This document shows, one piece after another, positions 1 to 64,000 of a stretch of DNA of 64,000 bases. How positions within the stretch are numbered: the first letter of the stretch is position 1; every line of letters starts with the position of its first letter. The stretch lies in contig JAZTYK010000002.1 of NCBI GenBank assembly GCA_045636925.1, forward strand, positions 61,170 to 125,169, read 5' to 3'. This DNA comes from Oscillospiraceae bacterium (lineage in GTDB: Bacteria > Bacillota > Clostridia > Oscillospirales > Butyricicoccaceae). The notes under the pieces were generated by a model. It did not search any database. It saw only the letters and a list, made by a program, of their open reading frames with translations, and was not told the origin of the DNA. The position numbers and the translations under genes are program-made.

Positions 1-96
1 AGCGTTGGCTGGGTCACAAACCATACCGTTCTGAAGTACCAAATCAAACATATGCTTCACCTTGTCTTTCTTGAGTGTGTTTCTTCCATCCATCAT
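1..96 (-). CDS. Partial CDS, first 32 codons only (gene runs off the left edge); possibly an amidohydrolase-fold enzyme
   Basis: Reverse-strand ATGATG at 96..91 opens an uninterrupted frame to position 1 (MMDGRNTLKKDKVKHMFDLVLQNGMVCDPANA). A DLVLxNGxVxDP start is typical of amidohydrolase-superfamily N-termini. Too short to be sure. Confidence 0.3.
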   Translation of the reverse strand, partial: MMDGRNTLKKDKVKHMFDLVLQNGMVCDPANA

Positions 97-201
97 TATA
101 TACCTATTTTTTCTCTCTGAAAAGGGGTATTTTTCATTGACCCGATACCTGCACCGTGGCATAATAACGGTAACGGAAGTTTTAGAAAGGACGGTGGATG
201 C

Positions 202-1128
202 ATGGATCCCTTGCGCACAGAACTTGTGATCGCGGCGGAAGATGCCGGATTGCCGGTAAAAACCATTCTGCGGCAGCGGCTGGGCCTGTCCACCAATTTG
301 CTCCGCCGGTTAAAGCAAGTGCCCGACGGGATTCTGCTGGACGGTGTGCATGTCACCGTTCGGGCGGAAGTGCAGGCCGGGCAAGTCCTTTCGGTACTGC
401 ACGAACCCGACACCGGTCGGGAAAGTCGGGTAACAGCACAAGAGGGCACGCTGGACATCGTGTATGAAGACGATGATCTGCTGGTGATCAACAAGCCCGC
501 CGGACTGGCCGTGCATCCCTCGCCGGGGCACGACGGAAACACCCTTGCCAACTATGTGATCGCCCATTATCAAAAGCAAGGACTCATGCGGATGTTTCAT
601 CCCGTCAATCGCTTAGATCGGGGCACCAGCGGGTTGCTTTGCATCGCAAAGACCCAGATGGCTGCTCAGCGGCTGGGAGTCCAGCTGCAGCGGCGGGAAC
701 TGGGGCGCACCTATCACGCGGTGGTCTCCGGCGGAAGCTTTCCCGCAAAGGGCACCATTGATCTACCCATTGGGCGCAGACCGGGCAAAGGCATTGCCCG
801 ACAAGTACGCGCCGACGGCGAACGGGCGGTGACTCATTTTCGAGTGCTGCAGCGGCAGGCGCATGCCATGCTGCTGGAACTGAAGCTGGAGACCGGACGC
901 ACCCATCAGATCCGGGTGCACTGCAGCTTTTTGGGGCATCCGGTGCTGGGGGACTTTATGTACGGCCAGGAATACGACTGGCTGGACGGGCAGGCGCTGC
1001 ATGCCTGCCGGCTGGAGTTTGCCCATCCCATCACAGGAGAAGCGCTGTGTTTTGAAGCGCCGGAGCCGTGGTATTTTGATGCTCTGCTGGAAAACAAGAT
1101 GCCCGCCGAATCACAGAATCACATCTAA
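202..1128 (+). CDS. RluA/RluD-family rRNA pseudouridine synthase
   Basis: 308-aa ORF with the HPVNRLDRGTSGLL catalytic-Asp motif and a GRTHQIRVH motif. N-terminal S4-like segment. Confidence 0.9.
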   Translation: MDPLRTELVIAAEDAGLPVKTILRQRLGLSTNLLRRLKQVPDGILLDGVHVTVRAEVQAGQVLSVLHEPDTGRESRVTAQEGTLDIVYEDDDLLVINKPAGLAVHPSPGHDGNTLANYVIAHYQKQGLMRMFHPVNRLDRGTSGLLCIAKTQMAAQRLGVQLQRRELGRTYHAVVSGGSFPAKGTIDLPIGRRPGKGIARQVRADGERAVTHFRVLQRQAHAMLLELKLETGRTHQIRVHCSFLGHPVLGDFMYGQEYDWLDGQALHACRLEFAHPITGEALCFEAPEPWYFDALLENKMPAESQNHI

Positions 1129-1135
1129 GCAAAAA

Positions 1136-1170
1136 CACCCTTGCCAAGCGGCAAGGGTGCTTTTCTTTTT
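1136..1170. terminator. Bidirectional intrinsic terminator between the convergent rlu-like and GNAT genes
   Basis: CACCCTTGCC-AAGC-GGCAAGGGTG stem flanked by an A-run upstream and CTTTTCTTTTT downstream. Confidence 0.7.
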
Positions 1171-1651
1171 ACAGATCTTTCCTCATGAAAAGGGTGCTCT
1201 CCACCGGGCTGTCGTTGTAGCAGGGGATAAACTCAAAGCCATATCGCTGATACAGACGAATGGCGCTGTCCAGCTGGGGCAATGTATCCAGCAGCATCTG
1301 CTTGTAACCCAGTTCTCTGGCGTCCTGCAAAATGCGCTGCACCAATTTTTCTCCCAGCCGATGCCGTCGGTACTCCGGGCGGACATACAGCCGCTTCATC
1401 TCGCAGCGGGTCTCATCCAGCTTCCTTAGACCGATGCATCCGGCAGGCTGTCCGTCCATCAATGCCAGATGCAGCACGCCCTCCGGCGGGCCGTACTTGT
1501 AGGGCAGATCCCGAATCTCGTGCTGATAGTTCTGCTGCTTCAGATACCCGGCAAAAGAGGGTTCTGTTTCTACCAGCATTTGGGTGTATTCGGTGAACAA
1601 GGCAACGACCTCTGCGGGGTGCTCTAATCCCGAAACAAAGGTGCATTCCAT
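1169..1651 (-). CDS. GNAT-family N-acetyltransferase
   Basis: ORF-track protein with an RRHRLGEKLV (R-x-x-G-x-G/A-like) acetyl-CoA motif. The ATG at 1651 follows a GAGGTG RBS. The 1663 start in the track is a TTG. Confidence 0.8.
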   Translation of the reverse strand: MECTFVSGLEHPAEVVALFTEYTQMLVETEPSFAGYLKQQNYQHEIRDLPYKYGPPEGVLHLALMDGQPAGCIGLRKLDETRCEMKRLYVRPEYRRHRLGEKLVQRILQDARELGYKQMLLDTLPQLDSAIRLYQRYGFEFIPCYNDSPVESTLFMRKDL

Positions 1652-1659
1652 ACTGCACC

Positions 1660-2598
1660 TCAATCGTCGGTACGGACGCCCTGCCGGATGCTGCCGATGT
1701 CATAGGGCGTGGTCTGGTAGACGCAATAGTTCAGCCAGTTGCCGTACAGCAGATGGGCGCAGGAGCGCCAGGAAACCAGCGGGGGCTTTTGGGGATCATT
1801 ATCTGGATAGTAATTTTCCGGCACGGCAATGTCGATGCCGGCGGCCACATCACGGTCATACTCCTTCTTCAGGGTGTCACGGTCGTATTCTGCATGACCA
1901 AAGAGGAACACCTGCTTGCAGCCCTCGGTCTTGACGGCATAGACACCGGCCTCAGGAGACACCGACATGACCTTCAGTCCCGGCACAGCCTCGATATCCT
2001 CACGCAGGACGGTGGTATTGCGGGAATGGGGCACCAGAAAATGATCGTCAAAGCCTCGGAACAAGATAAAGTTGGGGTCTTCCAGGGTGTGTTCAAACAC
2101 ACCGAAGAGTTTTTGATCCAGCAGCCGCTTTTGAACACCGTAATGATAATACAGGCCGGCCTGTGCGCCCCAGCAAATGTGCAGGGTTGAGTGCACGTGG
2201 GTCTTGCTCCACTCCATGATCTCGCACAGTTCAGGCCAATAATCCACCTGTTCAAAGGGCATCAGCTCTACCGGTGCGCCGGTGATGATCAGACCGTCAA
2301 AGCTGCGGTCACGCACATCGGCAAAGGTCTTGTAGAAAGACAGCATATGCTCTTGAGAAGTGTTTTTTGAAATGTGTCCGGCGGGGGCAATCAGTTCCAG
2401 CTCGATCTGCAGGGGCGTATTACCCAGCACGCGGGCAAGCTGGGTCTCGGTGTCCACCTTGGTGGGCATCAAATTCAGCAGCAGGATCTGCAGGGGACGG
2501 ATATCCTGGGTGATGGCGCGGGTTTCGGTCATCACAAAGATATTTTCCCGGGTCAGAATACCGGTTGCCGGCAGTTGGTTTGGAATCTTAATGGGCAT
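1660..2598 (-). CDS. metA: Homoserine O-acyltransferase (MetA family)
   Basis: [11 protein letters not shown]...LLNLMPTK...[12 protein letters not shown] is characteristic MetA sequence. The gene lies 1 nt downstream of metY. Confidence 0.92.
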
Positions 2599-2599
2599 A

Positions 2600-3886
2600 T
2601 TACTTCACCTGCTCCAAAGCTTGTTCGATATCGGCAATCAGATCTGCTTTGCTCTCCAGACCGCAGGACATGCGCACCAGTCCGGCAGGAACACCGGCTG
2701 CCTTCAGCTGCTCTTCGGTCATCTGGCGGTGGGTGGTGCTGGCGGGATTCAGGCAGCAGGTACGGGCATCGGCCACATGGGTCTCAATGGCAGCCAGCTT
2801 CAGCGCCTCCATAAAGACACCGGCAGCCTCTCTGCCGCCCTTCAGCTCGAAGGATACCACGCCGCAGGAGCCATTCGGCAGATACTTCTGTGCCAGGGCA
2901 TAGTATTTATCACCGGGCAGGCCGCAGTAATGCACGCATTCTACCTTGGGGTGCTTTGCCAGATATTCGGCAACCGCCTGGCCGTTTTCACAATGACGGG
3001 CCATACGGACGTGCAGGCTCTCCAGACCCAGGTTCAGATAAAAGGCGCTCTGAGGCGAGGGAGTAGAGCCCAGGTCACGCATCAGCTGGGCGGTACACTT
3101 GGTGATAAATGCGCCGGCCTTGCCAAAGCGTTCGGCATAGGTGATGCCGTGATAGCTGTCATCGGGGGTGCACAGGCCGGGGAACTTGTCGGCATGGGCC
3201 ATCCAGTCGAAGTTGCCGGAGTCTACGATGGCGCCGATAACCGCAACACCATGACCATCCATGTACTTGGTCGCGGAATGGGTGACGATGTCAGCGCCCC
3301 ACTCGAAGGGACGGCAGCCTACGGGCGTGGCAAAGGTGTTGTCTACGATCAGGGGCACACCGTGGGCATGGGCAGCCTTGGCAAACTTTTCGATATCCAG
3401 CACCGTCAGGGCAGGGTTGGCGATGGTCTCGCCAAAGACAGCTTTGGTATTGGGACGGAAGGCTGCGTTCAGTTCTTCTTCAGTGCAATCGGGAGAAACA
3501 AAGGTGGCTTCTACACCCATCTTTGCCATGGTGACAGAAATAAGGTTGAAGGTGCCGCCATAGATGCTGGAGGATGCCACGATATGGTCGCCGCAGGCGG
3601 CAATGTTAAAGAGGGCAAAGAAGTTTGCGGCCTGGCCGGAAGAAGTCAGCATGGCAGCGGTGCCGCCCTCCATCTGGGCGATCTTGGCTGCGACGGCATC
3701 ACAGGTGGGATTCTGCAGGCGGCTGTAGAAATAACCCTCGGCCTCCAGGTCAAAGAGCTTGCCCATGGCTTCGCCGGTGGCATACTTAAAGGTGGTGCTT
3801 TGCACAATGGGGATCTGGCGGGGTTCGCCATTGCCGGGGGTGTAGCCACCCTGGACACAAATGGTCTCGATGTGTTGCTTGCTCAT
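2600..3886 (-). CDS. metY: O-acetylhomoserine sulfhydrylase (PLP-dependent Cys/Met metabolism family)
   Basis: Starts [15 protein letters not shown] after an AAGGAG RBS, with the [13 protein letters not shown]-lysine motif. The longer ORF-track start at 4003 would run through the leader terminator. Confidence 0.92.
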
Positions 3887-3942
3887 ATTAACTGACTCCT
3901 TTCTGCAGAAAGAAAAAATAATTACAACAGCTTTTGGGGTAT

Positions 3943-3984
3943 AAAAAAACGGCATTCGTCCCAAATTGCTTTGAGACGAAAGCC
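3943..3984 (-). terminator. Intrinsic terminator of the T-box leader
   Basis: On the minus strand GGCUUUCGUC...GACGAAUGCC is followed by UUUUUUU. The 5' arm overlaps the T-box antiterminator region. Confidence 0.8.
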
Positions 3985-4205
3985 GTAACTTCCGCGGTAC
4001 CACTCAAATTGCGCCCAATGGACGCCACTCACAGGGTCTATCAACCCCTCTGCACTGACGCAGCAGTCTGCGGAGACGCCCTAACAGCTTACGCCCTCGA
4101 ACGCTCGGCTCCGAAGCCATAGATCCTGAAACCCTCTGCCACCGGCTCACACCATACGCCGGCTCTCTGGAGGCATCCTGTTTCGATCCTCTTCATCATT
4201 GCTAT
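3943..4205 (-). promoter_or_regulatory. T-box riboswitch leader, probably Met-specific, controlling metY-metA
   Basis: The minus strand carries four elements. A K-turn-like AAUGAUGAAGAGGA. An AGAGAG bulge. The conserved T-box sequence AAUUUGAGUGGUACCGCG (plus-strand 3993..4010). A terminator. A candidate AUG specifier followed by G sits at 4118..4120. Confidence 0.8.
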
Positions 4206-4212
4206 GTTGTTC

Positions 4213-4241
4213 ATTATAAAAGACCCGTTGGCATTTGTCAA
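4213..4241 (-). promoter_or_regulatory. Consensus sigma-70 promoter for the T-box/metY operon
   Basis: Minus strand reads TTGACA-17 nt-TATAAT exactly (tgtcaa 4236..4241, attata 4213..4218). Confidence 0.75.
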
Positions 4242-4250
4242 CGGGTCTTT
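4220..4250 (-). terminator. Intrinsic terminator of the upstream hypothetical gene, overlapping the T-box promoter
   Basis: AAGACCCGUUG-loop-CAACGGGUCUU followed by UUUAUAAU on the minus strand. Confidence 0.7.
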
Positions 4251-4279
4251 TCGGTTTGTGAAACAGATGTCTGGGTTTT

Positions 4280-5890
4280 TCATTTTCTGCGCTGCAGCAG
4301 CATGATTACTGCCATGGCGCCGCCAAAGGCCACTGTGCAGAACAGGAAGCAGGCCAGCCACGGAGCTTGCCAAAAAGCACCAAGCTCTCCTGCCAGCAGC
4401 ATCACCAGCGCCACAATCGGGGCAAACAGCAGTAAAAAGCTCAGTCCAAAGGCAACACCCATCAGCAAGCTCAGCAGCAGAATACCCCATACCGGGATTT
4501 GCACCAGCGATTTGCGCTCGGTTTTGCTAAGTTTTTCAAGACGTGCCTTTTTCCCCGCAATGATTGCCGCGCTGGTGGGTGTAAGATCCGAAAACATGGT
4601 CAGTACGTTCTGATAGCTGCGTCTGCCCTTTTCCTCGAACATCGCAGAAAAAATATCCGGGCGCATGCCGGGAACATAGTTCTTGTGCTTGACAAACACT
4701 GTGCCCACCACAAAATAAATGTCGGGATTACCCAGCACCGGGGCTTCCAGCGCCTGCACCAGATAAAAACCATGCTGCTCGCCGCCGACCACATAATCCT
4801 GCCCGTATGACTGCAACAGCGTCAGCCCTTTTTTTGGGCCCTCTTGCCAAAAGAAGGGGTATTCACCCTGAAACCCCATTTCTTGCAAGGTATTGGTCAC
4901 GGCCTGTCGCTTGTGCACAAGATTCGGGTCATCTGCATAGGCCATTGGCAACCCTGCCTGCGATGCCACGATTGCTTCATATAGCTGCCGCCAAAGGGGT
5001 TCACAACCCACTTGCCGCAGGCACACCAGCAGCTTTTTCCGGTACTTTTCCTGCTTTTGTGCCGGCGCTGTGGAAAACTTTTCAAGCGCGGATGCAGCCT
5101 TGGGCAGATTATGCGCTCGCAGCTGCTCCAGCAGCGGGGCGCAGAGCGCTTTTCCCTGTTCTTCTATGCCGTCTTCTTCCAGCTTACCGAGGGCCTGCAG
5201 CATGGGAAACAGCGCCTGCTCCTGCTCGTTCAGCAGGGCGGCATCCACCTGATGCTTTTCTAAAATCGCTTCTGCCATACCGCTGAGCACCAGCCAGGGG
5301 TTCTCTGTAAACCCGATGCAGGACGCGGCGTGATAAAATTCCCGCTGAAATTGCAGCCCGTCAAAATCCAGATCCAGCCGCTCGAAGGCCTCGGTAAGGA
5401 AGCTCAGCCGATAGCCGGTTTCCCGGCGGGTCAGCTCCCACCAAATGGGTTCCTCCAGTACCAGAGAACCATCCATTTCCAAACCCTGCAGTATTAGGTG
5501 TGCCTTTTGCGCAAAACGTGTTGGCAACACCACCCGAGCGCTTTTGCCGTCGGACGCAGGATGCAGGCTGCAGAAATCCAGCAGCCCGATTTCCTGCAGC
5601 CTGAGCTGCGGCGCCGCTTCATGTACCAGCGCGATCACGCCGGCATCCCGGTTTTGCTCTGCGGCAGGTAAGGTTTCGTTGTACAGATCCACCAGCGACA
5701 GGATCTCCCACAAAGGGCGATCGGGGGCAAGCTGTGCCTTTAGATGGGGCACTGCCGAAAGCTGATGCGCGTTTGCGATGATGGCACGGATCTCGTCTTC
5801 ATACACCTCTGCCCATTTGCGCTTTACGTCGTAATAAATATAGTCATGCAACCGATGCAGCAGCAGTAAATTTTGATCAATGTATTGCAT
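4280..5890 (-). CDS. Hypothetical protein with C-terminal multi-pass membrane anchor
   Basis: The start MQYIDQNLLLL at 5890 follows a GGAGGTG RBS. The ORF-track start at 5995 lies inside the rplQ terminator. The last ~90 aa form 3 hydrophobic helices. No motif recognised. Confidence 0.6.
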   Translation of the reverse strand: MQYIDQNLLLLHRLHDYIYYDVKRKWAEVYEDEIRAIIANAHQLSAVPHLKAQLAPDRPLWEILSLVDLYNETLPAAEQNRDAGVIALVHEAAPQLRLQEIGLLDFCSLHPASDGKSARVVLPTRFAQKAHLILQGLEMDGSLVLEEPIWWELTRRETGYRLSFLTEAFERLDLDFDGLQFQREFYHAASCIGFTENPWLVLSGMAEAILEKHQVDAALLNEQEQALFPMLQALGKLEEDGIEEQGKALCAPLLEQLRAHNLPKAASALEKFSTAPAQKQEKYRKKLLVCLRQVGCEPLWRQLYEAIVASQAGLPMAYADDPNLVHKRQAVTNTLQEMGFQGEYPFFWQEGPKKGLTLLQSYGQDYVVGGEQHGFYLVQALEAPVLGNPDIYFVVGTVFVKHKNYVPGMRPDIFSAMFEEKGRRSYQNVLTMFSDLTPTSAAIIAGKKARLEKLSKTERKSLVQIPVWGILLLSLLMGVAFGLSFLLLFAPIVALVMLLAGELGAFWQAPWLACFLFCTVAFGGAMAVIMLLQRRK

Positions 5891-5918
5891 ACGCACCTCC
5901 GGCGCAGGTATTTTCTCT

Positions 5919-5947
5919 ATCATAGCACGATGCAGCGGCATGCACAA
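5919..5947 (-). promoter_or_regulatory. Sigma-70-type promoter for the 4280..5890 gene
   Basis: Minus strand TTGTGC-17 nt-TATGAT, about 25 nt upstream of the RBS. Confidence 0.5.
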
Positions 5948-5965
5948 GGGCATACCGCTGCCGGC

Positions 5966-6015
5966 AAAACAAAAAGGGATTGTTCCGCAGCACATCTCTT
6001 GCGGAACAATCCCTT
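5966..6015 (-). terminator. Intrinsic terminator ending the ribosomal protein (alpha) operon
   Basis: 16-bp stem AAGGGAUUGUUCCGCA / UGCGGAACAAUCCCUU followed by UUUGUUUU on the minus strand. Confidence 0.85.
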
Positions 6016-6038
6016 GAAGCGGATCAAATGATGTTAAA

Positions 6039-6380
6039 TCAGATCAGCTCGATGATGGCCATTTCAGCGCCATCGCCGCGACGGGGACCGATCTTGGTGA
6101 TACGGGTGTAGCCGCCGTTACGGTCTGCATACTTGGGAGCGATTTCGTCAAAAGTCTTCTTGACGACAGCTTCCTTGGTGATGAAAGCCATGGCCTGACG
6201 CTTGGCGTTCAGGTCACCCTTCTTGCCGAGAGTGATCATCTTCTCAGCCAGGGGACGAACTTCCTTAGCGCGGGTCACAGTGGTCTCGATCTTGCCGTTC
6301 TCCAGCAGATAGGTGACCATGGCGCGCAGCATGGCGCGGCGATGATCGGTAGGTCTGCCGAGCTTGCGAGTTCCGGGCAT
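6039..6380 (-). CDS. rplQ: 50S ribosomal protein L17
   Basis: 113-aa translation is typical bL17. Follows rpoA. Confidence 0.97.
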
Positions 6381-6408
6381 TGTGTTTACCTCCTTAAGGT
6401 TAGGGCTC

Positions 6409-6435
6409 GGGCGGGTGCACCACAGTGCACCGCCC
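6409..6435 (-). other. GC-rich intergenic hairpin between rpoA and rplQ with no U-tract
   Basis: GGGCGGGTGCAC-CACA-GTGCACCGCCC, an 11-bp perfect stem. Confidence 0.4.
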
Positions 6436-6449
6436 GTGCCGAAAACGAA

Positions 6450-7400
6450 TTAGTTGTTATCTTCCTTGGGCAGGCTCAGTCCCAGGTCAGCCATCTTCTT
6501 GACGACTTCTTCAAAGGACTTGCGGCCCAGGTTGCGGACCTTCATCATATCCTCTTCCGTGGTCTTAGCCAGGTCAGCGACGGTGTTGATACCGGCGCGC
6601 TTGAGGCAGTTGAAGGAACGAACAGAGAGATCCAGTTCCTCGATGGTCATGTCCAGGATGCCGTCGGGACCGTCCTCGGACTTCTCCACGACAGTAGCGC
6701 GGTTGCTGATTTCATCAGACAGTTCCACGAACAGGCTCAGATGATCGGTCAGGATCTTGGCGCTGAGGCTGATGGCGTCACGTGCGGCAATGGTCTTATC
6801 GGTGAACACTTCCAGGGTCAGCTTGTCATAGTCCGTCATGTTGCCTACACGGGTGTTCTCCACGGTGTAGTTGACCTTATCTACGGGAGTGTAGATAGAG
6901 TCGACGGCGATCTGGCCAATCGTCATCTGAGGAGTCTTGTTCTTCTCGCCGGGGACGTAGCCACGGCCATGGTTGAAGACCAGCTCCATGTTGAACGTTG
7001 CATCCTCAGCCAAGGTCACGATGTGCAGCTCGGGGTTGAGGATCTCGATATCACTGTCGCAGCGGATGTCGCCGGCAGTAACTTCGCCAGCGCCCGACGC
7101 CTCAATGGTCACGGTCTTTTCACCCTGGCAGTGCAGCTTTGCAATAATGCGCTTGACATTCAGGATGATTTCGGTGACATCTTCCTTTACACCGGGCACG
7201 GTAGAAAACTCGTGCTGAACACCGGCGATCTTGATGGAAGTCGCGGCAGTGCCGGGCAGAGAGGAAAGCAGGATGCGGCGCAGGGAATTGCCGAGGGTAG
7301 TGCCGTAACCACGCTCCAGGGGCTCGACCACGAACTTGCCGTAGGAACCATCAGCAGAAGCTTCGACACATTCAATGCTGGGTTTTTCAATTGCGATCAT
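6450..7400 (-). CDS. rpoA: DNA-directed RNA polymerase alpha subunit
   Basis: 316-aa translation with RpoA N-terminal and C-terminal domain sequence ([17 protein letters not shown]). Confidence 0.97.
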
Positions 7401-7458
7401 TTATTACCCTCCTATGTTAATAAAGTGGCGGGTGTAAAAAGTTGCCTCAGGGCGTCGA

Positions 7459-8085
7459 TTACTTGGAGTACAACTCGACGATGAGGTGCTCTTCCACCTG
7501 CAGGTCAATCTCGCTGCGCTCGGGCAGGCTGACAATAGTAACCTGACCCTTGGCCTTGTCCAGGCTCAGCCAGTTCAGAGCGGGACGGGAAGCGTTGGCT
7601 TCCAGAACAGCCTTAAACTTGTCGGAGCCCATGCTCTTTTCGGTGATAGCAACAACGTCACCGGGCTTTACACGGTAAGAGGGGATGTTGACCTTCTTGC
7701 CGTTAACGGTAAAGTGAGCGTGAGAGACCAGCTGACGGGCCTCGGGACGGCTCATAGCGAAGCCGGCACGATAAACCACGTTGTCCAGACGGCTTTCCAG
7801 AACCTTCAGCAGGTTCTCACCGGTCATGCCGGACATCTTCTCGGCCAGTTCGAAGTAGTGATAGAACTGACCTTCCAGCAGGCCATAGTAACGCTTGGCC
7901 TTCTGCTTCTCACGGAGCTGAGTACCGTACTCGGAGCTCTTCTTGCGGCCCTGGCCGTGCTGGCCGGGGGCGTAGGAGCGACGTGCGATGGCGCACTTGT
8001 CGCTGTAGCATCTGTCACCCTTCAGGAAGAGCTTGTCGCCTTCTCTGCGGCAAATGCGGCATACCGCATCAGTATATCTAGCCAT
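7459..8085 (-). CDS. rpsD: 30S ribosomal protein S4
   Basis: [16 protein letters not shown]... is typical uS4. Confidence 0.97.
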
Positions 8086-8103
8086 AATTCAGTATACCTC
8101 CTA

Positions 8104-8508
8104 TTAGACTCTTCTGCGCTTGGGGGGACGGCAGCCGTTGTGGGGGATGGGGGTAACATCCTTAATCATAACGACTTCCAGACCTGCTGCCTGCAGGGCA
8201 CGGATGGCGGCTTCACGGCCGGCACCGGGACCCCGGACATAGACCTCAACGGTCTTCAGACCATGCTCCATAGCAGCCTTGGCTGCAGTCTCAGCAGCAG
8301 TCTGTGCTGCGAAGGGAGTGGACTTCTTGCTGCCGCGGAAGCCCAGACCGCCGGAAGATGCCCAGGAAATGGCATTGCCCTTCAGGTCGGTGATGGTCAC
8401 GATGGTGTTGTTAAAGGACGAACGGATATGAACCTGGCCCTTTTCAATATTCTTACGCTCGCGGCGCTTAGTGCGGACCGCTGCCTTCTTAGGCTGTGCC
8501 TTTGCCAT
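8104..8508 (-). CDS. rpsK: 30S ribosomal protein S11
   Basis: Typical uS11 sequence ([18 protein letters not shown]). Confidence 0.97.
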
Positions 8509-8523
8509 AATTTTCGTCCCTCC

Positions 8524-8892
8524 TTACTTCTTCTTGTTTGCAATGGTCTTCTTGGGACCCTTGCGGGTTCTAGCGTTGGTCTTGGAGCGCTGGCCACGAA
8601 CGGGCAGGCCCTTGCGATGACGCAGACCACGGTAAGAACCAATTTCAACCAGGCGCTTGATGTTCAGAGCGACATCGCGGCGGAGGTCACCCTCTACCAC
8701 ATAGTCACGCTCGATAACTTCGCGCAGCTTGGCGGCTTCATCTTCGGTCAGATCCTTGACACGGGTGTCAGGATTGATACCAGTTTTTACGAGAATATCA
8801 TTGCTGAGCTTGCGGCCGATACCATAAATATAGGTCAGGCCGATTTCCACGCGCTTTTCGCGGGGAAGGTCAACACCGGCAATACGAGCCAT
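8524..8892 (-). CDS. rpsM: 30S ribosomal protein S13
   Basis: [26 protein letters not shown] is typical uS13. Confidence 0.97.
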
Positions 8893-8915
8893 TTAGTAAT
8901 ACCTCCTGTGTGTAA

Positions 8916-9029
<114 letters not shown>

Positions 9030-9061
9030 CTAAACTTCCTCCTATCTGTTTCTGCGGTTGC

Positions 9062-9280
9062 TTACTTGGAACGCCAAGTGATTCTGCCGCGGGTCAAATC
9101 ATAAGGGGACATCTGAAGTGTCACCTTGTCGCCGGGGAGAATCTTGATGTAGTTCATGCGGAGCTTGCCGGAAATATGGGCCAGAATCTTGTGGCCTCCG
9201 GGAATCTCCACGCTGAACATAGCGTTTGGCAGCGCGTCTATAACGGTACCTTCTACCTCGATCATATCTTCTTTCGCCAA
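9062..9280 (-). CDS. infA: Translation initiation factor IF-1
   Basis: [22 protein letters not shown]... is typical IF-1. Confidence 0.97.
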
Positions 9281-9297
9281 AGAAATTACCTCCTCGG

Positions 9298-10062
9298 TTA
9301 TACCTGCTTATCACTGCGGGTCGCAGTCAAAATGATCGGCTCGCCTTTCGTGATCAGGATCGTGTTTTCGTAGTGGGCGGACAGCTTGCCGTCCATTGTC
9401 TTCACGGTCCAGCCGTCAGACAAGCATTTTACTTCGAATGTGCCCTGGTTTACCATCGGTTCGATGGCCAGGGTCATTCCGGCAACCAGCCGGGGGCCGC
9501 GGAGCTTGGATACGTAATTCGGTACCTCAGGCTCTTCATGCAGCGCACTGCCGATGCCGTGTCCGACATATTCCCGCACAATGGAGAAACCATGTTCTTC
9601 ATTATAGGCCTGAATGGCCCGCGAAATATCGGAGATTCTGTTGCCCTCGCGGGCAAATTTGATACCCTCATAGAAGCTCTGCCGGGTCACATCGATGAGC
9701 TTTTGTGCGCTTTCCGATACGGGTCCTGCAGCAAAAGTAGCCGCGCAGTCGCCGTGGTAGCCCATATAAGCAGCACCCACATCAATCTTGACCAGGTCAC
9801 CCGACTGCACTTTTCTGCTGCCTGGAATGCCATGAATGACTTCGTCATTGATGGAACAGCAGATGCTGCCGGGGAAACCCGCGTAACCCAGGAAGGAGGG
9901 TTTTGCTCCTGCCTCGGTAATGACCTTGCGGGCGATCTCGTCAAGTTCCCGTGTTGTGATTCCCGGTTGGACAGCCTTGCCGCAGGCCTCCCGGGCCATT
10001 GCGGCAATTTGTCCGGCCTCTTCCATGAGTTTGATCTCATGGACAGACTTAATCTTGATCAT
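9298..10062 (-). CDS. map: Type I methionine aminopeptidase
   Basis: 254-aa translation with MetAP metal-ligand context ([17 protein letters not shown]). Confidence 0.95.
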
Positions 10063-10694
10063 GCCTCGATCTTCAGTGCGTCGGCGATCCGCTGACGGAT
10101 CTCGGCCACAGCACCGACACCCTGTACAGTGACCAGCTTGCCTTTTGCGGCATAGTGGTGCATGACGGGTTCGGTCTGATCGTGGTAGACCTGCAGACGC
10201 TGCTGTACCACTTCGGGTGCGTCGTCACGACGGATACCCAGAGTTTCGCCACACTTGTCACAAACGCCCTCGGTTGCGGGGGGATTGTTGGTGACGTGGT
10301 AAGTAGCACTGCACTTGGGGCAGGTGCGGCGTCCGGCCATGCGTTCTACGATGACTGCATCGGGTACATCAAAGTACAGTGCAACATCCAGATCCACAAT
10401 GGCGTCCAGCGCCTCTGCCTGGGGGACGGTGCGAGGGAAGCCATCCAGAATTGCGCCGTTGGCACAATCGGGGCTTGCCAGCTTTTCCTTCACCAGTCCG
10501 ATAATAAGCTCATCGGGAACCAGGGCGCCGCGGCTCATATAATCCTGAGCAGCCTTGCCCAGCTCAGTTCCCTGAGCTGTTGCCTCGCGCAGCAGATTGC
10601 CCGTGGAGATCACGGGAATCTGCAGTGCGGTTTTGATGAAATCAGCCTGGGTTCCTTTACCGGCGCCGGGAGCGCCCAACAGGATCATCTTCAT
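10059..10694 (-). CDS. adk: Adenylate kinase (zinc-lid type)
   Basis: GAPGAGKGTQ P-loop and a CPKC...CDKCG lid. Confidence 0.97.
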   Translation of the reverse strand: MKMILLGAPGAGKGTQADFIKTALQIPVISTGNLLREATAQGTELGKAAQDYMSRGALVPDELIIGLVKEKLASPDCANGAILDGFPRTVPQAEALDAIVDLDVALYFDVPDAVIVERMAGRRTCPKCSATYHVTNNPPATEGVCDKCGETLGIRRDDAPEVVQQRLQVYHDQTEPVMHHYAAKGKLVTVQGVGAVAEIRQRIADALKIEA

Positions 10695-10710
10695 CTCAGA
10701 ACACCTCTTT

Positions 10711-11982
10711 TTATTCCAGGAAACCCTTATAGTGGCGCATCAGCATCTGGCTCTCGATGACGCGAACGGTCTCCAGGGCCACGCTGACCATAATCAGAAC
10801 GGAAGTACCACCGATGGCCAAGCCGCCCAGACCCTGAATGTTGCTCAGGACCAGAGGCAGACCGGCGATGATTGCCAGGAAGATGGCACCCATCATGGTG
10901 ACCTTATTCAGCACCTTCTTGATGAAGTCGCTGGTGGGCTTGCCGGGACGGAAGCCGGGGATAAAGCCGCCGTTCTTCTTCATGTTATTGGCAACTTCGA
11001 TGGGGTTAAACTGAATGGCGGAGTAGAAGTACGCAAAGACGAAGATCAGCAGAACATACAGGATGATGTATGCAACGCTGCCCTGTGCGAACCACTCGTT
11101 CACCAGCTTAAAGCCGAAGGAGCCAGCTTCGGGAGAAGTAAATGCTGCGATCGTTGCAGGCACACCGCAGATGGTGGAGGCAAAGATGACGGGCATAACG
11201 CCGGACATATTCACCTTCATGGGCAGAGTGCTTGCCTGACCACCGTACTGCTTACGGCCAACAACACGCTTGGCATACTGTACGGGGATCTTGCGCTCAG
11301 CGCCGGTGATCCAGACGATGAACGCGATGATAGCGACCATCATAACCAGAACGATGATAGCGGCATACCATTCAATGGCCAGCAGGGACTGCAGCGCAGC
11401 AAAGCCGCGGCTGACAATACCGATGAACAGGATGATGGAAATACCGTTGCCCACGCCGTTCTCGGTGATCTGCTCACCCATCCACATGGCAAACATGGAG
11501 CCTGCCACGAAGGTGGTGATGATGACCACTGCGCTCCACAGGTCGGTCTTGGTCAGAACGCCGTAGCTGTCGATCATCATGTAATAACCGATAGCGGTGA
11601 CGATGGCCAGGCCCAGGGTCAGCAGGCGAGTGATACGGGCAATCTTACGCTTGCCCTCTTCGCCGCCTTCCTTTGCCCATGCACCCAGAGAGTTGGGGAA
11701 GGCAACCTGCAGCAGCTGCATTACGATGGAGCTGTTGATGTAGGGATAAATGCTCAGTGCCATGATGGTACCATACTGCAGGCCACCACCGGACAGAGTG
11801 TTGAAGTATCCCAGAACATTGTTGCTGTTTGCGCTGAGGAACTGCTGTGCCAGAGATACGGTGTCCACAAAGGGAACGTAAATGGCATTGGCAAAGCGGT
11901 AAACCACAACGATAAACAGAGTAAAGATGAGTTTCTGACGAAGCTCAGGAATCTTCCAAGCGTTTCTGATGGTTTCAACCAT
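10711..11982 (-). CDS. secY: Preprotein translocase subunit SecY
   Basis: 423-aa multi-TM protein in the canonical position after rplO. Confidence 0.97.
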   Translation of the reverse strand: MVETIRNAWKIPELRQKLIFTLFIVVVYRFANAIYVPFVDTVSLAQQFLSANSNNVLGYFNTLSGGGLQYGTIMALSIYPYINSSIVMQLLQVAFPNSLGAWAKEGGEEGKRKIARITRLLTLGLAIVTAIGYYMMIDSYGVLTKTDLWSAVVIITTFVAGSMFAMWMGEQITENGVGNGISIILFIGIVSRGFAALQSLLAIEWYAAIIVLVMMVAIIAFIVWITGAERKIPVQYAKRVVGRKQYGGQASTLPMKVNMSGVMPVIFASTICGVPATIAAFTSPEAGSFGFKLVNEWFAQGSVAYIILYVLLIFVFAYFYSAIQFNPIEVANNMKKNGGFIPGFRPGKPTSDFIKKVLNKVTMMGAIFLAIIAGLPLVLSNIQGLGGLAIGGTSVLIMVSVALETVRVIESQMLMRHYKGFLE

Positions 11983-11983
11983 A

Positions 11984-12424
11984 TCAGATCACCTCGGCCT
12001 TTCCTCCTACGGCCTCAATCTTCTCCTTGGCGGTAGCGGTGATGCCAGCTGCCTTAACGGTCAGCTTCTTGGTCAGCTCACCCTTGCCCAGGATGCGGAC
12101 GCCGTCCATCTTCTTAGCGACCAGGCCCTTAGCCAGCAGAGTCTCAAAGGAGACCTCGGCACCATCTTCAAAGACATTCAGAGCGCTGACGTTCAGCTCG
12201 GCGTAGTCCTTCGCAAACACGTTGTGGAAACCACGCTTGGGCAGACGACGCATCAGAGGCATCTGGCCACCTTCGAAGCCGGGGCGAACGCCGCCGCCGC
12301 TTCTGGCCCACTGGCCCTTGTGGCCACGGCCTGCGGTCTTACCGTTACCGGTACCGATACCACGGCCCTTACGCTTGCCGACGGTAGTGCTGCCAGCAGC
12401 GGGCTGTAATTCATGCAGTTTCAT
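11984..12424 (-). CDS. rplO: 50S ribosomal protein L15
   Basis: [12 protein letters not shown]...GRGxGxG motif, typical uL15. Confidence 0.97.
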
Positions 12425-12438
12425 TTCCGGTAACCTCC

Positions 12439-12618
12439 TTAGTTATTTTCTTCAACCTTGATCAGGTAGCTGATCTGGTTGATCTTGCCACGGGTCATCT
12501 CGTTGTCGGGCTGAACGGTGACATCACCGATCTTGCTCAGACCCAGGGACTTAGCGGTAGCAATGTGCTTCTTAAAGCGGCCGTTCAGGCTCTTTACCAG
12601 AGTAATCTTGTAAGTCAT
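12439..12618 (-). CDS. rpmD: 50S ribosomal protein L30
   Basis: Hand translation gives [59 protein letters not shown] (59 aa, just under the ORF-track cut-off). Confidence 0.93.
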
Positions 12619-12631
12619 TGTTTCGGCCTCC

Positions 12632-13132
12632 TTATTTCAGCTTTGCAGCGTCGACACCGCGAACGGCAGCAACCTGCTGAGCGTCTCTCAGGGCCTTCAG
12701 ACCATCCATGGTAGCAGCGACCACGTTCTGAGGATTGTTAGAACGCAGGCACTTGGTACGGATGTCGTGGATGCCGGCCATCTCAACAACAGCACGGACA
12801 GCGCCACCGGCGATAACACCGGTACCGGGGGCAGCGGGCTTCATCAGCACGCGGCCAGCGCCAAACTTACCCATAACCTCGTGGGGAATGGTGGTACCTG
12901 CCAGAGAGACATGAACCAGATTCTTCTTGGCGTCCTCGATGCCCTTGCGGATTGCATCGGGTACTTCAGAGGACTTGCCCAGGCCGTAACCTACGGTTCC
13001 GTTACCATCGCCTACAACAACCAGAGCAGCGAACTTGAAGATACGACCGCCCTTAACCGTCTTAGAAACACGGTTCAGAGCAACAACCTTCTCCTTCAGC
13101 TCAAGGGTATTGGCGTCAATCAATTTAGCCAT
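12632..13132 (-). CDS. rpsE: 30S ribosomal protein S5
   Basis: Typical uS5 sequence. Confidence 0.97.
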
Positions 13133-13147
13133 GTTCGTTGTCCTCCC

Positions 13148-13507
13148 TTAAAACTTCAGTCCGCTCTCGCGGGCGGCGTCTGCCAGTGCCTGTACGCGAC
13201 CATGATAAACATAGCCGCCGCGGTCGAAGACCACGTTCTCGATGCCCTTGGCCAGAGCACGCTCGGCGATCAGAGCGCCGACCTTCTTTGCGGCGTCGCA
13301 GTTGCCGCCGTAGATGCCGAAATCCTTCTCGTTGGAAGCAGCAGCAACCAGAGTGTTGCCGGCTACGTCATCGATCAGCTGGGCATAGATGTTCTTGGAG
13401 CTGCGGAAAACAGCCAGACGGGGTCTCTCAGCAGTGCCGGAGATCTTAGCGCGCACGCGGCGATGTCTCTTCAGTCTCTGAGCGTTGGAATCAAACTTCT
13501 TAACCAT
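13148..13507 (-). CDS. rplR: 50S ribosomal protein L18
   Basis: The ATG at 13507 lies 7 nt after GGAGGT. The translation [19 protein letters not shown] is typical uL18. Confidence 0.95.
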
Positions 13508-13521
13508 GTTGCGCACCTCCC

Positions 13522-14067
13522 TTATTTCTTCTTACCGCCGGTCTTGCCCTCTTTGCGACGGACAACTTCACCAGCATAGCGGATACCCTTGCCCTTATAA
13601 GGCTCGGGGGGTCTCTTCTCACGGACTTCAGCGGCAAACTGGCCAACAACCTGCTTGTCGATGCCGGAGACGATGATCTTGTTGGGAGCGGGGACTTCGA
13701 TGGTGATGCCCTCGATCTCCTCCATGATGACCTGGTGGGAATAACCCAGGTTCATAACCAGGTTCTTACCATCCTTGGCGACACGGTAACCGACGCCCAG
13801 GACTTCCAGTTCCTTCTTGTAGCCCTTTTCCACGCCCTCGATCATGTTGCTGATCAGAGTACGGGTCAGGCCGTGCAAGCTCTTGTGCTCCTTGACTTCG
13901 CTGGGACGCTTAACCAGCACGGTGTTGCCTTCCACCTCGATGATCATATCGGGGTGCATGGTCTGGGTCAGTTCACCCTTGGGGCCCTTGACAGTGACAA
14001 CGTTTTTGTCAACAGCAACCGTTACATTGGCAGGAACGGTAATGGGCATTCTTCCGATTCTGGACAT
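13522..14067 (-). CDS. rplF: 50S ribosomal protein L6
   Basis: [15 protein letters not shown] is typical uL6. Confidence 0.97.
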
Positions 14068-14083
14068 TGCTTCTTACCTCCTA

Positions 14084-14482
14084 TTACCAAATGAATGCCA
14101 GGACTTCGCCGCCGATGTGGGCTTCGCGAGCCTGCTTGTCGGTCATGACGCCCTTGGAAGTAGAGATGATGGCGATACCCAGGCCCTTCAGGACGCGGGG
14201 CAGCTCATCAGCACCGGCATACACACGCAGGCCGGGCTTGCTGACGCGGCGCAGGCCGGAGATGGCCTTTTCGCGGTTAGCAGTGTACTTCAGGGTGATC
14301 TTGATGGTGCCCTGGACACCATCTTCAACGATTTCGTATGCCTTGATGTAGCCTTCATCCAGCAGGATCTGAGCGATGGCCTTCTTCATCTTGGAAGCGG
14401 GAACCTCGACAGTTGCGTGACGGGCGGCACCGGCATTGCGGATGCGAGTAAGCATATCCGCGATGGGATCAGTGATCTGCAT
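14084..14482 (-). CDS. rpsH: 30S ribosomal protein S8
   Basis: [17 protein letters not shown] is typical uS8. Confidence 0.97.
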
Positions 14483-14699
14483 TGTTTTTTTCCTCCTTAG
14501 AAGTTAGAGAGTGGCTTGTTTTTGCTGTTTTTCAACCGGGGGATAACCCCCGTCGGATTGTTCCGATTAGGGCCATGCCGGGGTTTGATTGCGCAGCGGC
14601 CCTCTCCACTATTCTTGATCAAGTGCCTTTGGCACATGATATTACGGCTGGGTGGGGCGAGGAGAGGATTTCTCTCCTGCCCCGGTTTGGCGCATTAGC

Positions 14700-14885
14700 T
14701 TACCAAGAAGCCTTCTTGACGCCGGGGATCTGACCCTTGTAGGCCAGCTCTCTGAAGCAGATACGGCAGATGCCGAAATCTCTCAGATAGGCATGGGGAC
14801 GGCCGCAGATCTTGCAGCGGTTGTAGTTCCGAGTAGAGAACTTGCTGCCCTTCTGCTGCTTCAGTACCATTGCTTTCTTTGCCAT
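14700..14885 (-). CDS. rpsZ: 30S ribosomal protein S14, zinc-binding type Z (61 aa)
   Basis: [21 protein letters not shown] with two CxxC pairs. Confidence 0.97.
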
Positions 14886-14903
14886 TGTCTAAATCCTCCC
14901 CAA

Positions 14904-15458
14904 TTATTTCGCGAAGGGAGCGCCCAGCAGAGTGAGCAGCTCACGAGCTTCTTCGTCGGTGCCGGCGGTGGTGGTGAACACGATATCCATGCCGCGGATC
15001 TTGTCGATCTTATCGTACTCGATCTCGGGGAAAATCAGCTGTTCCTTCACACCCATGGCATAGTTGCCGCGGCCGTCAAAGCCGTTGGGGTTGATTCCGC
15101 GGAAGTCACGGACGCGGGGCAGGGCGATGCTGAACAGTCTGTCCAGGAACTCCCACATACGGGCACCGCGCAGGGTGACCTTGGCGCCGATGTTCATGCC
15201 TTCACGCAGCTTGAAGTTAGCAACGCTCTTCTTAGCCTTGGTGATGACGGGCTTCTGGCCAGCGATCTTGGTCAGGTCAGCCACAACGGCATCCAGAACC
15301 TTAGCGTTGTCACGGGCTTCGCCGCAACCAACGTTGATGGTGATCTTATCCAGCTTGGGGATCTGCATCACGCTCTTGTACTCGAACTTCTTCATCAGAG
15401 CGGGAGCGACTTCCTCGCTGTACTTAACCTTCAGACGAGGGATGTAATTCTCATTCAT
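14904..15458 (-). CDS. rplE: 50S ribosomal protein L5
   Basis: Typical uL5 sequence. GAGGAGG RBS upstream. Confidence 0.97.
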
Positions 15459-15477
15459 TGTTTATATCCTCCTCGTC

Positions 15478-15792
15478 TTAGATTTCTGCGCCGCACTTCT
15501 TGCAGACGGTCAGCTTCTTGCCGTCGACAATCTTGTGTGCGGTGCGGGTGGCCTTGCCACACTTGGGGCAGACACGCATAACCTTGCAGGCATGGATGGG
15601 GGTCTCGCGGTTAACGATACCACCGGTCTCGCCCTGACGGCGGGGCTTGGTGTGGTGGGCAGTGATTGCAATGCCTTCAACCACAACAGTGCCCTTCTTG
15701 GGAGACACGGACAGAACCTTGCCCTGCTTGCCCTTATCCTTGCCGGAAAGTACTACTACGGTGTCGCCGGTCTTCACATTCAGAGTGTTCAT
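15478..15792 (-). CDS. rplX: 50S ribosomal protein L24
   Basis: KTGDTVVVLSGKDKGKQGKV KOW motif. Contains a C-terminal CPKCG...CKKCG zinc-ribbon-like insertion. Confidence 0.95.
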   Translation of the reverse strand: MNTLNVKTGDTVVVLSGKDKGKQGKVLSVSPKKGTVVVEGIAITAHHTKPRRQGETGGIVNRETPIHACKVMRVCPKCGKATRTAHKIVDGKKLTVCKKCGAEI

Positions 15793-15807
15793 TCTTAGGC
15801 GTCCTCC

Positions 15808-16176
15808 TTACAGTACTTCGGGAGCCAGGGACAGGATCTTCATGTAATCTCTGTCACGCAGCTCGCGGGCAACCGGTCCAAAGATACGGGTGCCCTTGGG
15901 GGTCTTATCTTCCTTGATGATTACGGCAGCGTTCTCATCGAAGCGGACGTAGCTGCCGTCAGCACGGCGCAGACCCTTGCGGGTGCGCACGATGACAGCC
16001 TTAACAACGTCGCCCTTCTTAACCTGGCCGCCGGGGGCAGCCTTGCGGACGGAGCAGACGATGACGTCGCCGATATTGCCGTATCTACGAGTGGAACCGC
16101 CGAGAACGCGGATGCACTTCAGTTCTTTTGCGCCGGTATTGTCTGCGACGCGCAGATAGGATTCCTGCTGTACCAC
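15808..16176 (-). CDS. rplN: 50S ribosomal protein L14
   Basis: [18 protein letters not shown] is typical uL14. Confidence 0.97.
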
Positions 16177-16188
16177 GACATTACCTCC

Positions 16189-16446
16189 TTACTTGGCCTT
16201 CTCGATGATCTCAACAACGCGCCATCTCTTGTCCTTGGACAGGGGACGGGTCTCCATCACGCGAACCTTGTCGCCGACGCCGCACTCGTTGATCTCGTCG
16301 TGTGCCTTCAGTTTATAAGTTCTCTTCACAGTCTTCTTGTAAAGAGGATGCTGCACTCTGTCTTCAACTGCAACAACAACGGTCTTATCCATCTTGTCAG
16401 AAACGACCATGCCGACCCTTGTCTTGCGGAAAGCTCTATCACTCAT
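16189..16446 (-). CDS. rpsQ: 30S ribosomal protein S17
   Basis: Typical uS17 sequence. Confidence 0.97.
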
Positions 16447-16469
16447 GATTTATTTCCTCCTTTTACGAC

Positions 16470-16673
16470 TTAGGCCTCTGCGTTGAGCTCGCGCTCACGC
16501 AGCACAGTCTGGATACGGGCAATCGCCTTCTTGGTCTCACGGATCTTGACGGGATTGTCCAGCTGGTTGGTAGCGAGCTGCAGACGCAGATTGAACAGGT
16601 CCTTCTTCAGCTCAACCAGCTTCTCAGCCAGCTGCTCATTATTCAGTTCGCGAACTTCCTTAACCTGCATCAT
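16470..16673 (-). CDS. rpmC: 50S ribosomal protein L29
   Basis: Typical uL29 sequence. Overlaps the rplP stop. Confidence 0.95.
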
Positions 16674-17107
16674 GCTTCACCACCATTCTTGACTTCGGCG
16701 TCCTCACGCTTTACAAACTTGCACTTGACGGGCAGCTTGTAGCTGGCCAGACGCATGGCCTCGCGGGCGATCTCCTCAGAAACACCGGCGATCTCAAACA
16801 TGACACGGCCGGGCTTGACGACTGCCACCCAGTATTCGGGGGAACCCTTACCGGAACCCATTCGGGTTTCAGCGGGCTTCTCAGTAACGGGCTTGTCGGG
16901 GAAGATCTTGATCCACACCTGACCGCCACGCTTGGTGTAACGGGTCATGGCGATACGAGCGGCCTCGATCTGGTTGCTGGTGATCCAGGCGGGCTCGGTA
17001 GCCATCAGGCCAAACTCACCGTTGGAAACAAAGTTGCCGCGGGTAGCCTTGCCGGTCATACGGCCGCGATGAACGCGACGATATTTGACTCTCTTGGGCA
17101 GTAACAT
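16670..17107 (-). CDS. rplP: 50S ribosomal protein L16
   Basis: [17 protein letters not shown] is typical uL16. Confidence 0.97.
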
Positions 17108-17955
17108 TATTCAGCTCCTCCTTCTTCCTTCTTGGGAGCGGCGGGGCGCTGATAAGGACGGCCCTGGGGTCCGCGGGGACCGGCAGAGAACTGCTTGCGC
17201 TCGCCAAACTTCTTGTCACCGCGACGCTCGCCACCCTCACGACGGGGTGCACGATCACGGCGATCGCCATCGCGACGGTCGCGACGGTCACGGCGGGGAG
17301 CCTCCACAGAAGTGGTGCGGGGGCCGCCGGTGAGGACTTCGCCCTTGTACAGCCAGACCTTTACGCCGATACGGCCGTAGGTGGTCTTAGCCTCTGCGAA
17401 GCCGTAGTCGATGTCGGCGCGCAGGGTCTGCAGGGGAATAGTGCCCTCGTGATAATGATCGGTACGGGCGATTTCAGCGCCGCCCAGACGACCAGACACA
17501 CAGGTCTTGATGCCCTTAGCGCCCAGCTTCATAGCACGGCCCATAGCCAGCTTCATAGCGCGGCGATAAGAGATACGCTTTTCCAGCTGCTGAGCGATGT
17601 TCTCGGCAACCAGCTGAGCGTTCAGATCGGGATTGCGAACTTCCACGATGCTGATGGCAACGGGCTTGCCGATCATCTTGGAAACGGTTTCCTGCAGCTT
17701 CTCAACCTCGCTGCCGCCCTTACCGACGATCATGCCGGGGCGTGCGCAGTGGATGAAGATGCGGACCTTAGCGCTGTCGCGCTCGATCTCGATCTTGGGG
17801 ATGCCTGCCTGCTGCAGGCTGTTCTTCAGGTATTCACGGATCTTGTAGTCTTCCACGATCAGGTCGCCGACGAGTTCGTCCTTGGCAAACCAACGGGAAT
17901 CCCAACCCTTGATAACACCCACGCGAAGACCGTGGGGATTGACTTTCTGGCCCAT
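17107..17955 (-). CDS. rpsC: 30S ribosomal protein S3 with a ~60-aa Arg/Asp/Gly-rich C-terminal extension
   Basis: [13 protein letters not shown] is typical uS3. The tail reads [32 protein letters not shown]... Confidence 0.97.
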
Positions 17956-17972
17956 TCGGTTAACCTCCTGAC

Positions 17973-18308
17973 TTATTCTTTCTCGGCGAGAACCAGGCTG
18001 ATGTGGCAGGTTCTCTTATTGATGCGGTTTGCGCCGCCGCGTGCACGAGGCATCATTCTCTTCAGAATGGGGCCGGGGCAAACGAAAACCTTGGCGACGT
18101 ACAGCTTCTCGGGATCCATTTCGAAATTGTTTTCTGCATTTGCAGCGCAGCTCTTGACGAGCTTCAGCAGAGGCTCGCTGGCTGCCTTACGGGTGTTCAT
18201 CAGAATTGCAACAGCAGTGCCCAGGTCCTTGCCGCGGATCAGGTCGCAGACGATCTGAACCTTACGGGGAGAGATGCGCACATACTTTACAGATGCTTTA
18301 GCTTCCAT
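17973..18308 (-). CDS. rplV: 50S ribosomal protein L22
   Basis: Typical uL22 sequence. Confidence 0.97.
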
Positions 18309-18325
18309 TGTGTTTTCCCTCCTGC

Positions 18326-18595
18326 TTACTTGGACTTGCTGCCCGCATGACCCTTAAAGGTGCGGGTGGGAGCAAACTCTCCCAGCTTGTGACCGACCAT
18401 GTCTTCGGTGACATAGACGGGAACGTGCTTCTTACCATCATGAACAGCGATGGTGTGGCCCACGAACTCCGGGAAGATGGTGGATGCGCGGGACCAGGTC
18501 TTCAGAACCTTCTTCTCGCCAGCTTCGTTCAGCTGGTTGACTCGCTTCAGCAGCTCAGGAGCCACGAAGGGGCCCTTCTTAATGCTTCTGCCCAT
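18326..18595 (-). CDS. rpsS: 30S ribosomal protein S19
   Basis: [11 protein letters not shown] is typical uS19. Confidence 0.97.
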
Positions 18596-18613
18596 TTACT
18601 TGTGTCTCCTTTC

Positions 18614-19444
18614 TTATTTGCCGTTACGACGACGGACGATCTGCTTGTCGGTGCGATGGTTCTGCTTGCGGGTCTTGTAACCCAGAGCAGGCTTACCCCA
18701 GGGGGTAACAGGACCGCTGCGGCCGATGGGGGACTTACCCTCACCACCACCGTGGGGGTGGTCACAGGGGTTCATGACGGAGCCGCGGACGGTGGGACGG
18801 ATGCCCAGGTGACGGGTCTTACCGGCCTTACCGCGGTTGATGTTCTCCTGATCGGCGTTGCCGACCTGGCCGATGGTTGCGCGGCAGGTCATCTTCACAT
18901 AGCGAACTTCGCCGGAGGGAAGACGGACCTGAGCAGCGGAACCTTCCTTAGCCATCAGCTGAGCAGCAGCGCCAGCGCTGCGAACCAGCTGACCGCCGCG
19001 GCCGGGATACAGCTCGATGTTGTGGATCATGGTACCCAGAGGGATGTTGGCGATGGGCAGGCAGTTGCCGGGCTTGATGTCAGCGTCGGCACCGGTCTGG
19101 ATCAGATAGCCAACCTTCAGACCATCGGGAGCCAGGATGTAACGCTTCTCGCCATCTTCGTACTGAATCAGGGCGATGTGAGCGGTACGGTTGGGGTCAT
19201 ATTCCAGGGTCAGAACGGTTGCGTTCATCTCCTTGTCACGCTTAAAGTCGATGACACGATACTTTCTCTTGTTGCCGCCGCCATGATGACGAACGGTGAT
19301 TCTGCCGTAGCTGTTGCGACCAGCGGTCTTCTTCAGCGTTTCCAGCAGGCTCTTTTCGGGCTTTACCTTGCTAAGGCCTCTGTAATCGGTAACAGTCATG
19401 TTACGACGAGAGGGAGTAGTAGGCTTAAAGCTCTTGATTGCCAT
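18614..19444 (-). CDS. rplB: 50S ribosomal protein L2
   Basis: Typical uL2 sequence ([13 protein letters not shown]). Confidence 0.97.
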
Positions 19445-19590
19445 AAGTGTTCACTCCTATTCTAAGTCGTTTCGCGCCGCAGATTGCGGCATACATTCGG
19501 CGGTGCAGCCTGGGCAGGCTGCCCGCGCGGTCTGAGGGCGCATATTCGCCCCTCGTCTGTGCCGGCGTACCGGCGGATTTTGTTCTCAGA

Positions 19591-19890
19591 TTAGAACATA
19601 CCCTCGAAGAGCTCGATGCCCTTGGAGTCTTCGGTCAGACGGATGACCGCCTTCTTCCAGTCAGAGGTGCGGCCGTACTTCATGGTACGGGTGCGCTTTG
19701 CCTTGCCCTGGACATTCATGGTGTTGACGCTCAGCACCTTCACACCGGGGAACACAGTCTCGATAGCCTTGCGGATCTCAACCTTGTTGGCGTCCTTTGC
19801 GACCTCGAAGACGTACTTCTTGTCAGCGATGGACTCCATGGACTTTTCGGTGATGACGGGGCGAATGATTACATCATAAGCAGTTCTCAT
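19591..19890 (-). CDS. rplW: 50S ribosomal protein L23
   Basis: Typical uL23 sequence. Confidence 0.97.
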   Translation of the reverse strand: MRTAYDVIIRPVITEKSMESIADKKYVFEVAKDANKVEIRKAIETVFPGVKVLSVNTMNVQGKAKRTRTMKYGRTSDWKKAVIRLTEDSKGIELFEGMF

Positions 19891-20513
19891 TTTGCGTAAA
19901 CCTCCTGGATCTTTTCAACAGCTGCCTTGTCCACGATGAACTTGTCAGCCTTCAGGATGTCGTAGACAGAGATGATGCTGGAGATAGTGGTCTGCACGCC
20001 GGGGATGTTACGGGCGGACAGAACAACGTTCTTGTTGACCTCGGGGGTCACAACCAGAGCCTTGCCGGTAGCACCGACAGCGCCCAGGAACTCCACCATG
20101 CTCTTGGTCTTAACGGCTTCCAGAGCGATGTTGTCCACGACCACCAGATTGCCGGCGGCCAGCTTAGCGGACAGAGCAGAGCAGATTGCCAGCTTCTTGG
20201 TCTTCTTATTCAGACGGTAGCTGTAATCGCGGGGCTTGGGACCCAGGGCGATACCGCCGTGGAACCACTGGGGAGCACGGGTGCTGCCCTGACGAGCGCG
20301 ACCGGAACCCTTCTGTCTCCAGGGCTTTCTGCCGCCGCCGGAAACCTCTGCACGGGTCAGAGTGCTCTGGGTGCCCTGACGCATGTTAGCCAGATGATTC
20401 TTCACATCAGCATGCATAACAACAGCGTTGGGCTCGATGCCGAAGACCTTGTCATTCAGCTCGATGGTGCCGACGACCTGGCCGGCCATATTCACTACGT
20501 TCGTATTAGCCAT
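19887..20513 (-). CDS. rplD: 50S ribosomal protein L4
   Basis: Typical uL4 sequence (GGGRKPWRQKGSGRAR). Confidence 0.97.
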   Translation of the reverse strand: MANTNVVNMAGQVVGTIELNDKVFGIEPNAVVMHADVKNHLANMRQGTQSTLTRAEVSGGGRKPWRQKGSGRARQGSTRAPQWFHGGIALGPKPRDYSYRLNKKTKKLAICSALSAKLAAGNLVVVDNIALEAVKTKSMVEFLGAVGATGKALVVTPEVNKNVVLSARNIPGVQTTISSIISVYDILKADKFIVDKAAVEKIQEVYAK

Positions 20514-20530
20514 GTTGGTTTCCTCCTCCC

Positions 20531-21163
20531 TTAAGCCTTGACAGTGTTCTTGATGAACACCACGCCGCCCTTGGGGCCGGGAACGGCGCCGCGAATGGCG
20601 ATCATGTTTGCCTCTGCATCAACCTTGACGATTTCCAGGTTCTGAACAGTGACCTGCTCGGCGCCCAGATGACCGGGCATGTGCTTGCCGGGCATGACGC
20701 GAGAGGGATCAGTGTTCGCACCGGTGGAACCGACGGAGCGATGGACAGGGCCAACGCCGTGGGTGTGCTCCTGGGAATGAGCGTTCCAACGCTTGACAAC
20801 GCCGGCGTAGCCCTTACCCTTGCTGGTACCGACGACATCGATCTTGTCGCCAGCTGCGAAGACATCAGCCTTCAGAACATCGCCGACATTGTAGGCAGCG
20901 CAGTTCTCCAGGCGGAACTCCTTCAGATACTTCTTTGCGGAGACGCCAGCCTTTTCGAAGTGACCCTTCATGGGCTTGGTCAGCTTCTTGTCTGCCAGGT
21001 CCTCAAAACCCAGCTGGACACTTTCATAACCGTCGTTCTCCACGGTCTTCTTCTGCACCACGGTGCAGGGGCCTGCCTCGATAACAGTGACGGGGATGAC
21101 CTTGCCGGTCTCGTCAAAGATCTGAGTCATGCCAACTTTCTTTCCGATGATTGCTTTCTGCAC
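20531..21163 (-). CDS. rplC: 50S ribosomal protein L3
   Basis: Typical uL3 sequence. Confidence 0.97.
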
Positions 21164-21305
21164 GTTATTTCCTCCTTGCAGTTAGTGGTTGGTCAGCAGT
21201 ACAAAGCAGTAACGGTGCTTTGCCTTCACTTCTCAACATAACCTGTCCGCTTTCGCGAACCAGGGTTGCTGACTTTCTAATAAATGTACGCGGGGGTTTG
21301 GGGTC

Positions 21306-21614
21306 TTACAGCTTGATCTCGATCTCAACGCCGGCGGGCAGATCCAGATTCATCAGAGCCTCAACGGTCTTCTGAGAAGGATTGTTGATGTCGATCAGTC
21401 GCTTGTGGGTGCGACGCTCAAACTGCTCACGGCTGTCCTTGTACTTGTGAACAGCGCGCAGGATGGTAACGACCTTCTTGTCGGTGGGCAGGGGGATGGG
21501 GCCGGAAACCTGAGCGCCGGTGCGCTTTGCGGTCTCAACGATCTTCTCTGCTGCCTGGTCGATCACCTGATGGTCATAAGCCTTCAGTCTGATGCGCATT
21601 TTCTGCTGTGCCAT
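21306..21614 (-). CDS. rpsJ: 30S ribosomal protein S10
   Basis: The start [15 protein letters not shown] at 21614 follows a CAGGAGGAA RBS. The ORF-track start at 21638 is an upstream in-frame ATG. Confidence 0.96.
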
Positions 21615-21992
21615 GTTTGGTTCCTCCTGTTTTTTCATACAATGTTGTTCGTTGTCCCTTCCGGGGTGGCGCCCCGAGCGGGACGGCGGTCGTCATTGTA
21701 CGGCTTGGAAAGTGTACCTCGCTGCCGGGTGTATCTAAAAAATGGCATAAAGGAAACCGGCGATATACATATATCCGTCCGGCATCTCAAAAACACCTGT
21801 TGGTTCCCTCCGGGCTTTCCGGCACATGCCGGTAGTTCCACAGCTTTGCGGGGACGCTGGTGTGTTTCTCTTTCCTGCCGCCCGATTATCGGACCTACTC
21901 CGCCGAAGTTACCTGCCTAAGCAGCAATCTCCAGCATCATCGCGTTGCCTGTGATATGTGACAGGCATACTGCGCCCATTAGGCGCTCTTAC

Positions 21993-22021
21993 AATATAAC
22001 ACTACACCAAAAAAATGTCAA
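21993..22021 (-). promoter_or_regulatory. Consensus-like sigma-70 promoter of the S10 ribosomal operon
   Basis: Minus strand TTGACA (22016..22021)-17 nt-TATATT (21993..21998). This implies a ~370-nt leader before rpsJ. Confidence 0.65.
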
Positions 22022-22506
22022 GCACTTTTGCACAAATTTTTCGCGATTTTTTTGTGCAAAACGTAGAAAAAACTGCCGTTTCCGGCATATTGTGCCAAGC
22101 TTTTTTCTCCGCACAAGATATTGGGTTTTGCGGAAACGTCATGCGTAGGGAAGGCCTGACAACCGCAGCCGCTCCGGCAGCAGTTTTTGCGCGCGGTTTT
22201 ACACCTTATTTATTAATATATACGCGTACGCGCGAAAAGCCGGGGTGATTTGTGGGTAAAAAGCACGTCCAAAGGCAGTTTTCCGGCCGGAACAGCAGGG
22301 CTCAGATCTTTGGCCTTCGTCCGCCGGCTGCCATCAACAGGAGAAACACAAAATATTTTCCACTTTTTTACACAAAATCCGCTGCACCTGTGCATGACCC
22401 GTCGCACATTCCGCCACAGACCGTCCGCCACGCACCCACGTGTGTCTCGCAGGTGCCGGCTTTTTTGAATTTTTTATGTTTTTTATATATTTTCCCAAAC
22501 AGATGT

Positions 22507-22535
22507 TTGCTTTTTTGATTTTGGTATGCTATACT
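22507..22535 (+). promoter_or_regulatory. lexA promoter
   Basis: TTGCTT-17 nt-TATACT, with TG two nt upstream of the -10 (TGcTATACT). Confidence 0.55.
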
Positions 22536-22546
22536 GAAGATAACAT

Positions 22547-22560
22547 CGAACCTTTGTGCG
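22547..22560 (+). promoter_or_regulatory. Candidate LexA operator (Firmicutes SOS/Cheo box)
   Basis: CGAACCTTTGTGCG versus consensus CGAAC-N4-GTTCG (one mismatch). It lies between the -10 and the lexA RBS. Confidence 0.55.
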
Positions 22561-22580
22561 AAACAGGAAGGAGCAACGCC

Positions 22581-23171
22581 ATGAAGAAACTGACGCCCAT
22601 GCGGCAGAAGATCCTGGAGTTCGTATCTGCATTCAGCCGTGATAACGGTTATCCCCCCACGGTGCGGGAGATTTGCGAAGGCGTAGGCCTGCGCTCGCCC
22701 TCCACCGTCCATTCTCATCTGAAGATCCTGCAGGAAGGCGGCTTTTTGGAGAAGGGCGGACGCAAGAACCGTTCCCTCAGCATTTGCGGCGAGGAAACCC
22801 CCAACTTCCGCAGCGTGCCCCTGTTGGGCACCGTCACCGCCGGTGTGCCAATCCTGGCGCAGGAAGACCGGATGGGCACCGTGCCCTATGACGGCAACGC
22901 CTCCGGCGAGCTGTTTGCCCTGAAGGTCCGTGGCGACTCCATGATCGAGGCCGCCATTCTGGACGGCGATACGGTGATCGTCCGCCGGCAGAACACCGCC
23001 ATTCACGGACAGATCGTGGTGGCTATGCTGGAAGATGAGGCCACCGTCAAGCGGCTGCACATTGCCGCTGACGGCGTTTGGCTGATGCCGGAAAACCCCA
23101 ACTACGCGCCCATTGACGGTCGGGAATGCACCATTCTCGGTCTGGTCGTGGGCTTATATCGCAGCCTGTGA
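22581..23171 (+). CDS. lexA: SOS repressor LexA
   Basis: MKKLTPMRQKILEFV...GYPPTVREI wHTH domain, plus an S24 peptidase domain (VRGDSM, catalytic Ser; AMLEDEATVKRL, Lys). AGGAAGGAG RBS. Confidence 0.95.
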   Translation: MKKLTPMRQKILEFVSAFSRDNGYPPTVREICEGVGLRSPSTVHSHLKILQEGGFLEKGGRKNRSLSICGEETPNFRSVPLLGTVTAGVPILAQEDRMGTVPYDGNASGELFALKVRGDSMIEAAILDGDTVIVRRQNTAIHGQIVVAMLEDEATVKRLHIAADGVWLMPENPNYAPIDGRECTILGLVVGLYRSL

Positions 23172-25237
23172 ACCGGCAGGCTGGGCATACTGTTCCTCAA
23201 GGGCTGCTGCGGCAGCCCTTAACTGCTTTGCCCAAACTGGGTCCCAAGCGCGCCCAGCAGCTGGAGAAGCTGGGACTGTGCACCATTGGCGACTTGCTGA
23301 CCCTGTTCCCCCGGGACTATGAGGATCGCCGCACCCTGCGCGCCATCCGTGACCTGCAGGAGGGCGAGACCGTCTGCGTCCGGGGCATCATCGGCAACGC
23401 GCCTACCCACACCCGATTGCCGGGCGGGCGGGATATGTGCCGCTTCCGGGTCTTTGACGCCACCGGACAGATGAACGTCACCTATTTCCATGCACCCTAT
23501 CTGCGGCTGGAAAAAGGGGAAGAGTATATCTTCTTTGGCAAGGTGGAAAAGCAGGGCAGCCGCGCCGGCATGATCAATCCTGTGCGGGAAGAAGCCGATG
23601 CTATGGACAAACCGGGTCGGCTGCTGCCGGTATATCCCGCCACCGCCGGCATTACCCAGGCCATGCTGCGCACATGGGTGCAGGCAGCTCTGGATCTGGC
23701 AGACGGGAACTTCCCCGAGCCGCTGCCGGAAGCACTGCTGCAGCGCTATGCCCTTTGCGGCGCTGCCGAGGCCTTTGAAAAGATCCATCGGCCGGAAACG
23801 CCGGAGGATGTGCTTCAGGCGCGCCGCCGCTTGATTTTTGAAGAATTGCTGGTGCTCTCCTGCGGTCTGCAGCAGCGAAAGCTGTCTTTGCGCGCGCCGG
23901 CAGCGCGACCCATGCAGCATAGATCCCCGGAGGCGTTTTTTGCCAGCCTGCCCTTCGCGCCCACCGGCGCCCAGCGGCGGGCGGTAGAGGATATTTTTAC
24001 TGACCTGTGCGGCGGTACGCGTATGAATCGCCTGCTGCAGGGCGATGTGGGCAGCGGTAAAACATTGGTCGCAGCCGCCGCTGCATGGCTGACCGCAAAA
24101 AACGGGCGACAGACCGCCATTATGGCACCCACCGAGCTGTTGGCCAGACAGCACCGCGCCACGCTGGAGCGATTGTTCGCGCCCTTCGGCCTGCGGGTAG
24201 AACTGCTGGTATCCGCCATGACTGCTGCTGAAAAGCGGCGGGTGAAGGAAGCTGTGGCTGCCGGCGAGATCCATGTGCTGTGCGGCACCCACGCGCTGAT
24301 CCAAAGCGACGTGGCCTTTGCCGATGCCGGACTCTTTGTGGTAGACGAGCAGCACCGGTTTGGCGTGGAGCAGCGGGCTACCTTGGGCCAAAAGGGGAAT
24401 GATGCCCATCTTTTGGTCATGAGCGCCACACCCATTCCCCGCACCCTGTCACTGGTGCTCTATGGCGACCTGGACATTTCCCGCTTAAATGAACTGCCCC
24501 CCGGGCGCACACCCATCCGCACCATGGTAGCAGGCGAGGAAAAGCGCAGCGGTATGCTGGGCTTTTTACAGAAAAACGTGGATGAGGGCGGCCAGGTATA
24601 CGTGGTCTGTCCTTTAATCGAAGAAAATGAAGACGGCGGCAAGCAGGCCGCCACCGCATACACCCAAAAGCTGCAGCGGGCACTGCCTCGCTGCCGGATC
24701 GGACTGATGCACGGCAAGCTGAAGGCGGCAGAAAAAACCGCCGTCATGGAGCACTTCGCCGCAGGCGATCTGGATATTCTGGTATCCACCACCGTGGTGG
24801 AGGTTGGCGTAGACGTACCCAACGCCAGCGTAATGGTCATTGAAAACGCCGAGCAATTCGGCCTGTCCCAGCTGCATCAGCTGCGGGGCCGCGTTGGCCG
24901 CGGCAGCCGCCAAAGCTGGTGCGTCCTGATGCGTGGCGGTGGCGGTCAGGTGGCCAAAGAGCGGCTGGAGATCCTGTGCCGCACCACCGACGGCTTTGTC
25001 ATCGCCGAAGAAGACCTGAAACTGCGTGGCCCCGGCGGCTTCTTATCCCGCCAGCAGCACGGCATCGTGCGCTTTGCCGTGGCGGATCTGGCAAAAGACG
25101 CCGCCGTGTTCGGCGCCGCCCGGGAATCGGCAGAATGGCTGCTTGCGCAAGATCCCACACTGGCCCAGCACCCGCTGCTCCAGCAGAGCATAGACCGGCT
25201 GCTGGAGCGCACCGCTGTAGCCGGCGCGCTGAATTAA
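23126..25237 (+). CDS. recG: ATP-dependent DNA helicase RecG
   Basis: LPKLGPKRAQQLEKLG wedge-domain start, GDVGSGKT Walker A, DEQHRFG motif II. The true start is uncertain. It is either the ATG at 23126 (46-nt overlap with lexA) or the GTG at 23168 overlapping the lexA stop. Confidence 0.9.
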   Translation: MHHSRSGRGLISQPVNRQAGHTVPQGLLRQPLTALPKLGPKRAQQLEKLGLCTIGDLLTLFPRDYEDRRTLRAIRDLQEGETVCVRGIIGNAPTHTRLPGGRDMCRFRVFDATGQMNVTYFHAPYLRLEKGEEYIFFGKVEKQGSRAGMINPVREEADAMDKPGRLLPVYPATAGITQAMLRTWVQAALDLADGNFPEPLPEALLQRYALCGAAEAFEKIHRPETPEDVLQARRRLIFEELLVLSCGLQQRKLSLRAPAARPMQHRSPEAFFASLPFAPTGAQRRAVEDIFTDLCGGTRMNRLLQGDVGSGKTLVAAAAAWLTAKNGRQTAIMAPTELLARQHRATLERLFAPFGLRVELLVSAMTAAEKRRVKEAVAAGEIHVLCGTHALIQSDVAFADAGLFVVDEQHRFGVEQRATLGQKGNDAHLLVMSATPIPRTLSLVLYGDLDISRLNELPPGRTPIRTMVAGEEKRSGMLGFLQKNVDEGGQVYVVCPLIEENEDGGKQAATAYTQKLQRALPRCRIGLMHGKLKAAEKTAVMEHFAAGDLDILVSTTVVEVGVDVPNASVMVIENAEQFGLSQLHQLRGRVGRGSRQSWCVLMRGGGGQVAKERLEILCRTTDGFVIAEEDLKLRGPGGFLSRQQHGIVRFAVADLAKDAAVFGAARESAEWLLAQDPTLAQHPLLQQSIDRLLERTAVAGALN

Positions 25238-25252
25238 GACAAGGAGGTTCCT

Positions 25253-25783
25253 ATGCCCCGATTGGATCCCACCTTTTTTCACCGGGACTGTCTGGACGTG
25301 GCCCCACAGCTGGTGGGCAAGATCCTTTGCCACCGATTGCCCGACGGTCGCCTGCTGCGGCTGCGCATCAGCGAGACCGAGGCATATCGGGGCGAAGAAG
25401 ACACTGCCTGCCATGCACACAAAGGCCGCACCCCTCGCACCAAGGTGCTGTACGGCCCGCCGGGGGTGCTGTATATTTATCTGTGCTACGGTATGCACAA
25501 CCTGCTGAACGTGGTAACGGGCGCAGATGGCGTGCCCCAGGGCGTGCTGATCCGGGCATGTGTGCACGCTCCCGGCCCAGGCATGCTGACCAAGCGCCTG
25601 CAGCTGGACCGCACCCTGCACGGAACGCCCCTTACAGCATGCAGTGATCTTTTCTGGCTGGAAGACGACGGGCTGCGCCCCCACATTGTCACCAAGCCCC
25701 GGGTGGGTATTGGCTATGCCAGCGCCGAGGACCAGGCGCGGCTCTGGCGCTTTTGCGGAGAAGATCTGCCCGGCGCAGAATAA
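25253..25783 (+). CDS. mpg: DNA-3-methyladenine glycosylase (Mpg/AAG family)
   Basis: FFHRDCLDVAPQLVGK...ISETEAYRGEEDTACHA is characteristic of the Mpg family. Confidence 0.88.
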   Translation: MPRLDPTFFHRDCLDVAPQLVGKILCHRLPDGRLLRLRISETEAYRGEEDTACHAHKGRTPRTKVLYGPPGVLYIYLCYGMHNLLNVVTGADGVPQGVLIRACVHAPGPGMLTKRLQLDRTLHGTPLTACSDLFWLEDDGLRPHIVTKPRVGIGYASAEDQARLWRFCGEDLPGAE

Positions 25784-25800
25784 ACCCAAGACAAACAGAA

Positions 25801-25829
25801 AGACCCAAAGGGCATTGCCCTTTGGGTCT
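25801..25829. terminator. Bidirectional intrinsic terminator
   Basis: AGACCCAAAGGGC-ATT-GCCCTTTGGGTCT, a 13-bp perfect stem with T-rich sequence on both sides. Confidence 0.8.
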
Positions 25830-25845
25830 TTGATTGTTTTTAAGA

Positions 25846-26523
25846 TCAGGGATTCACGCCGCCGGCAACACCGGACAGGTCACCGGGAAGGTCGGACATG
25901 TCGCCCTCTTTCAGCGAGTCCAGCAGGTCGCCCAGTGCGCCCAGGTCACCCAGCTCACCGTCTACCGCTTTCTGGATCAGCTCGTCATACTCGCCGTTTG
26001 CGAAGTTTTCAGCCACATCCGTAAAGCCGCCGCTCTGGAACTGATCGACCACAGCCATAATGCCGCCGTCGCGCAGGTCATCCATCAGACCGCTGAGCTC
26101 GGGATGCTCGCCAAACTCACCGTCTTCGATGCGCTGGATCACATGGTCATATTTGCCATCCTTCAGTTCGTCCAGTACGTCCTTAACGGCGCCGATGTCG
26201 CCCATTTCACCGCCCAGCGCCTCAAAGGCCATCTGCTGGATGAAGTGTTCTGCCACTTTTACCGCCACAAAACCAATGACGCAGGTGATGACCAGGCTGA
26301 TGATCAGGCCAATGAGGGTGGCGCGGGCAAAATTACGCTTGTTGACATTTTTCTGTGTGAACGAAAACACCAGGCACAAGATCCAGCCGATGACAGGGAT
26401 GCCATACAGCACCTTATAGCCGAAAAATGCGGCAGTGGATACGGGGGCCACACGGGCAGCATCCTGCTCGGGTGCGGGGGCACAGGTCACGGGTTCTTCG
26501 GTATATACGGTCTGCTCGTCCAT
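25846..26523 (-). CDS. Hypothetical membrane protein with an acidic repeat-rich C-terminal domain
   Basis: Two TM helices, then repeated DGE(F/Y/L)G..(L) acidic segments. No family recognised. Confidence 0.6.
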   Translation of the reverse strand: MDEQTVYTEEPVTCAPAPEQDAARVAPVSTAAFFGYKVLYGIPVIGWILCLVFSFTQKNVNKRNFARATLIGLIISLVITCVIGFVAVKVAEHFIQQMAFEALGGEMGDIGAVKDVLDELKDGKYDHVIQRIEDGEFGEHPELSGLMDDLRDGGIMAVVDQFQSGGFTDVAENFANGEYDELIQKAVDGELGDLGALGDLLDSLKEGDMSDLPGDLSGVAGGVNP

Positions 26524-26586
26524 AATAATGCTCCTTTTGCCGCAAAGCGGCGAAAACAGTGATTTTTTTGTTAACAGGTTAGCTTT

Positions 26587-26615
26587 ATCTTACGCTTTCT
26601 GTCAATGTTTGTCAA
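26587..26615 (-). promoter_or_regulatory. Sigma-70-type promoter for the 25846..26523 gene
   Basis: Minus strand TTGACA-17 nt-TAAGAT. Confidence 0.5.
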
Positions 26616-26624
26616 GATTTGGCA

Positions 26625-26656
26625 TAGAAAAGCCGCAGGGATAATCCCTGCGGCTT
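26625..26656 (-). terminator. Intrinsic terminator after the MORN-repeat gene
   Basis: AGCCGCAGGG-AUUAU-CCCUGCGGCU followed by UUUCU on the minus strand. Confidence 0.75.
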
Positions 26657-26670
26657 TTGCTGTATGTAAT

Positions 26671-28704
26671 TTAGTTTACGCGCACATTGTTTTTCCACGG
26701 GCCGGTGTACACCGAGCCGTTGGCATAGTAATACGTTCCCTGGCCGTGACGGAGGTTGTTCACCCACTCGCCTTCGTATCGGGCGCCGTCGGCATAGATC
26801 ATGGTTCCGACGCCTTCACGCACGCCGTTTACCCATTGTCCCGTATATTTTGCCCCGTCTTTATAGACATGGGTGCCGGTACCGTGGAACTTGCCGTCTT
26901 TAAAGCCGCCTTCGTACCAGGTGCCGTTGGCATAGGTGAACTTGCCCTGGCCGGTGCGCTGGTTTTCTTTCCACGCGCCCACATATTTGGCGCCATCCGT
27001 CCAGACATAGGTGCCGGTGCCGTGGAACTTGCCGTTTACGAAATCGCCTTCGTACCAGGCGCCGCTGGCGTAGGTGTACTTGCCTTTGCCGGTGCGCTGG
27101 CCGTCCTTCCACTGGCCCACGTACTTATTTCCACCGGTCCAGGTCATCGTGCCCTGGCCGTTCATTTTGTCATTTTTCCATGCGCCGTCATAGACGGTAC
27201 CTTCGGCATAGATGAGCTTGCCCTGGCCGCTGCGCTTGTCTTCTACCCAGTTGCCGATATATTTATTGCCGTTTGCCCAGGTATAAGTGCCTTGACCGTG
27301 AAGCTGGCTCTGTTTCCACTGACCGTCATAGGTGGCACCGCTGGCATAGGTGATCTTACCCTTGCCGTCAAGCTGACCCATCTTCCAGTTGCCCACGTAC
27401 TTGCGGCCGTCGTCCCAAATCATGGTGCCTTGGCCGTTGGGCGTACCGCGCTCTAAGTATCCGGTAAAGACCGATGTGCCCATGTCCCAGTTTTCCACAT
27501 AACCGGTGTAGACTTCTTTTTCGTGGGCATCTTTCATGTATTGCTGGGTGATCCAGTTTGTCTGTTCCAAAAAGGCGTTTGCCTCTGTGGACAGTTTATC
27601 CGTCCAGCCGATGAGATAGGCCGTCAGGGGATCGGTCTTTTGATCCGTCCCCGCCATCATGGGGCTGTTGGGGAAATATTTCTTGGCCAGGGTTTCCACC
27701 TCGTCCGGATAGTAAAAATCTTGCGCGCCGAACAAGTGATACAGCTCGTGCCGATAGGTGGAGGAGCCGTCTTCTTTGTTATAGAACACGGCATATTCGG
27801 TGACATAGACGTTGGTCTGTCTGGGCACCGCAAAGGCGCGGCCGGGGAGATCCAGATAAAACAGGATCGGCGCCTCTTTTACATCCCGGGAGCGTTCCAG
27901 GTCCCGGCTGGCATACTGAGTAAGCCCTGCGCCGGTCAGCGCATCCTGATACCACTTGGTATGGGTCTCCTTGGCCAGATCCTGGGTCACGGTGGAGGTC
28001 TTGTATTCCAGGATCAGCTCCAGCTCCACACCCCAGCTTTTGGCCTCGGCAAGGATCTCTTTGGTCATCTTTGCATGTCCAGCCTTGACGGCATCCATCT
28101 CGGCCTTGGTCCAGCTGGTGTTCTTATCGCTGACAAAGATGGTGGTGACCAGCACCTTACCGGTCAGGGTGGCGCTGATGCCCCTGTCGCGGGCGTCTAC
28201 AAAGACGTTGTTCACCATAGATGCCGGCAGGTTGGGCAAACTGCCCTTTCCGATGGTCTCTCCCGTATCGGTAGTGCCACCGCCGGAGCTTCCGTTATTG
28301 CCGCTGTTTCCGGATTGATTGCCGGACTGATTGCCGCTGTTGCCGGACTGGTTGCCGCTGTTTCCGGATTGGTTGCCACTGTTGCCGGACTGGTTGCCGG
28401 ATTGATTGCCGGACTGATTGCCGGACTGGTTGCCGGAACTGCCACTGCCGCCGGAGTTTCCGGTGTTGCCGACGCTGTTTCCGGTGCCACTGCCGCCGGA
28501 GTTACCGGTCTGGTTGTCACCGCTTCCACTGCCGTTGCCGGTACCGGAGGGACTTTGTTCCTCTGTCCGCGGGGGATCGGGATTTAGTACATTCATAATC
28601 GTATTGTAGATCATCGCGTCGCTGATGCTCTCAAAGGCAAACACCAACAGGATCACGATGATAATGGTTTTCAGCTTTGAGCCTTTTCTCTTGGGATTTG
28701 CCAT
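26671..28704 (-). CDS. Membrane-anchored protein with a low-complexity G/N/Q/S linker, a putative HExxH metallopeptidase-like domain and C-terminal MORN repeats
   Basis: The start MANPKRKGSKLK at 28704 follows GGAGGA. One N-terminal TM helix. An HELYH motif. About 12 YxGxWxxxxxxGxG MORN units in the C-terminal half. Confidence 0.8.
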   Translation of the reverse strand: MANPKRKGSKLKTIIIVILLVFAFESISDAMIYNTIMNVLNPDPPRTEEQSPSGTGNGSGSGDNQTGNSGGSGTGNSVGNTGNSGGSGSSGNQSGNQSGNQSGNQSGNSGNQSGNSGNQSGNSGNQSGNQSGNSGNNGSSGGGTTDTGETIGKGSLPNLPASMVNNVFVDARDRGISATLTGKVLVTTIFVSDKNTSWTKAEMDAVKAGHAKMTKEILAEAKSWGVELELILEYKTSTVTQDLAKETHTKWYQDALTGAGLTQYASRDLERSRDVKEAPILFYLDLPGRAFAVPRQTNVYVTEYAVFYNKEDGSSTYRHELYHLFGAQDFYYPDEVETLAKKYFPNSPMMAGTDQKTDPLTAYLIGWTDKLSTEANAFLEQTNWITQQYMKDAHEKEVYTGYVENWDMGTSVFTGYLERGTPNGQGTMIWDDGRKYVGNWKMGQLDGKGKITYASGATYDGQWKQSQLHGQGTYTWANGNKYIGNWVEDKRSGQGKLIYAEGTVYDGAWKNDKMNGQGTMTWTGGNKYVGQWKDGQRTGKGKYTYASGAWYEGDFVNGKFHGTGTYVWTDGAKYVGAWKENQRTGQGKFTYANGTWYEGGFKDGKFHGTGTHVYKDGAKYTGQWVNGVREGVGTMIYADGARYEGEWVNNLRHGQGTYYYANGSVYTGPWKNNVRVN
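28296..28440. repeat. Imperfect in-frame tandem repeat (9/12-nt units, ttgccggactg-like) encoding (GNQS/GNS)n
   Basis: Read directly from the sequence. About 12 successive units inside the MORN-protein gene. Confidence 0.85.
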
Positions 28705-28732
28705 GCGCCGCTCCTCCTTATGCGTTCTCTCT

Positions 28733-30058
28733 TTATGCAAGCTCCTTGCCCTGCACCCGGGACAGGAACACCAGTGCGAGGCCCAGACAAAGCGCCTCGC
28801 TGATCAGGGGTGCGTACCAGATGGCACTGCCGCCCTGCACCCAAGCCAGCAGCAGCAGGCAGACACTCTGCACCACAAAGCCGCGACCCAGGGAAACGAT
28901 GATCGCCTGGGTGGGGCGCTCCAGGGCGATCAGATAGCCCGAGATCACCACGTTAAAGCCCATCAGCAGGAAGCAGGGGATATAACTGCGGAAGGAAGAC
29001 ACCGCAAAGGCAAAGGTTTCGGGGGATACATCATACAAAAACAGTCCCACCAGCGGCTTTGCCAAGGCAAACAGCAGGGCAAAGATGGCTGCCGCCATGC
29101 CGGCAGTGGTAATAAGGCTGTACCGCAGCAGGGTGCGGCACTTGTCGCCGTTGCCCTTGCCCCGATGGTAGCTCACCAGAGGCTGCGCGCCCTGGCTGAT
29201 GCCTACCATGGTCATCACCACCAGGGTGTTGACATAGCCGATGATGGTATAGCTGACGATGCCGTCATTGCCCATCAGGGCCAGTACCACACGATTGAAA
29301 ACAAACAGCATCAGACCGGTGCACAGTTCGGTGCTTCCGTCGGGGATGCCCAGAGGCAACAGACGGCGGTAGATACCGGCGTCAAAACGGAACTTGGTGA
29401 TGCGGAAGGTGGACTTTTTGCCCAGGAAATGGGCGAAATAAATCACGCAGGTCAGCAGCTGGCTGGTACCGGTGGCAATGGCGGCGCCGCGCACGCCCCA
29501 ACCCCACAGGAAGATGAAGATATAGTCCATCACGCAGTGCGCCAGACAGCCGGTGGTCACCGAAATGGTGGCCAGACGGGGATAGCCATCGGTCTTGACC
29601 AGCACTTCCAGGTTGTAGGAAATGATAAAGAACATGCCAAAGGGCATCAGACCGGTCAGGTATTGCTTCACATACTCCAGCGTACCTTCACCACCGCCCA
29701 GCAGCCTGGCAAAGGGGGTGAGAAATGCCAGCACCAGCACAGAGATACCGGCGCCGATAAGGGTAAGCACCACCAGATTCTGGCTGAACAAGCCGCTGGC
29801 AGAGTCTTTATCGCCCTGACCCAGCCGGTTTGCGATGATGGTGGACGTGCCCACCGCAAAGATCACCGCAATGGAAAAGAGAAAGTTGGTTATCGGCAGA
29901 CACAGATTTACCGCCGACATGGCCAGTTCGCTGACGCCCTTTGCCACGAAAATACCGTCCACCATACTGTACAGGGAAAACACCAGCAGCGACAGGATGG
30001 TTGGCACAACAAAGCGGGTGAAATCTCGCTTTAAGGAATTGCTTTCCAAAGAGGACAT
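28733..30058 (-). CDS. MATE-family efflux transporter
   Basis: The start MSSLESNSLKRDFTRFVVPTIL at 30058 follows AAAGGA, giving a 441-aa 12-TM protein typical of MATE. The 659-aa ORF-track version runs through the gene's own promoter. Confidence 0.88.
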   Translation of the reverse strand: MSSLESNSLKRDFTRFVVPTILSLLVFSLYSMVDGIFVAKGVSELAMSAVNLCLPITNFLFSIAVIFAVGTSTIIANRLGQGDKDSASGLFSQNLVVLTLIGAGISVLVLAFLTPFARLLGGGEGTLEYVKQYLTGLMPFGMFFIISYNLEVLVKTDGYPRLATISVTTGCLAHCVMDYIFIFLWGWGVRGAAIATGTSQLLTCVIYFAHFLGKKSTFRITKFRFDAGIYRRLLPLGIPDGSTELCTGLMLFVFNRVVLALMGNDGIVSYTIIGYVNTLVVMTMVGISQGAQPLVSYHRGKGNGDKCRTLLRYSLITTAGMAAAIFALLFALAKPLVGLFLYDVSPETFAFAVSSFRSYIPCFLLMGFNVVISGYLIALERPTQAIIVSLGRGFVVQSVCLLLLAWVQGGSAIWYAPLISEALCLGLALVFLSRVQGKELA

Positions 30059-30121
30059 GTTATCAAGATCCTTTCTGCCCCCGGGCAGCCTCTTTCTACC
30101 CGGGACAAATAATATGGTACT

Positions 30122-30150
30122 ATTATAGCGAAATCTCCCGCCGCTGTCAA
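30122..30150 (-). promoter_or_regulatory. Consensus sigma-70 promoter of the MATE gene
   Basis: Minus strand TTGACA-17 nt-TATAAT exactly. Confidence 0.7.
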
Positions 30151-30337
30151 AGCATAATAGAGGGAGGAAACCCGATGACCGCAGAGGAAGCGTGCGGAGT
30201 TTGAAGACCCTTGCGGGAAAGAAAGACTTTTCCCCGAATTTTCTGTAAAAGCCCGTAAATTTCCATTCTCCCGGTAAAAAGCCTGTCCTTACCGGGTGCC
30301 AAAGGCTCTTCCCCCGGTCTTTCCCGGGTTTCCGCCG

Positions 30338-30372
30338 ATCAATCGGTAATTTCGATTGATTTTTTTGTTTTT
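30338..30372 (+). terminator. Orphan plus-strand terminator-like hairpin in the MATE/dehydrogenase intergenic region
   Basis: ATCAATCG-GTAATTT-CGATTGAT followed by TTTTTTGTTTTTT. There is no annotated plus-strand gene upstream. Confidence 0.4.
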
Positions 30373-30470
30373 TCTTAACAAAAGCGGTTTTCTTGTGGAG
30401 AAAAATCTTGTATAATATAAGGTGCAAATTTGCGTGTATTTGTATGCGAACGGAAAAAGGAGGCCAAGGA

Positions 30471-31421
30471 ATGAAGATCACCTTGCTGGAGCCCATTGGT
30501 ATCCCGGAAGCGCTGCTGGCGCAGCTGAGCGCACCCGTCCGGGCACAGGGCCATACCTTTGTTGCCTTTGACACCAAAACCACCGATCCCGGGGTACAGC
30601 AGGAGCGCATCGGCGACAGCGATGCCGTCATTATCGCCAACACCCCGCTACCCGCTTCGGTGATCAGCGCCGCACCCAATCTGAAGTTTCTGAACGTGGC
30701 CTTTACCGGCATTGATCATGTGGGTCTTGATGCCTGCAAGGAAAAGGGCGTTCTTGTAAGCAATGCCGCAGGCTATTCCAACTCTGCCGTGGCCGAGCTG
30801 GCTTTGGGTCTGACCATCGGCTGCCTGCGTTTCTTTCAAGAGGGTGACCGTGCCTGCCGCAACGGCGGCGTGGGCATCCGCGGCACCGAGATCGCCGGAC
30901 GCACCGTGGGCATCGTAGGCACCGGCGCCATCGGTCTGTACACCGCACGGCTCTTTGCCGCCTTTGGCGCAAAGGTCATCGCTTACTCCCGCAGCCAGCG
31001 GAAAGAAGCGCTGGATATGGGCATCACCTATGTATCGCTGGAAGAGCTGCTGCAACGCAGCGACATCGTGTCCCTGCACGTGCCCTCCAACGCCCAGACC
31101 CGGCACCTGATCGGCAAAGAACAGATCGCGCTGATGCAAAAGCACGCTGTGCTCATCAACTGCGCCCGCGGCGCGGTGGTGGACAATGCCGCTTTGGCCG
31201 AGGCACTGCAGGCAGGCGCCATCGGCGCTGCCGGCATCGATGTGTTCGATACCGAACCGCCGCTTCCCGCATCCGATCCCCTCACCACGGCGCCCCGTAC
31301 GCTGCTGACGCCCCATGTTGCCTACAACACCGAAGAAAGCATGCAGCGCCGGGCAGAGATCGTTTTCCGCAATCTGCAGGCTTGGTTGGCGGGCAATCCC
31401 GAAAATGTCTGTATATTCTAA
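30471..31421 (+). CDS. D-isomer-specific 2-hydroxyacid dehydrogenase family protein (NAD-binding)
   Basis: The start MKITLLEPIG follows AAGGAGG. GIVGTGAIG Rossmann motif. Sequence typical of the PGDH/GyaR family. Confidence 0.85.
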   Translation: MKITLLEPIGIPEALLAQLSAPVRAQGHTFVAFDTKTTDPGVQQERIGDSDAVIIANTPLPASVISAAPNLKFLNVAFTGIDHVGLDACKEKGVLVSNAAGYSNSAVAELALGLTIGCLRFFQEGDRACRNGGVGIRGTEIAGRTVGIVGTGAIGLYTARLFAAFGAKVIAYSRSQRKEALDMGITYVSLEELLQRSDIVSLHVPSNAQTRHLIGKEQIALMQKHAVLINCARGAVVDNAALAEALQAGAIGAAGIDVFDTEPPLPASDPLTTAPRTLLTPHVAYNTEESMQRRAEIVFRNLQAWLAGNPENVCIF

Positions 31422-31623
31422 GATTTTCGCATAAATCTCGGTTTTTTAGCAATTTTCTATTGCATTCCGTCAAAAACCCGCAAAAAAGTGTGCTATATTT
31501 TTGTCATAGTCCTACAATAGCTTTTTTGCGCGAGATTTGTTATAATATGTATGCTTCGGGGCATTGCGCCCCGCTGTATATAGACAATATAAAAACAAGA
31601 AGATAGAAAGAGAGGCCTCCATT

Positions 31624-33135
31624 ATGGCTGAGATCAGAGGAATCCCCACGACCGTATCCAGCATCCGTAAGAGAGTCTTTACCGAAGTTGCACGTCTGGC
31701 TTATGAAGGCGGCGATTACTCCCGCATCGAGGAACTGCCCTATCAGATCGTTCCCGGCAACCACGAGCACGTCTTTTTGGAGCGTGCCATCGTCGGTGAG
31801 CGTCTGCGTCTGGCTATGGGTCTGCCCCTGCGTCCCGTAACCGAGCACAGACCCCTGTCCACCGGTGTTGTGGAAAGTGCTATCGCTGAAAAGTACTATG
31901 ATCCCCCCCTGGTAAACATCATTCCTTACGCATGTAACGGCTGCCCCACCAAGCGCTACACTGTCAGCAACGGCTGCCAGGGCTGTACCGGCCAGTACTG
32001 CGCACAGGTCTGCCCCAAGAATGCCATCTCCTGGGTCAACGGCAAGAGCCACATCGACGAGAGCAAGTGCGTACGTTGCGGCATGTGCATGAACGCCTGC
32101 CCCTACAATGCCATCATCCTGCAGGAGCGTCCCTGTGCCAAGGCTTGCGGTATGGACGCCATCGGCACTGATGAGAACGGCCGCGCCAAGATCGACTATG
32201 AGAAGTGCGTCGGTTGCGGTATGTGTATGGTTAACTGCCCCTTCGGCGCCATCGCCGACAAGGGCCAGATCTTCCAGCTGATCCATGCCATCAAGGAAGG
32301 CACTCCCGTTATCGCCATCATCGCTCCCGCTTTCGTTGGTCAGTTCGGCCCCGCCGCTACCCCCGAGCGCATGACCGCTGCCATGAAGCAGCTGGGCTTT
32401 GCCGATCTGGTGGAAGTTGCCATCGGCGCTGACATGTGCGCCATCGAAGAAGCAAAGGACTTCCTGCGTGAAGTTCCCGAGCATCAGCCCTTCATGGCTA
32501 CCTCCTGCTGCCCCGCTTGGGCCGCTATGGCAAAGAAGATGTTCCCCGAGTTCAAGATGTACATCTCCATGGCTATGTCTCCCATGGTTCTGACCGCCCG
32601 TATGCTGAAGGCTCAGTATCCCGAAGCAAAGATCGCCTTTATCGGACCTTGCTCTGCAAAGAAGCTGGAAGCCAGCCGTCGCAGCGTCCGCAGCGATGTT
32701 GACTTTGTTCTGACCTACGAAGAGCTGCAGGGCATGATCGAGGCCAAGGGCATCGATTGGAACGCCATCACCAAGGAAGAAGAAGTTCCCCTGAACCACG
32801 CCAGCGGCCAGGCAAGACTGTTCGCCGTGGGCGGCGGTGTTGCACAGAGCGTCATCGACGTCATCAAAAAGTGGGATCCCGAGCGCGAGGTCAAGGTTGC
32901 CAACGCAATGGGTCTGCACGAGTGCCGCAAGCTGCTGATGATGGCCAAGGGCGGCAAGTACAACGGCTACCTGCTGGAAGGCATGTGCTGCCCCGGCGGC
33001 TGTGTCTCCGGTGCCGGTACCATCCAGCCCATCAAGAAGAGCACCATGGCTGTTCAGCAGTATCGTAATGCTGCCGAAATCAAGAATCCTCTGGATTCCG
33101 AGTTCGACATCATGAACCTGCCTCTGTTCAAATAA
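31624..33135 (+). CDS. [FeFe]-hydrogenase catalytic-type protein with N-terminal ferredoxin-like 4Fe-4S domains
   Basis: Several CxxCxxCxxxCP clusters, plus H-cluster motifs TSCCPAW, GPCSAKKLE and EGMCCPGGCVSG. Confidence 0.8.
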   Translation: MAEIRGIPTTVSSIRKRVFTEVARLAYEGGDYSRIEELPYQIVPGNHEHVFLERAIVGERLRLAMGLPLRPVTEHRPLSTGVVESAIAEKYYDPPLVNIIPYACNGCPTKRYTVSNGCQGCTGQYCAQVCPKNAISWVNGKSHIDESKCVRCGMCMNACPYNAIILQERPCAKACGMDAIGTDENGRAKIDYEKCVGCGMCMVNCPFGAIADKGQIFQLIHAIKEGTPVIAIIAPAFVGQFGPAATPERMTAAMKQLGFADLVEVAIGADMCAIEEAKDFLREVPEHQPFMATSCCPAWAAMAKKMFPEFKMYISMAMSPMVLTARMLKAQYPEAKIAFIGPCSAKKLEASRRSVRSDVDFVLTYEELQGMIEAKGIDWNAITKEEEVPLNHASGQARLFAVGGGVAQSVIDVIKKWDPEREVKVANAMGLHECRKLLMMAKGGKYNGYLLEGMCCPGGCVSGAGTIQPIKKSTMAVQQYRNAAEIKNPLDSEFDIMNLPLFK

Positions 33136-33146
33136 GCAATTTTTCC

Positions 33147-33190
33147 GGCCTCCCCTTGCCCTGCAGGGGGAGGCTTTCCTTTATTCTTCG
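33147..33190 (+). terminator. Intrinsic terminator after the hydrogenase gene
   Basis: GCCTCCCC...GGGGAGGC stem followed by TTTCCTTTATTCTT. Confidence 0.7.
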
Positions 33191-33209
33191 TCACGAAAGG
33201 ATGAACCCT

Positions 33210-34391
33210 ATGAATTACAGAGATTTGGCCGCCGACATCAGCTCCTATATCATTCAGCAGCGCCGGTGGTTCCATCAGCATCCCGAGCTGAGCTGGGAGG
33301 AAACAGAAACCACCCGTCAGATCATCCGCCAGCTGGAGGAAATGGGCTATGCCGTGCACACCTATCCCCACCGCCCCGGCTGCTGGGCTCTGCTGCAGGG
33401 CGGCAAAGCCACCGACCGCAGCAAAACCATCGTTCTGCGCGCCGACATTGACGCACTGCCGGTGACCGAAAAGACCGGACTGGACTTTTCCAGTGTCAAT
33501 GAGGGCGTGATGCACGCCTGCGGACACGACTGTCACATCGCCATGCAGCTGGGCGCCGCCAAGCTGCTGATGGAGACCCGGGATCAACTGGAGGGCAACG
33601 TCAAGATCTTCTTTCAGGCGGCAGAGGAGACCTGCGCCGGCGCAGGATACTATATCGACAACGGCATTCTGGATGATGCCGATGCCATCTTTGGCATGCA
33701 CATCTGGAACGACCTGGAATCCGGCAAGCTGAATGCCCAGGCCGGCCCCCGCATGGCCTCCTGCGGCAATTTCAAAATCACTGTCAATGGCACCTCCTGC
33801 CACGGCAGCAACCCCTCCGGCGGTGTAGATGCCATGGTGGCTGCCGCTGCCATCATTATGAACCTGCAGACCATCGTTTCTCGCAGCAATGACCCAAGAA
33901 ATGCCCTTGCCCTCACTGTTGGCACCATTCAGGGCGGTCAGCGCTTTAACATTCTGGCCAATCAAGTGGTGATGGAAGGCACCACCCGCACCTATTCCAA
34001 AGAAATGTACGAGGCCACCGAGCCGCTGATGCGCCGCATTGTGGAAAACACCGCTGCCACCTTTGGCGCAACGGCCACGCTGGAGTTTGTTCCCGCCCTT
34101 CACGCCTTGGTCAACAGCGACGAGCTGCTGAATGCCGTAGGCGCAGAAGCTGCCCGCAAACTGTACGGTGAAGATGGCGTTAAGGAAATGCCCCCGCTGA
34201 TGGGCAGCGAGGACTTTTCCATGTTCACCCAGCACGTGCCCGGCATTTACTGTTTCCTGGGCAGCAACTGTCCCGGGCACGATGCGCCCCATCACAATGA
34301 CAGTTTCAATCCCGACGAGTCCGCCCTGCAGCGTGGCGCTGCGTTGGCCGCGCAGTTTGCCTTTGACTATCTGGCAAAGACCAATCGGTAA
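33210..34391 (+). CDS. M20D-family amidohydrolase (N-acyl-amino-acid amidohydrolase/hippuricase-like)
   Basis: MNYRDLAADISSYIIQQRRWFHQHPELSWEE and ACGHDCH motifs. The start is either 33210 or 33201. The ORF-track start at 33156 lies inside the upstream terminator. Confidence 0.85.
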   Translation: MNYRDLAADISSYIIQQRRWFHQHPELSWEETETTRQIIRQLEEMGYAVHTYPHRPGCWALLQGGKATDRSKTIVLRADIDALPVTEKTGLDFSSVNEGVMHACGHDCHIAMQLGAAKLLMETRDQLEGNVKIFFQAAEETCAGAGYYIDNGILDDADAIFGMHIWNDLESGKLNAQAGPRMASCGNFKITVNGTSCHGSNPSGGVDAMVAAAAIIMNLQTIVSRSNDPRNALALTVGTIQGGQRFNILANQVVMEGTTRTYSKEMYEATEPLMRRIVENTAATFGATATLEFVPALHALVNSDELLNAVGAEAARKLYGEDGVKEMPPLMGSEDFSMFTQHVPGIYCFLGSNCPGHDAPHHNDSFNPDESALQRGAALAAQFAFDYLAKTNR

Positions 34392-34404
34392 ACTTCCCAC
34401 AGAC

Positions 34405-34440
34405 GAAAAAAGCTCTGCCGCAAGGCAGAGCTTTTTTATA
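34405..34440. terminator. Bidirectional intrinsic terminator between the amidohydrolase gene and tdk
   Basis: AAAAAAGCTCTGCC-GCAA-GGCAGAGCTTTTTT. Confidence 0.85.
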
Positions 34441-34447
34441 TGTATCG

Positions 34448-35047
34448 TTATTTGTGCAGCGTGATGACCTTGTGACTGCGGATGCCTCGGGTGTAGCATT
34501 TGTGGCACATGGCGATGTAGCTGTCGTTGCCGCCCAGCACCACCTGGGCGCCTTGGGTGACGATGTGTCCTTCACTGTCGATGCGGGCATTGACGGTGGC
34601 CTTGGCGCCACAATCGCACATGGTTTTGATCTCCTGGATGGTGTCGGCCACCTCCATCAGCCGCATGCTGCCGGGGAACATCTTGGTCTGGAAGTCGGTG
34701 CGCAAGCCAAAGCACAGTACCGGTACAGAAAACTCGTTGACGACTTCGCGCAGCTGGTCGATCTGTGCCGGGGTCATGAACTGGCATTCGTCCACGATGA
34801 TCACATCGCACTGCCCCTGCTTTTCCTGCCGGAAGAGGGCAAGGATGTCCTGCTCCGGAGCGATGGCGTCCACGCTTGCCGTCAGTCCGATACGGCTGCG
34901 CAGCACCTGCTGGCCGTCGCGGGTGTCGGTGCTGGGCTTGATCAGCCAGACCTGCAGATCGTTTTCTTCATAATTGTACTTGGTGATCAGCGCCTGGGCG
35001 GTTTTGCTTGAACCCATCGCGCCGTATTTGAAATACAGCTTTGCCAT
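34448..35047 (-). CDS. tdk: Thymidine kinase
   Basis: GAMGSSKT P-loop, VIIVDECQF motif and a C-terminal CxxC...CxxC zinc motif. Confidence 0.95.
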   Translation of the reverse strand: MAKLYFKYGAMGSSKTAQALITKYNYEENDLQVWLIKPSTDTRDGQQVLRSRIGLTASVDAIAPEQDILALFRQEKQGQCDVIIVDECQFMTPAQIDQLREVVNEFSVPVLCFGLRTDFQTKMFPGSMRLMEVADTIQEIKTMCDCGAKATVNARIDSEGHIVTQGAQVVLGGNDSYIAMCHKCYTRGIRSHKVITLHK

Positions 35048-35062
35048 GTTGCTCGCTCCTTG

Positions 35063-35752
35063 TTATGCAGCGTTCTTTTTCCCGAACAGACGGGGTTTCC
35101 AGTAGGGTTTCCAATACAACACCAGCTCGGCAACGAGACACACCGGCAGGGCGGCGAAAAAGTCTACGGCGGAATGCTGCTTGATAAAGCAGGTTGCGGC
35201 GCAGATCAGGATCACCAGCACCACCACACCGGCCTTGATCCACTTGGAAACGCCCTGTTCCTTCAGCCATACCGAGGCGATGCCGACAGAGTAGGCCACG
35301 TGGCAGGAGGGGCACACATTGGTATTGGTATCAAAGGTGTACAGCAGGTTCACCAGATCGGTCAGCAGATTGTCCCGGGGGAAGACCTCGGGGCGCAGAT
35401 CCTGGCGGTTGGGGAATACGATGTACACCACCATGGCCAGCGCCTGAACGATGATGATAAAGATCTGCAGTTTTTTGAAGCTATCGATGTTATACAGGGC
35501 AAAGTAGCCCAGGGATACCACGATCAGCAGATACCACATCACATAGGGAATTACGAAGATCTCCATAAAGGGGATCACATCGTCCAGCCAGCAGTGAACG
35601 ACGGTGCAGTTTTCTGCCGGAATCAGGTTTTCGGTGATGGCATACATCAGAAAATATACCACCCAGCCCAACAGCAGCAGCAGGTGCGCGTATTCCGGTG
35701 TATGGATATTGTTCAGCCGCAGCTTGCGGTAATCAACCACGGGTGTTCTCAT
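35063..35752 (-). CDS. PAP2-superfamily-like integral membrane protein
   Basis: The start MRTPVVDYRKL at 35752 overlaps the upstream gene's stop. 6 TM helices. PSCH...HSAVD motifs resemble PAP2 C2/C3. Confidence 0.55.
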   Translation of the reverse strand: MRTPVVDYRKLRLNNIHTPEYAHLLLLLGWVVYFLMYAITENLIPAENCTVVHCWLDDVIPFMEIFVIPYVMWYLLIVVSLGYFALYNIDSFKKLQIFIIIVQALAMVVYIVFPNRQDLRPEVFPRDNLLTDLVNLLYTFDTNTNVCPSCHVAYSVGIASVWLKEQGVSKWIKAGVVVLVILICAATCFIKQHSAVDFFAALPVCLVAELVLYWKPYWKPRLFGKKNAA

Positions 35753-36506
35753 GACTGGCCTCCTGAGGAATGTTTTTGGGGTAGAGCCGCTTGGGAATGT
35801 TGCGGTAAGGGACAACCGTATGCCGGGGCAGCGCGCAGGCCAGGTCGGTGACGGCCTGCATCAGTGCTTCGGCGATGCGTTCCCGCTCGGCCTTGGGGTC
35901 GGCGGTCACATCAAAGGTGATGGGTGCGCCCAGCACCGTCTTATTCAGCTTGGGCGCGATATACATGGGCACAAACTGCAGCGCTTTGCCGGTCTTTTTG
36001 TAATACAGCTTTGCCACATCGATAAACCGGTCCTGAAACTCGTACACAATGTGGTTGTGCTTCACGTCGTGCTCGGGAAAGATGATGACGTTTTCGCCCT
36101 TCTGCATGGCATCCAGCGTGGCGCGGAAGGTGCTCATCAGCCGCATATCGTGATACACCGGGATGACGCTGGCGTGACCGAAGATAAAGACCGAAACAGG
36201 GGCGATAAGATAGGCCGCCAGCTTAAAATACCAGTGAGTCCACTTGGGTTTTTGCGACCAGAAGTCCTGAAAGGCATAGCCGGGGACTTCACGCAGGTGC
36301 AGCATCTGTCCGGCTGTCCAGATCTTGCGGGGACCGGGGAAGTATAGCTCGCTGACCAGAGGGCCGTTAAGCTGGCAATGATTGCCCACGATTATGCAGG
36401 GCTCCTGGGGCAGGTTTTCAAGGCCGCAAAACACGGGTTTCCGATAAAACAGCTTGACCAGCGCCTTCAGTCCACGGTACAGTGGGGAGTTCTTTTGTTC
36501 GGGCAT
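35733..36506 (-). CDS. Lysophospholipid (1-acyl-glycerol-3-phosphate-type) acyltransferase family protein
   Basis: VGNHCQLNGP (a variant of the NHxxxxD block) and IFPEH (a variant of the (F/I)PEG block), in a PlsC-like architecture. Confidence 0.65.
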   Translation of the reverse strand: MPEQKNSPLYRGLKALVKLFYRKPVFCGLENLPQEPCIIVGNHCQLNGPLVSELYFPGPRKIWTAGQMLHLREVPGYAFQDFWSQKPKWTHWYFKLAAYLIAPVSVFIFGHASVIPVYHDMRLMSTFRATLDAMQKGENVIIFPEHDVKHNHIVYEFQDRFIDVAKLYYKKTGKALQFVPMYIAPKLNKTVLGAPITFDVTADPKAERERIAEALMQAVTDLACALPRHTVVPYRNIPKRLYPKNIPQEASHENTRG

Positions 36507-36670
36507 GGGTATTTGTGCCTCCGATAACTGACATAGTCTTTATATTATATCACGATTTTTACAGAAAGGAATGTGTTTTTCATGAATTTTACAAAATCCG
36601 TGGCGGCAGGGGGGATAGATGGACAGCGGGTGTTGCTCCTTTTGCGGTGCCCGGTTCTTTCGGCGGCGAA

Positions 36671-36751
36671 CCTCCTTGCAAATATCCATACCTAAACAAA
36701 AAACACACCCCGGTTGGGGTGTGTTTCTTGTTTGGCGGAGAAGGAGGGATT
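36671..36751. repeat. Copy 1 of an 81-bp direct repeat holding a terminator hairpin plus the last 19 nt of tRNA-Ser
   Basis: Identical to 36883..36963. Contains AAAAAACACACCCCGGTTGGGGTGTGTTT and TGGCGGAGAAGGAGGGATT. Confidence 0.9.
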
Positions 36752-36882
36752 GGCCGCCTGCTGCGCAGGCTTTCTGCTCGGCGACCGCTCGCTGCGCTCC
36801 GGTACCCGCCTCACACCACCCGGCTAAAAAACAGTCCCCCGGACTGTTTTTTCACACCGTGTGCCCTCACGGGTTCAAATCC

Positions 36883-36963
36883 CTCCTTGCAAATATCCAT
36901 ACCTAAACAAAAAACACACCCCGGTTGGGGTGTGTTTCTTGTTTGGCGGAGAAGGAGGGATTT
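36883..36963. repeat. Copy 2 of the 81-bp direct repeat, continuing into the full 23-bp att core
   Basis: Identical to 36671..36751, offset by 212 bp. Confidence 0.9.
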
Positions 36964-36966
36964 GAA
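36944..36966. repeat. attL core, a 23-bp copy of the tRNA-Ser 3' end
   Basis: TGGCGGAGAAGGAGGGATTTGAA is identical to 59639..59661. Similarity stops on both sides. Confidence 0.85.
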
Positions 36967-37079
36967 GAATCATTCGCTTGTTTTATATTCCTCGTTTGAT
37001 ATTATTTTGTACTCTTTTGTGCAAATACAAATGCATTATGTGCTATTTTGTATGGTTTATCGCACCCCTTACTTTTTTG

Positions 37080-37103
37080 TAAAGGGTAAAAATAAGGGTC
37101 AAA
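37080..37103. repeat. Left copy of a 24-bp sub-terminal direct repeat (TAAAGGGTAAAAATAAGGGTCAAA)
   Basis: Matches 59570..59593 at 23 of 24 positions in the same orientation. Each copy is internally a doubled AAGGGT(C/A)AAA unit. Confidence 0.7.
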
Positions 37104-37115
37104 TCAGGAGGATTT

Positions 37116-38821
37116 ATGAAACAGAAAACTATCAGCGGACACTATGGTGTCATATTTTCACTGGACCACAACAACCGAACCTTTGTGCCGGGCAATGTAG
37201 ATGCATCTCGCATTCAAAACAACTTAAATATGGTGTGTGCCGGACTCCAGGCAACCGATGCCTTTCCTGAATGGAAAGATATGCACCAACTATGGAGTGA
37301 CTATCGTGCACTGACTGATGCATATTGGAGAGAATATAAGTGGGAGCAAGAGGAACTTCGTCAGCGCATTCGCCAATTAAAGCACAATGCTTGGCTCAAA
37401 CAACACTCTCGAATCTATGAAGAAAATACTTTGGTTTCACTGATAAGGCTTCTTTTGCTGCCTCTAACGATAGCGGCCTATGTTTACGAGGCGGTCCAAC
37501 TTCAACATAAATTAGAGGAACTAGAACTCAGTATCTTTGCGAATCGAATTGATGCTGATATGTTCCGTTACGAACAAAAATCCTTGCGTGAAGCTTTGCG
37601 TCAACAGGACCGAGAACGAGGCACCACACTTCTACAGCAGATGGATAGGTGGGTGTGCATTTCAGAGTCCGCGGCATATGATCAGTGGGCTACACCACCC
37701 CGTTTTGCAACGATTGATGAGATTTATGATAAAGTCTTCGAACCTAGCTTTCAAGACTTCCAGGCCAAGCAACGCGCTTGCCGCCGTTACGACGGAACGT
37801 ATCTGCAGCAGATTCGAGAACGGCGACAAGCCAACACTAAAGCCCATGGCTCCGCTGAAAAGAACAGATCCACAGCTGAAGCCGTTGAAATCATTTTTTC
37901 GATTGGTGACATGGATAACACAGGATACCTTTTCGCACCAGATGATGCTGCAAAGGCAGAGGCACTATTGCGGGATTTTTGCCGACACCTGATTGCTGAT
38001 GGAGAAGCCTGTACTGTGACTACCAAAGAACTGGAAGACCCAGATTGGAAGCCACCCTTTAGGCACGGCTTGATCATCCTGAACTTGGTCGGACATTTCG
38101 ATGAGGAGACTCCCGGCGTTCATTTAACAGTAATACCCTGCTCCAGAGGATGTAAACGAGGGCCAGAAGCGCAGGCATCTTTGGGCCGAGCGTTTACTGG
38201 TATGGGATACCCCTCCACGTGGAAAGATGTCTTGGATGAGCAGGGAAATCCAGTGCCGAAGCTGGGCAGACTGGGGAACGTCGTATATAACGAAGACGGC
38301 ACCATACGTTATAAGAAAGCACCCTCTAGTCAGGGGATCGTTGATTGGATAGAGACACAAAAATATGGCTACAGTTGGAAATGCAAGCCCGTTATGGATG
38401 GGAGCGAGAGTTTAAAGGAAGCCATCCGCGGGGACAACTTTCCACACCAGACTACAAAGTAGCTCGTGCGCAGGAGCAGTTACGCGAAACCGAAAAAGCA
38501 TTGCAACAAATCATTAGGGATTATTGTCATACAGCAGACCAACTGATTGACACCTTTGACCGGAGCTTAGATAACATTATTGCTGGATCTAGCAGTATGG
38601 AACTGATTTTGAGTTATCTGGAGGTTTGCCCAGAGAAGCGTTTCGAGGAACTGGTTGATGAAGCATTGGCAGGTATTAGTGATATCTCTGAACAAGAAAA
38701 GGCGCACACGCACCAGTCTCTTATGAGTTTGATCGCACGTACAGAAGAGTCCAGACAATCGGAGGCAAACAGCAAAGAGCGCGGTAAAGACCGGCGCATT
38801 GCTCAAGACAAGTCCCGTTAA
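37116..38821 (+). pseudogene. MobV/Pre-family relaxase, frameshifted
   Basis: Frame 1 (37116..38462) carries the HFDEETPGVHLTV motif (HxDExxPHxH-like). The family-typical continuation WLQLEMQARYGWEREFKGS...YKVARAQEQL is in another frame (38345..38821). The switch is near the A5 run at 38358..38362. Confidence 0.75.
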
Positions 38822-38934
38822 GTTTTTATTTGCGTTACATAAATAGACCAACGCGAAACCTCGCCAATGGTCTTGTGGGATGGCAGCACATAGAAACCCT
38901 TGTTGTTATTATCGTATAAATGTCCAGAAGTAAA

Positions 38935-38975
38935 AGAAGCCAATGGCAGATAAGCATTCTGCCATCGGCTTTTTC
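38935..38975. terminator. Bidirectional terminator between the relaxase and the KAP NTPase gene
   Basis: GCCAATGGCAGA-TAAGCAT-TCTGCCATCGGC followed by TTTTT, with an A-rich run upstream. Confidence 0.7.
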
Positions 38976-38995
38976 ATGTGTTAGTGATTTTCTCT

Positions 38996-40372
38996 TTAAT
39001 CAAGCCAGGCAAACTTAGAAAACATACTTACGATACGAAGTATAGTTTCCTTTGTTTTTCTGTTAAAGGTACACTCTCCAATACGTTTTTCGTGTGTAGC
39101 ACCATCGTAAGCTTCTATAAATATTGCTCGGTAAACCTCTTCAAGTTTTCCTTGGATACTTACAACTGCGGAATGGGTCCCACATTCTTCATATGTTTCG
39201 TCCCTGTTCAAAAGCTTGCCAAATGGATTATAGTTTGCATCCATAAACTCAAGCAAAGGGGAGGAATCCTTTCCTTGGATGAACTTTTCATATCTGGCGA
39301 AGTCAACTACTTTCAATCCAATCATAATAGGTACGATATAAAGCAAACAGAACAGGATTGCATGTTCATTCCCAAAAAGGAAATCGTGTTTCTTCGTATT
39401 ATCATGCATAACATCGTGTGCCGCCATTCTTGCAAGACTGAGATATCTAGCGATTTCTCTAAGAGAGAAATCATATCTGCGTATTACTGAATTGCACATC
39501 ATATCGTACAGATAAGAGGTGGCGTTAAATCTGATACTACTATAAAACGATTCAAGATTTACTGGCGGCAACGACATTCGCAAATCAAAAAAGCGATCTA
39601 AGTACCTACAAGCATTGAACTTATCACCATAATATCGTTTAATTGTATGCTGTAATTCGCTTGTGTTAATTGAAAAAACAAATGTAATTCTATCATTGGA
39701 AAAATAGTGCTTAATCCGCTCCAATAAGCGAACTGCATAACTGGGGTTGCATCTATCAAGCTCGTCAATAAAAACTACAAGGCGATCCCCACGTTCTTGT
39801 AAAATGGAATCCAAAAACTCCTTAACTTCTGTTTCAACGTTTTTTGATTTTCTTAATTCGTCAAGTGGCTTCTTCCCCCGGAAATCGGAGATTAAATTGC
39901 TCCAATTTCGCCCTGTAAAAAGCTCTATAATATTCGCTGCGGTTTTAACAAAGGCTGCGTCATCTGGAACAGAGAAATCTGTGTCGACACTTTTTAAAAT
40001 TGCGTAAACTAAGGATAACACCGGATCATTGTCGCTATCATTTTCCCATGCATCATAGTAGACGGATACCTGCGGCGGATATTCCGGATCATTCCCCTTG
40101 TGGAGTCTTTTCCATTCAGAGATAATAGCTGCTTTATCGTCATCATTGAATGTCTTAATAAATTGATTGCTCGCATCTAAAAACATTTTGACTTGATTTA
40201 CAAAAAATGTTTTTCCACTTCCCCAACTACCATCAATCGCTATAGAGCAGCTACCCTCTACGGAATTCAATATATCTACAAAGTGAAAAATATCCGTGTT
40301 GCGCCCAATCGTATCGGTCAAAAAACTATCCATCAAATTTTCATAAGTGGGCTTCAGTTCGTACGATTTCAT
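38996..40372 (-). CDS. KAP-family P-loop NTPase, soluble variant
   Basis: Walker A IDGSWGSGKTFF, a YYDAWEND block, Walker B VVFIDELDRCNP. No TM hairpin lies between the Walker motifs. About one-third GC by eye. Confidence 0.85.
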   Translation of the reverse strand: MKSYELKPTYENLMDSFLTDTIGRNTDIFHFVDILNSVEGSCSIAIDGSWGSGKTFFVNQVKMFLDASNQFIKTFNDDDKAAIISEWKRLHKGNDPEYPPQVSVYYDAWENDSDNDPVLSLVYAILKSVDTDFSVPDDAAFVKTAANIIELFTGRNWSNLISDFRGKKPLDELRKSKNVETEVKEFLDSILQERGDRLVVFIDELDRCNPSYAVRLLERIKHYFSNDRITFVFSINTSELQHTIKRYYGDKFNACRYLDRFFDLRMSLPPVNLESFYSSIRFNATSYLYDMMCNSVIRRYDFSLREIARYLSLARMAAHDVMHDNTKKHDFLFGNEHAILFCLLYIVPIMIGLKVVDFARYEKFIQGKDSSPLLEFMDANYNPFGKLLNRDETYEECGTHSAVVSIQGKLEEVYRAIFIEAYDGATHEKRIGECTFNRKTKETILRIVSMFSKFAWLD

Positions 40373-40512
40373 TATAAATTCACCCTTTATTGTTTGATCC
40401 CCATATCATTACCAAAATGTTTAATTTTTTGCTAAACGCTAATGCCTATGCCGACCAGCATAACAGCCTTGTAGATAACTCGAGTATTTAAAAACGGCCC
40501 TTTTTAATTGCT

Positions 40513-42873
40513 TTAGGATTGAACTCGTTTGATTTCGTCTATAAACATTGTTGTAAGCTCAGATGTTCTGTTTTCAAAAAGTTCATTCCAACTGTCGTTT
40601 TCACTGGTTCTTAAATGGATGGCGGTTTCGATTTTGCAAAATTGCTCTTGCTTTATTCCGGTAATTATCACTTTTCTAACTTGGAAATATCCAGGATCTT
40701 TGCAACAGAAAGTTCCTACCGTTGTGAATAATGTTAGTATGAAAGTCAACGTTTTTTCGGAAACGAGCATCTTTTTCGATATATTAAATAACTCCAGAGC
40801 TCGTTCAATTATGTATTTTGCATTTTCACACTCTCTGTTTTTTAAGCAGAAAATCGCTAGCCAACCCAAAGAATTAGAAACTTTTCTAACGCCCAACTCA
40901 AAATTGTTTTCTATGCAATCGGTACCTATGTTAAACAAGGCTTTGTATGCAAATCGCTTGTTCTCGCTATAATTTGTTATAAAAGAAATTTGTCCACTCT
41001 CCTCTAACAAACTAAAGAAGAAATCAATGATTTTAGAAACCATTTTTTGACCAAACATAGTATCAGTGTCTATTGCTTTATGAAGCCCACTGAGAATGTA
41101 CTTTGCCATCGCTTTAGAAACACTGCGATTTTGATCCATTCGTTCTACAGTCTCTCGCAAAGCAGAAAAGGTAATTTCTTGAAATTGTTCATTAATTGCA
41201 GAACTACTCCGTCGCATTAACCAGAAATATATATTAAACAAGTTCTCTTGTAAATCTTTTTGTCGCTGTTCGGTTTCCGCAAACACATCAACAAGTTTGT
41301 CTAGTATTATGTAAAAAGCGGCTACATTGTCGTGCAAGATACAGGTGTTTAAAAGTTTTTTCGCAAGATTAATTCGACTGTTCATTTTTTCTTTTGATGC
41401 ATATTGACACTCGATGATAATCTTTTTAAAATCGGGCAAAAGTAGAGTTCCTACATATTCACCTTTTAATTTTATGATTTTTTGAATTACATCGATATGG
41501 ATTTTTAGAAGTTTTTCTTTGCTATCAATATCTTCGGTACAATTATATAATTGATCAATGGACATCAATTCAAACTCGATGAATGAGGGATCATTTGAAC
41601 TGACAGTAGACGAACTATATAATCTTTCAAAATAGACAAGAGCCATTCTTGGGTCTTTCTCTACAATTTTATGGAATAAGATTGTATAATAAACTTTTAA
41701 ATTCTCGAATGCACTTTTGTGCCTTAAAACGATACGAGAGAAGTTTTCAATCTTATCTAACATGATGTCGAAAGAGTGCCGATTCTCTTTTTCCAATGAT
41801 TCTACAATTACTGATGTTAAGTATTTGAAGTAGCCTTTTGTGTTGGAATTTTTATTAGAAAAAACCAAAGAAGAAATTAATGACTCTACAGATTCGATAA
41901 GAGATTCAATGTATTCTTCTCTATCATAATGATCTAGTAAATCTATATAAGTTTTGGCAAAAACCGTATAAAACAAATCTATAAGAACATCATTGCCATC
42001 TGTTTGCATCATATAAACATATCGACAATATTCTCGTAAATATATTTTATAATGCTCATATAATTTATTGTTGATACAGTATTTTAAATTGCGGTATTGT
42101 TGTCCAATAATTGTATTAACGACGGCCTCGGATTTTATATGCGAGCAACATTTCAGTTCATATAAATTAAGGTCAACAATTCTTTCAAAGGCTGAATCAA
42201 GGTCTCTTTGCTGTTCATCACTTGCTATCTTAACTACATTTTCTAAAAAACTTTTAAAAATTTTCGAGGTCCGTCTTACAATGATCGAAACAGTTCGATA
42301 TTCATCTTTTACTATGCATTCGTCCAAAATATTTTCAAATTTTCTCAAGGCATCATCCGAAATCGAGTTGTTAGCCTTTTCCAAGTCACTGCATATTTTA
42401 TTACAATAATCTGTCACATGTGTCTCGGTCATCAATGATTTGTTTGAAGTGTAGACATAATATAGGACTTGAATTATTGTGGATACACAGACCATACAAA
42501 ACCATATGCTGGTAAGTGTGCCCTCAAACAACAAGGCATACACACCTAATAGCAATGCATATGTCACTGTTGAAAAGGTAGATTTAATTCTTTTTGAGTA
42601 GGTATCTTTAATAATCTCTATTGGGTATTTATCTTTATATAGTTGTATAAACAATAGGTAGCAAGTGACCCAGATTCCCGATATTGTAACTATTGCGGAA
42701 TACAGTATTGGGATTATTGCGTTTAATGTGGGAATATGAGCGGATAATTGACTATCCCCAATAATACACGCGATAAATGTACTAATATAGCTACCATAAA
42801 CTGCAATTCTTTGTTTTGGGTTTGTTTTAGGGTGCGAGTTATTCTTTTTTAATATAGTCTGCTTCATTCTCAT
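40513..42873 (-). CDS. Hypothetical 786-aa protein with 4-5 N-terminal TM helices and a ~600-aa all-helical domain
   Basis: Long uninterrupted ORF in a very AT-rich segment. Hydrophobic helices lie within residues ~25-140. No catalytic motif recognised. Confidence 0.7.
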   Translation of the reverse strand: MRMKQTILKKNNSHPKTNPKQRIAVYGSYISTFIACIIGDSQLSAHIPTLNAIIPILYSAIVTISGIWVTCYLLFIQLYKDKYPIEIIKDTYSKRIKSTFSTVTYALLLGVYALLFEGTLTSIWFCMVCVSTIIQVLYYVYTSNKSLMTETHVTDYCNKICSDLEKANNSISDDALRKFENILDECIVKDEYRTVSIIVRRTSKIFKSFLENVVKIASDEQQRDLDSAFERIVDLNLYELKCCSHIKSEAVVNTIIGQQYRNLKYCINNKLYEHYKIYLREYCRYVYMMQTDGNDVLIDLFYTVFAKTYIDLLDHYDREEYIESLIESVESLISSLVFSNKNSNTKGYFKYLTSVIVESLEKENRHSFDIMLDKIENFSRIVLRHKSAFENLKVYYTILFHKIVEKDPRMALVYFERLYSSSTVSSNDPSFIEFELMSIDQLYNCTEDIDSKEKLLKIHIDVIQKIIKLKGEYVGTLLLPDFKKIIIECQYASKEKMNSRINLAKKLLNTCILHDNVAAFYIILDKLVDVFAETEQRQKDLQENLFNIYFWLMRRSSSAINEQFQEITFSALRETVERMDQNRSVSKAMAKYILSGLHKAIDTDTMFGQKMVSKIIDFFFSLLEESGQISFITNYSENKRFAYKALFNIGTDCIENNFELGVRKVSNSLGWLAIFCLKNRECENAKYIIERALELFNISKKMLVSEKTLTFILTLFTTVGTFCCKDPGYFQVRKVIITGIKQEQFCKIETAIHLRTSENDSWNELFENRTSELTTMFIDEIKRVQS

Positions 42874-42935
42874 TCCCCAGTTTCTTTCTAAGTGTTAGCC
42901 CTTTTACTTGCGTCGCTATATAATTATTACATGTA

Positions 42936-43610
42936 TTATTCCTTGCCATCCACCAGCGCGCCGTCCTTCAGGTGCAGCACCTCATCTGCCATCTCAGCAA
43001 TGGACAAGTCATGGGTCACCGTAATGACGCAATAGCCCTGCTCGTGGGCCAGCTTGCGCAGCAGTTCTACTACTACCAGCGTGTTTTCACTGTCCAGATT
43101 GCCAGTTGGCTCGTCGGCAAGGATCACCCGAGCATCGGAAGCCAGCGCTCTGGCGATGGCCACACGCTGCTGCTCACCGCCGGAGAGCATGGCAGGCAGG
43201 CGCTTGTAATATTCCTCGCCCAGGCCAACCATCTGCAGCTTCTCCTGAGACACTTCCTTGGCAGTGGCGGCATCTACTTTCCGCAGCAGCTGCGGATAGC
43301 TGACATTCTCCTCCACACTCAGCAAAGGAAACAGATTATAGCTCTGGCAGATCAGCGAGATCTTCCGCAGGCGATACTCGTCACGGCTCAGCTCGCCGGT
43401 GGTCTGGCCGTCGTATTCCACGGTGCCTTCGGTGGGCACATCCAAGCCCGCCAGCATGGAGAGGAAGGTAGTCTTGCCGCAGCCGGACTTGCCTACGATG
43501 GCGTAGAACTTGCCCTCCTCAAACTCGTAGCTGATGCCTCTTACGGCATGGACGGTCTGATACTTGCTCTGATACTTATAATGCACATCGTTCGTCTTCA
43601 AAATAGCCAT
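42936..43610 (-). CDS. ABC transporter ATP-binding protein (MacB/FtsE-like)
   Basis: GKSGCGKTT Walker [16 protein letters not shown] signature, [11 protein letters not shown] Walker B. Confidence 0.92.
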
Positions 43611-43615
43611 AACCC

Positions 43616-44839
43616 TTACTCCTTATCTCGCAAAATTTCCATTACATTGACTCTTACCATCAGCATCACCGCCAGTGCTGAGCCGATGCTGTAGCACAGC
43701 AGCACACCGCCGCAGGTGAGGGCAGAAAACTCGCCCAAGCCGCTGACCAACACCGCCGTGACACCCAACATAATACCAATCACGCACAGCATCGCCTGCT
43801 CCAGCAGAGCTTTTCCCGTGATCTGCATCCCGGTTTCGCCCAGCAGCCGCATAACGGCGAACTCCTGCTTTCTGCGGCGAACCAACAGGAAGCATAGAAC
43901 AAAGCCAATAGCCGCCACCGCGGCAAAAAACACCGGATACAAGCCTTCCAGCATCTTTAGGTTGCTCTGAATGGGATCAATGGTGCCGCGGAAAATCTCG
44001 TCATCCAGCCGGATATTCAGTTGGCCTTTATCCTTCAGGGTCTTGATAAAGTCGCCGAAGGCAAATGTTTTCCGGCTGTCCGCAAGATCAAACTTCATCG
44101 ATGTCAGGCAGAACGGAATGACCGATTCCTCCGCTTCATACGCCGCTTCCATCACAGACAGCGGCAGAAACAGACTGCTTTCCGAGCTCAACGGCGCTAA
44201 GCCCACTACCTTCAGCCGCAAGGGCGCGTAACCCGACGGAATTGCAAAGGCAATACAGACGGTATCCCCCAAGGCATAGCCGTAGTTTTCCGGCAGGATG
44301 GCCACGGCTTCACTGCCGGACAGACAGCTTTCGTCATACCCTTCCAGCCATTGGCTATCTCCACGCACCTGCAGCAGTGGGTTGTAAACAGCCAGCTCCG
44401 TCATTCCCTTTGCAGTGCCCAAGGGATCATCGCGCTTGATGGCGTTGTCCTTTTTCTTTTGGGTATAAACCGTGCTGATTTCCTCGGCCAGTTCCTCAGA
44501 CCCCGGTGCGAATCCGGGAAACAGGCTGTAGATCTGATATTTCTTGGGGAAAACGATGCCGTAATCCGTTCCGGCGGCATAGGCACCCAGATATCCCGAA
44601 TCCAGCAAATCACGAAACAGCTGCTTGCGAATGACAGGCGTGCTGTGCCCGTCCGTATGTAAGATTTCACCGGTGACGGTAATGGAATCATAGGCGTGCT
44701 CCAGCTGCACGCGGGTGCGATCCATCAGCCGAGGGTAGCTTAGCAGAAATCCGGTGACCGCGGCGGCAAAGACCACTACCAGCAGCACCGAGATCCTGCG
44801 GCGCAGAGCCATACGCAGATACATCAAAACAGAACGCAT
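43616..44839 (-). CDS. FtsX-family ABC permease (407 aa)
   Basis: The start MRSVLMYLRMALRRR follows AAGGAG. TM1, an extracytoplasmic domain, then 3 C-terminal TM helices. Confidence 0.8.
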   Translation of the reverse strand: MRSVLMYLRMALRRRISVLLVVVFAAAVTGFLLSYPRLMDRTRVQLEHAYDSITVTGEILHTDGHSTPVIRKQLFRDLLDSGYLGAYAAGTDYGIVFPKKYQIYSLFPGFAPGSEELAEEISTVYTQKKKDNAIKRDDPLGTAKGMTELAVYNPLLQVRGDSQWLEGYDESCLSGSEAVAILPENYGYALGDTVCIAFAIPSGYAPLRLKVVGLAPLSSESSLFLPLSVMEAAYEAEESVIPFCLTSMKFDLADSRKTFAFGDFIKTLKDKGQLNIRLDDEIFRGTIDPIQSNLKMLEGLYPVFFAAVAAIGFVLCFLLVRRRKQEFAVMRLLGETGMQITGKALLEQAMLCVIGIMLGVTAVLVSGLGEFSALTCGGVLLCYSIGSALAVMLMVRVNVMEILRDKE

Positions 44840-44964
44840 CGTATCCACTCCTTTCGTTTCTAAAACAGCAAACATAAAATGGGAGAAAGTACCAGTCTCC
44901 TCCCATTTTATGTTTGCTTACATGTTTTAACTTCGACAAGAAATTTTTTAATAACGAAATATTA

Positions 44965-46959
44965 TCAGTTCTTGTCCTCTGGAAGGAGGGCACGGGGTTC
45001 TTTGCCTATGTACATACCAGTGAAAATTGCAGTGAGCAGCAGGAACAGCGCCATGCAGGCGATGCCGGTCAGAGCGGTGAGCAACGGGCTTGCGCCGGTG
45101 GAAAGGGCCACCTTTGCGCTTTCTGCCGTGTCGCCCAGAATGCTTGCGCCCACGCTTTGGGTCAGCGCGCCGCCGAGGATTGTACCAAGCGCACCGCCTG
45201 CCAGCACCACAACTGCGGCGCAGGTGAGGATGGCGATAAAAGCCTGCTTTTTGCTGCCGCCCAGCATCCGCAGGATGCCTGCGCTGTGCTTGTGCTGCTG
45301 TGCAAAGAGGAATGCCATCAGCACCATGGTAACTGCCAACAACGCCGCCGACAGGCCCAGCAGCAGCTTGGCATTTTTGTTCATTTCTATCAACCCGGGT
45401 TGGATCTTATCATAACCCTGATCGAAGTAGCTGAGCTTCAGTTCATATTCACCGGACTTTTGCTCCGTCAACCCCATTTCTTCCGCAGCGGCCTTGAACT
45501 CGTTAATGCTGCCGTTTTTCAGTTCGATAGTGATCAAGCTGGGCTGAATGGGCCCTTCCGGCGCATTGGGTGCCGCTTTGGCGGGGATGTAGATGGCGTT
45601 CCACGGGGCAAAAAATACTTGCGGCGCAGTACTCCCAAAATCGGTAAACTCCTGTTGGCCAAAGATACCCACGATCTCATAGGTATCTTCTTCAAAAAAA
45701 CCGCCGCATTCGTTCAAAAAAACGGGTGAAGACATATAGTTTTGTTGCATGGTAGCATTATGGATCACGGAAGTTTTGTCATAAAAGGCATCGTAGATAT
45801 ACAGGTGCATATCCAGTGTGTCCCCCACCTGCCAGCCCTGATACTCTGCCATTTGCGCGCTGACCATACAGACCTTGGCACCGGAAGCATATTCTGCTTT
45901 TGTGATCATTCTGCCCTCGTGGAGATACATCGCCCCTTGATACCACGCAGGGATCAGAGAAATGTCATCCGTCAGGGTTGCAATAAAGGAATGGGCGCTG
46001 TATTCAATGCCCTGACTGCACTCCTTCCAGACAGGGTCATCCTTTACGTCTTCATATCGCTGTAACGCAAAGGGCATTTTTTGCAAAAGGGTTGAACTGT
46101 TGGATACATTCGAATTGTGGATTCCGCTTTTGCTGTAGTATAAAAAATCGTCGGTGTAATAGTCAAATGGATATATATCCAGCTGAATGCCGCTGCCGGA
46201 GCCGGCATAATCACCGGTCCAGACATATACACCTGTTTCCTCATCTCTCTGCCAGTAGCTACCGCCCTTGACCGACATCACGTATTCCACACCGGGATGC
46301 AGAATGATCCGGTCACTGACTTCGCTGCGGTTCAAGCGGCGAATGTCCTCCGTATACTTTTTTGCTTCTTCCATTACCACCGGTTCAATGCGCAGCGTAA
46401 AGGTTTTCGGATATTGCAGATTTGGATTGGAGGTATCTAACACGCGAATGGGAAACTGCATCCACTGCCACTTTTCTGCCTGCAGAGATATTTCCGTTGG
46501 CTCTTCTGCGTCCAACATAAACCGTATAATATTATTGGTGGAAAATGGAGTCACAGACTCCACCAGATAAGCGGGAGGAACCGTGTTGTCCTGCAAAATC
46601 GCTATCTGCCCCGGAATATAGGCCCCCACCCGGGTACGGAGATCGATGCGTTCTACGGAATCCAAAGCAAGAAGCGGCGACAGGTCATACTCCTCTACAG
46701 AAAGCCAATGGCGCCCTACGCAAGCTTTATCGCCGGGATGCACCAGCTCACCCATTTTATTCACATCCCCGTAGATCTCCATCGTTGCAATAGAGGTATA
46801 GGCATTCTCTACGGTTTGCAAGTTCTTCACGCTGTTCTGATACAGGTTTAGGCTCAGCACAAAGAATGCGGTGGTGGCGCACAGCAAAATTAAATTCAGT
46901 GCCAGACGCGCTTTGCTCCGGCTAATCTGCTTGAGAAATATTTGAATATGTGGCTGCAT
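44965..46959 (-). CDS. FtsX/MacB-type permease with a ~480-aa extracytoplasmic domain (paralog 1)
   Basis: 664 aa, with TM1 at the N-terminus and 3 TM helices at the C-terminus. Paralogous to 47620..49650. Confidence 0.8.
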   Translation of the reverse strand: MQPHIQIFLKQISRSKARLALNLILLCATTAFFVLSLNLYQNSVKNLQTVENAYTSIATMEIYGDVNKMGELVHPGDKACVGRHWLSVEEYDLSPLLALDSVERIDLRTRVGAYIPGQIAILQDNTVPPAYLVESVTPFSTNNIIRFMLDAEEPTEISLQAEKWQWMQFPIRVLDTSNPNLQYPKTFTLRIEPVVMEEAKKYTEDIRRLNRSEVSDRIILHPGVEYVMSVKGGSYWQRDEETGVYVWTGDYAGSGSGIQLDIYPFDYYTDDFLYYSKSGIHNSNVSNSSTLLQKMPFALQRYEDVKDDPVWKECSQGIEYSAHSFIATLTDDISLIPAWYQGAMYLHEGRMITKAEYASGAKVCMVSAQMAEYQGWQVGDTLDMHLYIYDAFYDKTSVIHNATMQQNYMSSPVFLNECGGFFEEDTYEIVGIFGQQEFTDFGSTAPQVFFAPWNAIYIPAKAAPNAPEGPIQPSLITIELKNGSINEFKAAAEEMGLTEQKSGEYELKLSYFDQGYDKIQPGLIEMNKNAKLLLGLSAALLAVTMVLMAFLFAQQHKHSAGILRMLGGSKKQAFIAILTCAAVVVLAGGALGTILGGALTQSVGASILGDTAESAKVALSTGASPLLTALTGIACMALFLLLTAIFTGMYIGKEPRALLPEDKN

Positions 46960-47032
46960 AGGGACACCTCACTTTTGCAGAAAGAAGAATCTCCGCAGGC
47001 CCTAAAGGGCCTGCGGACATGGAACATTCGCA

Positions 47033-47341
47033 TCAACTCAAGCAAACAAAGCGGCTCACATAATCAAAAGAAATTGCGTATGCATTACATACGATGCACT
47101 CATAATAAACACCGCAGTACCATTCTTCCGCATCGTGATCTCGATGCTCGGGACATTCAATAACGCGGTTAAACATTTCTTGATACCCTATGCATACAAA
47201 ATCCCGCTGGGCTTCGCAGTAAAAGCAATATGCATCAAATGCAATCTCCCCATCTGCCGCAAATGCCATCACACCCATAGTGGAGCAGATCATGATGAGA
47301 GCCAGTACCAGGCTCAGGGCGCGTTTTGCTTTCTTTAACAT
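47033..47341 (-). CDS. Small Cys-rich protein with N-terminal signal peptide/anchor (paralog B, 102 aa)
   Basis: The start MLKKAKRALSLVLALIMICSTMGVMAFAA follows GAGGAG. CxxC...CP.H...CxxC...C pattern. Lies directly upstream of permease paralog 1. Confidence 0.7.
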   Translation of the reverse strand: MLKKAKRALSLVLALIMICSTMGVMAFAADGEIAFDAYCFYCEAQRDFVCIGYQEMFNRVIECPEHRDHDAEEWYCGVYYECIVCNAYAISFDYVSRFVCLS

Positions 47342-47479
47342 AATAATACTCCTCGCTTTCTTTTTTGTCCAGCAAATTGTGTTCATCCATTTCCTGACCC
47401 ATTGGCCTCACCTTCTTTCCAAATAACGAATACTCCATCTGTTTCAGTGTAACAAGGTTTAATTACCCTTCTATAAATA

Positions 47480-47508
47480 ATATGTATAGCAAGCAGCAAA
47501 TTGTTTCA
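47480..47508 (-). promoter_or_regulatory. ECF-like promoter motif TGAAACAA-N14-TACATAT upstream of small protein B
   Basis: Minus strand TGAAACAA (47501..47508) and TACATAT (47480..47486). The same motif and spacing occur at 50184..50212. Confidence 0.55.
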
Positions 47509-47619
47509 TAAAAAATCAAAGTTTTTGCATATTTTCGAAATTCACAGACACTGTATCGCACTTCCGTATGCGACGCCAATTTCGATGTCAACGGGGACGA
47601 TATGTGCCATCAACACTAT

Positions 47620-49650
47620 CTATCCCTTATCCTGAGGCAACAGTTCGCGAGGTTCTTTGCCGATGTAGGTGGCCGTAAAGATGGCGGTAAGTAGCAGAAA
47701 CAGCGCCATGCAGCCCACGCCGGACACTGCTGTCAGCACCGGGCTTGCACCGGTGGAGAGGGCCACCTTGGCAGAAGCTGCCGCATCACCCAGGGCGCTT
47801 GCGCCCACGGTTTGGGTCAGCGCGCCGCCGAGGATTGTACCAAGCGCACCGCCTGCCAGCACCACAACTGCGGCGCAGGTGAGGATGGCGGTGAAAGTTT
47901 GAGCTTTGCTGCCGCCCAGCATCCGCAGGATGCCTGCGCTGTGCTTATGCTGCTGTGCGAAGAGGAAGCTCATCAAAATCATCGTCACCAGCAGCAGTAT
48001 CAAGGACAAGGCAAGCAACAGAACTGCGTTGCGATTCATTTCCACCAAGCTGCCTTTGATCTTGTCATAGCCCTGATCGAAATAGCTGAACTTCAGCTCA
48101 TACTCTCCCGGCTTTTGCTCGGTCAGACCCATTTCCTCTACGACAGCCTTGAAGTCGTCAACGGTGCCATTTTTCAGATGGAAGGTCAGCAGGCTCGCCT
48201 GAATGGCTCGGTCTTCCAATGCCGGTGCGTGGGGCGCGGAGTTTTCGGGGATGCAGATCACATTCCAGGGCTGTGCAAACACTTCGGGCGCAGCTTCGGA
48301 GTCCACTTCGCCTTCGTTCTGTCCGTAAATGCCTACGATCTCGAACTGCCCTTCGTCGAAAAAGTCCTCCATATACATAGATGCCCACATTTCGCTGCAA
48401 GAGGTGGTTCCGGTATACTGTGGGAAATCTTCATGATACAGATGCATATCCAGCTTGTCGCCCAACTTCCAGCCGTGCCGTTCCGCAAGCCGCGTACTGA
48501 CCATACAGACCTTGGTGCCGGAATCATATTCTTCTTCTGTGATCATCCGGCCTTCCTGAAGAAACATATTCTTCACCTGCCAAGCCGGAAGCAGCCGAAT
48601 GTCCGAGGTCAGTGTCACAGCAAAACTGGAGGTGGAATAAGCTGTGGCCTGCCATAAGGCATCGAAATAGGCGGCAAGCTCCGGGTCGCTTTGTACATCC
48701 TCCCATCGCTGAATACAATAGGGGACATTCCCCTTAATGCCAGCGGAAGTATAATACTCACTGTCGCCTGAATAGTGCAATGCAGCGCCTTCGTACAGAC
48801 AAGGGTAATTATATACCATAAACCGTATAGAAACCACGCGACCTTCTATCGCATTAAGTCTCTGAACCGGAGAATATAAACCGGTATCCGGATCCTTTCG
48901 AAACCATGTATCAGTCTCGCTGGCACCGAACAACACATATTCCACATTAGGATACAGGATCAGTTTATCGGTCTCCTGCGACCGGTTCAGCCGCCGGATC
49001 TCTGCATCGTGGTCATTTTGCACCGCATGAATGACTGATGAAAATGTCAGACCGATGGGGTTTTTGTATTCTATCTGCGGATGGGTGGTCTCCAGCACCT
49101 CGATGTCTACCGCTTTCATATCATAACGATAATATTCGCCTGCTTTTGTCCGGCTGATCTCCACCGGTTCATCGCCGCTGAGACGAAAACGCAGCATGTG
49201 GATTCTCATCGTGGTGTTGACATCCGTTGGCTGCAGGCCGTTGAGCGCCAACTGCGTTTCGTTCATCATCTCGGAAGCATATACATCCAGACTTATCTGC
49301 CCGGGAATATAGGCGGCGCAGCGGTAGCGCAAGTCAACATTCTGTACCATGGGTAACTGCTGCAAGGGAGAAAGATCATAGCCGTATCGTGTCAGCAAAA
49401 AGCGTCCCACTCGGTCGGCGGCGCTGGAATGTACCAGATCACCTTCCTTATTCACATCCCCGTAAATCTCCATGGTGGCGATGGTGGTGTAGGCATTCTC
49501 TACAGCTTGCAGGTTTGCCCGGCTGTTGTGATACAGATTCAAACTGACTACAAAAAAGACTGTAACGGCGCAAAGCAATACAATATTGAGTGCAAAACGG
49601 CTTTTCTTTCGAACCGTTTGCTGAAGAAAAATTCGTATACTGATAGGCAT
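47620..49650 (-). CDS. FtsX/MacB-type permease with a giant extracytoplasmic domain (paralog 2)
   Basis: 676 aa with the same architecture as 44965..46959. The C-terminal ~110 aa are nearly identical between the two. Confidence 0.8.
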   Translation of the reverse strand: MPISIRIFLQQTVRKKSRFALNIVLLCAVTVFFVVSLNLYHNSRANLQAVENAYTTIATMEIYGDVNKEGDLVHSSAADRVGRFLLTRYGYDLSPLQQLPMVQNVDLRYRCAAYIPGQISLDVYASEMMNETQLALNGLQPTDVNTTMRIHMLRFRLSGDEPVEISRTKAGEYYRYDMKAVDIEVLETTHPQIEYKNPIGLTFSSVIHAVQNDHDAEIRRLNRSQETDKLILYPNVEYVLFGASETDTWFRKDPDTGLYSPVQRLNAIEGRVVSIRFMVYNYPCLYEGAALHYSGDSEYYTSAGIKGNVPYCIQRWEDVQSDPELAAYFDALWQATAYSTSSFAVTLTSDIRLLPAWQVKNMFLQEGRMITEEEYDSGTKVCMVSTRLAERHGWKLGDKLDMHLYHEDFPQYTGTTSCSEMWASMYMEDFFDEGQFEIVGIYGQNEGEVDSEAAPEVFAQPWNVICIPENSAPHAPALEDRAIQASLLTFHLKNGTVDDFKAVVEEMGLTEQKPGEYELKFSYFDQGYDKIKGSLVEMNRNAVLLLALSLILLLVTMILMSFLFAQQHKHSAGILRMLGGSKAQTFTAILTCAAVVVLAGGALGTILGGALTQTVGASALGDAAASAKVALSTGASPVLTAVSGVGCMALFLLLTAIFTATYIGKEPRELLPQDKG

Positions 49651-49720
49651 ACTGACACATCCTTTTTACGGCGGAAATGCGGCAGGCGGATTATCCGCCT
49701 GCCACATCTTATTTAAATGG

Positions 49721-50023
49721 TTACCAAAGACAAATGTAATCTTTACGATCGAAACCACTGTCGTATTCCCACTCGCAGTTTCTACAGCGGAGGATATAAT
49801 GTACATAATACTCCTCCGCATCATGTTGTTCGTTGTGCAACGGACATACGATAACGCGATTGAATTGCCAATCCTCAATTCTCCGGAGAACGAGGTCCTC
49901 ACCACAGTTGGGGCACTCGGAAGGTGCGGCGGTTTCTGCCGCGAACGCCATGACGCCCATGGTGGAACAGATCATGATGAGAGCCAATACCAGACTCAGA
50001 GTTCTTTTGGTTTTTCTTAACAT
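49721..50023 (-). CDS. Small Cys-rich protein with N-terminal signal peptide/anchor (paralog A, 100 aa)
   Basis: The start MLRKTKRTLSLVLALIMICSTMGVMAFAA lies 8 nt after AAGGAG. CPNC...CPLH...CRNC...C pattern. Confidence 0.7.
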   Translation of the reverse strand: MLRKTKRTLSLVLALIMICSTMGVMAFAAETAAPSECPNCGEDLVLRRIEDWQFNRVIVCPLHNEQHDAEEYYVHYILRCRNCEWEYDSGFDRKDYICLW

Positions 50024-50183
50024 GTTCATAACTCCTTTTCGTTTGTTTTTTTCTTGAACACAGTCTTCGATATCAAACGCTTCCTGGCCCATTGGACTCA
50101 CCCCTGTCTTCCGCATTTTCTTGCGGTTATTGCGAATTTGAAATGAAGAAGAACAAATATCGCTTATTTGCTTCTCTACTATG

Positions 50184-50212
50184 ATATGTAGAGAAGGACA
50201 CGATTTGTTTCA
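50184..50212 (-). promoter_or_regulatory. ECF-like promoter motif TGAAACAA-N14-TACATAT upstream of small protein A
   Basis: Minus strand TGAAACAA (50205..50212) and TACATAT (50184..50190). Confidence 0.55.
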
Positions 50213-50526
50213 ATCTTTTTTGTCGAATTAACAATTTGTTTGCAATTTAGATGTAAAACAAGCTCGATAAACTCGTCCGGGGCAACGAATCATCTTCATG
50301 TCTTTTCTTCGGGGAGCAATTGCGATATAATAAGAATCATGTTAAAACTTGTTTCTTGCTGAAACTGCAAATCGGAATGTTTTCTATGTCAACCGTAAAG
50401 TTCTTTTGCAAAACAAACTACCGTTTCATCGAATTATGCGTATTCCCTTTTTCAAAATCCTGTGCTATAATCCGCTATAATTGGACATTTACCGATGAAA
50501 TGATATCTGTTCAGGAGGTGATAGCT

Positions 50527-51033
50527 ATGACGGAAGAACAAAAACAGTCGATTGATTCGTATATTCTCTCACATTATGACAAGTTGCTTGGCTTTGCATT
50601 TGGTGCCCTGCATGATCAATATAAAGCAGAGGAAGCCGTGCAGCAGGTTTTTTTGATTGCTTCGAAAAAGCCCGATGCGTTGATCAATAGCCCGAATCCG
50701 GTGGGCTGGCTCATCAATACGCTTAAATATGTCATAGCAAATATGCGCCGTTCTGACTTTGCGGATCAGCGTCTTTTGGCAAAAGCTACAGCTTTGCACG
50801 AAAATGCCGCACAGGAAATTGATATGGATGATCTCCTTACTATAGAAACACTGTGGTCAGATATTATTAAAACACCAGAATTCCAATTTCTGAAGCTGTT
50901 CATCTACGATGGATTATCTGATTCCGAGGTTGCCGAAATGTATGGTATTACATATCTCGCGTGTCGACTTCGAAAATCAAGATATCGCAAGCGACTGCGC
51001 GAACTAATTTTAGAAAAATATGATATTGGATGA
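50527..51033 (+). CDS. Sigma-70-family (ECF-like, regions 2 and 4) RNA polymerase sigma factor
   Basis: The start MTEEQKQSID follows a GGAGGTG RBS. 168 aa. C-terminal HTH LSDSEVAEMYGITYLACRLRKSRYRKRL. Confidence 0.8.
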   Translation: MTEEQKQSIDSYILSHYDKLLGFAFGALHDQYKAEEAVQQVFLIASKKPDALINSPNPVGWLINTLKYVIANMRRSDFADQRLLAKATALHENAAQEIDMDDLLTIETLWSDIIKTPEFQFLKLFIYDGLSDSEVAEMYGITYLACRLRKSRYRKRLRELILEKYDIG

Positions 51034-51091
51034 AACAAATTGGTCCTATCACTACATACTGTAATAGATAGGCCATAGAAAGGAGGGTCAC

Positions 51092-51991
51092 ATGTCTTTC
51101 AACCAACGCTATGAATCGCAAGATTTTACAAAACATGACAGCATGAGCACGGAAGAACTTGGCAAGATTTTAGAGGCCGAGCCTTTGAAACCCCGAGAAG
51201 ATCAACTGCCCGATGACGAACTTCTTTATATTTCTGAGGTTTACAGCAATCGCTTTGATATGCAGAAGATTTTCCCTAAAACCAACGAGGAATATTTGGA
51301 GGAGTTTCACGCCTTTCGGGCATCCCTGTCTGAAGATGATCTTTCTTTTGTCTTGGAGCAAGAAGAAGCTGATTTCAAGGAGACGCTTGCGGTTCTAAAA
51401 CAAGTTAGCAAACGCAAATCCAGCAAAAAAACTCGTCGTCTGCCTGTTCGGAAGCTTGCAGTGATCGCTGCTACAGTGGCCGTAGCTTTTTCATTGATGG
51501 TTCTTCCTGTTAACGCTTCCGGTAACAGCGTACTCGACACCATAGTGATTTGGGCAAAGGAAACATTCCAGTTTGTAAGTAGAGACTCAGGTACTGACGA
51601 TTTTGTTGAAAACACAGAGTTTCAAGAATTTCTGTTACAGTACGATGTGACCGAACCTGTTCCTTCACTGATACCAGCTGGTTTTGAATTATTCACCACA
51701 AATGCGGACATTCAACCTTTACAGTCTAAATTTTTAGCCAACTATACCGACTCAAACAATCATTGTATTAATATCTCTATAAAAACTAAAATTTCTGGAT
51801 CTCCGTCTTATGTTGAACAATTGGGCGGCACATATGAAACCATAAAAATTGCAAGGCAGGAATATTTTATCTTTGACAATACAAATTGTTTAACCGCAGT
51901 GTGGCTTACCGACACTCATGAGTGTATTCTTTCCGGGAATCTCTCTGTTGCTCAAATAGAAACTATGCTTGATTCTATTGCAAAGGATTGA
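51092..51991 (+). CDS. Putative anti-sigma factor-like single-pass membrane protein (DUF4367-like ectodomain)
   Basis: Lies immediately after the sigma gene. Central TM helix LAVIAATVAVAFSLMVL. The C-terminal domain resembles those commonly paired with such sigma factors in Clostridia. Confidence 0.6.
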   Translation: MSFNQRYESQDFTKHDSMSTEELGKILEAEPLKPREDQLPDDELLYISEVYSNRFDMQKIFPKTNEEYLEEFHAFRASLSEDDLSFVLEQEEADFKETLAVLKQVSKRKSSKKTRRLPVRKLAVIAATVAVAFSLMVLPVNASGNSVLDTIVIWAKETFQFVSRDSGTDDFVENTEFQEFLLQYDVTEPVPSLIPAGFELFTTNADIQPLQSKFLANYTDSNNHCINISIKTKISGSPSYVEQLGGTYETIKIARQEYFIFDNTNCLTAVWLTDTHECILSGNLSVAQIETMLDSIAKD

Positions 51992-51996
51992 TCAAA

Positions 51997-52470
51997 ATGT
52001 TATTCAAAAAAAATCATTCTATTTTCAAAATAAGTGCAATTTTAATAACCCTGCTCGTTATTATATCGGTTCCGGCTTATGCGGCAGAGAATGCGTCACA
52101 ATACATCCTGAGTTATGGCGGCTATGTTTACAGCGCCGGCAACGGTGAACTACAAGTCTGGGCAGATGTCACCGCTCACCATTCCGTCGACGAGATTGGA
52201 ATGGCTGTTGTTTCGTTATTGGAATGTCCCACTAACTCTACAAATGATTCGGATTGGGAATGCATATATCATTTTTATTATAATATTTTCCCAGAAATGG
52301 TAGCTTATAATAAGATTACATACAGTGGTAACGTGACTTATGAGGATGGTACGGTTGGCTATTACTACAAGGCACAGATTACAATCTTTGTCGAGCATGA
52401 CGGAACAACCGAAGCCCGAACCTTCTGGACCTCAGCAAAACGAGCTACTTATTTCCCAGAAAACGCATAA
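51997..52470 (+). CDS. Hypothetical secreted protein
   Basis: Signal-peptide-like N-terminus (ISAILITLLVIISVPAYAAE). Overlaps or abuts the previous stop. No family recognised. Confidence 0.6.
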   Translation: MLFKKNHSIFKISAILITLLVIISVPAYAAENASQYILSYGGYVYSAGNGELQVWADVTAHHSVDEIGMAVVSLLECPTNSTNDSDWECIYHFYYNIFPEMVAYNKITYSGNVTYEDGTVGYYYKAQITIFVEHDGTTEARTFWTSAKRATYFPENA

Positions 52471-52480
52471 ATACTATAAA

Positions 52481-52514
52481 ATGCTGGGCACCTGCGGGTG
52501 CCCAGCATTTTTTA
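52481..52514 (+). terminator. Intrinsic terminator of the sigma/anti-sigma operon
   Basis: ATGCTGGGCACC-TGCG-GGTGCCCAGCAT followed by TTTTTT. Confidence 0.9.
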
Positions 52515-52634
52515 ATTAAAGATTAGATGAAACAAAAGTGGCATATCCATACATACTATAGTAAAAGTCAAAAAATGTTGGTTTTTGCAGGATTAAACCG
52601 TTGCCCTCTAAAGGAAAGAAAGGATGCGAAAGTA

Positions 52635-53801
52635 ATGGAAAAGCGTGTTTTTGAAAAGAAAACTAAGGAAGAAAAGCCTGTCTTAGCAATTTGCTATGAT
52701 TTCGACAAGACTTTGACACCAGACGATATGCAAGCGCAGGGATATATTCAATCTGTTGGCTATAATGTTGCTGATTTTTGGAAAGAATCCAACGGCTTGG
52801 CCGAATGCAACGATATGGATCAAAATCTAGCCTATATGTACAAAATGATTGAAAAGGCGCAAGGGCGTGTATTATTTACTCGCAAAAACTTAGAAGAATA
52901 TGGGGCAAAAGTCAAACTTTTTCCTGGTGTGGATGAATGGTTTGAAAGAATTCGAGAGTATGGAAAGCTTCGCGGCGTAATTGTCGAGCATTACATTATT
53001 TCCTCCGGCCTTAAGGAAATGATTGAGGGAACTTCGGTGGCAAAGAGCGGTGCTTTTGAAAAAATATATGCCAGCTCTTTTTATTTTGATGAGCATGGTG
53101 TTGCCAAGTGGCCGGCACAAGTCGTAAATTACACGAATAAGACGCAGTTTCTGTTTAGAATTGAAAAGGGTGTTTTGGATGTAAATGATTTTGCGGTAAA
53201 TGATTTCTTTGCACCCGAAGACATTAGAGTTCCCTTTAGAAATATGGTTTATATTGGTGACAGCGATACGGACATTCCTTGTATGAAGCTGGTTAATACT
53301 TATGGAGGGCACTCCATTGGTGTTTATAATACCGAAAAAGTAAAAGTCTATAAAATGATGCGAGATAGACGAATTAAGTACTATGCACCAGCTGACTATT
53401 CTGAGGGTAGTGAGTTGGATACGTTAGTAAAATCCATTATCGATCGAACTGTAGCCAATGAGATTTTGGAATCGCGACATTATGAATGCAAAAAAGAAAC
53501 CGCCGAAGCGGATAAACAGAGCGGTGAAGAAGAGCAGCGCAAAACAGATTTGATTATTGCGTTGGAAAACAGTAACAGTTTTGCAAGAACACATTCCATT
53601 ATCAGCAAATTGAGTGCGTTTAACAATTGGAGCGATGAAGATCGGGAATTCTTGTTTGACATTGCGGTCGAGAACGGGCAGGTGTTTTACATTTTGGGAG
53701 ATAGGGATGTGAAAGCCTTTTATAAAAAGCTACTGAGGAAGACGGCTACGCTTACGGAAAATGCTCAAAAAGTAAAGGATGCTATAAAAGGCAAAGAGTA
53801 A
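52635..53801 (+). CDS. HAD-superfamily phosphatase-like protein with a ~110-aa C-terminal helical extension
   Basis: The start MEKRVFEKK. Motif I ICYDFDKTLT (DxDxT). Motif IV YIGDSDTDIPCM. Confidence 0.75.
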   Translation: MEKRVFEKKTKEEKPVLAICYDFDKTLTPDDMQAQGYIQSVGYNVADFWKESNGLAECNDMDQNLAYMYKMIEKAQGRVLFTRKNLEEYGAKVKLFPGVDEWFERIREYGKLRGVIVEHYIISSGLKEMIEGTSVAKSGAFEKIYASSFYFDEHGVAKWPAQVVNYTNKTQFLFRIEKGVLDVNDFAVNDFFAPEDIRVPFRNMVYIGDSDTDIPCMKLVNTYGGHSIGVYNTEKVKVYKMMRDRRIKYYAPADYSEGSELDTLVKSIIDRTVANEILESRHYECKKETAEADKQSGEEEQRKTDLIIALENSNSFARTHSIISKLSAFNNWSDEDREFLFDIAVENGQVFYILGDRDVKAFYKKLLRKTATLTENAQKVKDAIKGKE

Positions 53802-53985
53802 AAAGGAGCATTTAAACGGAAAGATGTAAGTGGAATTCCTGTTAGATCTTGACAGGAAAGTTGTTTCATCACAAGCATTGGAATTCAAGGATTCATGCAA
53901 ACAACTTGTTGACATTTAGCACTTTCATTGAGTATGGAAAAGTGATTTATAAGAAGACTTGAATTTAGGTATAAAGGAGATTGGT

Positions 53986-54534
53986 ATGGATCCTGCATAT
54001 ACACAACCATTAGTAGAAATGGGAATGTCCCTCACTGAGCTCGCTATTAAGGGAACAGCTACCGCTGTTACAAATAAAATCAAAGCTGTCAAAGATGAGA
54101 AGAATGTAGAAAAGCTCCGTAACACTTACGATGAAATTGTCAGCGAGTTGCTTTCCGAACGAGATGAAGCGGTTCGAATCGCACAAGCATACAAATCGGA
54201 ATTGGAGAGAATTGTTATTAGTGATGAAGATATAGAACATCTGCACAACACTGTTTCTCGCATTCTGGAAATCATAAAGGCCTTCCAGTTGATTTCGGCA
54301 ACAGCGAAAGGGCCGGATGAGGTAGCTAAAGTTGCTGCACAGGCGGAAAGCTATGAGCAAATCAAGGAATTGATTAGTGTAGACACGCTGAAGACCATGC
54401 AACTTTTAGGATTTAATTATAAAGCTGCGATTGGTGAGCCCTTAACACAAATGTGCGCCAATGCCATCTCAACCATTGGCGCAAAAGGAAAACTACAGTC
54501 ATCCAATATAACTCCCAAGAACAAAGGTCGGTGA
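53986..54534 (+). CDS. Hypothetical all-helical 182-aa protein
   Basis: The start MDPAYTQPLVEM follows AAGGAG. Its stop lies 6 nt before the next ATG. No motif recognised. Confidence 0.6.
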   Translation: MDPAYTQPLVEMGMSLTELAIKGTATAVTNKIKAVKDEKNVEKLRNTYDEIVSELLSERDEAVRIAQAYKSELERIVISDEDIEHLHNTVSRILEIIKAFQLISATAKGPDEVAKVAAQAESYEQIKELISVDTLKTMQLLGFNYKAAIGEPLTQMCANAISTIGAKGKLQSSNITPKNKGR

Positions 54535-54540
54535 AGATAA

Positions 54541-55293
54541 ATGAAGAAAAAATATCAGGTTTTCATTAGCTCAACATATAGCGATCTAATAGAGGAACGT
54601 GCAGCTGTAGCACAGTGTCTGTTAGAGACAGATTGCATTCCTGTTGGCATGGAGCAATTTCCGGCGAGCAATATGAGCCAAATGGATTATATCAAAATGA
54701 TGATTGACGATTGCGATTATTATGTTCTGATACTTGCTGGCAGATATGGATCTCTTGACACCGATGGGGTAAGTTTTACGGAAAAAGAATACAATTACGC
54801 AATCGAAAAAGGCATCCCCGTAATGAGTTTTGTCATCAAAGATGTAGAACAGCTAACAAATGATAAACGCGAGGAAACTGACGAAAGTTGCCAAAAGTTG
54901 AATGCATTTCGGAAAAAGGTTTGTGACAGAAAATTAGTCAAATTCTATAAGGACTGTGGAACGCTTCAAGCTGCTGTTGCTATTTCGCTCCATCGTTGTA
55001 TTCAAGATTTTCCTGCTGTTGGTTGGGTGCGAAGTGATAACACTGAAACACCCGTGGATGTTGAAGCAAAAATCGAAAAGTATATGCAAGAACATACGGT
55101 TTCTAAAGCAGACATTGAAGCATTGTTTGCAGAAGATACAATTATTTTTGATTGCGGTGATGCAAACTTACATGGTTCGGATGCAGAAAAAGCACAAGAA
55201 TCGTGTTCCGACACGGTTTCCTTGGCTGGAGCTCGTGCAATAGTTGAAGGGTTAACAAAAAGGTTACCAAAGGTTGAATGGGGAGACCTTTAA
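54541..55293 (+). CDS. DUF4062-domain (TIR-like fold) protein
   Basis: The N-terminus KYQVFISSTYSDLIEERAAVAQCLLE...IPVGMEQFPA...DYYVLILAGRYG matches the DUF4062 signature as I remember it. Confidence 0.65.
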   Translation: MKKKYQVFISSTYSDLIEERAAVAQCLLETDCIPVGMEQFPASNMSQMDYIKMMIDDCDYYVLILAGRYGSLDTDGVSFTEKEYNYAIEKGIPVMSFVIKDVEQLTNDKREETDESCQKLNAFRKKVCDRKLVKFYKDCGTLQAAVAISLHRCIQDFPAVGWVRSDNTETPVDVEAKIEKYMQEHTVSKADIEALFAEDTIIFDCGDANLHGSDAEKAQESCSDTVSLAGARAIVEGLTKRLPKVEWGDL

Positions 55294-55467
55294 TTGAGTA
55301 AGCGCTTCCATTCCTTTCCCCGTAGCAACAAGAAATCTGATAGTCTATACTTTGTGGACAATGTAGATGCATAAGATACCCTGAACTAAACAGCCTATGC
55401 CAAATTGTTTAGGTTATCTTTTAGAGGAACGAGGGGTATCTGTAACCAACTACCGCGTACTATTTGG

Positions 55468-56943
55468 GACCGTCCCAAATTTTGTGTAAACCTTCATTGT
55501 GGTGTAGAATAGAAGCACCACAATGGAGGTTTTACTTATGAGCAGAAAGAATCGAAGTCCAGAAGAACAGGCCCGGCGAGCAAAAATCCGGGAGTTGCTG
55601 CAAGCGAGCAATATCAGCAGTATGAATGACATCCAGAATCTTTTCAAAGAGACCATCGCAGAATTCATGGAAAACGGTCTGGAATGCGAATTAGATGAGG
55701 AGCTGTGATACAGCAAATATGACTACAAGAACAAAGACACAGACAACAGCCGGAACGGTCACAGTAGCAAAACTCTACGCACCAGCTTCGGCGATGTGGA
55801 TATTTCGGTGCCGCGGGATCGCAAGGGTGAGTTTGAGCCTCAGCTGCTGAAAAAGAATCAGACCAGCATCAGTCAGGATATCGAAGAAAAGATCCTTTCC
55901 ATGTACGCGAAAGGGATGAGTACTAGAGATATCGAAACCCACATCCGGGATATTTATGGCATTGAGGTCTCAGACACAACAGTAAGCCAGGTTACAGACA
56001 AGATCCTTCCCATTGTGAAAGAATGACAGCAGCGGCCTCTGGAGAGCGTTTATGCGGTGGTGTTTCTGGATGCCATCCACTACCATGTCCGGAGCGAAGG
56101 TCAGATTGTGAAGAAGGCCGTCTACATCGCCATAGGAATCAATTTGGACGGCAAAAAAGATGTTCTTGGTATGTGGGTGGGTGAAAATGAAAGCGCTAAA
56201 TTCGGGGCTACTATCCTCAATGGACTGAGAAACCGGGGCGTACAGGACATTTTCATCGCCTGTACGGACAATCTGACTGGTTTTTCTGCAGCTATTGAGG
56301 CCGTATATCCCCGGACGGAGATCCAGAACTGCATCATTCACCAACTCAGAAACTCCAGCAAATATGTCAGTTACAAGGACCTGAAGGTCCTCATGGCTGA
56401 TTTGAAAGAAGTATATGCCGCCTTGGATGCGCTGGATCGCTTTGCAGACCGGTGGGACAAGAAATATCCCAAAATCGCACAGTCCTGGAGAGACAACTGG
56501 CCAAATCTGAGCACCTACTTCAAATTTCCTCAGGAGATTCGCCGGTTGATTTACACCACGAATACAATTGAGGGCTTTAACCGCCAACTCCGAAAGGTAA
56601 CCACGGCAAAAACCGTGTTCCCCACAGATGACAGCCTACTGAAAATGCTGTATCTGGCCATGATGGACATTACGAAGAAATGGACTGGACGGCGCCAGGA
56701 CTGGAGTATGATCCATGCCCAAATGGCCGTTTATTTTGAGGACAGGATGCCTGATTAACAGATCATTACATGCAAATCAAGGGTAAAGTGAACAGCTGCT
56801 TCCCAGCCGCTGCACTTGACATGCGCGCTATTTTCTGTCTATATTGAAAGCAAGGGGTGGCGGACAAGCCACCACCCCAACAAATAATTTTTGCTCTATT
56901 TTTCACCGCTCTGCGGTGTTTACACAGAATTTGGGACACATCC
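55468..56943 (+). mobile_element. IS256-family insertion sequence (1476 bp), non-autonomous copy
   Basis: Imperfect terminal inverted repeats (GTCCCAAATTTTGTGTAAAC versus the reverse complement GTCCCAAATTCTGTGTAAAC). Flanked by direct TACTATTTGG at 55458..55467 and 56944..56953. Confidence 0.85.
55538..56758 (+). pseudogene. IS256-family (Transposase_mut) transposase with two in-frame TGA stops
   Basis: A single frame is interrupted at 55706..55708 (expected Gly in ELDEELGYSKYDY) and at 56024..56026 (expected Trp in VKEWQQRPLE). The DDE region is otherwise intact. Confidence 0.85.
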
Positions 56944-57098
56944 TACTATTTGGTGAGTATGTTTGTTAATCGGGTCCTTGATGAAAACATAAACCAAGAG
57001 AGCGGGTAATCCGCCTCCTCTTTGATTGTTTGTATGCTTGCAAAGCGTACAAACCATTACGGGGTTCATAGTTTGTACATCTCCAAACTAAAAGAATA

Positions 57099-57134
57099 GA
57101 CCTCACAGCGTTTGCTGTGAGGTCATTTTTGTTT
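57099..57134. terminator. Bidirectional intrinsic terminator downstream of the repressor gene
   Basis: GACCTCACAGC-GTTT-GCTGTGAGGTC followed by ATTTTTGTTT, with an A/T run upstream. Confidence 0.8.
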
Positions 57135-57166
57135 AGTGGTTTTTCATTGCTTTGGTTTTCATGAAT

Positions 57167-58012
57167 TTACTCAAGATCTAAAGTAGTATCTACTATCTGT
57201 CTCAATTTTTCTTCTGCACTTCTATAACTAATTACTAAGTCTTTTTCTTTCTTGCTCAACACAATTGCCTCTTGCTGTGCATTAAACTTGTAAAAATCGG
57301 CCAGCTCAACCGCTTTCCCTTCAGCAGAAAAAACTTCGCAAAGTCTTATCAAATCGTAATCTGTTGGCACTCTAATGCGTAACTCCCACTGCTGAATTAC
57401 TGTCTCCGCAATTCCCATACGTTCTGCAAGAAATCCTTGTGTAAGCCCTCTCTCTTTTCGGAAAGACATGATTGCTCTTCCGAAATCATAGGCTTCAAAG
57501 TCTTCCGGAGATTCTACATGCATCAATCCTTCAATCGCTGGATCGGTTTCCGTCTTTCCCGAAAGGTACTCATATGATACGCCCATTATTTTAGCAATCG
57601 CACGAAGATATTTCGCTGGAACAACATAATGTGCGCTTTCAAACCTCAAGTAATGAGCTAAAGAAATTCCCAGCATTTCTGCCATCATCGCGGCTCGATA
57701 TCGCAACGCATATCTCGCATTTTGCAGTTTTTGCGAAACATCAATGATAGATATGTCAGTATCTGTTGTTCCGCTGAAGTATTCACTACACGTTAGGGCA
57801 TCCAAATCAATTTCAAGTGCTTGGCTTATTTTATACGCTGTATCTAACGACGTTGTACCTACGCCACGCTTTAAAATTGTACCCATAGAGGTTACCGGGA
57901 TTCCTGCTTTTTTCGCAAAATCTTTTATCGTCATTCCAGTCTCTGCTATTAAACGTCTAAGAAACGCTTCTCTGGTCTCGCCAATCAGTAATTCGGGAGT
58001 TTGCTTTCTCAT
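57167..58012 (-). CDS. XRE-family transcriptional regulator with three tandem HTH domains (element repressor candidate)
   Basis: The start MRKQTPELL follows AGAAGGTG. There are three HTH_3-like segments (MTIKDFAKKAGIPVTSMGTILKRG, AAMMAEMLGISLAHYLRFE, LTQGFLAERMGIAETVIQQWE). Confidence 0.8.
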   Translation of the reverse strand: MRKQTPELLIGETREAFLRRLIAETGMTIKDFAKKAGIPVTSMGTILKRGVGTTSLDTAYKISQALEIDLDALTCSEYFSGTTDTDISIIDVSQKLQNARYALRYRAAMMAEMLGISLAHYLRFESAHYVVPAKYLRAIAKIMGVSYEYLSGKTETDPAIEGLMHVESPEDFEAYDFGRAIMSFRKERGLTQGFLAERMGIAETVIQQWELRIRVPTDYDLIRLCEVFSAEGKAVELADFYKFNAQQEAIVLSKKEKDLVISYRSAEEKLRQIVDTTLDLE

Positions 58013-58090
58013 ACAATCACCTTCTTTTGCTTTTATCCTATCACGCTCTCCCTCAAAACGCAATAGCGTATCTGTTTTTTCATTTTTTGC

Positions 58091-58119
58091 TTGACAACTT
58101 TTTCAAAACATTGTATCAT
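58091..58119 (+). promoter_or_regulatory. Sigma-70 promoter for xis-int, divergent from the repressor
   Basis: TTGACA-17 nt-TATCAT. Flanked by AAAACG-N5/6-(G)CGT(T/A)T dyads at about 58057..58076 and 58127..58146. Confidence 0.6.
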
Positions 58120-58175
58120 TTAATTATAAAACGTTTTTGCGTTTTTTCATTTAAGTTCTCTGGGGGAAATCGGGA

Positions 58176-58376
58176 ATGTCAGAAAAAATCAATTCTTATA
58201 TATTAAGCGTTTGCGACGTTGCATCCATACTCAACATATCCAAATCGAAAGCCTATGACCTTATGCGGACAGATTCTTTTCCCTCACTACGGGTCGGAAA
58301 ACGAATTCTTGTCCCTCGCGACAGATTCGAGGCCTGGATAGATCAACAAATAAGTTCAAATAGAAACAATGAATAG
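58176..58376 (+). CDS. xis: Excisionase-family HTH DNA-binding protein
   Basis: 66 aa. VASILNISKSKAYDLMRTDSFPSLRVGKRILVPRDRFEAWI is typical of the MerR-like excisionase family. Confidence 0.8.
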   Translation: MSEKINSYILSVCDVASILNISKSKAYDLMRTDSFPSLRVGKRILVPRDRFEAWIDQQISSNRNNE

Positions 58377-58386
58377 GAGTGTATAT

Positions 58387-59556
58387 ATGGCAAAAAATCG
58401 CGCAAGGGGAGGCGGGTCCATCCGCCAGCGTTCCGATGGCAGATGGGAAGCTCGCTATACGGCGGGCAATGATCCTTTAACTGGAAAGCAGCTTCAACGG
58501 TCCGTTTATGGAAAGACCCAGCGAGAGGCACAGCAAAAGCTCAATAAAGTTCTCGCCGAGGTAGACTCCGGCACATATCTAAAGCACTCAAAAGAAACCC
58601 TGGCCTCTTGGATGGAATCCTGGCTTGAAACCTTTGCTGCACGCTCTGTCAAACCGTATACGCTGGACGCCTACCAGCGTATCTGCCAGGTCCACATCAT
58701 TCCTGCACTGGGGCATATTGCCCTCGCCTCTTTGACCACGATGCAAGTACAATCCTTTTATAACAGTTTGACAGATAGCAAGTGCCTCTCCGCTAAAACG
58801 GTAAAAAATGTACACGGGGTATTGCACAAAGCTCTTACAAAGGCCGTGCTGTTGCGCAAAATTTCCTTTAATCCTGCTGAAGGGTGCGATCTTCCTCGCG
58901 TCAAACGCAAGGAAATTCAACCATTGACCCAAGAGCAAATCGGTGACTTCTTGCGTGCAATTTGCGGGCACGTCTATGAGTTTCTCTTTTTCTTCACGCT
59001 TTTTACCGGGGTGCGAGAAGGAGAAGCCCTAGGTTTGACCTGGAACCGTATTGATTTTCAGAACAACAAAATCTTGATCGATAGGCAGCTTCAGAAAAAT
59101 GAAAAAGTTGGGGGTGAGTATATCCTGTCCTCCCCTAAAAATAGCAGGCCGCGCACCATCACTGTTTCCCCCTCTGTTATGGCCGTTCTTCGCAAGCAGC
59201 GCTCTCATCAACTCCGACAGCAGTTGGCGGCAGGGCCTGCATGGGACAACCCTCTCAACTTGGTTTTTACCAATGCCTTTGGAGGCCATTTGTGCCACAC
59301 CACCGTCTACAAGAATTTCAAGGTCATCGCAACACAGATTGGAGCACCTGATCGGCGTTTTCACGATCTCCGCCACACCTATGCAGTGCTCGCACTTGAG
59401 GCAGGGGATGACATCAAGACCTTACAAGAACATCTTGGTCACGCCACCGCAGCTTTCACACTCAGCGTATATGGTCACGTATCTGAGTTGATGCATCAAC
59501 GCTCAGCAGCCCGTATGGATCAGGTCGTGCAAAGTTTCACGAAAGAAGCCGTTTAA
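58387..59556 (+). CDS. int: Tyrosine-type site-specific integrase
   Basis: The start MAKNRARGGGSIRQRSDGRWEARY follows AGGAG. Catalytic blocks HDLRHTYA and LGHATAAFTLSVYGH. Confidence 0.92.
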   Translation: MAKNRARGGGSIRQRSDGRWEARYTAGNDPLTGKQLQRSVYGKTQREAQQKLNKVLAEVDSGTYLKHSKETLASWMESWLETFAARSVKPYTLDAYQRICQVHIIPALGHIALASLTTMQVQSFYNSLTDSKCLSAKTVKNVHGVLHKALTKAVLLRKISFNPAEGCDLPRVKRKEIQPLTQEQIGDFLRAICGHVYEFLFFFTLFTGVREGEALGLTWNRIDFQNNKILIDRQLQKNEKVGGEYILSSPKNSRPRTITVSPSVMAVLRKQRSHQLRQQLAAGPAWDNPLNLVFTNAFGGHLCHTTVYKNFKVIATQIGAPDRRFHDLRHTYAVLALEAGDDIKTLQEHLGHATAAFTLSVYGHVSELMHQRSAARMDQVVQSFTKEAV

Positions 59557-59569
59557 CATCGCAAATTTA

Positions 59570-59593
59570 TAAAGGGTCAAAATAAGGGTCAAA
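59570..59593. repeat. Right copy of the 24-bp sub-terminal direct repeat (TAAAGGGTCAAAATAAGGGTCAAA)
   Basis: Matches 37080..37103 at 23 of 24 positions. Lies between the int stop and attR. Confidence 0.7.
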
Positions 59594-59638
59594 GAAAAAT
59601 AAAAAAGCCTGCAACCCTAAGGATTGCAGACTATTCTC

Positions 59639-59661
59639 TGGCGGAGAAGGAGGGATTTGAA
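59639..59661. repeat. attR core, the 3' end of the intact tRNA-Ser
   Basis: Identical to 36944..36966. Confidence 0.85.
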
Positions 59662-59728
59662 CCCTCGCGACCCTTTCGAGCCCTACTCCCTTAGCAGGGG
59701 AGCCCCTTCACCACTTGGGTACTTCTCC
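59639..59728 (-). tRNA. tRNA-Ser (anticodon GCU), CCA-encoded, long variable arm
   Basis: The reverse complement folds by hand. Acceptor GGAGAAG/CTTCTCC. Anticodon stem CTCCC/GGGAG with loop CTGCTAA. Variable arm of 19 nt. T-arm GAGGG-TTCAAAT-CCCTC. 3' GCCA. Confidence 0.92.
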
Positions 59729-59905
59729 ATGCGGCACGCTTTTGCGTATTCGCATAGTATACTTTACCACATCCAAATAGAAAAAGCAAGTGTTTTTTTG
59801 CGCGGAACCCATGGAATTTCGTGCTTTTGCTGCTGATTGCATTTCCTCTTTGGGTATGATATGATAAGGTTAGGTGATTATTCCCATAGAAAGGGGAGCT
59901 TTCCC

Positions 59906-60481
59906 ATGAAACGATGGCTGCTGTTCAGCCTGATCCTTTGTACCGTTTTGCTTTTCTGCGCCGGCTGCGCCAAAGAGCCTGCGCCTTTTGATTCTGCCGG
60001 GGCAGCCGCTCCGGCAAGCGCCTTTCCTCTGATCCGTCTGCACAATCTTTCTCTGACTGCACCCGAAGGCTTTACTGCCGGGGACGACGGCAAAAGCTGG
60101 TATGCCCCCAACTATCCCGGTGACGGCTCTTGCATCACCCTGCACACCGCCGACACCCTTCCGCCCTTTGCCAGCTATACCCCCGACAATGTAAAGCAGG
60201 CGCTGGAATCCAGCTATCAGGACACCCTGGGCACCACCGTTGCCGTCACCATGGACGCGTTTTCCTTTACCACGGTTTCCGGCTTTGATGCCCTGCGGCT
60301 GCAATATCACTTTACCTATCGGGATATTAAAATCAATTGCCTGCAGTATCTGATCGGCGCTGACAAGGCCTATACCGTCACTTGCATGCAGGTGGCCGAT
60401 GCCAAGTGGATGACCCAGTACGATACCGTCTGCACCGGCCTGCGCTTTACCTGGGAGCTGTTCACGCCCCTTGCCGCCTGA
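59906..60481 (+). CDS. Hypothetical lipoprotein
   Basis: MKRWLLFSLILCTVLLFCAGC lipobox after a GGGGAG RBS. Confidence 0.7.
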   Translation: MKRWLLFSLILCTVLLFCAGCAKEPAPFDSAGAAAPASAFPLIRLHNLSLTAPEGFTAGDDGKSWYAPNYPGDGSCITLHTADTLPPFASYTPDNVKQALESSYQDTLGTTVAVTMDAFSFTTVSGFDALRLQYHFTYRDIKINCLQYLIGADKAYTVTCMQVADAKWMTQYDTVCTGLRFTWELFTPLAA

Positions 60482-60696
60482 GCCTGTAAAAACACGCATA
60501 AAAAGCATCGCCACAAGGCGGTGCTTTTCTTTTCATTGAAAAAATCTTTGCGCTTTTTCTTGGTTTTTCTCGAAATTGAGGGTGCTTTTTTATGTGGCAT
60601 CTGCTATAATTATAATAAACTGGTGTTTTGTGGGGATTTTTCCACAGAATACCGCAAAAACGTCATTATTAATTGTGATAAAGGAGCGTGAACCCC

Positions 60697-63318
60697 ATGC
60701 ACAAGTATGTATATCTGTTCACCGAAGGCAACGCCAAGATGCGTGAGCTGCTGGGCGGCAAGGGCGCCAACCTGGCCGAAATGACCAACATCGGTCTGCC
60801 CGTTCCTCAGGGCTTTACCATCAGCACCGAAGCCTGCACCCAGTACTATGAAGACGGCCGTCAGATCAACGAAGAGATCCAGGCCCAGATCATGGAACAC
60901 ATCGAAAAGATGGAAGCCATCACCGGCAAGAAGTTCGGCGACAAGGAAAATCCCCTGCTGGTTTCTGTCCGCAGCGGTGCCCGCGCCTCTATGCCCGGCA
61001 TGATGGATACCATCCTGAACCTGGGTCTGAATGAGGACGTTGTCAAGGTTCTGTCTGAAAAGTCCGGTAACCCCCGTTGGGCCTGGGACTGCTATCGCCG
61101 CTTTATCCAGATGTACTCCGACGTGGTCATGGAAGTGGGCAAGAAGTACTTTGAAGAACTCATCGACAAGATGAAGAAAGAAAAGGGCGTCACCCAGGAT
61201 ACCGATCTGACCGCTGCCGATCTGGAAGTTCTGGCAAACCAGTTCAAGGCTGAGTACAAGAAAAAACTGAAGGTAGACTTCCCCACCGATCCCAAGGAGC
61301 AGCTGATGGGCGCCATCAAGGCTGTTTTCCGCAGCTGGGACAATCCCCGCGCCAACTTCTACCGCATGCAGAACGACATCCCCTACAGCTGGGGTACTGC
61401 CGTTAACGTGCAGATGATGGCCTTCGGCAACATGGGCGATACCTCCGGTACCGGCGTTGCCTTTACCCGTGACCCCGCCACCGGCGAAAAGAAGCTGATG
61501 GGTGAGTTCCTGATGAACGCCCAGGGCGAAGACGTTGTTGCCGGCGTCCGTACTCCCATGCCCATCTCCAAGCTGCAGGAAGTCATGCCCCAGGTCTATG
61601 ACCAGTTCGTTGGCATCTGCAAGACCCTGGAGAGCCACTACCGTGACATGCAGGACATGGAGTTCACCATCGAAGATAAGAAGCTGTACATGCTGCAGAC
61701 CCGTAACGGCAAGCGTACCGCTGCGGCTGCCCTGAAGATCGCCTATGACCTGGTGGAAGAAGGCGTGCTGAGCAAGGAAGAAGCTCTGCTGATGCTGGAT
61801 CCCAAGCAGCTGGACGCTCTGCTGCATCCTCAGTTTGATACCAAGGCTCTGAAGGCCGCAAAGCCCGTTGCCTCTGCTCTGGCTGCCTCTCCCGGCGCTG
61901 CCTGCGGTAAGATCGTCTTTACCGCCGAGGACGCTGTTGCTCTGGGCCAGGAGAAGGAAAAGGTCATTCTGGTTCGTCTGGAGACCTCTCCCGAAGATAT
62001 CGAGGGTATGCACCACGCACAGGGCATTCTGACCGTGCGCGGCGGTATGACCTCTCACGCAGCCGTTGTTGCCCGTGGCATGGGTACCTGCTGCGTTTCC
62101 GGCTGCGGCGCCATCAAGATGGACGAAGAGAACAAGCAGTTCGAGCTGGCCGGCCGCATCTATAAGGAAGGCGACTGGATCTCTCTGGACGGTTCCACCG
62201 GTAACATCTACGGCGAAGCCCTTCCCACCGTGCCTGCCACCATCGGCGGCGAGTTCAGCACCATCATGAGCTGGGCCGACGAGGCACGCAAGCTGAAGGT
62301 CCGCACCAATGCCGACACCCCCAAGGATGCCGCTCAGGCCCGCACCTTTGGTGCCGAGGGTATCGGTCTGTGCCGTACCGAGCATATGTTCTTTGAGCCC
62401 GACCGCATCGCCGCCATCCGCGAGATGATCTGCTCTGACACCACTGCCGAGCGTGAGGCTGCACTGGAAAAGCTGCTGCCCATGCAGCAGGGCGACTTCG
62501 AAGGCATCTATGAGGCGATGGAAGGCTATCCCGTTACCATCCGCTTCCTGGATCCTCCCCTGCACGAGTTCGTGCCCACCGAGGACAAGGACATCGAGCT
62601 GCTGGCCGAGACCCAGGGCAAGACCCCTGCCGACATCCGCGCCATCATCGCCGGCCTGCACGAGTTTAACCCCATGATGGGTCACCGTGGCTGCCGTCTG
62701 GCTGTTACTTATCCCGAAATCGCCAAGATGCAGACCCGTGCTGTCATCCGTGCCGCACTGGCTGTTCAGGCCCGTCATGCCGACTGGAACCTGGTTCCCG
62801 AGATCATGATCCCCCTGGTTGGCGAAAAGAAGGAGCTGGCCTTTGTGAAGAAGGTCGTCTGCCAGGTTGCTGACGAAGAGATCGCAGCTGCAGGCAGCGA
62901 TATGAAGTACATGGTGGGTACCATGATCGAGATCCCCCGCGCTGCCCTGACTGCCGATGAGATCGCACAGGAAGCCGAGTTCTTCTCCTTCGGTACCAAC
63001 GACCTGACCCAGATGACCTTTGGTTTCAGCCGTGACGACGCAGGCAAGTTCCTGAATGCCTACTACGAGACCAAGATCTACGAGTCCGATCCCTTTGCCC
63101 GTCTGGATCAGACCGGCGTTGGCCAGCTGGTACAGATGGCTGCCGAAAAGGGCCGCAAGACCCGCCAGAACCTGAAGCTGGGTATCTGCGGTGAGCACGG
63201 CGGCGATCCCTCTTCTGTAGAGTTCTGCCACAAGGTGGGCCTGGACTATGTTTCCTGCTCCCCCTTCCGTGTACCCATCGCCCGTCTGGCTGCCGCCCAG
63301 GCTGCCATCAAGGGCTAA
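60697..63318 (+). CDS. ppdK: Pyruvate, phosphate dikinase
   Basis: MHKYVYLFTEGNAKMRELLGGKGANLAEM, the phospho-His motif GGMTSHAAVVARG, and a C-terminal PEP-utilising TIM barrel. The ATG at 60697 lies 10 nt after AGGAG. Confidence 0.96.
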   Translation: MHKYVYLFTEGNAKMRELLGGKGANLAEMTNIGLPVPQGFTISTEACTQYYEDGRQINEEIQAQIMEHIEKMEAITGKKFGDKENPLLVSVRSGARASMPGMMDTILNLGLNEDVVKVLSEKSGNPRWAWDCYRRFIQMYSDVVMEVGKKYFEELIDKMKKEKGVTQDTDLTAADLEVLANQFKAEYKKKLKVDFPTDPKEQLMGAIKAVFRSWDNPRANFYRMQNDIPYSWGTAVNVQMMAFGNMGDTSGTGVAFTRDPATGEKKLMGEFLMNAQGEDVVAGVRTPMPISKLQEVMPQVYDQFVGICKTLESHYRDMQDMEFTIEDKKLYMLQTRNGKRTAAAALKIAYDLVEEGVLSKEEALLMLDPKQLDALLHPQFDTKALKAAKPVASALAASPGAACGKIVFTAEDAVALGQEKEKVILVRLETSPEDIEGMHHAQGILTVRGGMTSHAAVVARGMGTCCVSGCGAIKMDEENKQFELAGRIYKEGDWISLDGSTGNIYGEALPTVPATIGGEFSTIMSWADEARKLKVRTNADTPKDAAQARTFGAEGIGLCRTEHMFFEPDRIAAIREMICSDTTAEREAALEKLLPMQQGDFEGIYEAMEGYPVTIRFLDPPLHEFVPTEDKDIELLAETQGKTPADIRAIIAGLHEFNPMMGHRGCRLAVTYPEIAKMQTRAVIRAALAVQARHADWNLVPEIMIPLVGEKKELAFVKKVVCQVADEEIAAAGSDMKYMVGTMIEIPRAALTADEIAQEAEFFSFGTNDLTQMTFGFSRDDAGKFLNAYYETKIYESDPFARLDQTGVGQLVQMAAEKGRKTRQNLKLGICGEHGGDPSSVEFCHKVGLDYVSCSPFRVPIARLAAAQAAIKG

Positions 63319-63333
63319 TATTTCCCAATAACG

Positions 63334-63366
63334 AATCCGCTCCTCATACCGAGGGGCGGATTTTTC
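63334..63366 (+). terminator. Intrinsic terminator after ppdK
   Basis: AATCCGCTCCTC-ATACC-GAGGGGCGGATT followed by TTTTT. Confidence 0.85.
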
Positions 63367-63433
63367 ATGGCAACAGGTGGTTGCTTGTTTTTTGGAACTC
63401 TTACGATATAATAGGTATTGAGGTGATAATGCT

Positions 63434-64000
63434 ATGGAAACAAAAGATATTATTCTTGAATTTAGAACTAAAAAAGGACTTTCCCAAGATGAACTTGCGG
63501 AGAAAGTATTTGTAACCCGTCAGGCAGTTTCCCGTTGGGAGAATGGCGAAACGATACCCAATACGGAAACGCTTAAACTCCTATCAGAACTTTTTGACGT
63601 TTCTATCAATACACTTCTTGGCTCACCGAGACAACTTATATGCGCGTGTTGCGGAATGCATATTGATGATGCAAATATCAGCCACGAAAAAGACGGAGCA
63701 TTCAACGAGAACTATTGCGGATGGTGCTATGCTGACGGCGAATATACTCTTGACTTTTTTGAGAAATATAAAGAACTCGGCGGCAAGGATAAGTTTGAGG
63801 AGTTCAAACAGCAACTTGTCCACGAATTAAACACCTTGCTTCATATTGAAGGTTTACCAAAGATTGAAAACCTTAATGTTCTGCCAGGCAGTTTTGTCAA
63901 TTTGGAGTACCGCCTGCCGAACGGACAAACGGTAAAATTTCTTAATGATAATGCCACCTATCTTGGCAGTCAGTTAGAGTGTGCATTTGGCGGTGACCGC
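63434..64000 (+). CDS. Partial CDS (3' end beyond the window) for an XRE-family HTH regulator fused to a zinc-ribbon-like domain
   Basis: Hand translation gives METKDIILEFRTKKGLSQDELAEKVFVTRQAVSRWENGETIPNTETLKLLSELFDVSINTLLG...CACCGMHI...YCGWCY. The frame is open to the window end, so it is absent from the ORF track. AT-richer than ppdK. Confidence 0.75.
   Translation, partial: METKDIILEFRTKKGLSQDELAEKVFVTRQAVSRWENGETIPNTETLKLLSELFDVSINTLLGSPRQLICACCGMHIDDANISHEKDGAFNENYCGWCYADGEYTLDFFEKYKELGGKDKFEEFKQQLVHELNTLLHIEGLPKIENLNVLPGSFVNLEYRLPNGQTVKFLNDNATYLGSQLECAFGGDR

Follow-up and report, generated by a model that had tools for sequence, protein, structure and literature searches.

Six genes on the minus strand of the DNA stretch analysed here (the window, 64,000 nucleotides) encode an undescribed ABC membrane machine. 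It follows a "one motor, several heads" plan, in which an ATPase and a 407-aa short permease are the conserved motor common to two long permeases of 676 and 664 aa, and these long permeases are alternative heads, each with an extra fast-evolving, beta-rich ectodomain. We assign a probability of about 0.8 to the structural description, a heteromeric type VII ABC machine whose long subunits are exchangeable and have cognate partners. Its most likely role, which we propose only tentatively, is to serve a secreted competition or effector protein through cognate self-protection or release.

All six genes of the original prediction were recovered as described, in the order small protein A, 676-aa permease, small protein B, 664-aa permease, 407-aa permease and ATPase. 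The proposed span of 42936-50023 holds for the genes but not for the extent of the module, which is widened by ECF-type promoter motifs (TGAAAC-N16-TACAT, minus strand, motif scan) upstream of small gene B (47482..47508) and small gene A (50186..50212). The MacB/LolD-type ATPase (224 aa, 42936..43610; Pfam ABC_tran, 2.4e-33) has an intact Walker A motif, signature (LSGGEQQR), Walker B motif and H-loop. Its top NCBIfam matches are LolD, L_ocin_972_ABC, DevA, FtsE and MacB, each under its cut-off, and profile searches against Pfam and NCBIfam placed no part of the module in a curated family with a known substrate, which agrees with the earlier view that the arrangement was an unfamiliar one. As also reported there, no terminator-like site was detected by a scan of the interval from the ATPase stop to the 786-aa gene. 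The short permease (43616..44839; 407 aa from MRSVLMYL, longest ORF 419 aa; Pfam FtsX, 1.9e-05) is separated from the 664-aa permease by an AT-rich spacer with a 20-bp stem-loop (44869..44916, minus strand), as seen in the sequence and in the scan for terminator-like sites. Long permease B (664 aa, 44965..46959; Pfam FtsX 8.2e-07, MacB_PCD 1.5e-05) has a variable ectodomain of about 480 aa, and long permease A (676 aa) occupies positions 47620..49650. All three permeases match FtsX in Pfam, and MacB_PCD falls just under its cut-off for both long ones.

The two long permeases share 51% identity overall, with the diverged ectodomains and nearly identical C-terminal TM regions that had been claimed for them. 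Nonsynonymous divergence differs between the parts of the protein (pN 0.46 in the variable ectodomain part, 0.27 in the core and 0.15 in the TM region), and codons 560-639 show a pS of 0.18-0.24. The AF2 model of permease A (pLDDT 91.5, pTM 0.83) contains four TM helices (16-53, 528-577, 582-626 and 637-660) and was matched by Foldseek to LolC/LolE and MacB with E values around 1e-10, the best LolC/LolE structures being 9rld and 9rlc. On the basis of this model, the long permeases are confidently predicted to be 4-TM subunits of the MacB/LolCDE fold (type VII ABC) with an extra variable, beta-rich ectodomain. The three permeases do belong to the FtsX family as originally proposed, but they are not of equal standing, the 407-aa one being a conserved partner subunit. 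Its 63 homolog clusters lie in many cases on contigs that also hold long permeases; it adjoins the ATPase in two related loci (L019 and L035), and the two genes accompany long permeases throughout the family (L019, L035 and L036). Since the ATPase and the short permease travel with the long ones, we infer from the gene arrangement a LolC/LolE-like heterodimer of one long and one short permease on an ATPase dimer. A single ATPase serves both pairs of small protein and long permease, as had been assumed before.

Small protein A (100 aa from MLRKTKR, 49721..50023, minus strand; family profile E 6.3e-43) and small protein B (102 aa from MLKKAKR, 47033..47341, minus strand; E 8.5e-39) are 49% identical to each other (E 2e-24). 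An in-frame ATG at 50090-50092, preceded by a conserved SD sequence, could extend small protein A by 23 residues. The near-identity of the two signal peptides noticed at the outset is borne out by their common hydrophobic core, LSLVLALIMICSTMGVMAFAA, and a near-invariant Sec signal peptide is found in each small protein. Its n-region is basic, its hydrophobic core spans about 19 residues and its A-F-A site is conserved; across the family, the signal peptide is under purifying selection (pN 0.11 vs pS 0.42). The mature part of about 75 aa (about 73 aa in small protein B) is hypervariable, acidic (median pI 4.8, net charge -7) and aromatic-rich, and contains eight conserved Cys/His positions. 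The family is rare and unnamed, with about 25 clusters among 1.84 billion representative proteins, and recurs in about 30 database proteins, a recurrence beyond chance. Invariant residues are C37, C40, C60, H63, H67, D68, C80 and C98; of the two CxxC pairs in the postulated scaffold, the second is not universal, being replaced by CxxH in several members. This exchange, together with the invariant C/C/C/H/H/C/C pattern, makes the eight positions look like metal ligands. The AF2 model of small protein A (pLDDT 80; 81-96 across the mature part) contains three long beta strands.

A view on the related loci shows that the design is kept: one to three long permeases are combined with a single ATPase and a short permease of about 407 aa, as in L019 (short - ATPase - lipoprotein - long - small - lipoprotein - long), L035 (lipoprotein - long - short - ATPase - long - short - long - short; ATPase 96% identical to that of the module) and L036 (about 36% identity; ATPase - long - long - short - long - short), and one relative harbors more than 10 scattered orphan long permeases. 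In three related loci (L013, L014 and L019), a Cys-rich lipoprotein gene lies between the small gene and the permease. Each of the nine stand-alone small genes found precedes a long permease by one gene at most, and in seven of nine loci the 3' side of the small gene is marked by a strong hairpin, the sequence of which differs between loci. In the window, such GC-rich hairpins lie directly 3' of small gene A (49681..49703, minus strand; -30.2 kcal/mol, z = -5.95) and small gene B (46992..47017, minus strand; -31.4 kcal/mol, z = -4.1). Homologous long permeases without a small gene, named at the outset as an observation that would speak against the proposal, are common: 6 of 16 have no partner gene and another three have only a Cys-rich lipoprotein. 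The proposal of duplicated cognate pairs diverging together is upheld by the correlation between the divergence of mature small proteins and ectodomains (Mantel r = 0.76, p = 5e-4, 9 pairs), a correlation that can also arise from co-inheritance of adjacent genes without physical contact. Mean identities are 85% for the signal peptide and 79% for the permease TM helices, as opposed to 36% and 46% in the variable parts.

The module is cargo, beside defence-type genes, of a 22.7-kb integrative island at tRNA-Ser (36939..59661), which has a direct repeat of the 3' end of tRNA-Ser at either boundary (36939-36966 and 59634-59661) and carries a tyrosine integrase (58369-59556); the tRNA-Ser lies at 59639-59728. 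The island resides in a small Clostridia-type genome, and the GC content is 38-42% in its arms, 51% in the ABC module and 54-56% in the host flanks. A search of 60 relatives and 400 genomes of the class yielded no copy of the module, save four distant partial matches. The ECF-type motif occurs four times in the window (0.07 expected), including sites at 51031-51057 and 52528-52554, and five times genome-wide, with four matches inside the island. Its probable regulator is encoded by the divergent island genes for an ECF-type sigma factor (50320-51033, plus strand) and a DUF4367 membrane protein (51092-51991, plus strand), which are outside the conserved module; none of the related loci L001 and L013-L018, whose upstream promoter region differs, contains the motif. 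A functional link of the KAP NTPase pair to the module was considered and is unsupported, as this pair differs in GC content (31-38% vs 51%), matches the single-gene defence candidate PDC-S20 and is missing from all related loci.

In the mechanism we favour, each mini-protein would bind two zinc ions and be held by its own variable ectodomain at the outer membrane face, from where ATP-driven mechanotransmission would displace it from the cell surface. The hairpin would let the small protein far outnumber the permease, and the whole set would have been captured by the island and put under its ECF-type sigma factor. The tentative effector role draws on a gene logic like that of lactococcin-972 loci and of LanI plus LanFEG immunity. 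Cognate pairing, hairpins suited to excess product and the status as mobile accessory cargo near defence-type genes speak for it, as may the lactococcin-972-like precedent by analogy, the Lcn972-type ABC model being the third-best NCBIfam match of the ATPase. On the other side, the mature proteins are acidic, unlike bacteriocins, which are mostly cationic; neither sequence nor fold comparison revealed kinship to lactococcin 972 or any known toxin; the near-invariant signal peptide exceeds what simple Sec export explains; and many long permeases lack a small gene. Moreover, secreted Amidase_6 proteins and another secreted protein (P0173, P0184, P0185 and P0175) have the small-protein module as their very last, C-terminal domain, and on the Amidase_6 proteins, which have no permease within 2-4 kb, it is more reminiscent of a tag for docking or targeting.

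The latter observation leads to a possible, if rather unlikely, alternative in the manner of FtsEX-PcsB or cohesin-dockerin, in which the zinc mini-domain serves the variable ectodomain as a docking tag, and the ABC machine holds and allosterically switches extracellular partners such as Amidase_6 cell-wall hydrolases with the same C-terminal tag, the stand-alone mini-proteins acting as caps, competitors or adaptors. An acidic, aromatic-rich, metal-dependent mini-domain resembles a protein-protein interaction module, the many orthogonal pairs in one genome suit a need to keep cross-talk out, and Gram-positive FtsX-type ectodomains are best known for binding and activating NlpC/P60- or CHAP-type hydrolases (e.g. 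PMC6705773 and PMC10694151). Yet the missing permeases near the Amidase_6 fusions count against docking as well, a tag on its own has no obvious purpose, an excess of small protein over permease is suggested by the hairpin, and one would not expect a housekeeping device for wall remodelling to be carried by an island and to be missing from close relatives. It is improbable that the heterodimer works by Lol-like extraction, its conserved TM cavity recognising the mini-proteins by their conserved hydrophobic N-terminal anchor and the lipoproteins by their lipid, pulling them from the outer leaflet and releasing them, with the variable ectodomain then checking cargo identity. The top fold matches are indeed lipoprotein-bound LolC/LolE, two unlike permeases share one ATPase, and the partners are lipoproteins or carry near-invariant hydrophobic N-termini, which along with the TM helices of the permease surpass all other parts of the system in conservation; but the MacB fold matches about equally well, no LolA-like acceptor was identified within the conserved module, and ordinary cleavage by signal peptidase, as predicted from the invariant A-x-A site, would already release the protein with no ABC machine involved. 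In addition, the lowered synonymous divergence in both conserved segments (pS 0.42 vs 0.83 for the signal, and the low values of permease codons 560-639) suggests gene conversion as a partial cause of their conservation. Similarly doubtful is a generic resistance or sensing pump in the manner of YknXYZ, BceAB or Spr0693-95, expelling or sensing external antimicrobial peptides under envelope-stress sigma control with the small proteins as incidental or minor accessories. MacB-type pumps under sigma-W-type control are known in Bacillus, both pairs in the island have ECF-type promoter motifs, one homolog is auto-annotated as "ABC-type antimicrobial peptide transport system permease", and the long permeases without small genes fit as well. 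Against such a pump, the ECF motif is specific to the island and lacking in L001 and L013-L018, strict adjacency, co-divergence and the conserved intergenic hairpin mark the small gene as integral, neither a two-component system nor a BceS-like kinase is encoded nearby, and the topology is 4 TM rather than 10 TM.

Among the known systems, the ADOP permeases of Acidobacteria (TIGR03434) also form big paralogous families of MacB-type permeases without an adjacent ATPase, but these are duplicated 8-TM proteins, and the module scores 19-24 bits against a cut-off of 622. In lantibiotic immunity by LanI and LanFEG, genes for a secreted peptide, a lipoprotein and an ABC permease follow each other, a logic repeated in L013, L014 and L019 with a Cys-rich lipoprotein in LanI's place; however, LanFEG are ABC-2 type permeases rather than FtsX, lantibiotics are modified, and there is no sequence kinship. 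MacAB-TolC resembles the module in that a MacB-fold pump handles a small Cys-rich protein already exported by Sec (the heat-stable enterotoxin STII; reviewed in PMC5985334), but depends on a MacA adaptor and a TolC duct in a diderm, with MacB as a fused ATPase-permease homodimer, whereas the module has no adaptor gene. FtsEX (with PcsB, CwlO, RipC or EnvC) shares the principle of a type VII ABC ectodomain that binds and regulates an extracellular partner via ATP-driven conformational change, and other proteins carry the mini-domain in fusion with Amidase_6 enzymes of the NlpC/P60 clan. In contrast to the accessory, multi-copy and hypervariable module, whose ATPase is under the FtsE cut-off, FtsX acts in cell division as a small homodimer, and its one conserved partner docks through coiled coils. 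In loci of the lactococcin-972 type (lcn972/scbABC), a beta-rich bacteriocin exported by Sec goes with genes predicted to act in immunity and transport (PMC11796350). The module shares with them that the gene of a small, beta-rich, unmodified protein with Sec export comes immediately before those of a large membrane protein and an ABC ATPase of presumed immunity or transport function (PMC11796350), with several loci per genome possible and some on mobile DNA. The module nevertheless matches neither the lactococcin_972 model nor that of the associated membrane protein, its ATPase reaches 176 bits against the TIGR03608 cut-off of 255, its small protein is Cys/His-rich and acidic without a fold match, and its machine uses two kinds of FtsX permease. 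LolCDE differs in belonging to diderms, as the host lineage of the module looks like a spore-forming monoderm, and in the ATPase (194 bits vs the LolD equivalog cut-off of 308), the extra variable domain of about 280 aa in the long subunit, the missing LolA and LolB, and the several interchangeable long subunits plus orphan copies. Nevertheless, LolCDE resembles the module in combining one ATPase gene with two unlike FtsX-type permeases, in providing its best structural matches, and in acting by mechanotransmission on membrane-anchored proteins at the outer face, with lipoprotein genes being associated in the relatives of the module.

The six minus-strand genes of the original prediction are all present as described, comprising small protein A (49721-50023), the 676-aa long permease A (47620-49650), small protein B (47033-47341), the 664-aa long permease B (44965-46959), the 407-aa short permease (43616-44839), and an ATPase of 224 aa (42936-43610). 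The ATPase is of the MacB/LolD type, matching the ABC_tran model of Pfam at 2.4e-33 and showing intact motifs in its sequence. The FtsX domain (PF02687, cut-off 25.5 bits) is recognized in the long permeases at 28.7 and 29.5 bits and in the short permease slightly below the cut-off at 25.1 bits, while MacB_PCD scores 25-26 bits in both long permeases, slightly under its cut-off of 27. No NCBIfam model reaches its cut-off with any of the module proteins, and the top matches of the ATPase, all below the respective cut-offs, are LolD, the Lcn972-type ABC model, DevA, FtsE, and MacB. The two small proteins have 49% sequence identity and the same hydrophobic core in their signal peptides; between the long permeases, identity amounts to 51%, and the predicted near-identity of their C-terminal TM regions is indeed seen in the comparison of the paralogs. 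The short permease is unrelated to the long ones at BLAST level.

The AlphaFold2 (AF2) model of the long permease, based on 115 homologs (pLDDT 91.5, pTM 0.83), contains four TM helices (residues 16-53, 528-577, 582-626, and 637-660) and a large, beta-rich extracytoplasmic domain of ~470 aa located between TM1 and TM2. A Foldseek comparison returns LolC/LolE, MacB, and the pneumococcal Spr0694-95 at E-values of ~1e-10 to 1e-9, followed by HrtBA, YtrEF, and YbbAP (~4e-8 to 1e-5) and, more weakly, by BceAB and FtsX (~3e-4 to 6e-4), with a probability of 1.0 for MacB, LolC/E, Spr0694-95, HrtB, YtrF, YbbP, and FtsX. As judged from the FtsX domain, the four modelled TM helices, the predicted Porter/Sabre core, and the cognate ATPase, the long permease is a subunit of a type VII ABC system (MacB/FtsX superfamily). 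Since most of the Foldseek alignments (all except five of the top 33) cover ~340-350 columns, residues ~56-340 represent an additional domain, which is also the most variable part of the protein, with a nonsynonymous divergence (pN) of 0.46 vs. 0.27 in the core and 0.15 in the TM region. Between the two paralogs, synonymous divergence (pS) drops to 0.18-0.24 over codons 560-639 (45050-45290 vs. 47700-47945), compared with 0.46-0.94 elsewhere. This stretch over TM2-TM3 fits a gene-conversion tract, which partially explains the nearly identical TM regions.

As judged from two database searches, the small proteins represent a real, but rare family: a word-indexed search, covering 5.8 billion proteins, retrieved about 30 full-length relatives, unnamed and without any Pfam domain, and a profile of the mature domain, run by HMMER against all 1.84 billion representatives, matched 27 clusters, two of which resemble translated repeats. 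The aligned sequences begin with a near-invariant signal peptide (n-region basic, core LSLVLALIMICSTMGVMAFA, A-F-A site conserved) and continue with a hypervariable mature part in which C37, C40, C60, H63, H67, D68, C80, and C98 are invariant. The conservation of the anchor acts at the protein level, as indicated by the low pN of the signal-peptide codons (0.11 vs. a pS of 0.42), even though their pS is just half of that in the mature part (pN 0.46; pS 0.83, saturated). Several stand-alone members and all forms fused to larger proteins carry a CxxH motif in place of the second CxxC, which favors a role of these residues as metal ligands, so that a disulfide knot is rejected as the main function of the cysteines; the eight ligands would suit two zinc sites per small protein. 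The mature proteins are acidic and rich in aromatic residues (median pI 4.8, net charge -7, 11 of 75 residues aromatic), and their AlphaFold2 model shows three long beta strands with pLDDT values of 81-96 across the mature part. No relative of this fold was found in the PDB by Foldseek, the best E-value being 0.67 and weak matches to Yippee/DUF1998 zinc folds being non-significant, and a profile search of the PDB sequences likewise found nothing. The models of cytoplasmic zinc-ribbon mini-proteins (HVO_2753/PRK14890) match small protein A only and miss their curated cut-offs (20.9 vs. 33.2 and 19.9 vs. 61 bits); this protein moreover bears a signal peptide. The small genes are preceded by a conserved leader (50090-50110 and 47400-47420 in the window; ~9800-10000 in the related locus L001), which contains a perfect Shine-Dalgarno sequence, GGAGGTGA, and an ATG located 60-170 nt ahead of the real start. 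This ATG is in frame with small gene A, where it would add MGQEAFDIEDCVQEKNKRKGVMN, and out of frame with small gene B; in a longer form of the leader with an insert of ~100 nt, present in L001, L013, and L014b, it opens a Cys-rich uORF of 20 codons. The Rfam models gave only sub-threshold noise for the leader and the intergenic hairpins, and the leader could either have a regulatory role or encode a leader peptide.

A view on the related loci shows a strict association of these small genes with the long permeases: in all nine cases of stand-alone small genes annotated by HMM in the fetched loci, a long permease follows with at most one gene between. The reverse does not hold. Outside the window, the loci contain 16 complete long permeases, a sample biased toward loci fetched via the small gene: four are preceded by a small gene alone, three by a small gene plus a Cys-rich lipoprotein of 231-262 aa, three by the lipoprotein alone, and six by none of these partners. 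The lipoprotein genes, located directly 5' of long permeases, were found at L013 10387-11121, L014 921-1640, L016 9255-9974, L019 7033-7728 and 10382-11143, and L035 7205-7993; their products combine conserved repeats at the N-terminus (H-x-W-x3-C-x5-C-x2-CG) with a C-terminal beta domain that is variable, and no Pfam model matches this family. The identity matrices of the mature small proteins and the permease ectodomains are correlated (Mantel r = 0.76, p = 5e-4), whereas no such correlation was obtained with the TM region. On the sequence level, this proves that the pairs are co-inherited as units, and it is compatible with physical contact between the partners. A strong hairpin of varying sequence is present 3' of the small gene in seven of nine loci (-30.2 and -31.4 kcal/mol in the window; z-scores of -5.9 and -4.1), suggesting an excess production of the small protein.

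The conserved architecture combines a motor, made up of the ATPase and the short permease, with long permeases as its heads. Locus L019, whose ATPase is ~95% identical to that of the window as judged by eye, has the order short permease, ATPase, lipoprotein, long permease, small protein, lipoprotein, long permease, while L035, from genome GCA_054284685.1, reads lipoprotein, long, short, ATPase, long, short, long, short, and the more distant L036 (~36% identity) ATPase, long, long, short, long, short. Clusters of short and long permeases have contigs in common throughout the identity range, and many orphan long permeases are found amid housekeeping genes of GCA_054284685.1. From these gene arrangements, we infer that one long and one short permease would form a LolC/LolE-like heterodimer on an ATPase dimer; in the window, a single short subunit would be shared by two long ones. 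Taken together, the module probably represents a type VII ABC machine of heteromeric composition, in which the long subunits are exchangeable and have cognate Cys/His partners on the extracytoplasmic side, to which we assign a probability of about 0.8. Two further features of these loci may be added: a perfect 20-bp stem-loop (44869-44916), lying in the AT-rich spacer between the 664-aa and the short permease, may be either a junction from module rearrangement or an internal attenuator, and at L019 4340-4867, adjacent to a tRNA-like stretch and to the motor genes, a single ORF has the SAM-like N-terminal domain of a tyrosine recombinase fused to the final ~50 residues of a long permease, resembling a scar left at a permease gene by recombination or insertion.

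The module is carried by a 22.7-kb island integrated at tRNA-Ser(GCT), which has repeats of the tRNA 3'-end at both ends (att repeats GGCGGAGAAGGAGGGATTTGAA, within 36671-36966 and 59634-59728) and contains a tyrosine integrase and a Mob-like gene. At the left end, 81 bp are exactly duplicated (36671-36751 and 36882-36962), pointing to a tandem or a remnant insertion. Candidates for defence-type cargo, as judged from sequence, are the KAP NTPase (38996-40372; PADLOC PDC-S20, 4e-52), a PDC-S34 gene (52527-53801; PADLOC 1.5e-200; true start probably near 52632), and a DUF4062 protein (54541-55293). The KAP NTPase and the 786-aa gene are neighbors outside the module, since they deviate in GC content and occur in none of the related loci, and since the NTPase matches a single-gene PADLOC candidate. 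The GC content amounts to 51% in the module, 38-42% in the island arms, and 54-56% in the host. The module family is absent from 60 relatives and, apart from four distant partial matches, from 400 genomes of the class; pattern scans of genome and metagenome contigs, run with the permease as well as with alignments of the permease and of the small proteins, also returned nothing, as did tblastn of a plasmid collection with the permease. Genome GCA_054284685.1 shares the synteny of a hydrogenase-M20 peptidase region (31564-34391 vs. L035 1-3337; M20 82% identical) and carries an expanded chromosomal ABC system with an ATPase 96% identical to that of the window, its master locus lying ~4 kb past this region, whereas the ABC family of the window genome is confined to the island. 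In the simplest reading, the low-GC island would have captured the module from this lineage. This relative also carries SpoIVA, SpoIIM, and SCIFF, suggesting a spore-forming monoderm.

A promoter-like motif, TGAAAC-N16-TACAT, occurs in four copies within 5.1 kb of the island (0.07 expected) and once in the remainder of the 1.37-Mb genome. The island copies, conforming to TGAAACAA-N14-(C/A)TACAT (47482-47508, 50186-50212, 51031-51057, and 52528-52554), are located 5' of small genes A and B, a DUF4367 gene, and the PDC-S34 gene, and probably mark the regulon of the island ECF-type sigma factor that includes the PDC-S34 candidate. The motif is absent from L001 and L013-L018, and five of seven aligned upstream regions, all five outside the window, have a TATAAT-type box instead. 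The sigma link is thus local, and an ECF sigma/anti-sigma pair is rejected as a core component.

As to function, the small proteins may tentatively be regarded as secreted effectors, with the cognate ABC proteins serving in self-protection or release; this is a possible reading, which we would not yet call probable. It would agree with the transport of the module as island cargo, the apparent excess of small protein, the orphan "immunity-like" permeases, the lipoprotein occupying the position of LanI, and the precedent of lactococcin 972 (Lcn972), but the acidic charge of the small proteins speaks against it. So do the fusions in which secreted Amidase_6 (NlpC/P60-clan) proteins, and another secreted protein with an N-terminal domain of unknown type, carry the CxxH variant of the mini-domain at their extreme C-terminus (database entries P0173, P0184, P0185, and P0175; loci L026-L028). 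These fusions are the main argument for docking, targeting, or regulation by the mini-domain, a somewhat unlikely alternative, and no permease is encoded near P0184 within its contigs of 2-4 kb. The gene upstream of P0184 codes for a paralog of its N-terminal region. A Lol-like extraction as such seems improbable, and a generic resistance pump would be a quite doubtful assignment as well. The more comprehensive proposal of an unrecognised modular type VII ABC system of gut Clostridia, in which one motor serves interchangeable long permeases, each matched to a zinc mini-protein or lipoprotein, and performs a monoderm Lol-like extraction or release upon recognition of a conserved membrane anchor and a variable head, is unlikely as a whole; if true, polymorphic secreted effectors that have their cognate handling built in would form a new class.

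Type VII ABC machines such as MacB, LolCDE, FtsEX, and BceAB are central in envelope biology and drug resistance. To our knowledge, few of their partners or substrates are known beyond model organisms, and we know of no role assigned to the large families of orphan MacB-type permeases. One such family now gains a concrete and testable partner in a zinc-type protein of 75 aa, which is amenable to recombinant production, and the locus suggests a design principle in which exchangeable subunits confer specificity on a shared motor. Should the pairs consist of effectors and their immunity proteins, they would represent a new bacteriocin class of gut anaerobes; should they serve in docking, a new way of tethering and controlling surface enzymes. 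Either way, orthogonal co-diverging pairs should be useful material on the specificity of mechanotransmission.

Membership in the BceAB, FtsEX, ADOP, or Lcn972 systems is rejected on the basis of model cut-offs or topology. The long permease has four TM helices in the AF2 model, in contrast to the 10-TM permease of BceAB, to which its fold match is weak (E 3e-4), and the island encodes no histidine kinase. FtsEX differs in its ATPase (166.7 bits here vs. 264.85 for FtsE) and in the size of FtsX (~300 aa vs. 407-676 aa), and ADOP in its duplicated permease, the permeases of the module scoring 18.8-24.2 bits against the TIGR03434 cut-off of 622.3. In the case of lactococcin 972, neither small protein matches the lactococcin_972 family of NCBIfam or a PDB fold, and the ATPase reaches 175.8 bits vs. 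a cut-off of 254.85 for TIGR03608 (L_ocin_972_ABC), but the architecture alone is similar, with a Sec-type signal on the small protein and an adjacent membrane protein and ABC ATPase. The ATPase also stays under the LolD equivalog scores (194.1 vs. 307.75 and 176.4 vs. 360 bits), whereas the gene arrangements of the window, L019, L035, and L036 resemble LolCDE in encoding two unlike permeases together with one ATPase.

Follow-up and report, generated by a model that had tools for sequence, protein, structure and literature searches.

Three probably separable anti-phage cargo genes, including a DUF4062 candidate NADase, on a tRNA-Ser island of a gut Clostridia-type bacterium

Results

Three genes form a small islet on an integrative element

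The window, by which we mean the whole 64,000-nt stretch of DNA under analysis, holds three plus-strand genes encoding a HAD-superfamily protein, a 182-aa protein that we call H182, and a protein with a DUF4062 domain (Table 1). A sequence-only reading of the same DNA had given the positions of these reading frames, together with gaps of 184 nt between the HAD and H182 genes (53802-53985) and 6 nt between the H182 and DUF4062 genes (54535-54540), and all of these values were recovered. It had also placed the genes in an AT-rich segment of an island at tRNA-Ser, which agrees with a GC content of 0.39-0.41 over the three genes compared with about 0.55 in the flanks. A segment of about 23 nt at the 3' terminus of the tRNA (TGGCGGAGAAGGAGGGATTTGAA) is repeated inside both left-hand 28-nt copies, and together with the right-hand copy these delimit an island of about 22.7 kb. 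This island is an integrative element, and the three genes are its cargo, a small defence islet. A remnant of an IS256/Mutator transposase adjoins the defence genes.

The HAD gene lies in a terminator-bounded slot of its own: a strong hairpin stands between it and the genes for a sigma factor, an anti-sigma factor and a 160-aa protein, and the 184-nt gap on its other side also contains a hairpin. The H182 and DUF4062 genes together occupy a single slot of this kind, in which an AAAGGAG ribosome-binding site is found 8 nt upstream of the H182 ATG and the hairpin 3' of the DUF4062 gene likely marks the end of their transcript. A promoter scan of the 184-nt gap returned no call; a perfect TTGACA at 53909-53914 was seen there by eye only.

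Table 1. Features of the island and of the three cargo genes, in window coordinates.
Feature	Position	Strand	Remarks
Left-hand 28-nt repeat copies	36728-36755 and 36939-36966		
Bidirectional terminator-like hairpin, strong	52478-52511	.	15-pair stem, 8 GC pairs; 5' of HAD gene
HAD gene	52635-53801	+	388 aa; nested within a longer ORF starting at 52527
H182 gene	53986-54534	+	ORF for the 182-aa protein
DUF4062 gene	54541-55293	+	ORF for a 250-aa protein
Predicted TIR-like DUF4062 NADase domain (sequence and model)	54541-55035	+	residues 1-165 of the 250-aa protein
Short C-terminal auxiliary (AUX) region and stop codon	55036-55293	+	residues 166-250
Terminator-like hairpin	55462-55480	+	3' of DUF4062 gene
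Broken IS256/Mutator-family transposase, two ORF fragments	55796-56758	+	PF00872 E 2.4e-21 and 8e-66, in separate ORFs
Island recombination module	57167-59556	.	repressor, excisionase-like gene and integrase
XRE/CI-type repressor	57167-58063	minus	part of recombination module
Excisionase-like HTH_17	58176-58376	plus	part of recombination module
Tyrosine integrase with arm-binding domain	58369-59556	plus	part of recombination module
Right-hand 28-nt repeat copy	59634-59661	.	overlaps 3' end of tRNA-Ser(GCT)
tRNA-Ser(GCT)	59639-59728	minus	3' end lies in right-hand repeat copy

The DUF4062 protein is related to single-gene NADase defences

The assignment to DUF4062, first made from the letters, was borne out by a match to PF13271 over the full model length (E 3.4e-30, residues 6-87). 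Residues 2-171 aligned with KpSwz, the Swarozyc protein of Klebsiella pneumoniae (PDB 10wc), at E 1.3e-44 and with 45% identity over 170 aa, and the putative catalytic glutamate, E83 (codon 54787-54789), aligned to the E97A position of chain 10wc_A. In an alignment with the Eva01-type protein of pSaa6159, the residues F11, E87-Y88 and W162 corresponded to F8, E83-Y84 and W162 of our protein; these are invariant across 62 clade members, F8 and W162 also in a five-way alignment. The Q/W/E motif of the DUF4062 core was not matched and reads Q47-M48-D49. Within the clade Q47 is invariant, M48 nearly so, and either D or E stands at position 49, which makes this a clade-level variant; judging from these residues, activity could differ. 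On sequence grounds, the gene is a member of the DUF4062 defences that act as single genes (Swarozyc/Evangelion/NIR).

AlphaFold2 (AF2) modelled the core (residues 1-165) with a pLDDT of about 90 as five strands alternating with helices, a TIR-like/flavodoxin-like arrangement, and the best Foldseek matches were RPPT-TIR, SARM1 TIR, TIR-STING, AbTir and nucleoside 2-deoxyribosyltransferase. A housekeeping role as a nucleoside 2-deoxyribosyltransferase was rejected on the basis of the KpSwz match and the defence-island contexts. The AUX region was modelled with low confidence as three short helices; it is conserved inside its own clade and differs among DUF4062 proteins, whose lengths range from 186 to 357 aa. 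No similarity to KpSwz was detected in it past residue 171, and neither sequence nor AF2 model revealed an HTH/winged-helix portal-binding domain like that of KpSwz. AUX is presumed to be the trigger-sensing or oligomerisation part, and its shortness and poor modelling leave room for a sensor acting in trans.

Relatives were found in gut metagenome-assembled genomes of Oscillospiraceae and other Clostridia, and by their gene context they appear to be autonomous. DUF4062 relatives at 61-73% identity follow unrelated genes (YhcG/DUF1016, DUF4411, HsdR-RT) in restriction-modification (RM)-rich islands without H182 or HAD, and neither of the two genes was present in any of 25 GTDB loci. Even proteins of the same clade and length (244-248 aa), with the same AUX, occur without H182.

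The HAD gene matches a defence candidate and stands apart from the other two

The HAD protein matched the 384-position PADLOC model PDLC05001 (PDC-S34) over residues 4-384 with an E value of 1.1e-200. Because the alignment begins at residue 4 of the 388-aa form, the start at 52635 is favoured. Matches to Pfam HAD (E 1.8e-9) and TIGR01488 HAD-IB (E 3.2e-7) were also obtained, and the catalytic motifs that had been picked out earlier, DFDKT (the DxDxT nucleophile) and GDSDTD (GDxxxD), are intact in the translation. By these matches, the gene is of HAD-IB type and belongs, C-terminal helical extension included, to the PADLOC single-gene phage-defence candidate PDC-S34. This is a prediction-level family from the candidate set of Payne et al. 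2024 (bioRxiv 10.1101/2024.01.29.577857); no mention of PDC-S34, S20 or S31 was found in the searchable literature. The protein is predicted to be a Mg-dependent Asp-nucleophile phosphatase, its substrate presumably of nucleotide type.

Homologues of the HAD gene sit in unrelated contexts: in the order hsdS-Shedu-HAD-hsdR on Methylocystis pGW6_2, 3' of hsdR in four gut contigs, and alone in Vescimonas. None of the examined loci lies near a DUF4062 gene. This bears on the proposal that the HAD, H182 and DUF4062 genes form one NAD- or nucleotide-centred immune module, in which the phosphatase might, for example, act on products derived from ADP-ribose or stop the phage from regenerating NAD+. 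The genes are indeed adjacent on one strand of one island, and HAD phosphatases are known to work with other effectors in Metis (PUA-Cal-HAD), CARF-HAD and DS-9. However, a HAD homologue was present in none of 67 other DUF4062-bearing loci, a number in which some contigs are near-duplicates that cover one place in different samples, and the closest H182-DUF4062 pairs are preceded by SEC-C, GMP synthase and VanZ genes instead. The hairpin-containing 184-nt gap also separates the HAD gene from the pair. The sequence-only reading had itself suggested a survey of gene neighbourhoods, and when 172 related loci, the window not counted, were compared, all three genes were never found together. Since synteny is absent, the three-gene module is largely refuted and we consider it highly improbable, while the reservation voiced at the time, that the HAD gene might not belong to the unit, proved justified.

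H182 represents a large family embedded in defence operons

H182 had been described as an all-helical protein with no recognisable motif, and this description stands: it has no match in Pfam, NCBIfam or PADLOC, and the AF2 model, built with 53 homologues, is all-helical (pLDDT 63, pTM 0.32). Foldseek against the PDB gave best matches no lower than E 0.4, and the H182 profile hit, among PDB sequences, only the N-terminus of IpaB (E 1.8e-4), a match of coiled-coil type with compositional bias. A comparison with a DUF2806 neighbour by hhalign was negative, no protein with H182 fused to DUF4062 or any other domain turned up in a local HMM search, and the coiled-coil-like protein carries no catalytic motif. 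The family nonetheless comprises 514 clusters at 50% identity (E<=1e-3) with a near-invariant C-terminal motif, LQLLGFNYKxAIGEPLT. A dN/dS of 0.05-0.07 against the closest homologues indicates strong purifying selection, and H182 is thus a real coding gene. It is very common in human-gut metagenomes. The sole long match among the proteins of the representative search, P0323, is a tandem duplication of H182. We rejected a mainly phage-borne origin because viral contigs contained no H182 or HAD match and just two DUF4062 matches, and a phage GenBank set yielded only two distant matches, from Acinetobacter phage.

To describe its contexts we used 80 H182 loci from an unbiased metagenome scan. In 52 of them (65%), an adjacent gene encodes HsdS, HsdR, HsdM, a PtuA-like (Septu-like) ATPase, a PLD nuclease or a DUF2806 protein, and of 79 such neighbours 78 share the strand of H182 at a distance of no more than 120 nt. 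Where H182 sits in a Type I RM operon, it overlaps hsdS by 7 nt and is separated from hsdR by 8 nt. Distant homologues on plasmids adjoin a C5-methyltransferase gene, hsdM, a giant-helicase gene or an ATPase gene, and the context follows the H182 sub-lineage. The family is large, unannotated and usually embedded in RM or other defence operons.

H182 might also be a mobile-element or regulatory gene that travels with defence genes and has no defence role itself, for instance a controller that delays the expression of toxic neighbours once they have been transferred, or a conserved anchor at which recombination swaps cargo. Solo copies do adjoin serine-recombinase remnants, HTH_16/sigma-r4 genes and contig ends, homology between contexts stops near the 3' end of H182 with the downstream genes swapped, and the protein's coiled-coil-like fold and missing catalytic motif would suit such a role. 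However, the strong selection on the protein and its near-invariant motif argue against this, as do the slot between hsdS and hsdR, where PrrC and other known defence genes are embedded, and the lack of homologues in viral contigs. We regard a role outside defence as quite unlikely. Most likely, H182 works independently, as an embedded gene with a defence or accessory role, without being obligately tied to the NADase. There is also a smaller chance that the family is a widespread component of defence that is itself new: an abortive-infection protein acting alone, or else a sensor or guard subunit that joins promiscuously with varied effectors, which could include HsdR, the Septu-type ATPase, the PLD nuclease, the HNH-like protein described below and, in the lineage of the window, a DUF4062 NADase with a minimal sensor region.

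H182 and DUF4062 are paired in one sub-lineage

The closest relatives of the DUF4062 protein (82% identity) all have H182 upstream, and conversely, nearly all H182 proteins at least 85% identical to that of the window precede a DUF4062 gene. The junction measures 6 nt, or 17 nt in a single variant, and is preserved in no fewer than four distinct genomic settings, namely in the window and in loci L021-25, L158-163 and L146-151, with different flanks each time. Across these junctions the DUF4062 partners have diverged to 67-82% identity, and that of L146-151 is a 213-aa variant. Such conservation goes beyond a chance adjacency in one place and would be consistent with a functional pairing specific to this lineage.

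We therefore considered whether the two genes constitute a genuine two-gene system in this lineage, with H182 serving as a sensor in trans, an inhibitor or antitoxin, or an assembly factor for an NADase whose AUX is too small. The persistence of the junction amid differing flanks, the shared terminator-bounded slot and the short AUX with its low-confidence model are consistent with this proposal. However, the pairing is limited to the one sub-lineage, and each gene also occurs without the other: DUF4062 proteins with the same AUX do without H182, and DUF4062 was found in none of the 80 unbiased H182 loci. H182-linked DUF4062 genes are not monophyletic, and in the close H182 clade the downstream gene may instead encode a 265-aa HNH-like protein or be absent. 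The two proteins were not found fused, and Swarozyc and Evangelion suffice as single genes. On balance, a dedicated two-gene system appears unlikely. The 265-aa gene was also examined as a possible divergent DUF4062 and rejected; its only match was a weak one to HNH_5.

Discussion

We favour, with a probability of about 0.7, a reading in which the island carries three functionally separable anti-phage cargo genes rather than one three-gene system. The earlier defence interpretation thus survives in part: the mobile island and the HAD gene's status as a defence candidate (PDC-S34) speak for it, but the three genes do not form one unit. Nor is the combination an unnamed system, as it had seemed: the DUF4062 gene belongs to a family described in 2026 preprints, and PADLOC already lists the HAD gene as PDC-S34.

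According to this separable-gene reading, the DUF4062 gene would act alone as an abortive-infection system like Swarozyc, Evangelion and NIR, its N-terminal TIR-like domain being a latent NADase. If it behaves like KpSwz and Eva01, this enzyme would be kept inactive in an oligomer, a phage-made trigger would engage the C-terminal AUX, and the infected cell would halt prior to phage release. We infer NADase activity, the abortive outcome and the existence of a trigger from these two proteins, for which NADase activity, abortive infection and an AUX requirement have been shown (bioRxiv 10.64898/2026.05.01.722283; 10.64898/2026.06.25.731849). The same experiments bear out the expectation, formulated from the sequence, that DUF4062 is TIR-like and NAD-centred. 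The HAD gene would act as an independent single-gene defence candidate. H182 would belong to a family wedged into RM and defence operons on the same strand with gaps of a few nt, and in the sub-lineage of the window it precedes the DUF4062 gene, with which it is probably co-transcribed.

With the DUF4062 gene, the recently described defence family of TIR-like NADases would extend to gut Clostridia. The gene's very short, unrelated AUX implies that its trigger should differ from the portal recognised by KpSwz, which makes it useful for questions of how the family is activated. The HAD gene adds one more in-island instance of PDC-S34. The DUF4062 single-gene kind is already known from the 2026 preprints, as is PDC-S34, and the sole open lead is the H182 family, the more useful by-product of this analysis, which is strongly conserved, associated with defence operons, and missing from Pfam, NCBIfam and PADLOC.

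Comparison with known systems

Swarozyc (KpSwz; Osinski et al. 2026, bioRxiv 10.64898/2026.05.01.722283; PDB 10wc/11cq/11cv) and Evangelion (Eva01-04; Ibarra-Chavez et al. 2026, bioRxiv 10.64898/2026.06.25.731849) both function as single genes, and they are triggered by the portal protein in the case of KpSwz and by replication/recombination functions in that of Eva01. The DUF4062 protein resembles Swarozyc in that one polypeptide combines an N-terminal TIR-like DUF4062 domain, a predicted NADase here, with a C-terminal auxiliary region, in the conserved catalytic glutamate, and in its location on a defence island or mobile element. In contrast, it has 250 aa rather than the 326 aa of the solved KpSwz chain (whose construct begins at residue 15), and its host is a gut Clostridia-type organism and not an enterobacterium; as the portal-binding AUX of KpSwz is not recognisable in it, the trigger is probably different. 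With Evangelion it shares the conserved DUF4062 core followed by a short diversified AUX, the F, E-Y and W positions, and carriage on a mobile element. However, identity to a pMW2-type Eva01 protein is only 31-38%, Q/W/E is replaced by Q-M-D, the gene resides on a chromosomal island instead of a resistance plasmid, and it has H182 upstream, which is undescribed for Eva01. In Thoeris, a separate signal-binding effector (SLOG, Macro or SIR2) stands beside the TIR gene, whereas neither neighbour here contains such a domain.

H182 homologues occupy the slot of the PrrC-type genes between hsdS and hsdR ('guilt-by-embedding'), in the order hsdM-hsdS-H182-hsdR, with reading frames that overlap or nearly overlap those of their neighbours. 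Unlike PrrC-type proteins, H182 lacks any nuclease or ATPase domain; it is coiled-coil-like, about 180 aa long and matches no known fold, and the copy in the window stands outside any RM operon. PDC-S34 shows no structural difference from the HAD protein, which matches the model end to end and has homologues lodged within Type I RM operons.

The three genes are cargo of an island at tRNA-Ser

The locus described by the sequence-only reading was confirmed: all three open reading frames were recovered at their coordinates, with gaps of 184 nt between the HAD and H182 genes and 6 nt between the H182 stop codon and the DUF4062 start (see table). The HAD motifs DFDKT and GDSDTD were found in the translation (Pfam HAD, E 1.8e-9), and the DUF4062 assignment was supported by a PF13271 match (E 3.4e-30). 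Despite the in-frame ATG further upstream, the PADLOC family model aligned the shorter HAD start from residue 4.

Features of the locus and of the surrounding island (window positions)
Feature	Position	Strand	Remark
Perfect 81-nt direct repeat	36671-36751, 36882-36962		211 nt spacing
28-nt copies containing the tRNA-Ser 3' end (~23 nt)	36728-36755, 36939-36966		
Second 28-nt repeat, arm-like	37076, 59566		just inside each island end
KAP-family NTPase segment	38996-42873	-	GC 0.31-0.38
MacB/FtsX-type permease genes (664, 676 aa)	44971-47348, 47626-50030		
Strong hairpin	52478-52511		ahead of HAD gene
HAD gene (388 aa)	52635-53801	+	in-frame ATG at 52527
H182 gene (182 aa)	53986-54534	+	AAAGGAG ribosome-binding site 8 nt 5' of ATG
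DUF4062 gene (250 aa)	54541-55293	+	
Terminator-like hairpin	55462-55480		downstream of DUF4062 gene
IS256/Mutator-family transposase	55523-56758		directly 3' of DUF4062 gene
tRNA-Ser(GCT)	59639-59728	-	

The tRNA-Ser gene is adjoined by a tyrosine integrase with an arm-binding domain, an excisionase-like HTH_17 protein and an XRE/CI-type repressor, and a broken IS256-family transposase lies between these genes and the DUF4062 gene. Together with the att-like repeats, the recombination genes at tRNA-Ser indicate that the three genes are cargo of an integrative island of ~22.7 kb. GC content is 0.39-0.41 at the three genes vs ~0.55 outside the island.

Several other features of the island were recorded. 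The 81-nt direct repeat places the left tRNA-Ser att sequence in two copies, which points to a relic of integrations in tandem or in succession. The transposase occupies at least two separate reading frames and has probably lost activity; next to a 67%-identical DUF4062 gene (L141) there is a related transposase as well. In the island's most AT-rich part, the KAP-family P-loop NTPase matches PADLOC candidate PDC-S20 (E 4e-52) and adjoins a 786-aa protein that neither Pfam nor PADLOC matches; the two may be another defence pair. Both permease genes, each with a small ORF upstream, form a diverged tandem duplication (DNA identity 71-82%) next to an ABC ATPase and a sigma/anti-sigma (DUF4367) pair.

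The three genes do not form a conserved module

The HAD protein matches the PADLOC phage-defence candidate PDC-S34 end to end (E 1.1e-200), and this full-length match covers the helical C-terminal extension that could not be placed from sequence. A literature search found no text on PDC-S34 itself. Because HAD phosphatases act in validated systems (Metis/PUA-Cal-HAD, CARF-HAD and DS-9), a nucleotide-directed phosphatase role is plausible for the window protein. Its homologues are found embedded on Methylocystis pGW6_2 (hsdS-Shedu-HAD-hsdR), directly 3' of hsdR in four gut contigs, and alone among housekeeping genes in Vescimonas.

The sequence-only reading had proposed that HAD, H182 and DUF4062 make up a single novel module. 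This is wrong: the genes are not syntenic in other genomes, the finding named beforehand as refuting the proposal, and no compared locus besides the window holds all three. Both H182 and DUF4062 are absent near a 69%-identical HAD copy (Phocaeicola record). DUF4062 is missing from 12 loci of two common H182 proteins and from all 80 H182 loci (64-85% identity) of an unbiased metagenome scan, and neither H182 nor HAD occurs in 25 GTDB DUF4062 loci (39-77% identity). Upstream of DUF4062 relatives we found instead YhcG/DUF1016 (61%), HsdR and a reverse transcriptase (67%), YhcG (68%) or DUF4411 (73%), in islands rich in restriction-modification (RM), AIPR and Schlafen-type genes. The earlier interpretation was thus partly right, in that defence, a TIR-like domain, NAD and mobility stand while the module does not. 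Taken gene by gene, H182 is the only one of the three without a known or catalogued family, the HAD gene being an already catalogued candidate and the DUF4062 gene a new addition to a family described in 2026.

A YhcG/DUF1016 PD-(D/E)XK gene is a recurrent neighbour of DUF4062 genes of the window clade (L013-L018, L134-L139, L146-L149), lying 19-39 nt 5' in two contexts and ~150 nt 3' in a third.

H182 is a restriction-linked family

H182 has no match in Pfam, NCBIfam or PADLOC, and structure work (model, fold and PDB-sequence searches) yielded no lead to function. The family comprises 514 clusters at 50% identity and >2,400 at 90%, with members of ~160-205 aa, a coiled-coil-like N-terminal part, an invariant or nearly invariant C-terminal LQLLGFNYKxAIGEPLT motif and a dN/dS of 0.05-0.07. 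One 333-aa protein (P0323) consists of the entire unit duplicated in tandem, with the GFNYKKAIGEPLT motif kept in both copies, which is consistent with H182 working as a dimer or repeat.

When neighbours from 97 loci were clustered and those that recurred were annotated, four main arrangements emerged: hsdM-hsdS-H182-hsdR (gaps of -7 to 14 nt, then 8 nt), often with a Fic gene 5' and PDC-S31 or PDC-S34 after hsdR; XRE-PLD nuclease-H182 (16 nt); H182 with a Septu-like PtuA ATPase gene downstream (5 nt); and H182-DUF2806-hsdR. Such neighbours were present in 52 of the 80 unbiased loci; of 79 neighbours in all, 78 share the strand of H182 and lie no more than 120 nt away. Context tracks H182 sub-lineage. 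Among distant plasmid homologues, that of E. faecium is located 5' of hsdM, that of Lactococcus 3' of a 1,557-aa helicase gene and that of Clavibacter 3' of an ATPase gene. The description that suits H182 best is an uncatalogued gene family that is linked to restriction and embedded among defence genes.

Several embedded candidates are stacked within single Type I RM operons of gut metagenomes (L056, L082-L102 and others, e.g. L094 3381-9900), which run Fic-hsdM-hsdS-H182-hsdR and then PDC-S31 or a PDC-S34-like HAD gene. The gene content of the 4683-bp S. delphini plasmid NZ_CP094737.1 (L166) is limited to rep, a small ORF, a DNA cytosine methyltransferase (C5-methyltransferase) and, immediately 3' of the latter, a 38%-identical H182 homologue, so that H182 relatives are methyltransferase-linked even in a minimal replicon.

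The H182-DUF4062 junction recurs and is more than a one-off. An 82%-identical DUF4062 (P0002) and a 92%-identical H182 (P0122) co-occur and are likewise joined at 6 nt, in surroundings unlike those of the window and unlike one another; on a mobilisable element, 17 nt separate an 85%-identical H182 from a downstream 213-aa DUF4062 variant. The junction DNA is conserved among these pairs, and homology to other H182 contexts ends near the H182 3' end. Such short junctions in differing contexts would suit a functional pairing in this sub-lineage. We nevertheless consider such a pairing unlikely: an 82%-identical H182 is followed at 17 nt by a 265-aa HNH-like protein (L152-L157, e.g. L152 997-1794), possibly a further effector type, with a weak N-terminal HNH_5 match only; downstream of one 85%-identical H182 no gene is tightly linked, a serine recombinase 759 nt away being the closest; H182-linked genes occupy two places in the DUF4062-core tree with unlinked ones between; and no H182-DUF4062 fusion protein was found. 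The arrangement reads as a separable juxtaposition restricted to one lineage.

The DUF4062 protein compared with Swarozyc and Evangelion

The DUF4062 domain is now defined by three 2026 preprints (Swarozyc, Evangelion and 'NIR'). It is a TIR-like NADase, and K. pneumoniae KpSwz ('Swarozyc') acts as a single-gene system for abortive infection that is activated by binding of the phage portal and requires E97 and a C-terminal auxiliary domain (Osinski et al., 10.64898/2026.05.01.722283). 'Evangelion' systems likewise consist of one gene, whose product joins a conserved core (F11, E87-Y88, W162, Q/W/E motif) to an auxiliary region that has diversified and is required for defence (Ibarra-Chavez et al., 10.64898/2026.06.25.731849).

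In the AF2 model, residues 1-165 of the window protein form a confident five-stranded alpha/beta domain, whose closest PDB folds are TIR domains and one nucleoside deoxyribosyltransferase; residues 166-250 are three short, poorly modelled helices. Residues 2-171 match the solved KpSwz chain PDB 10wc (E 1.3e-44, 45% identity), in which the Ala of the E97A mutant aligns to E83, whereas the KpSwz auxiliary domain has no similarity to residues 166-250. Aligned with the Eva01-type protein of S. aureus pSaa6159, window F8, E83-Y84 and W162 correspond to F11, E87-Y88 and W162, and are invariant in 62 members of the window clade. The Q/W/E motif reads Q-M-D; as nearly all clade members share the Met, this is a clade-level variant. 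We assign the window protein to the DUF4062 family of NADase defence proteins, in which it has a short auxiliary region of its own; it is not, strictly speaking, a Swarozyc of the KpSwz type.
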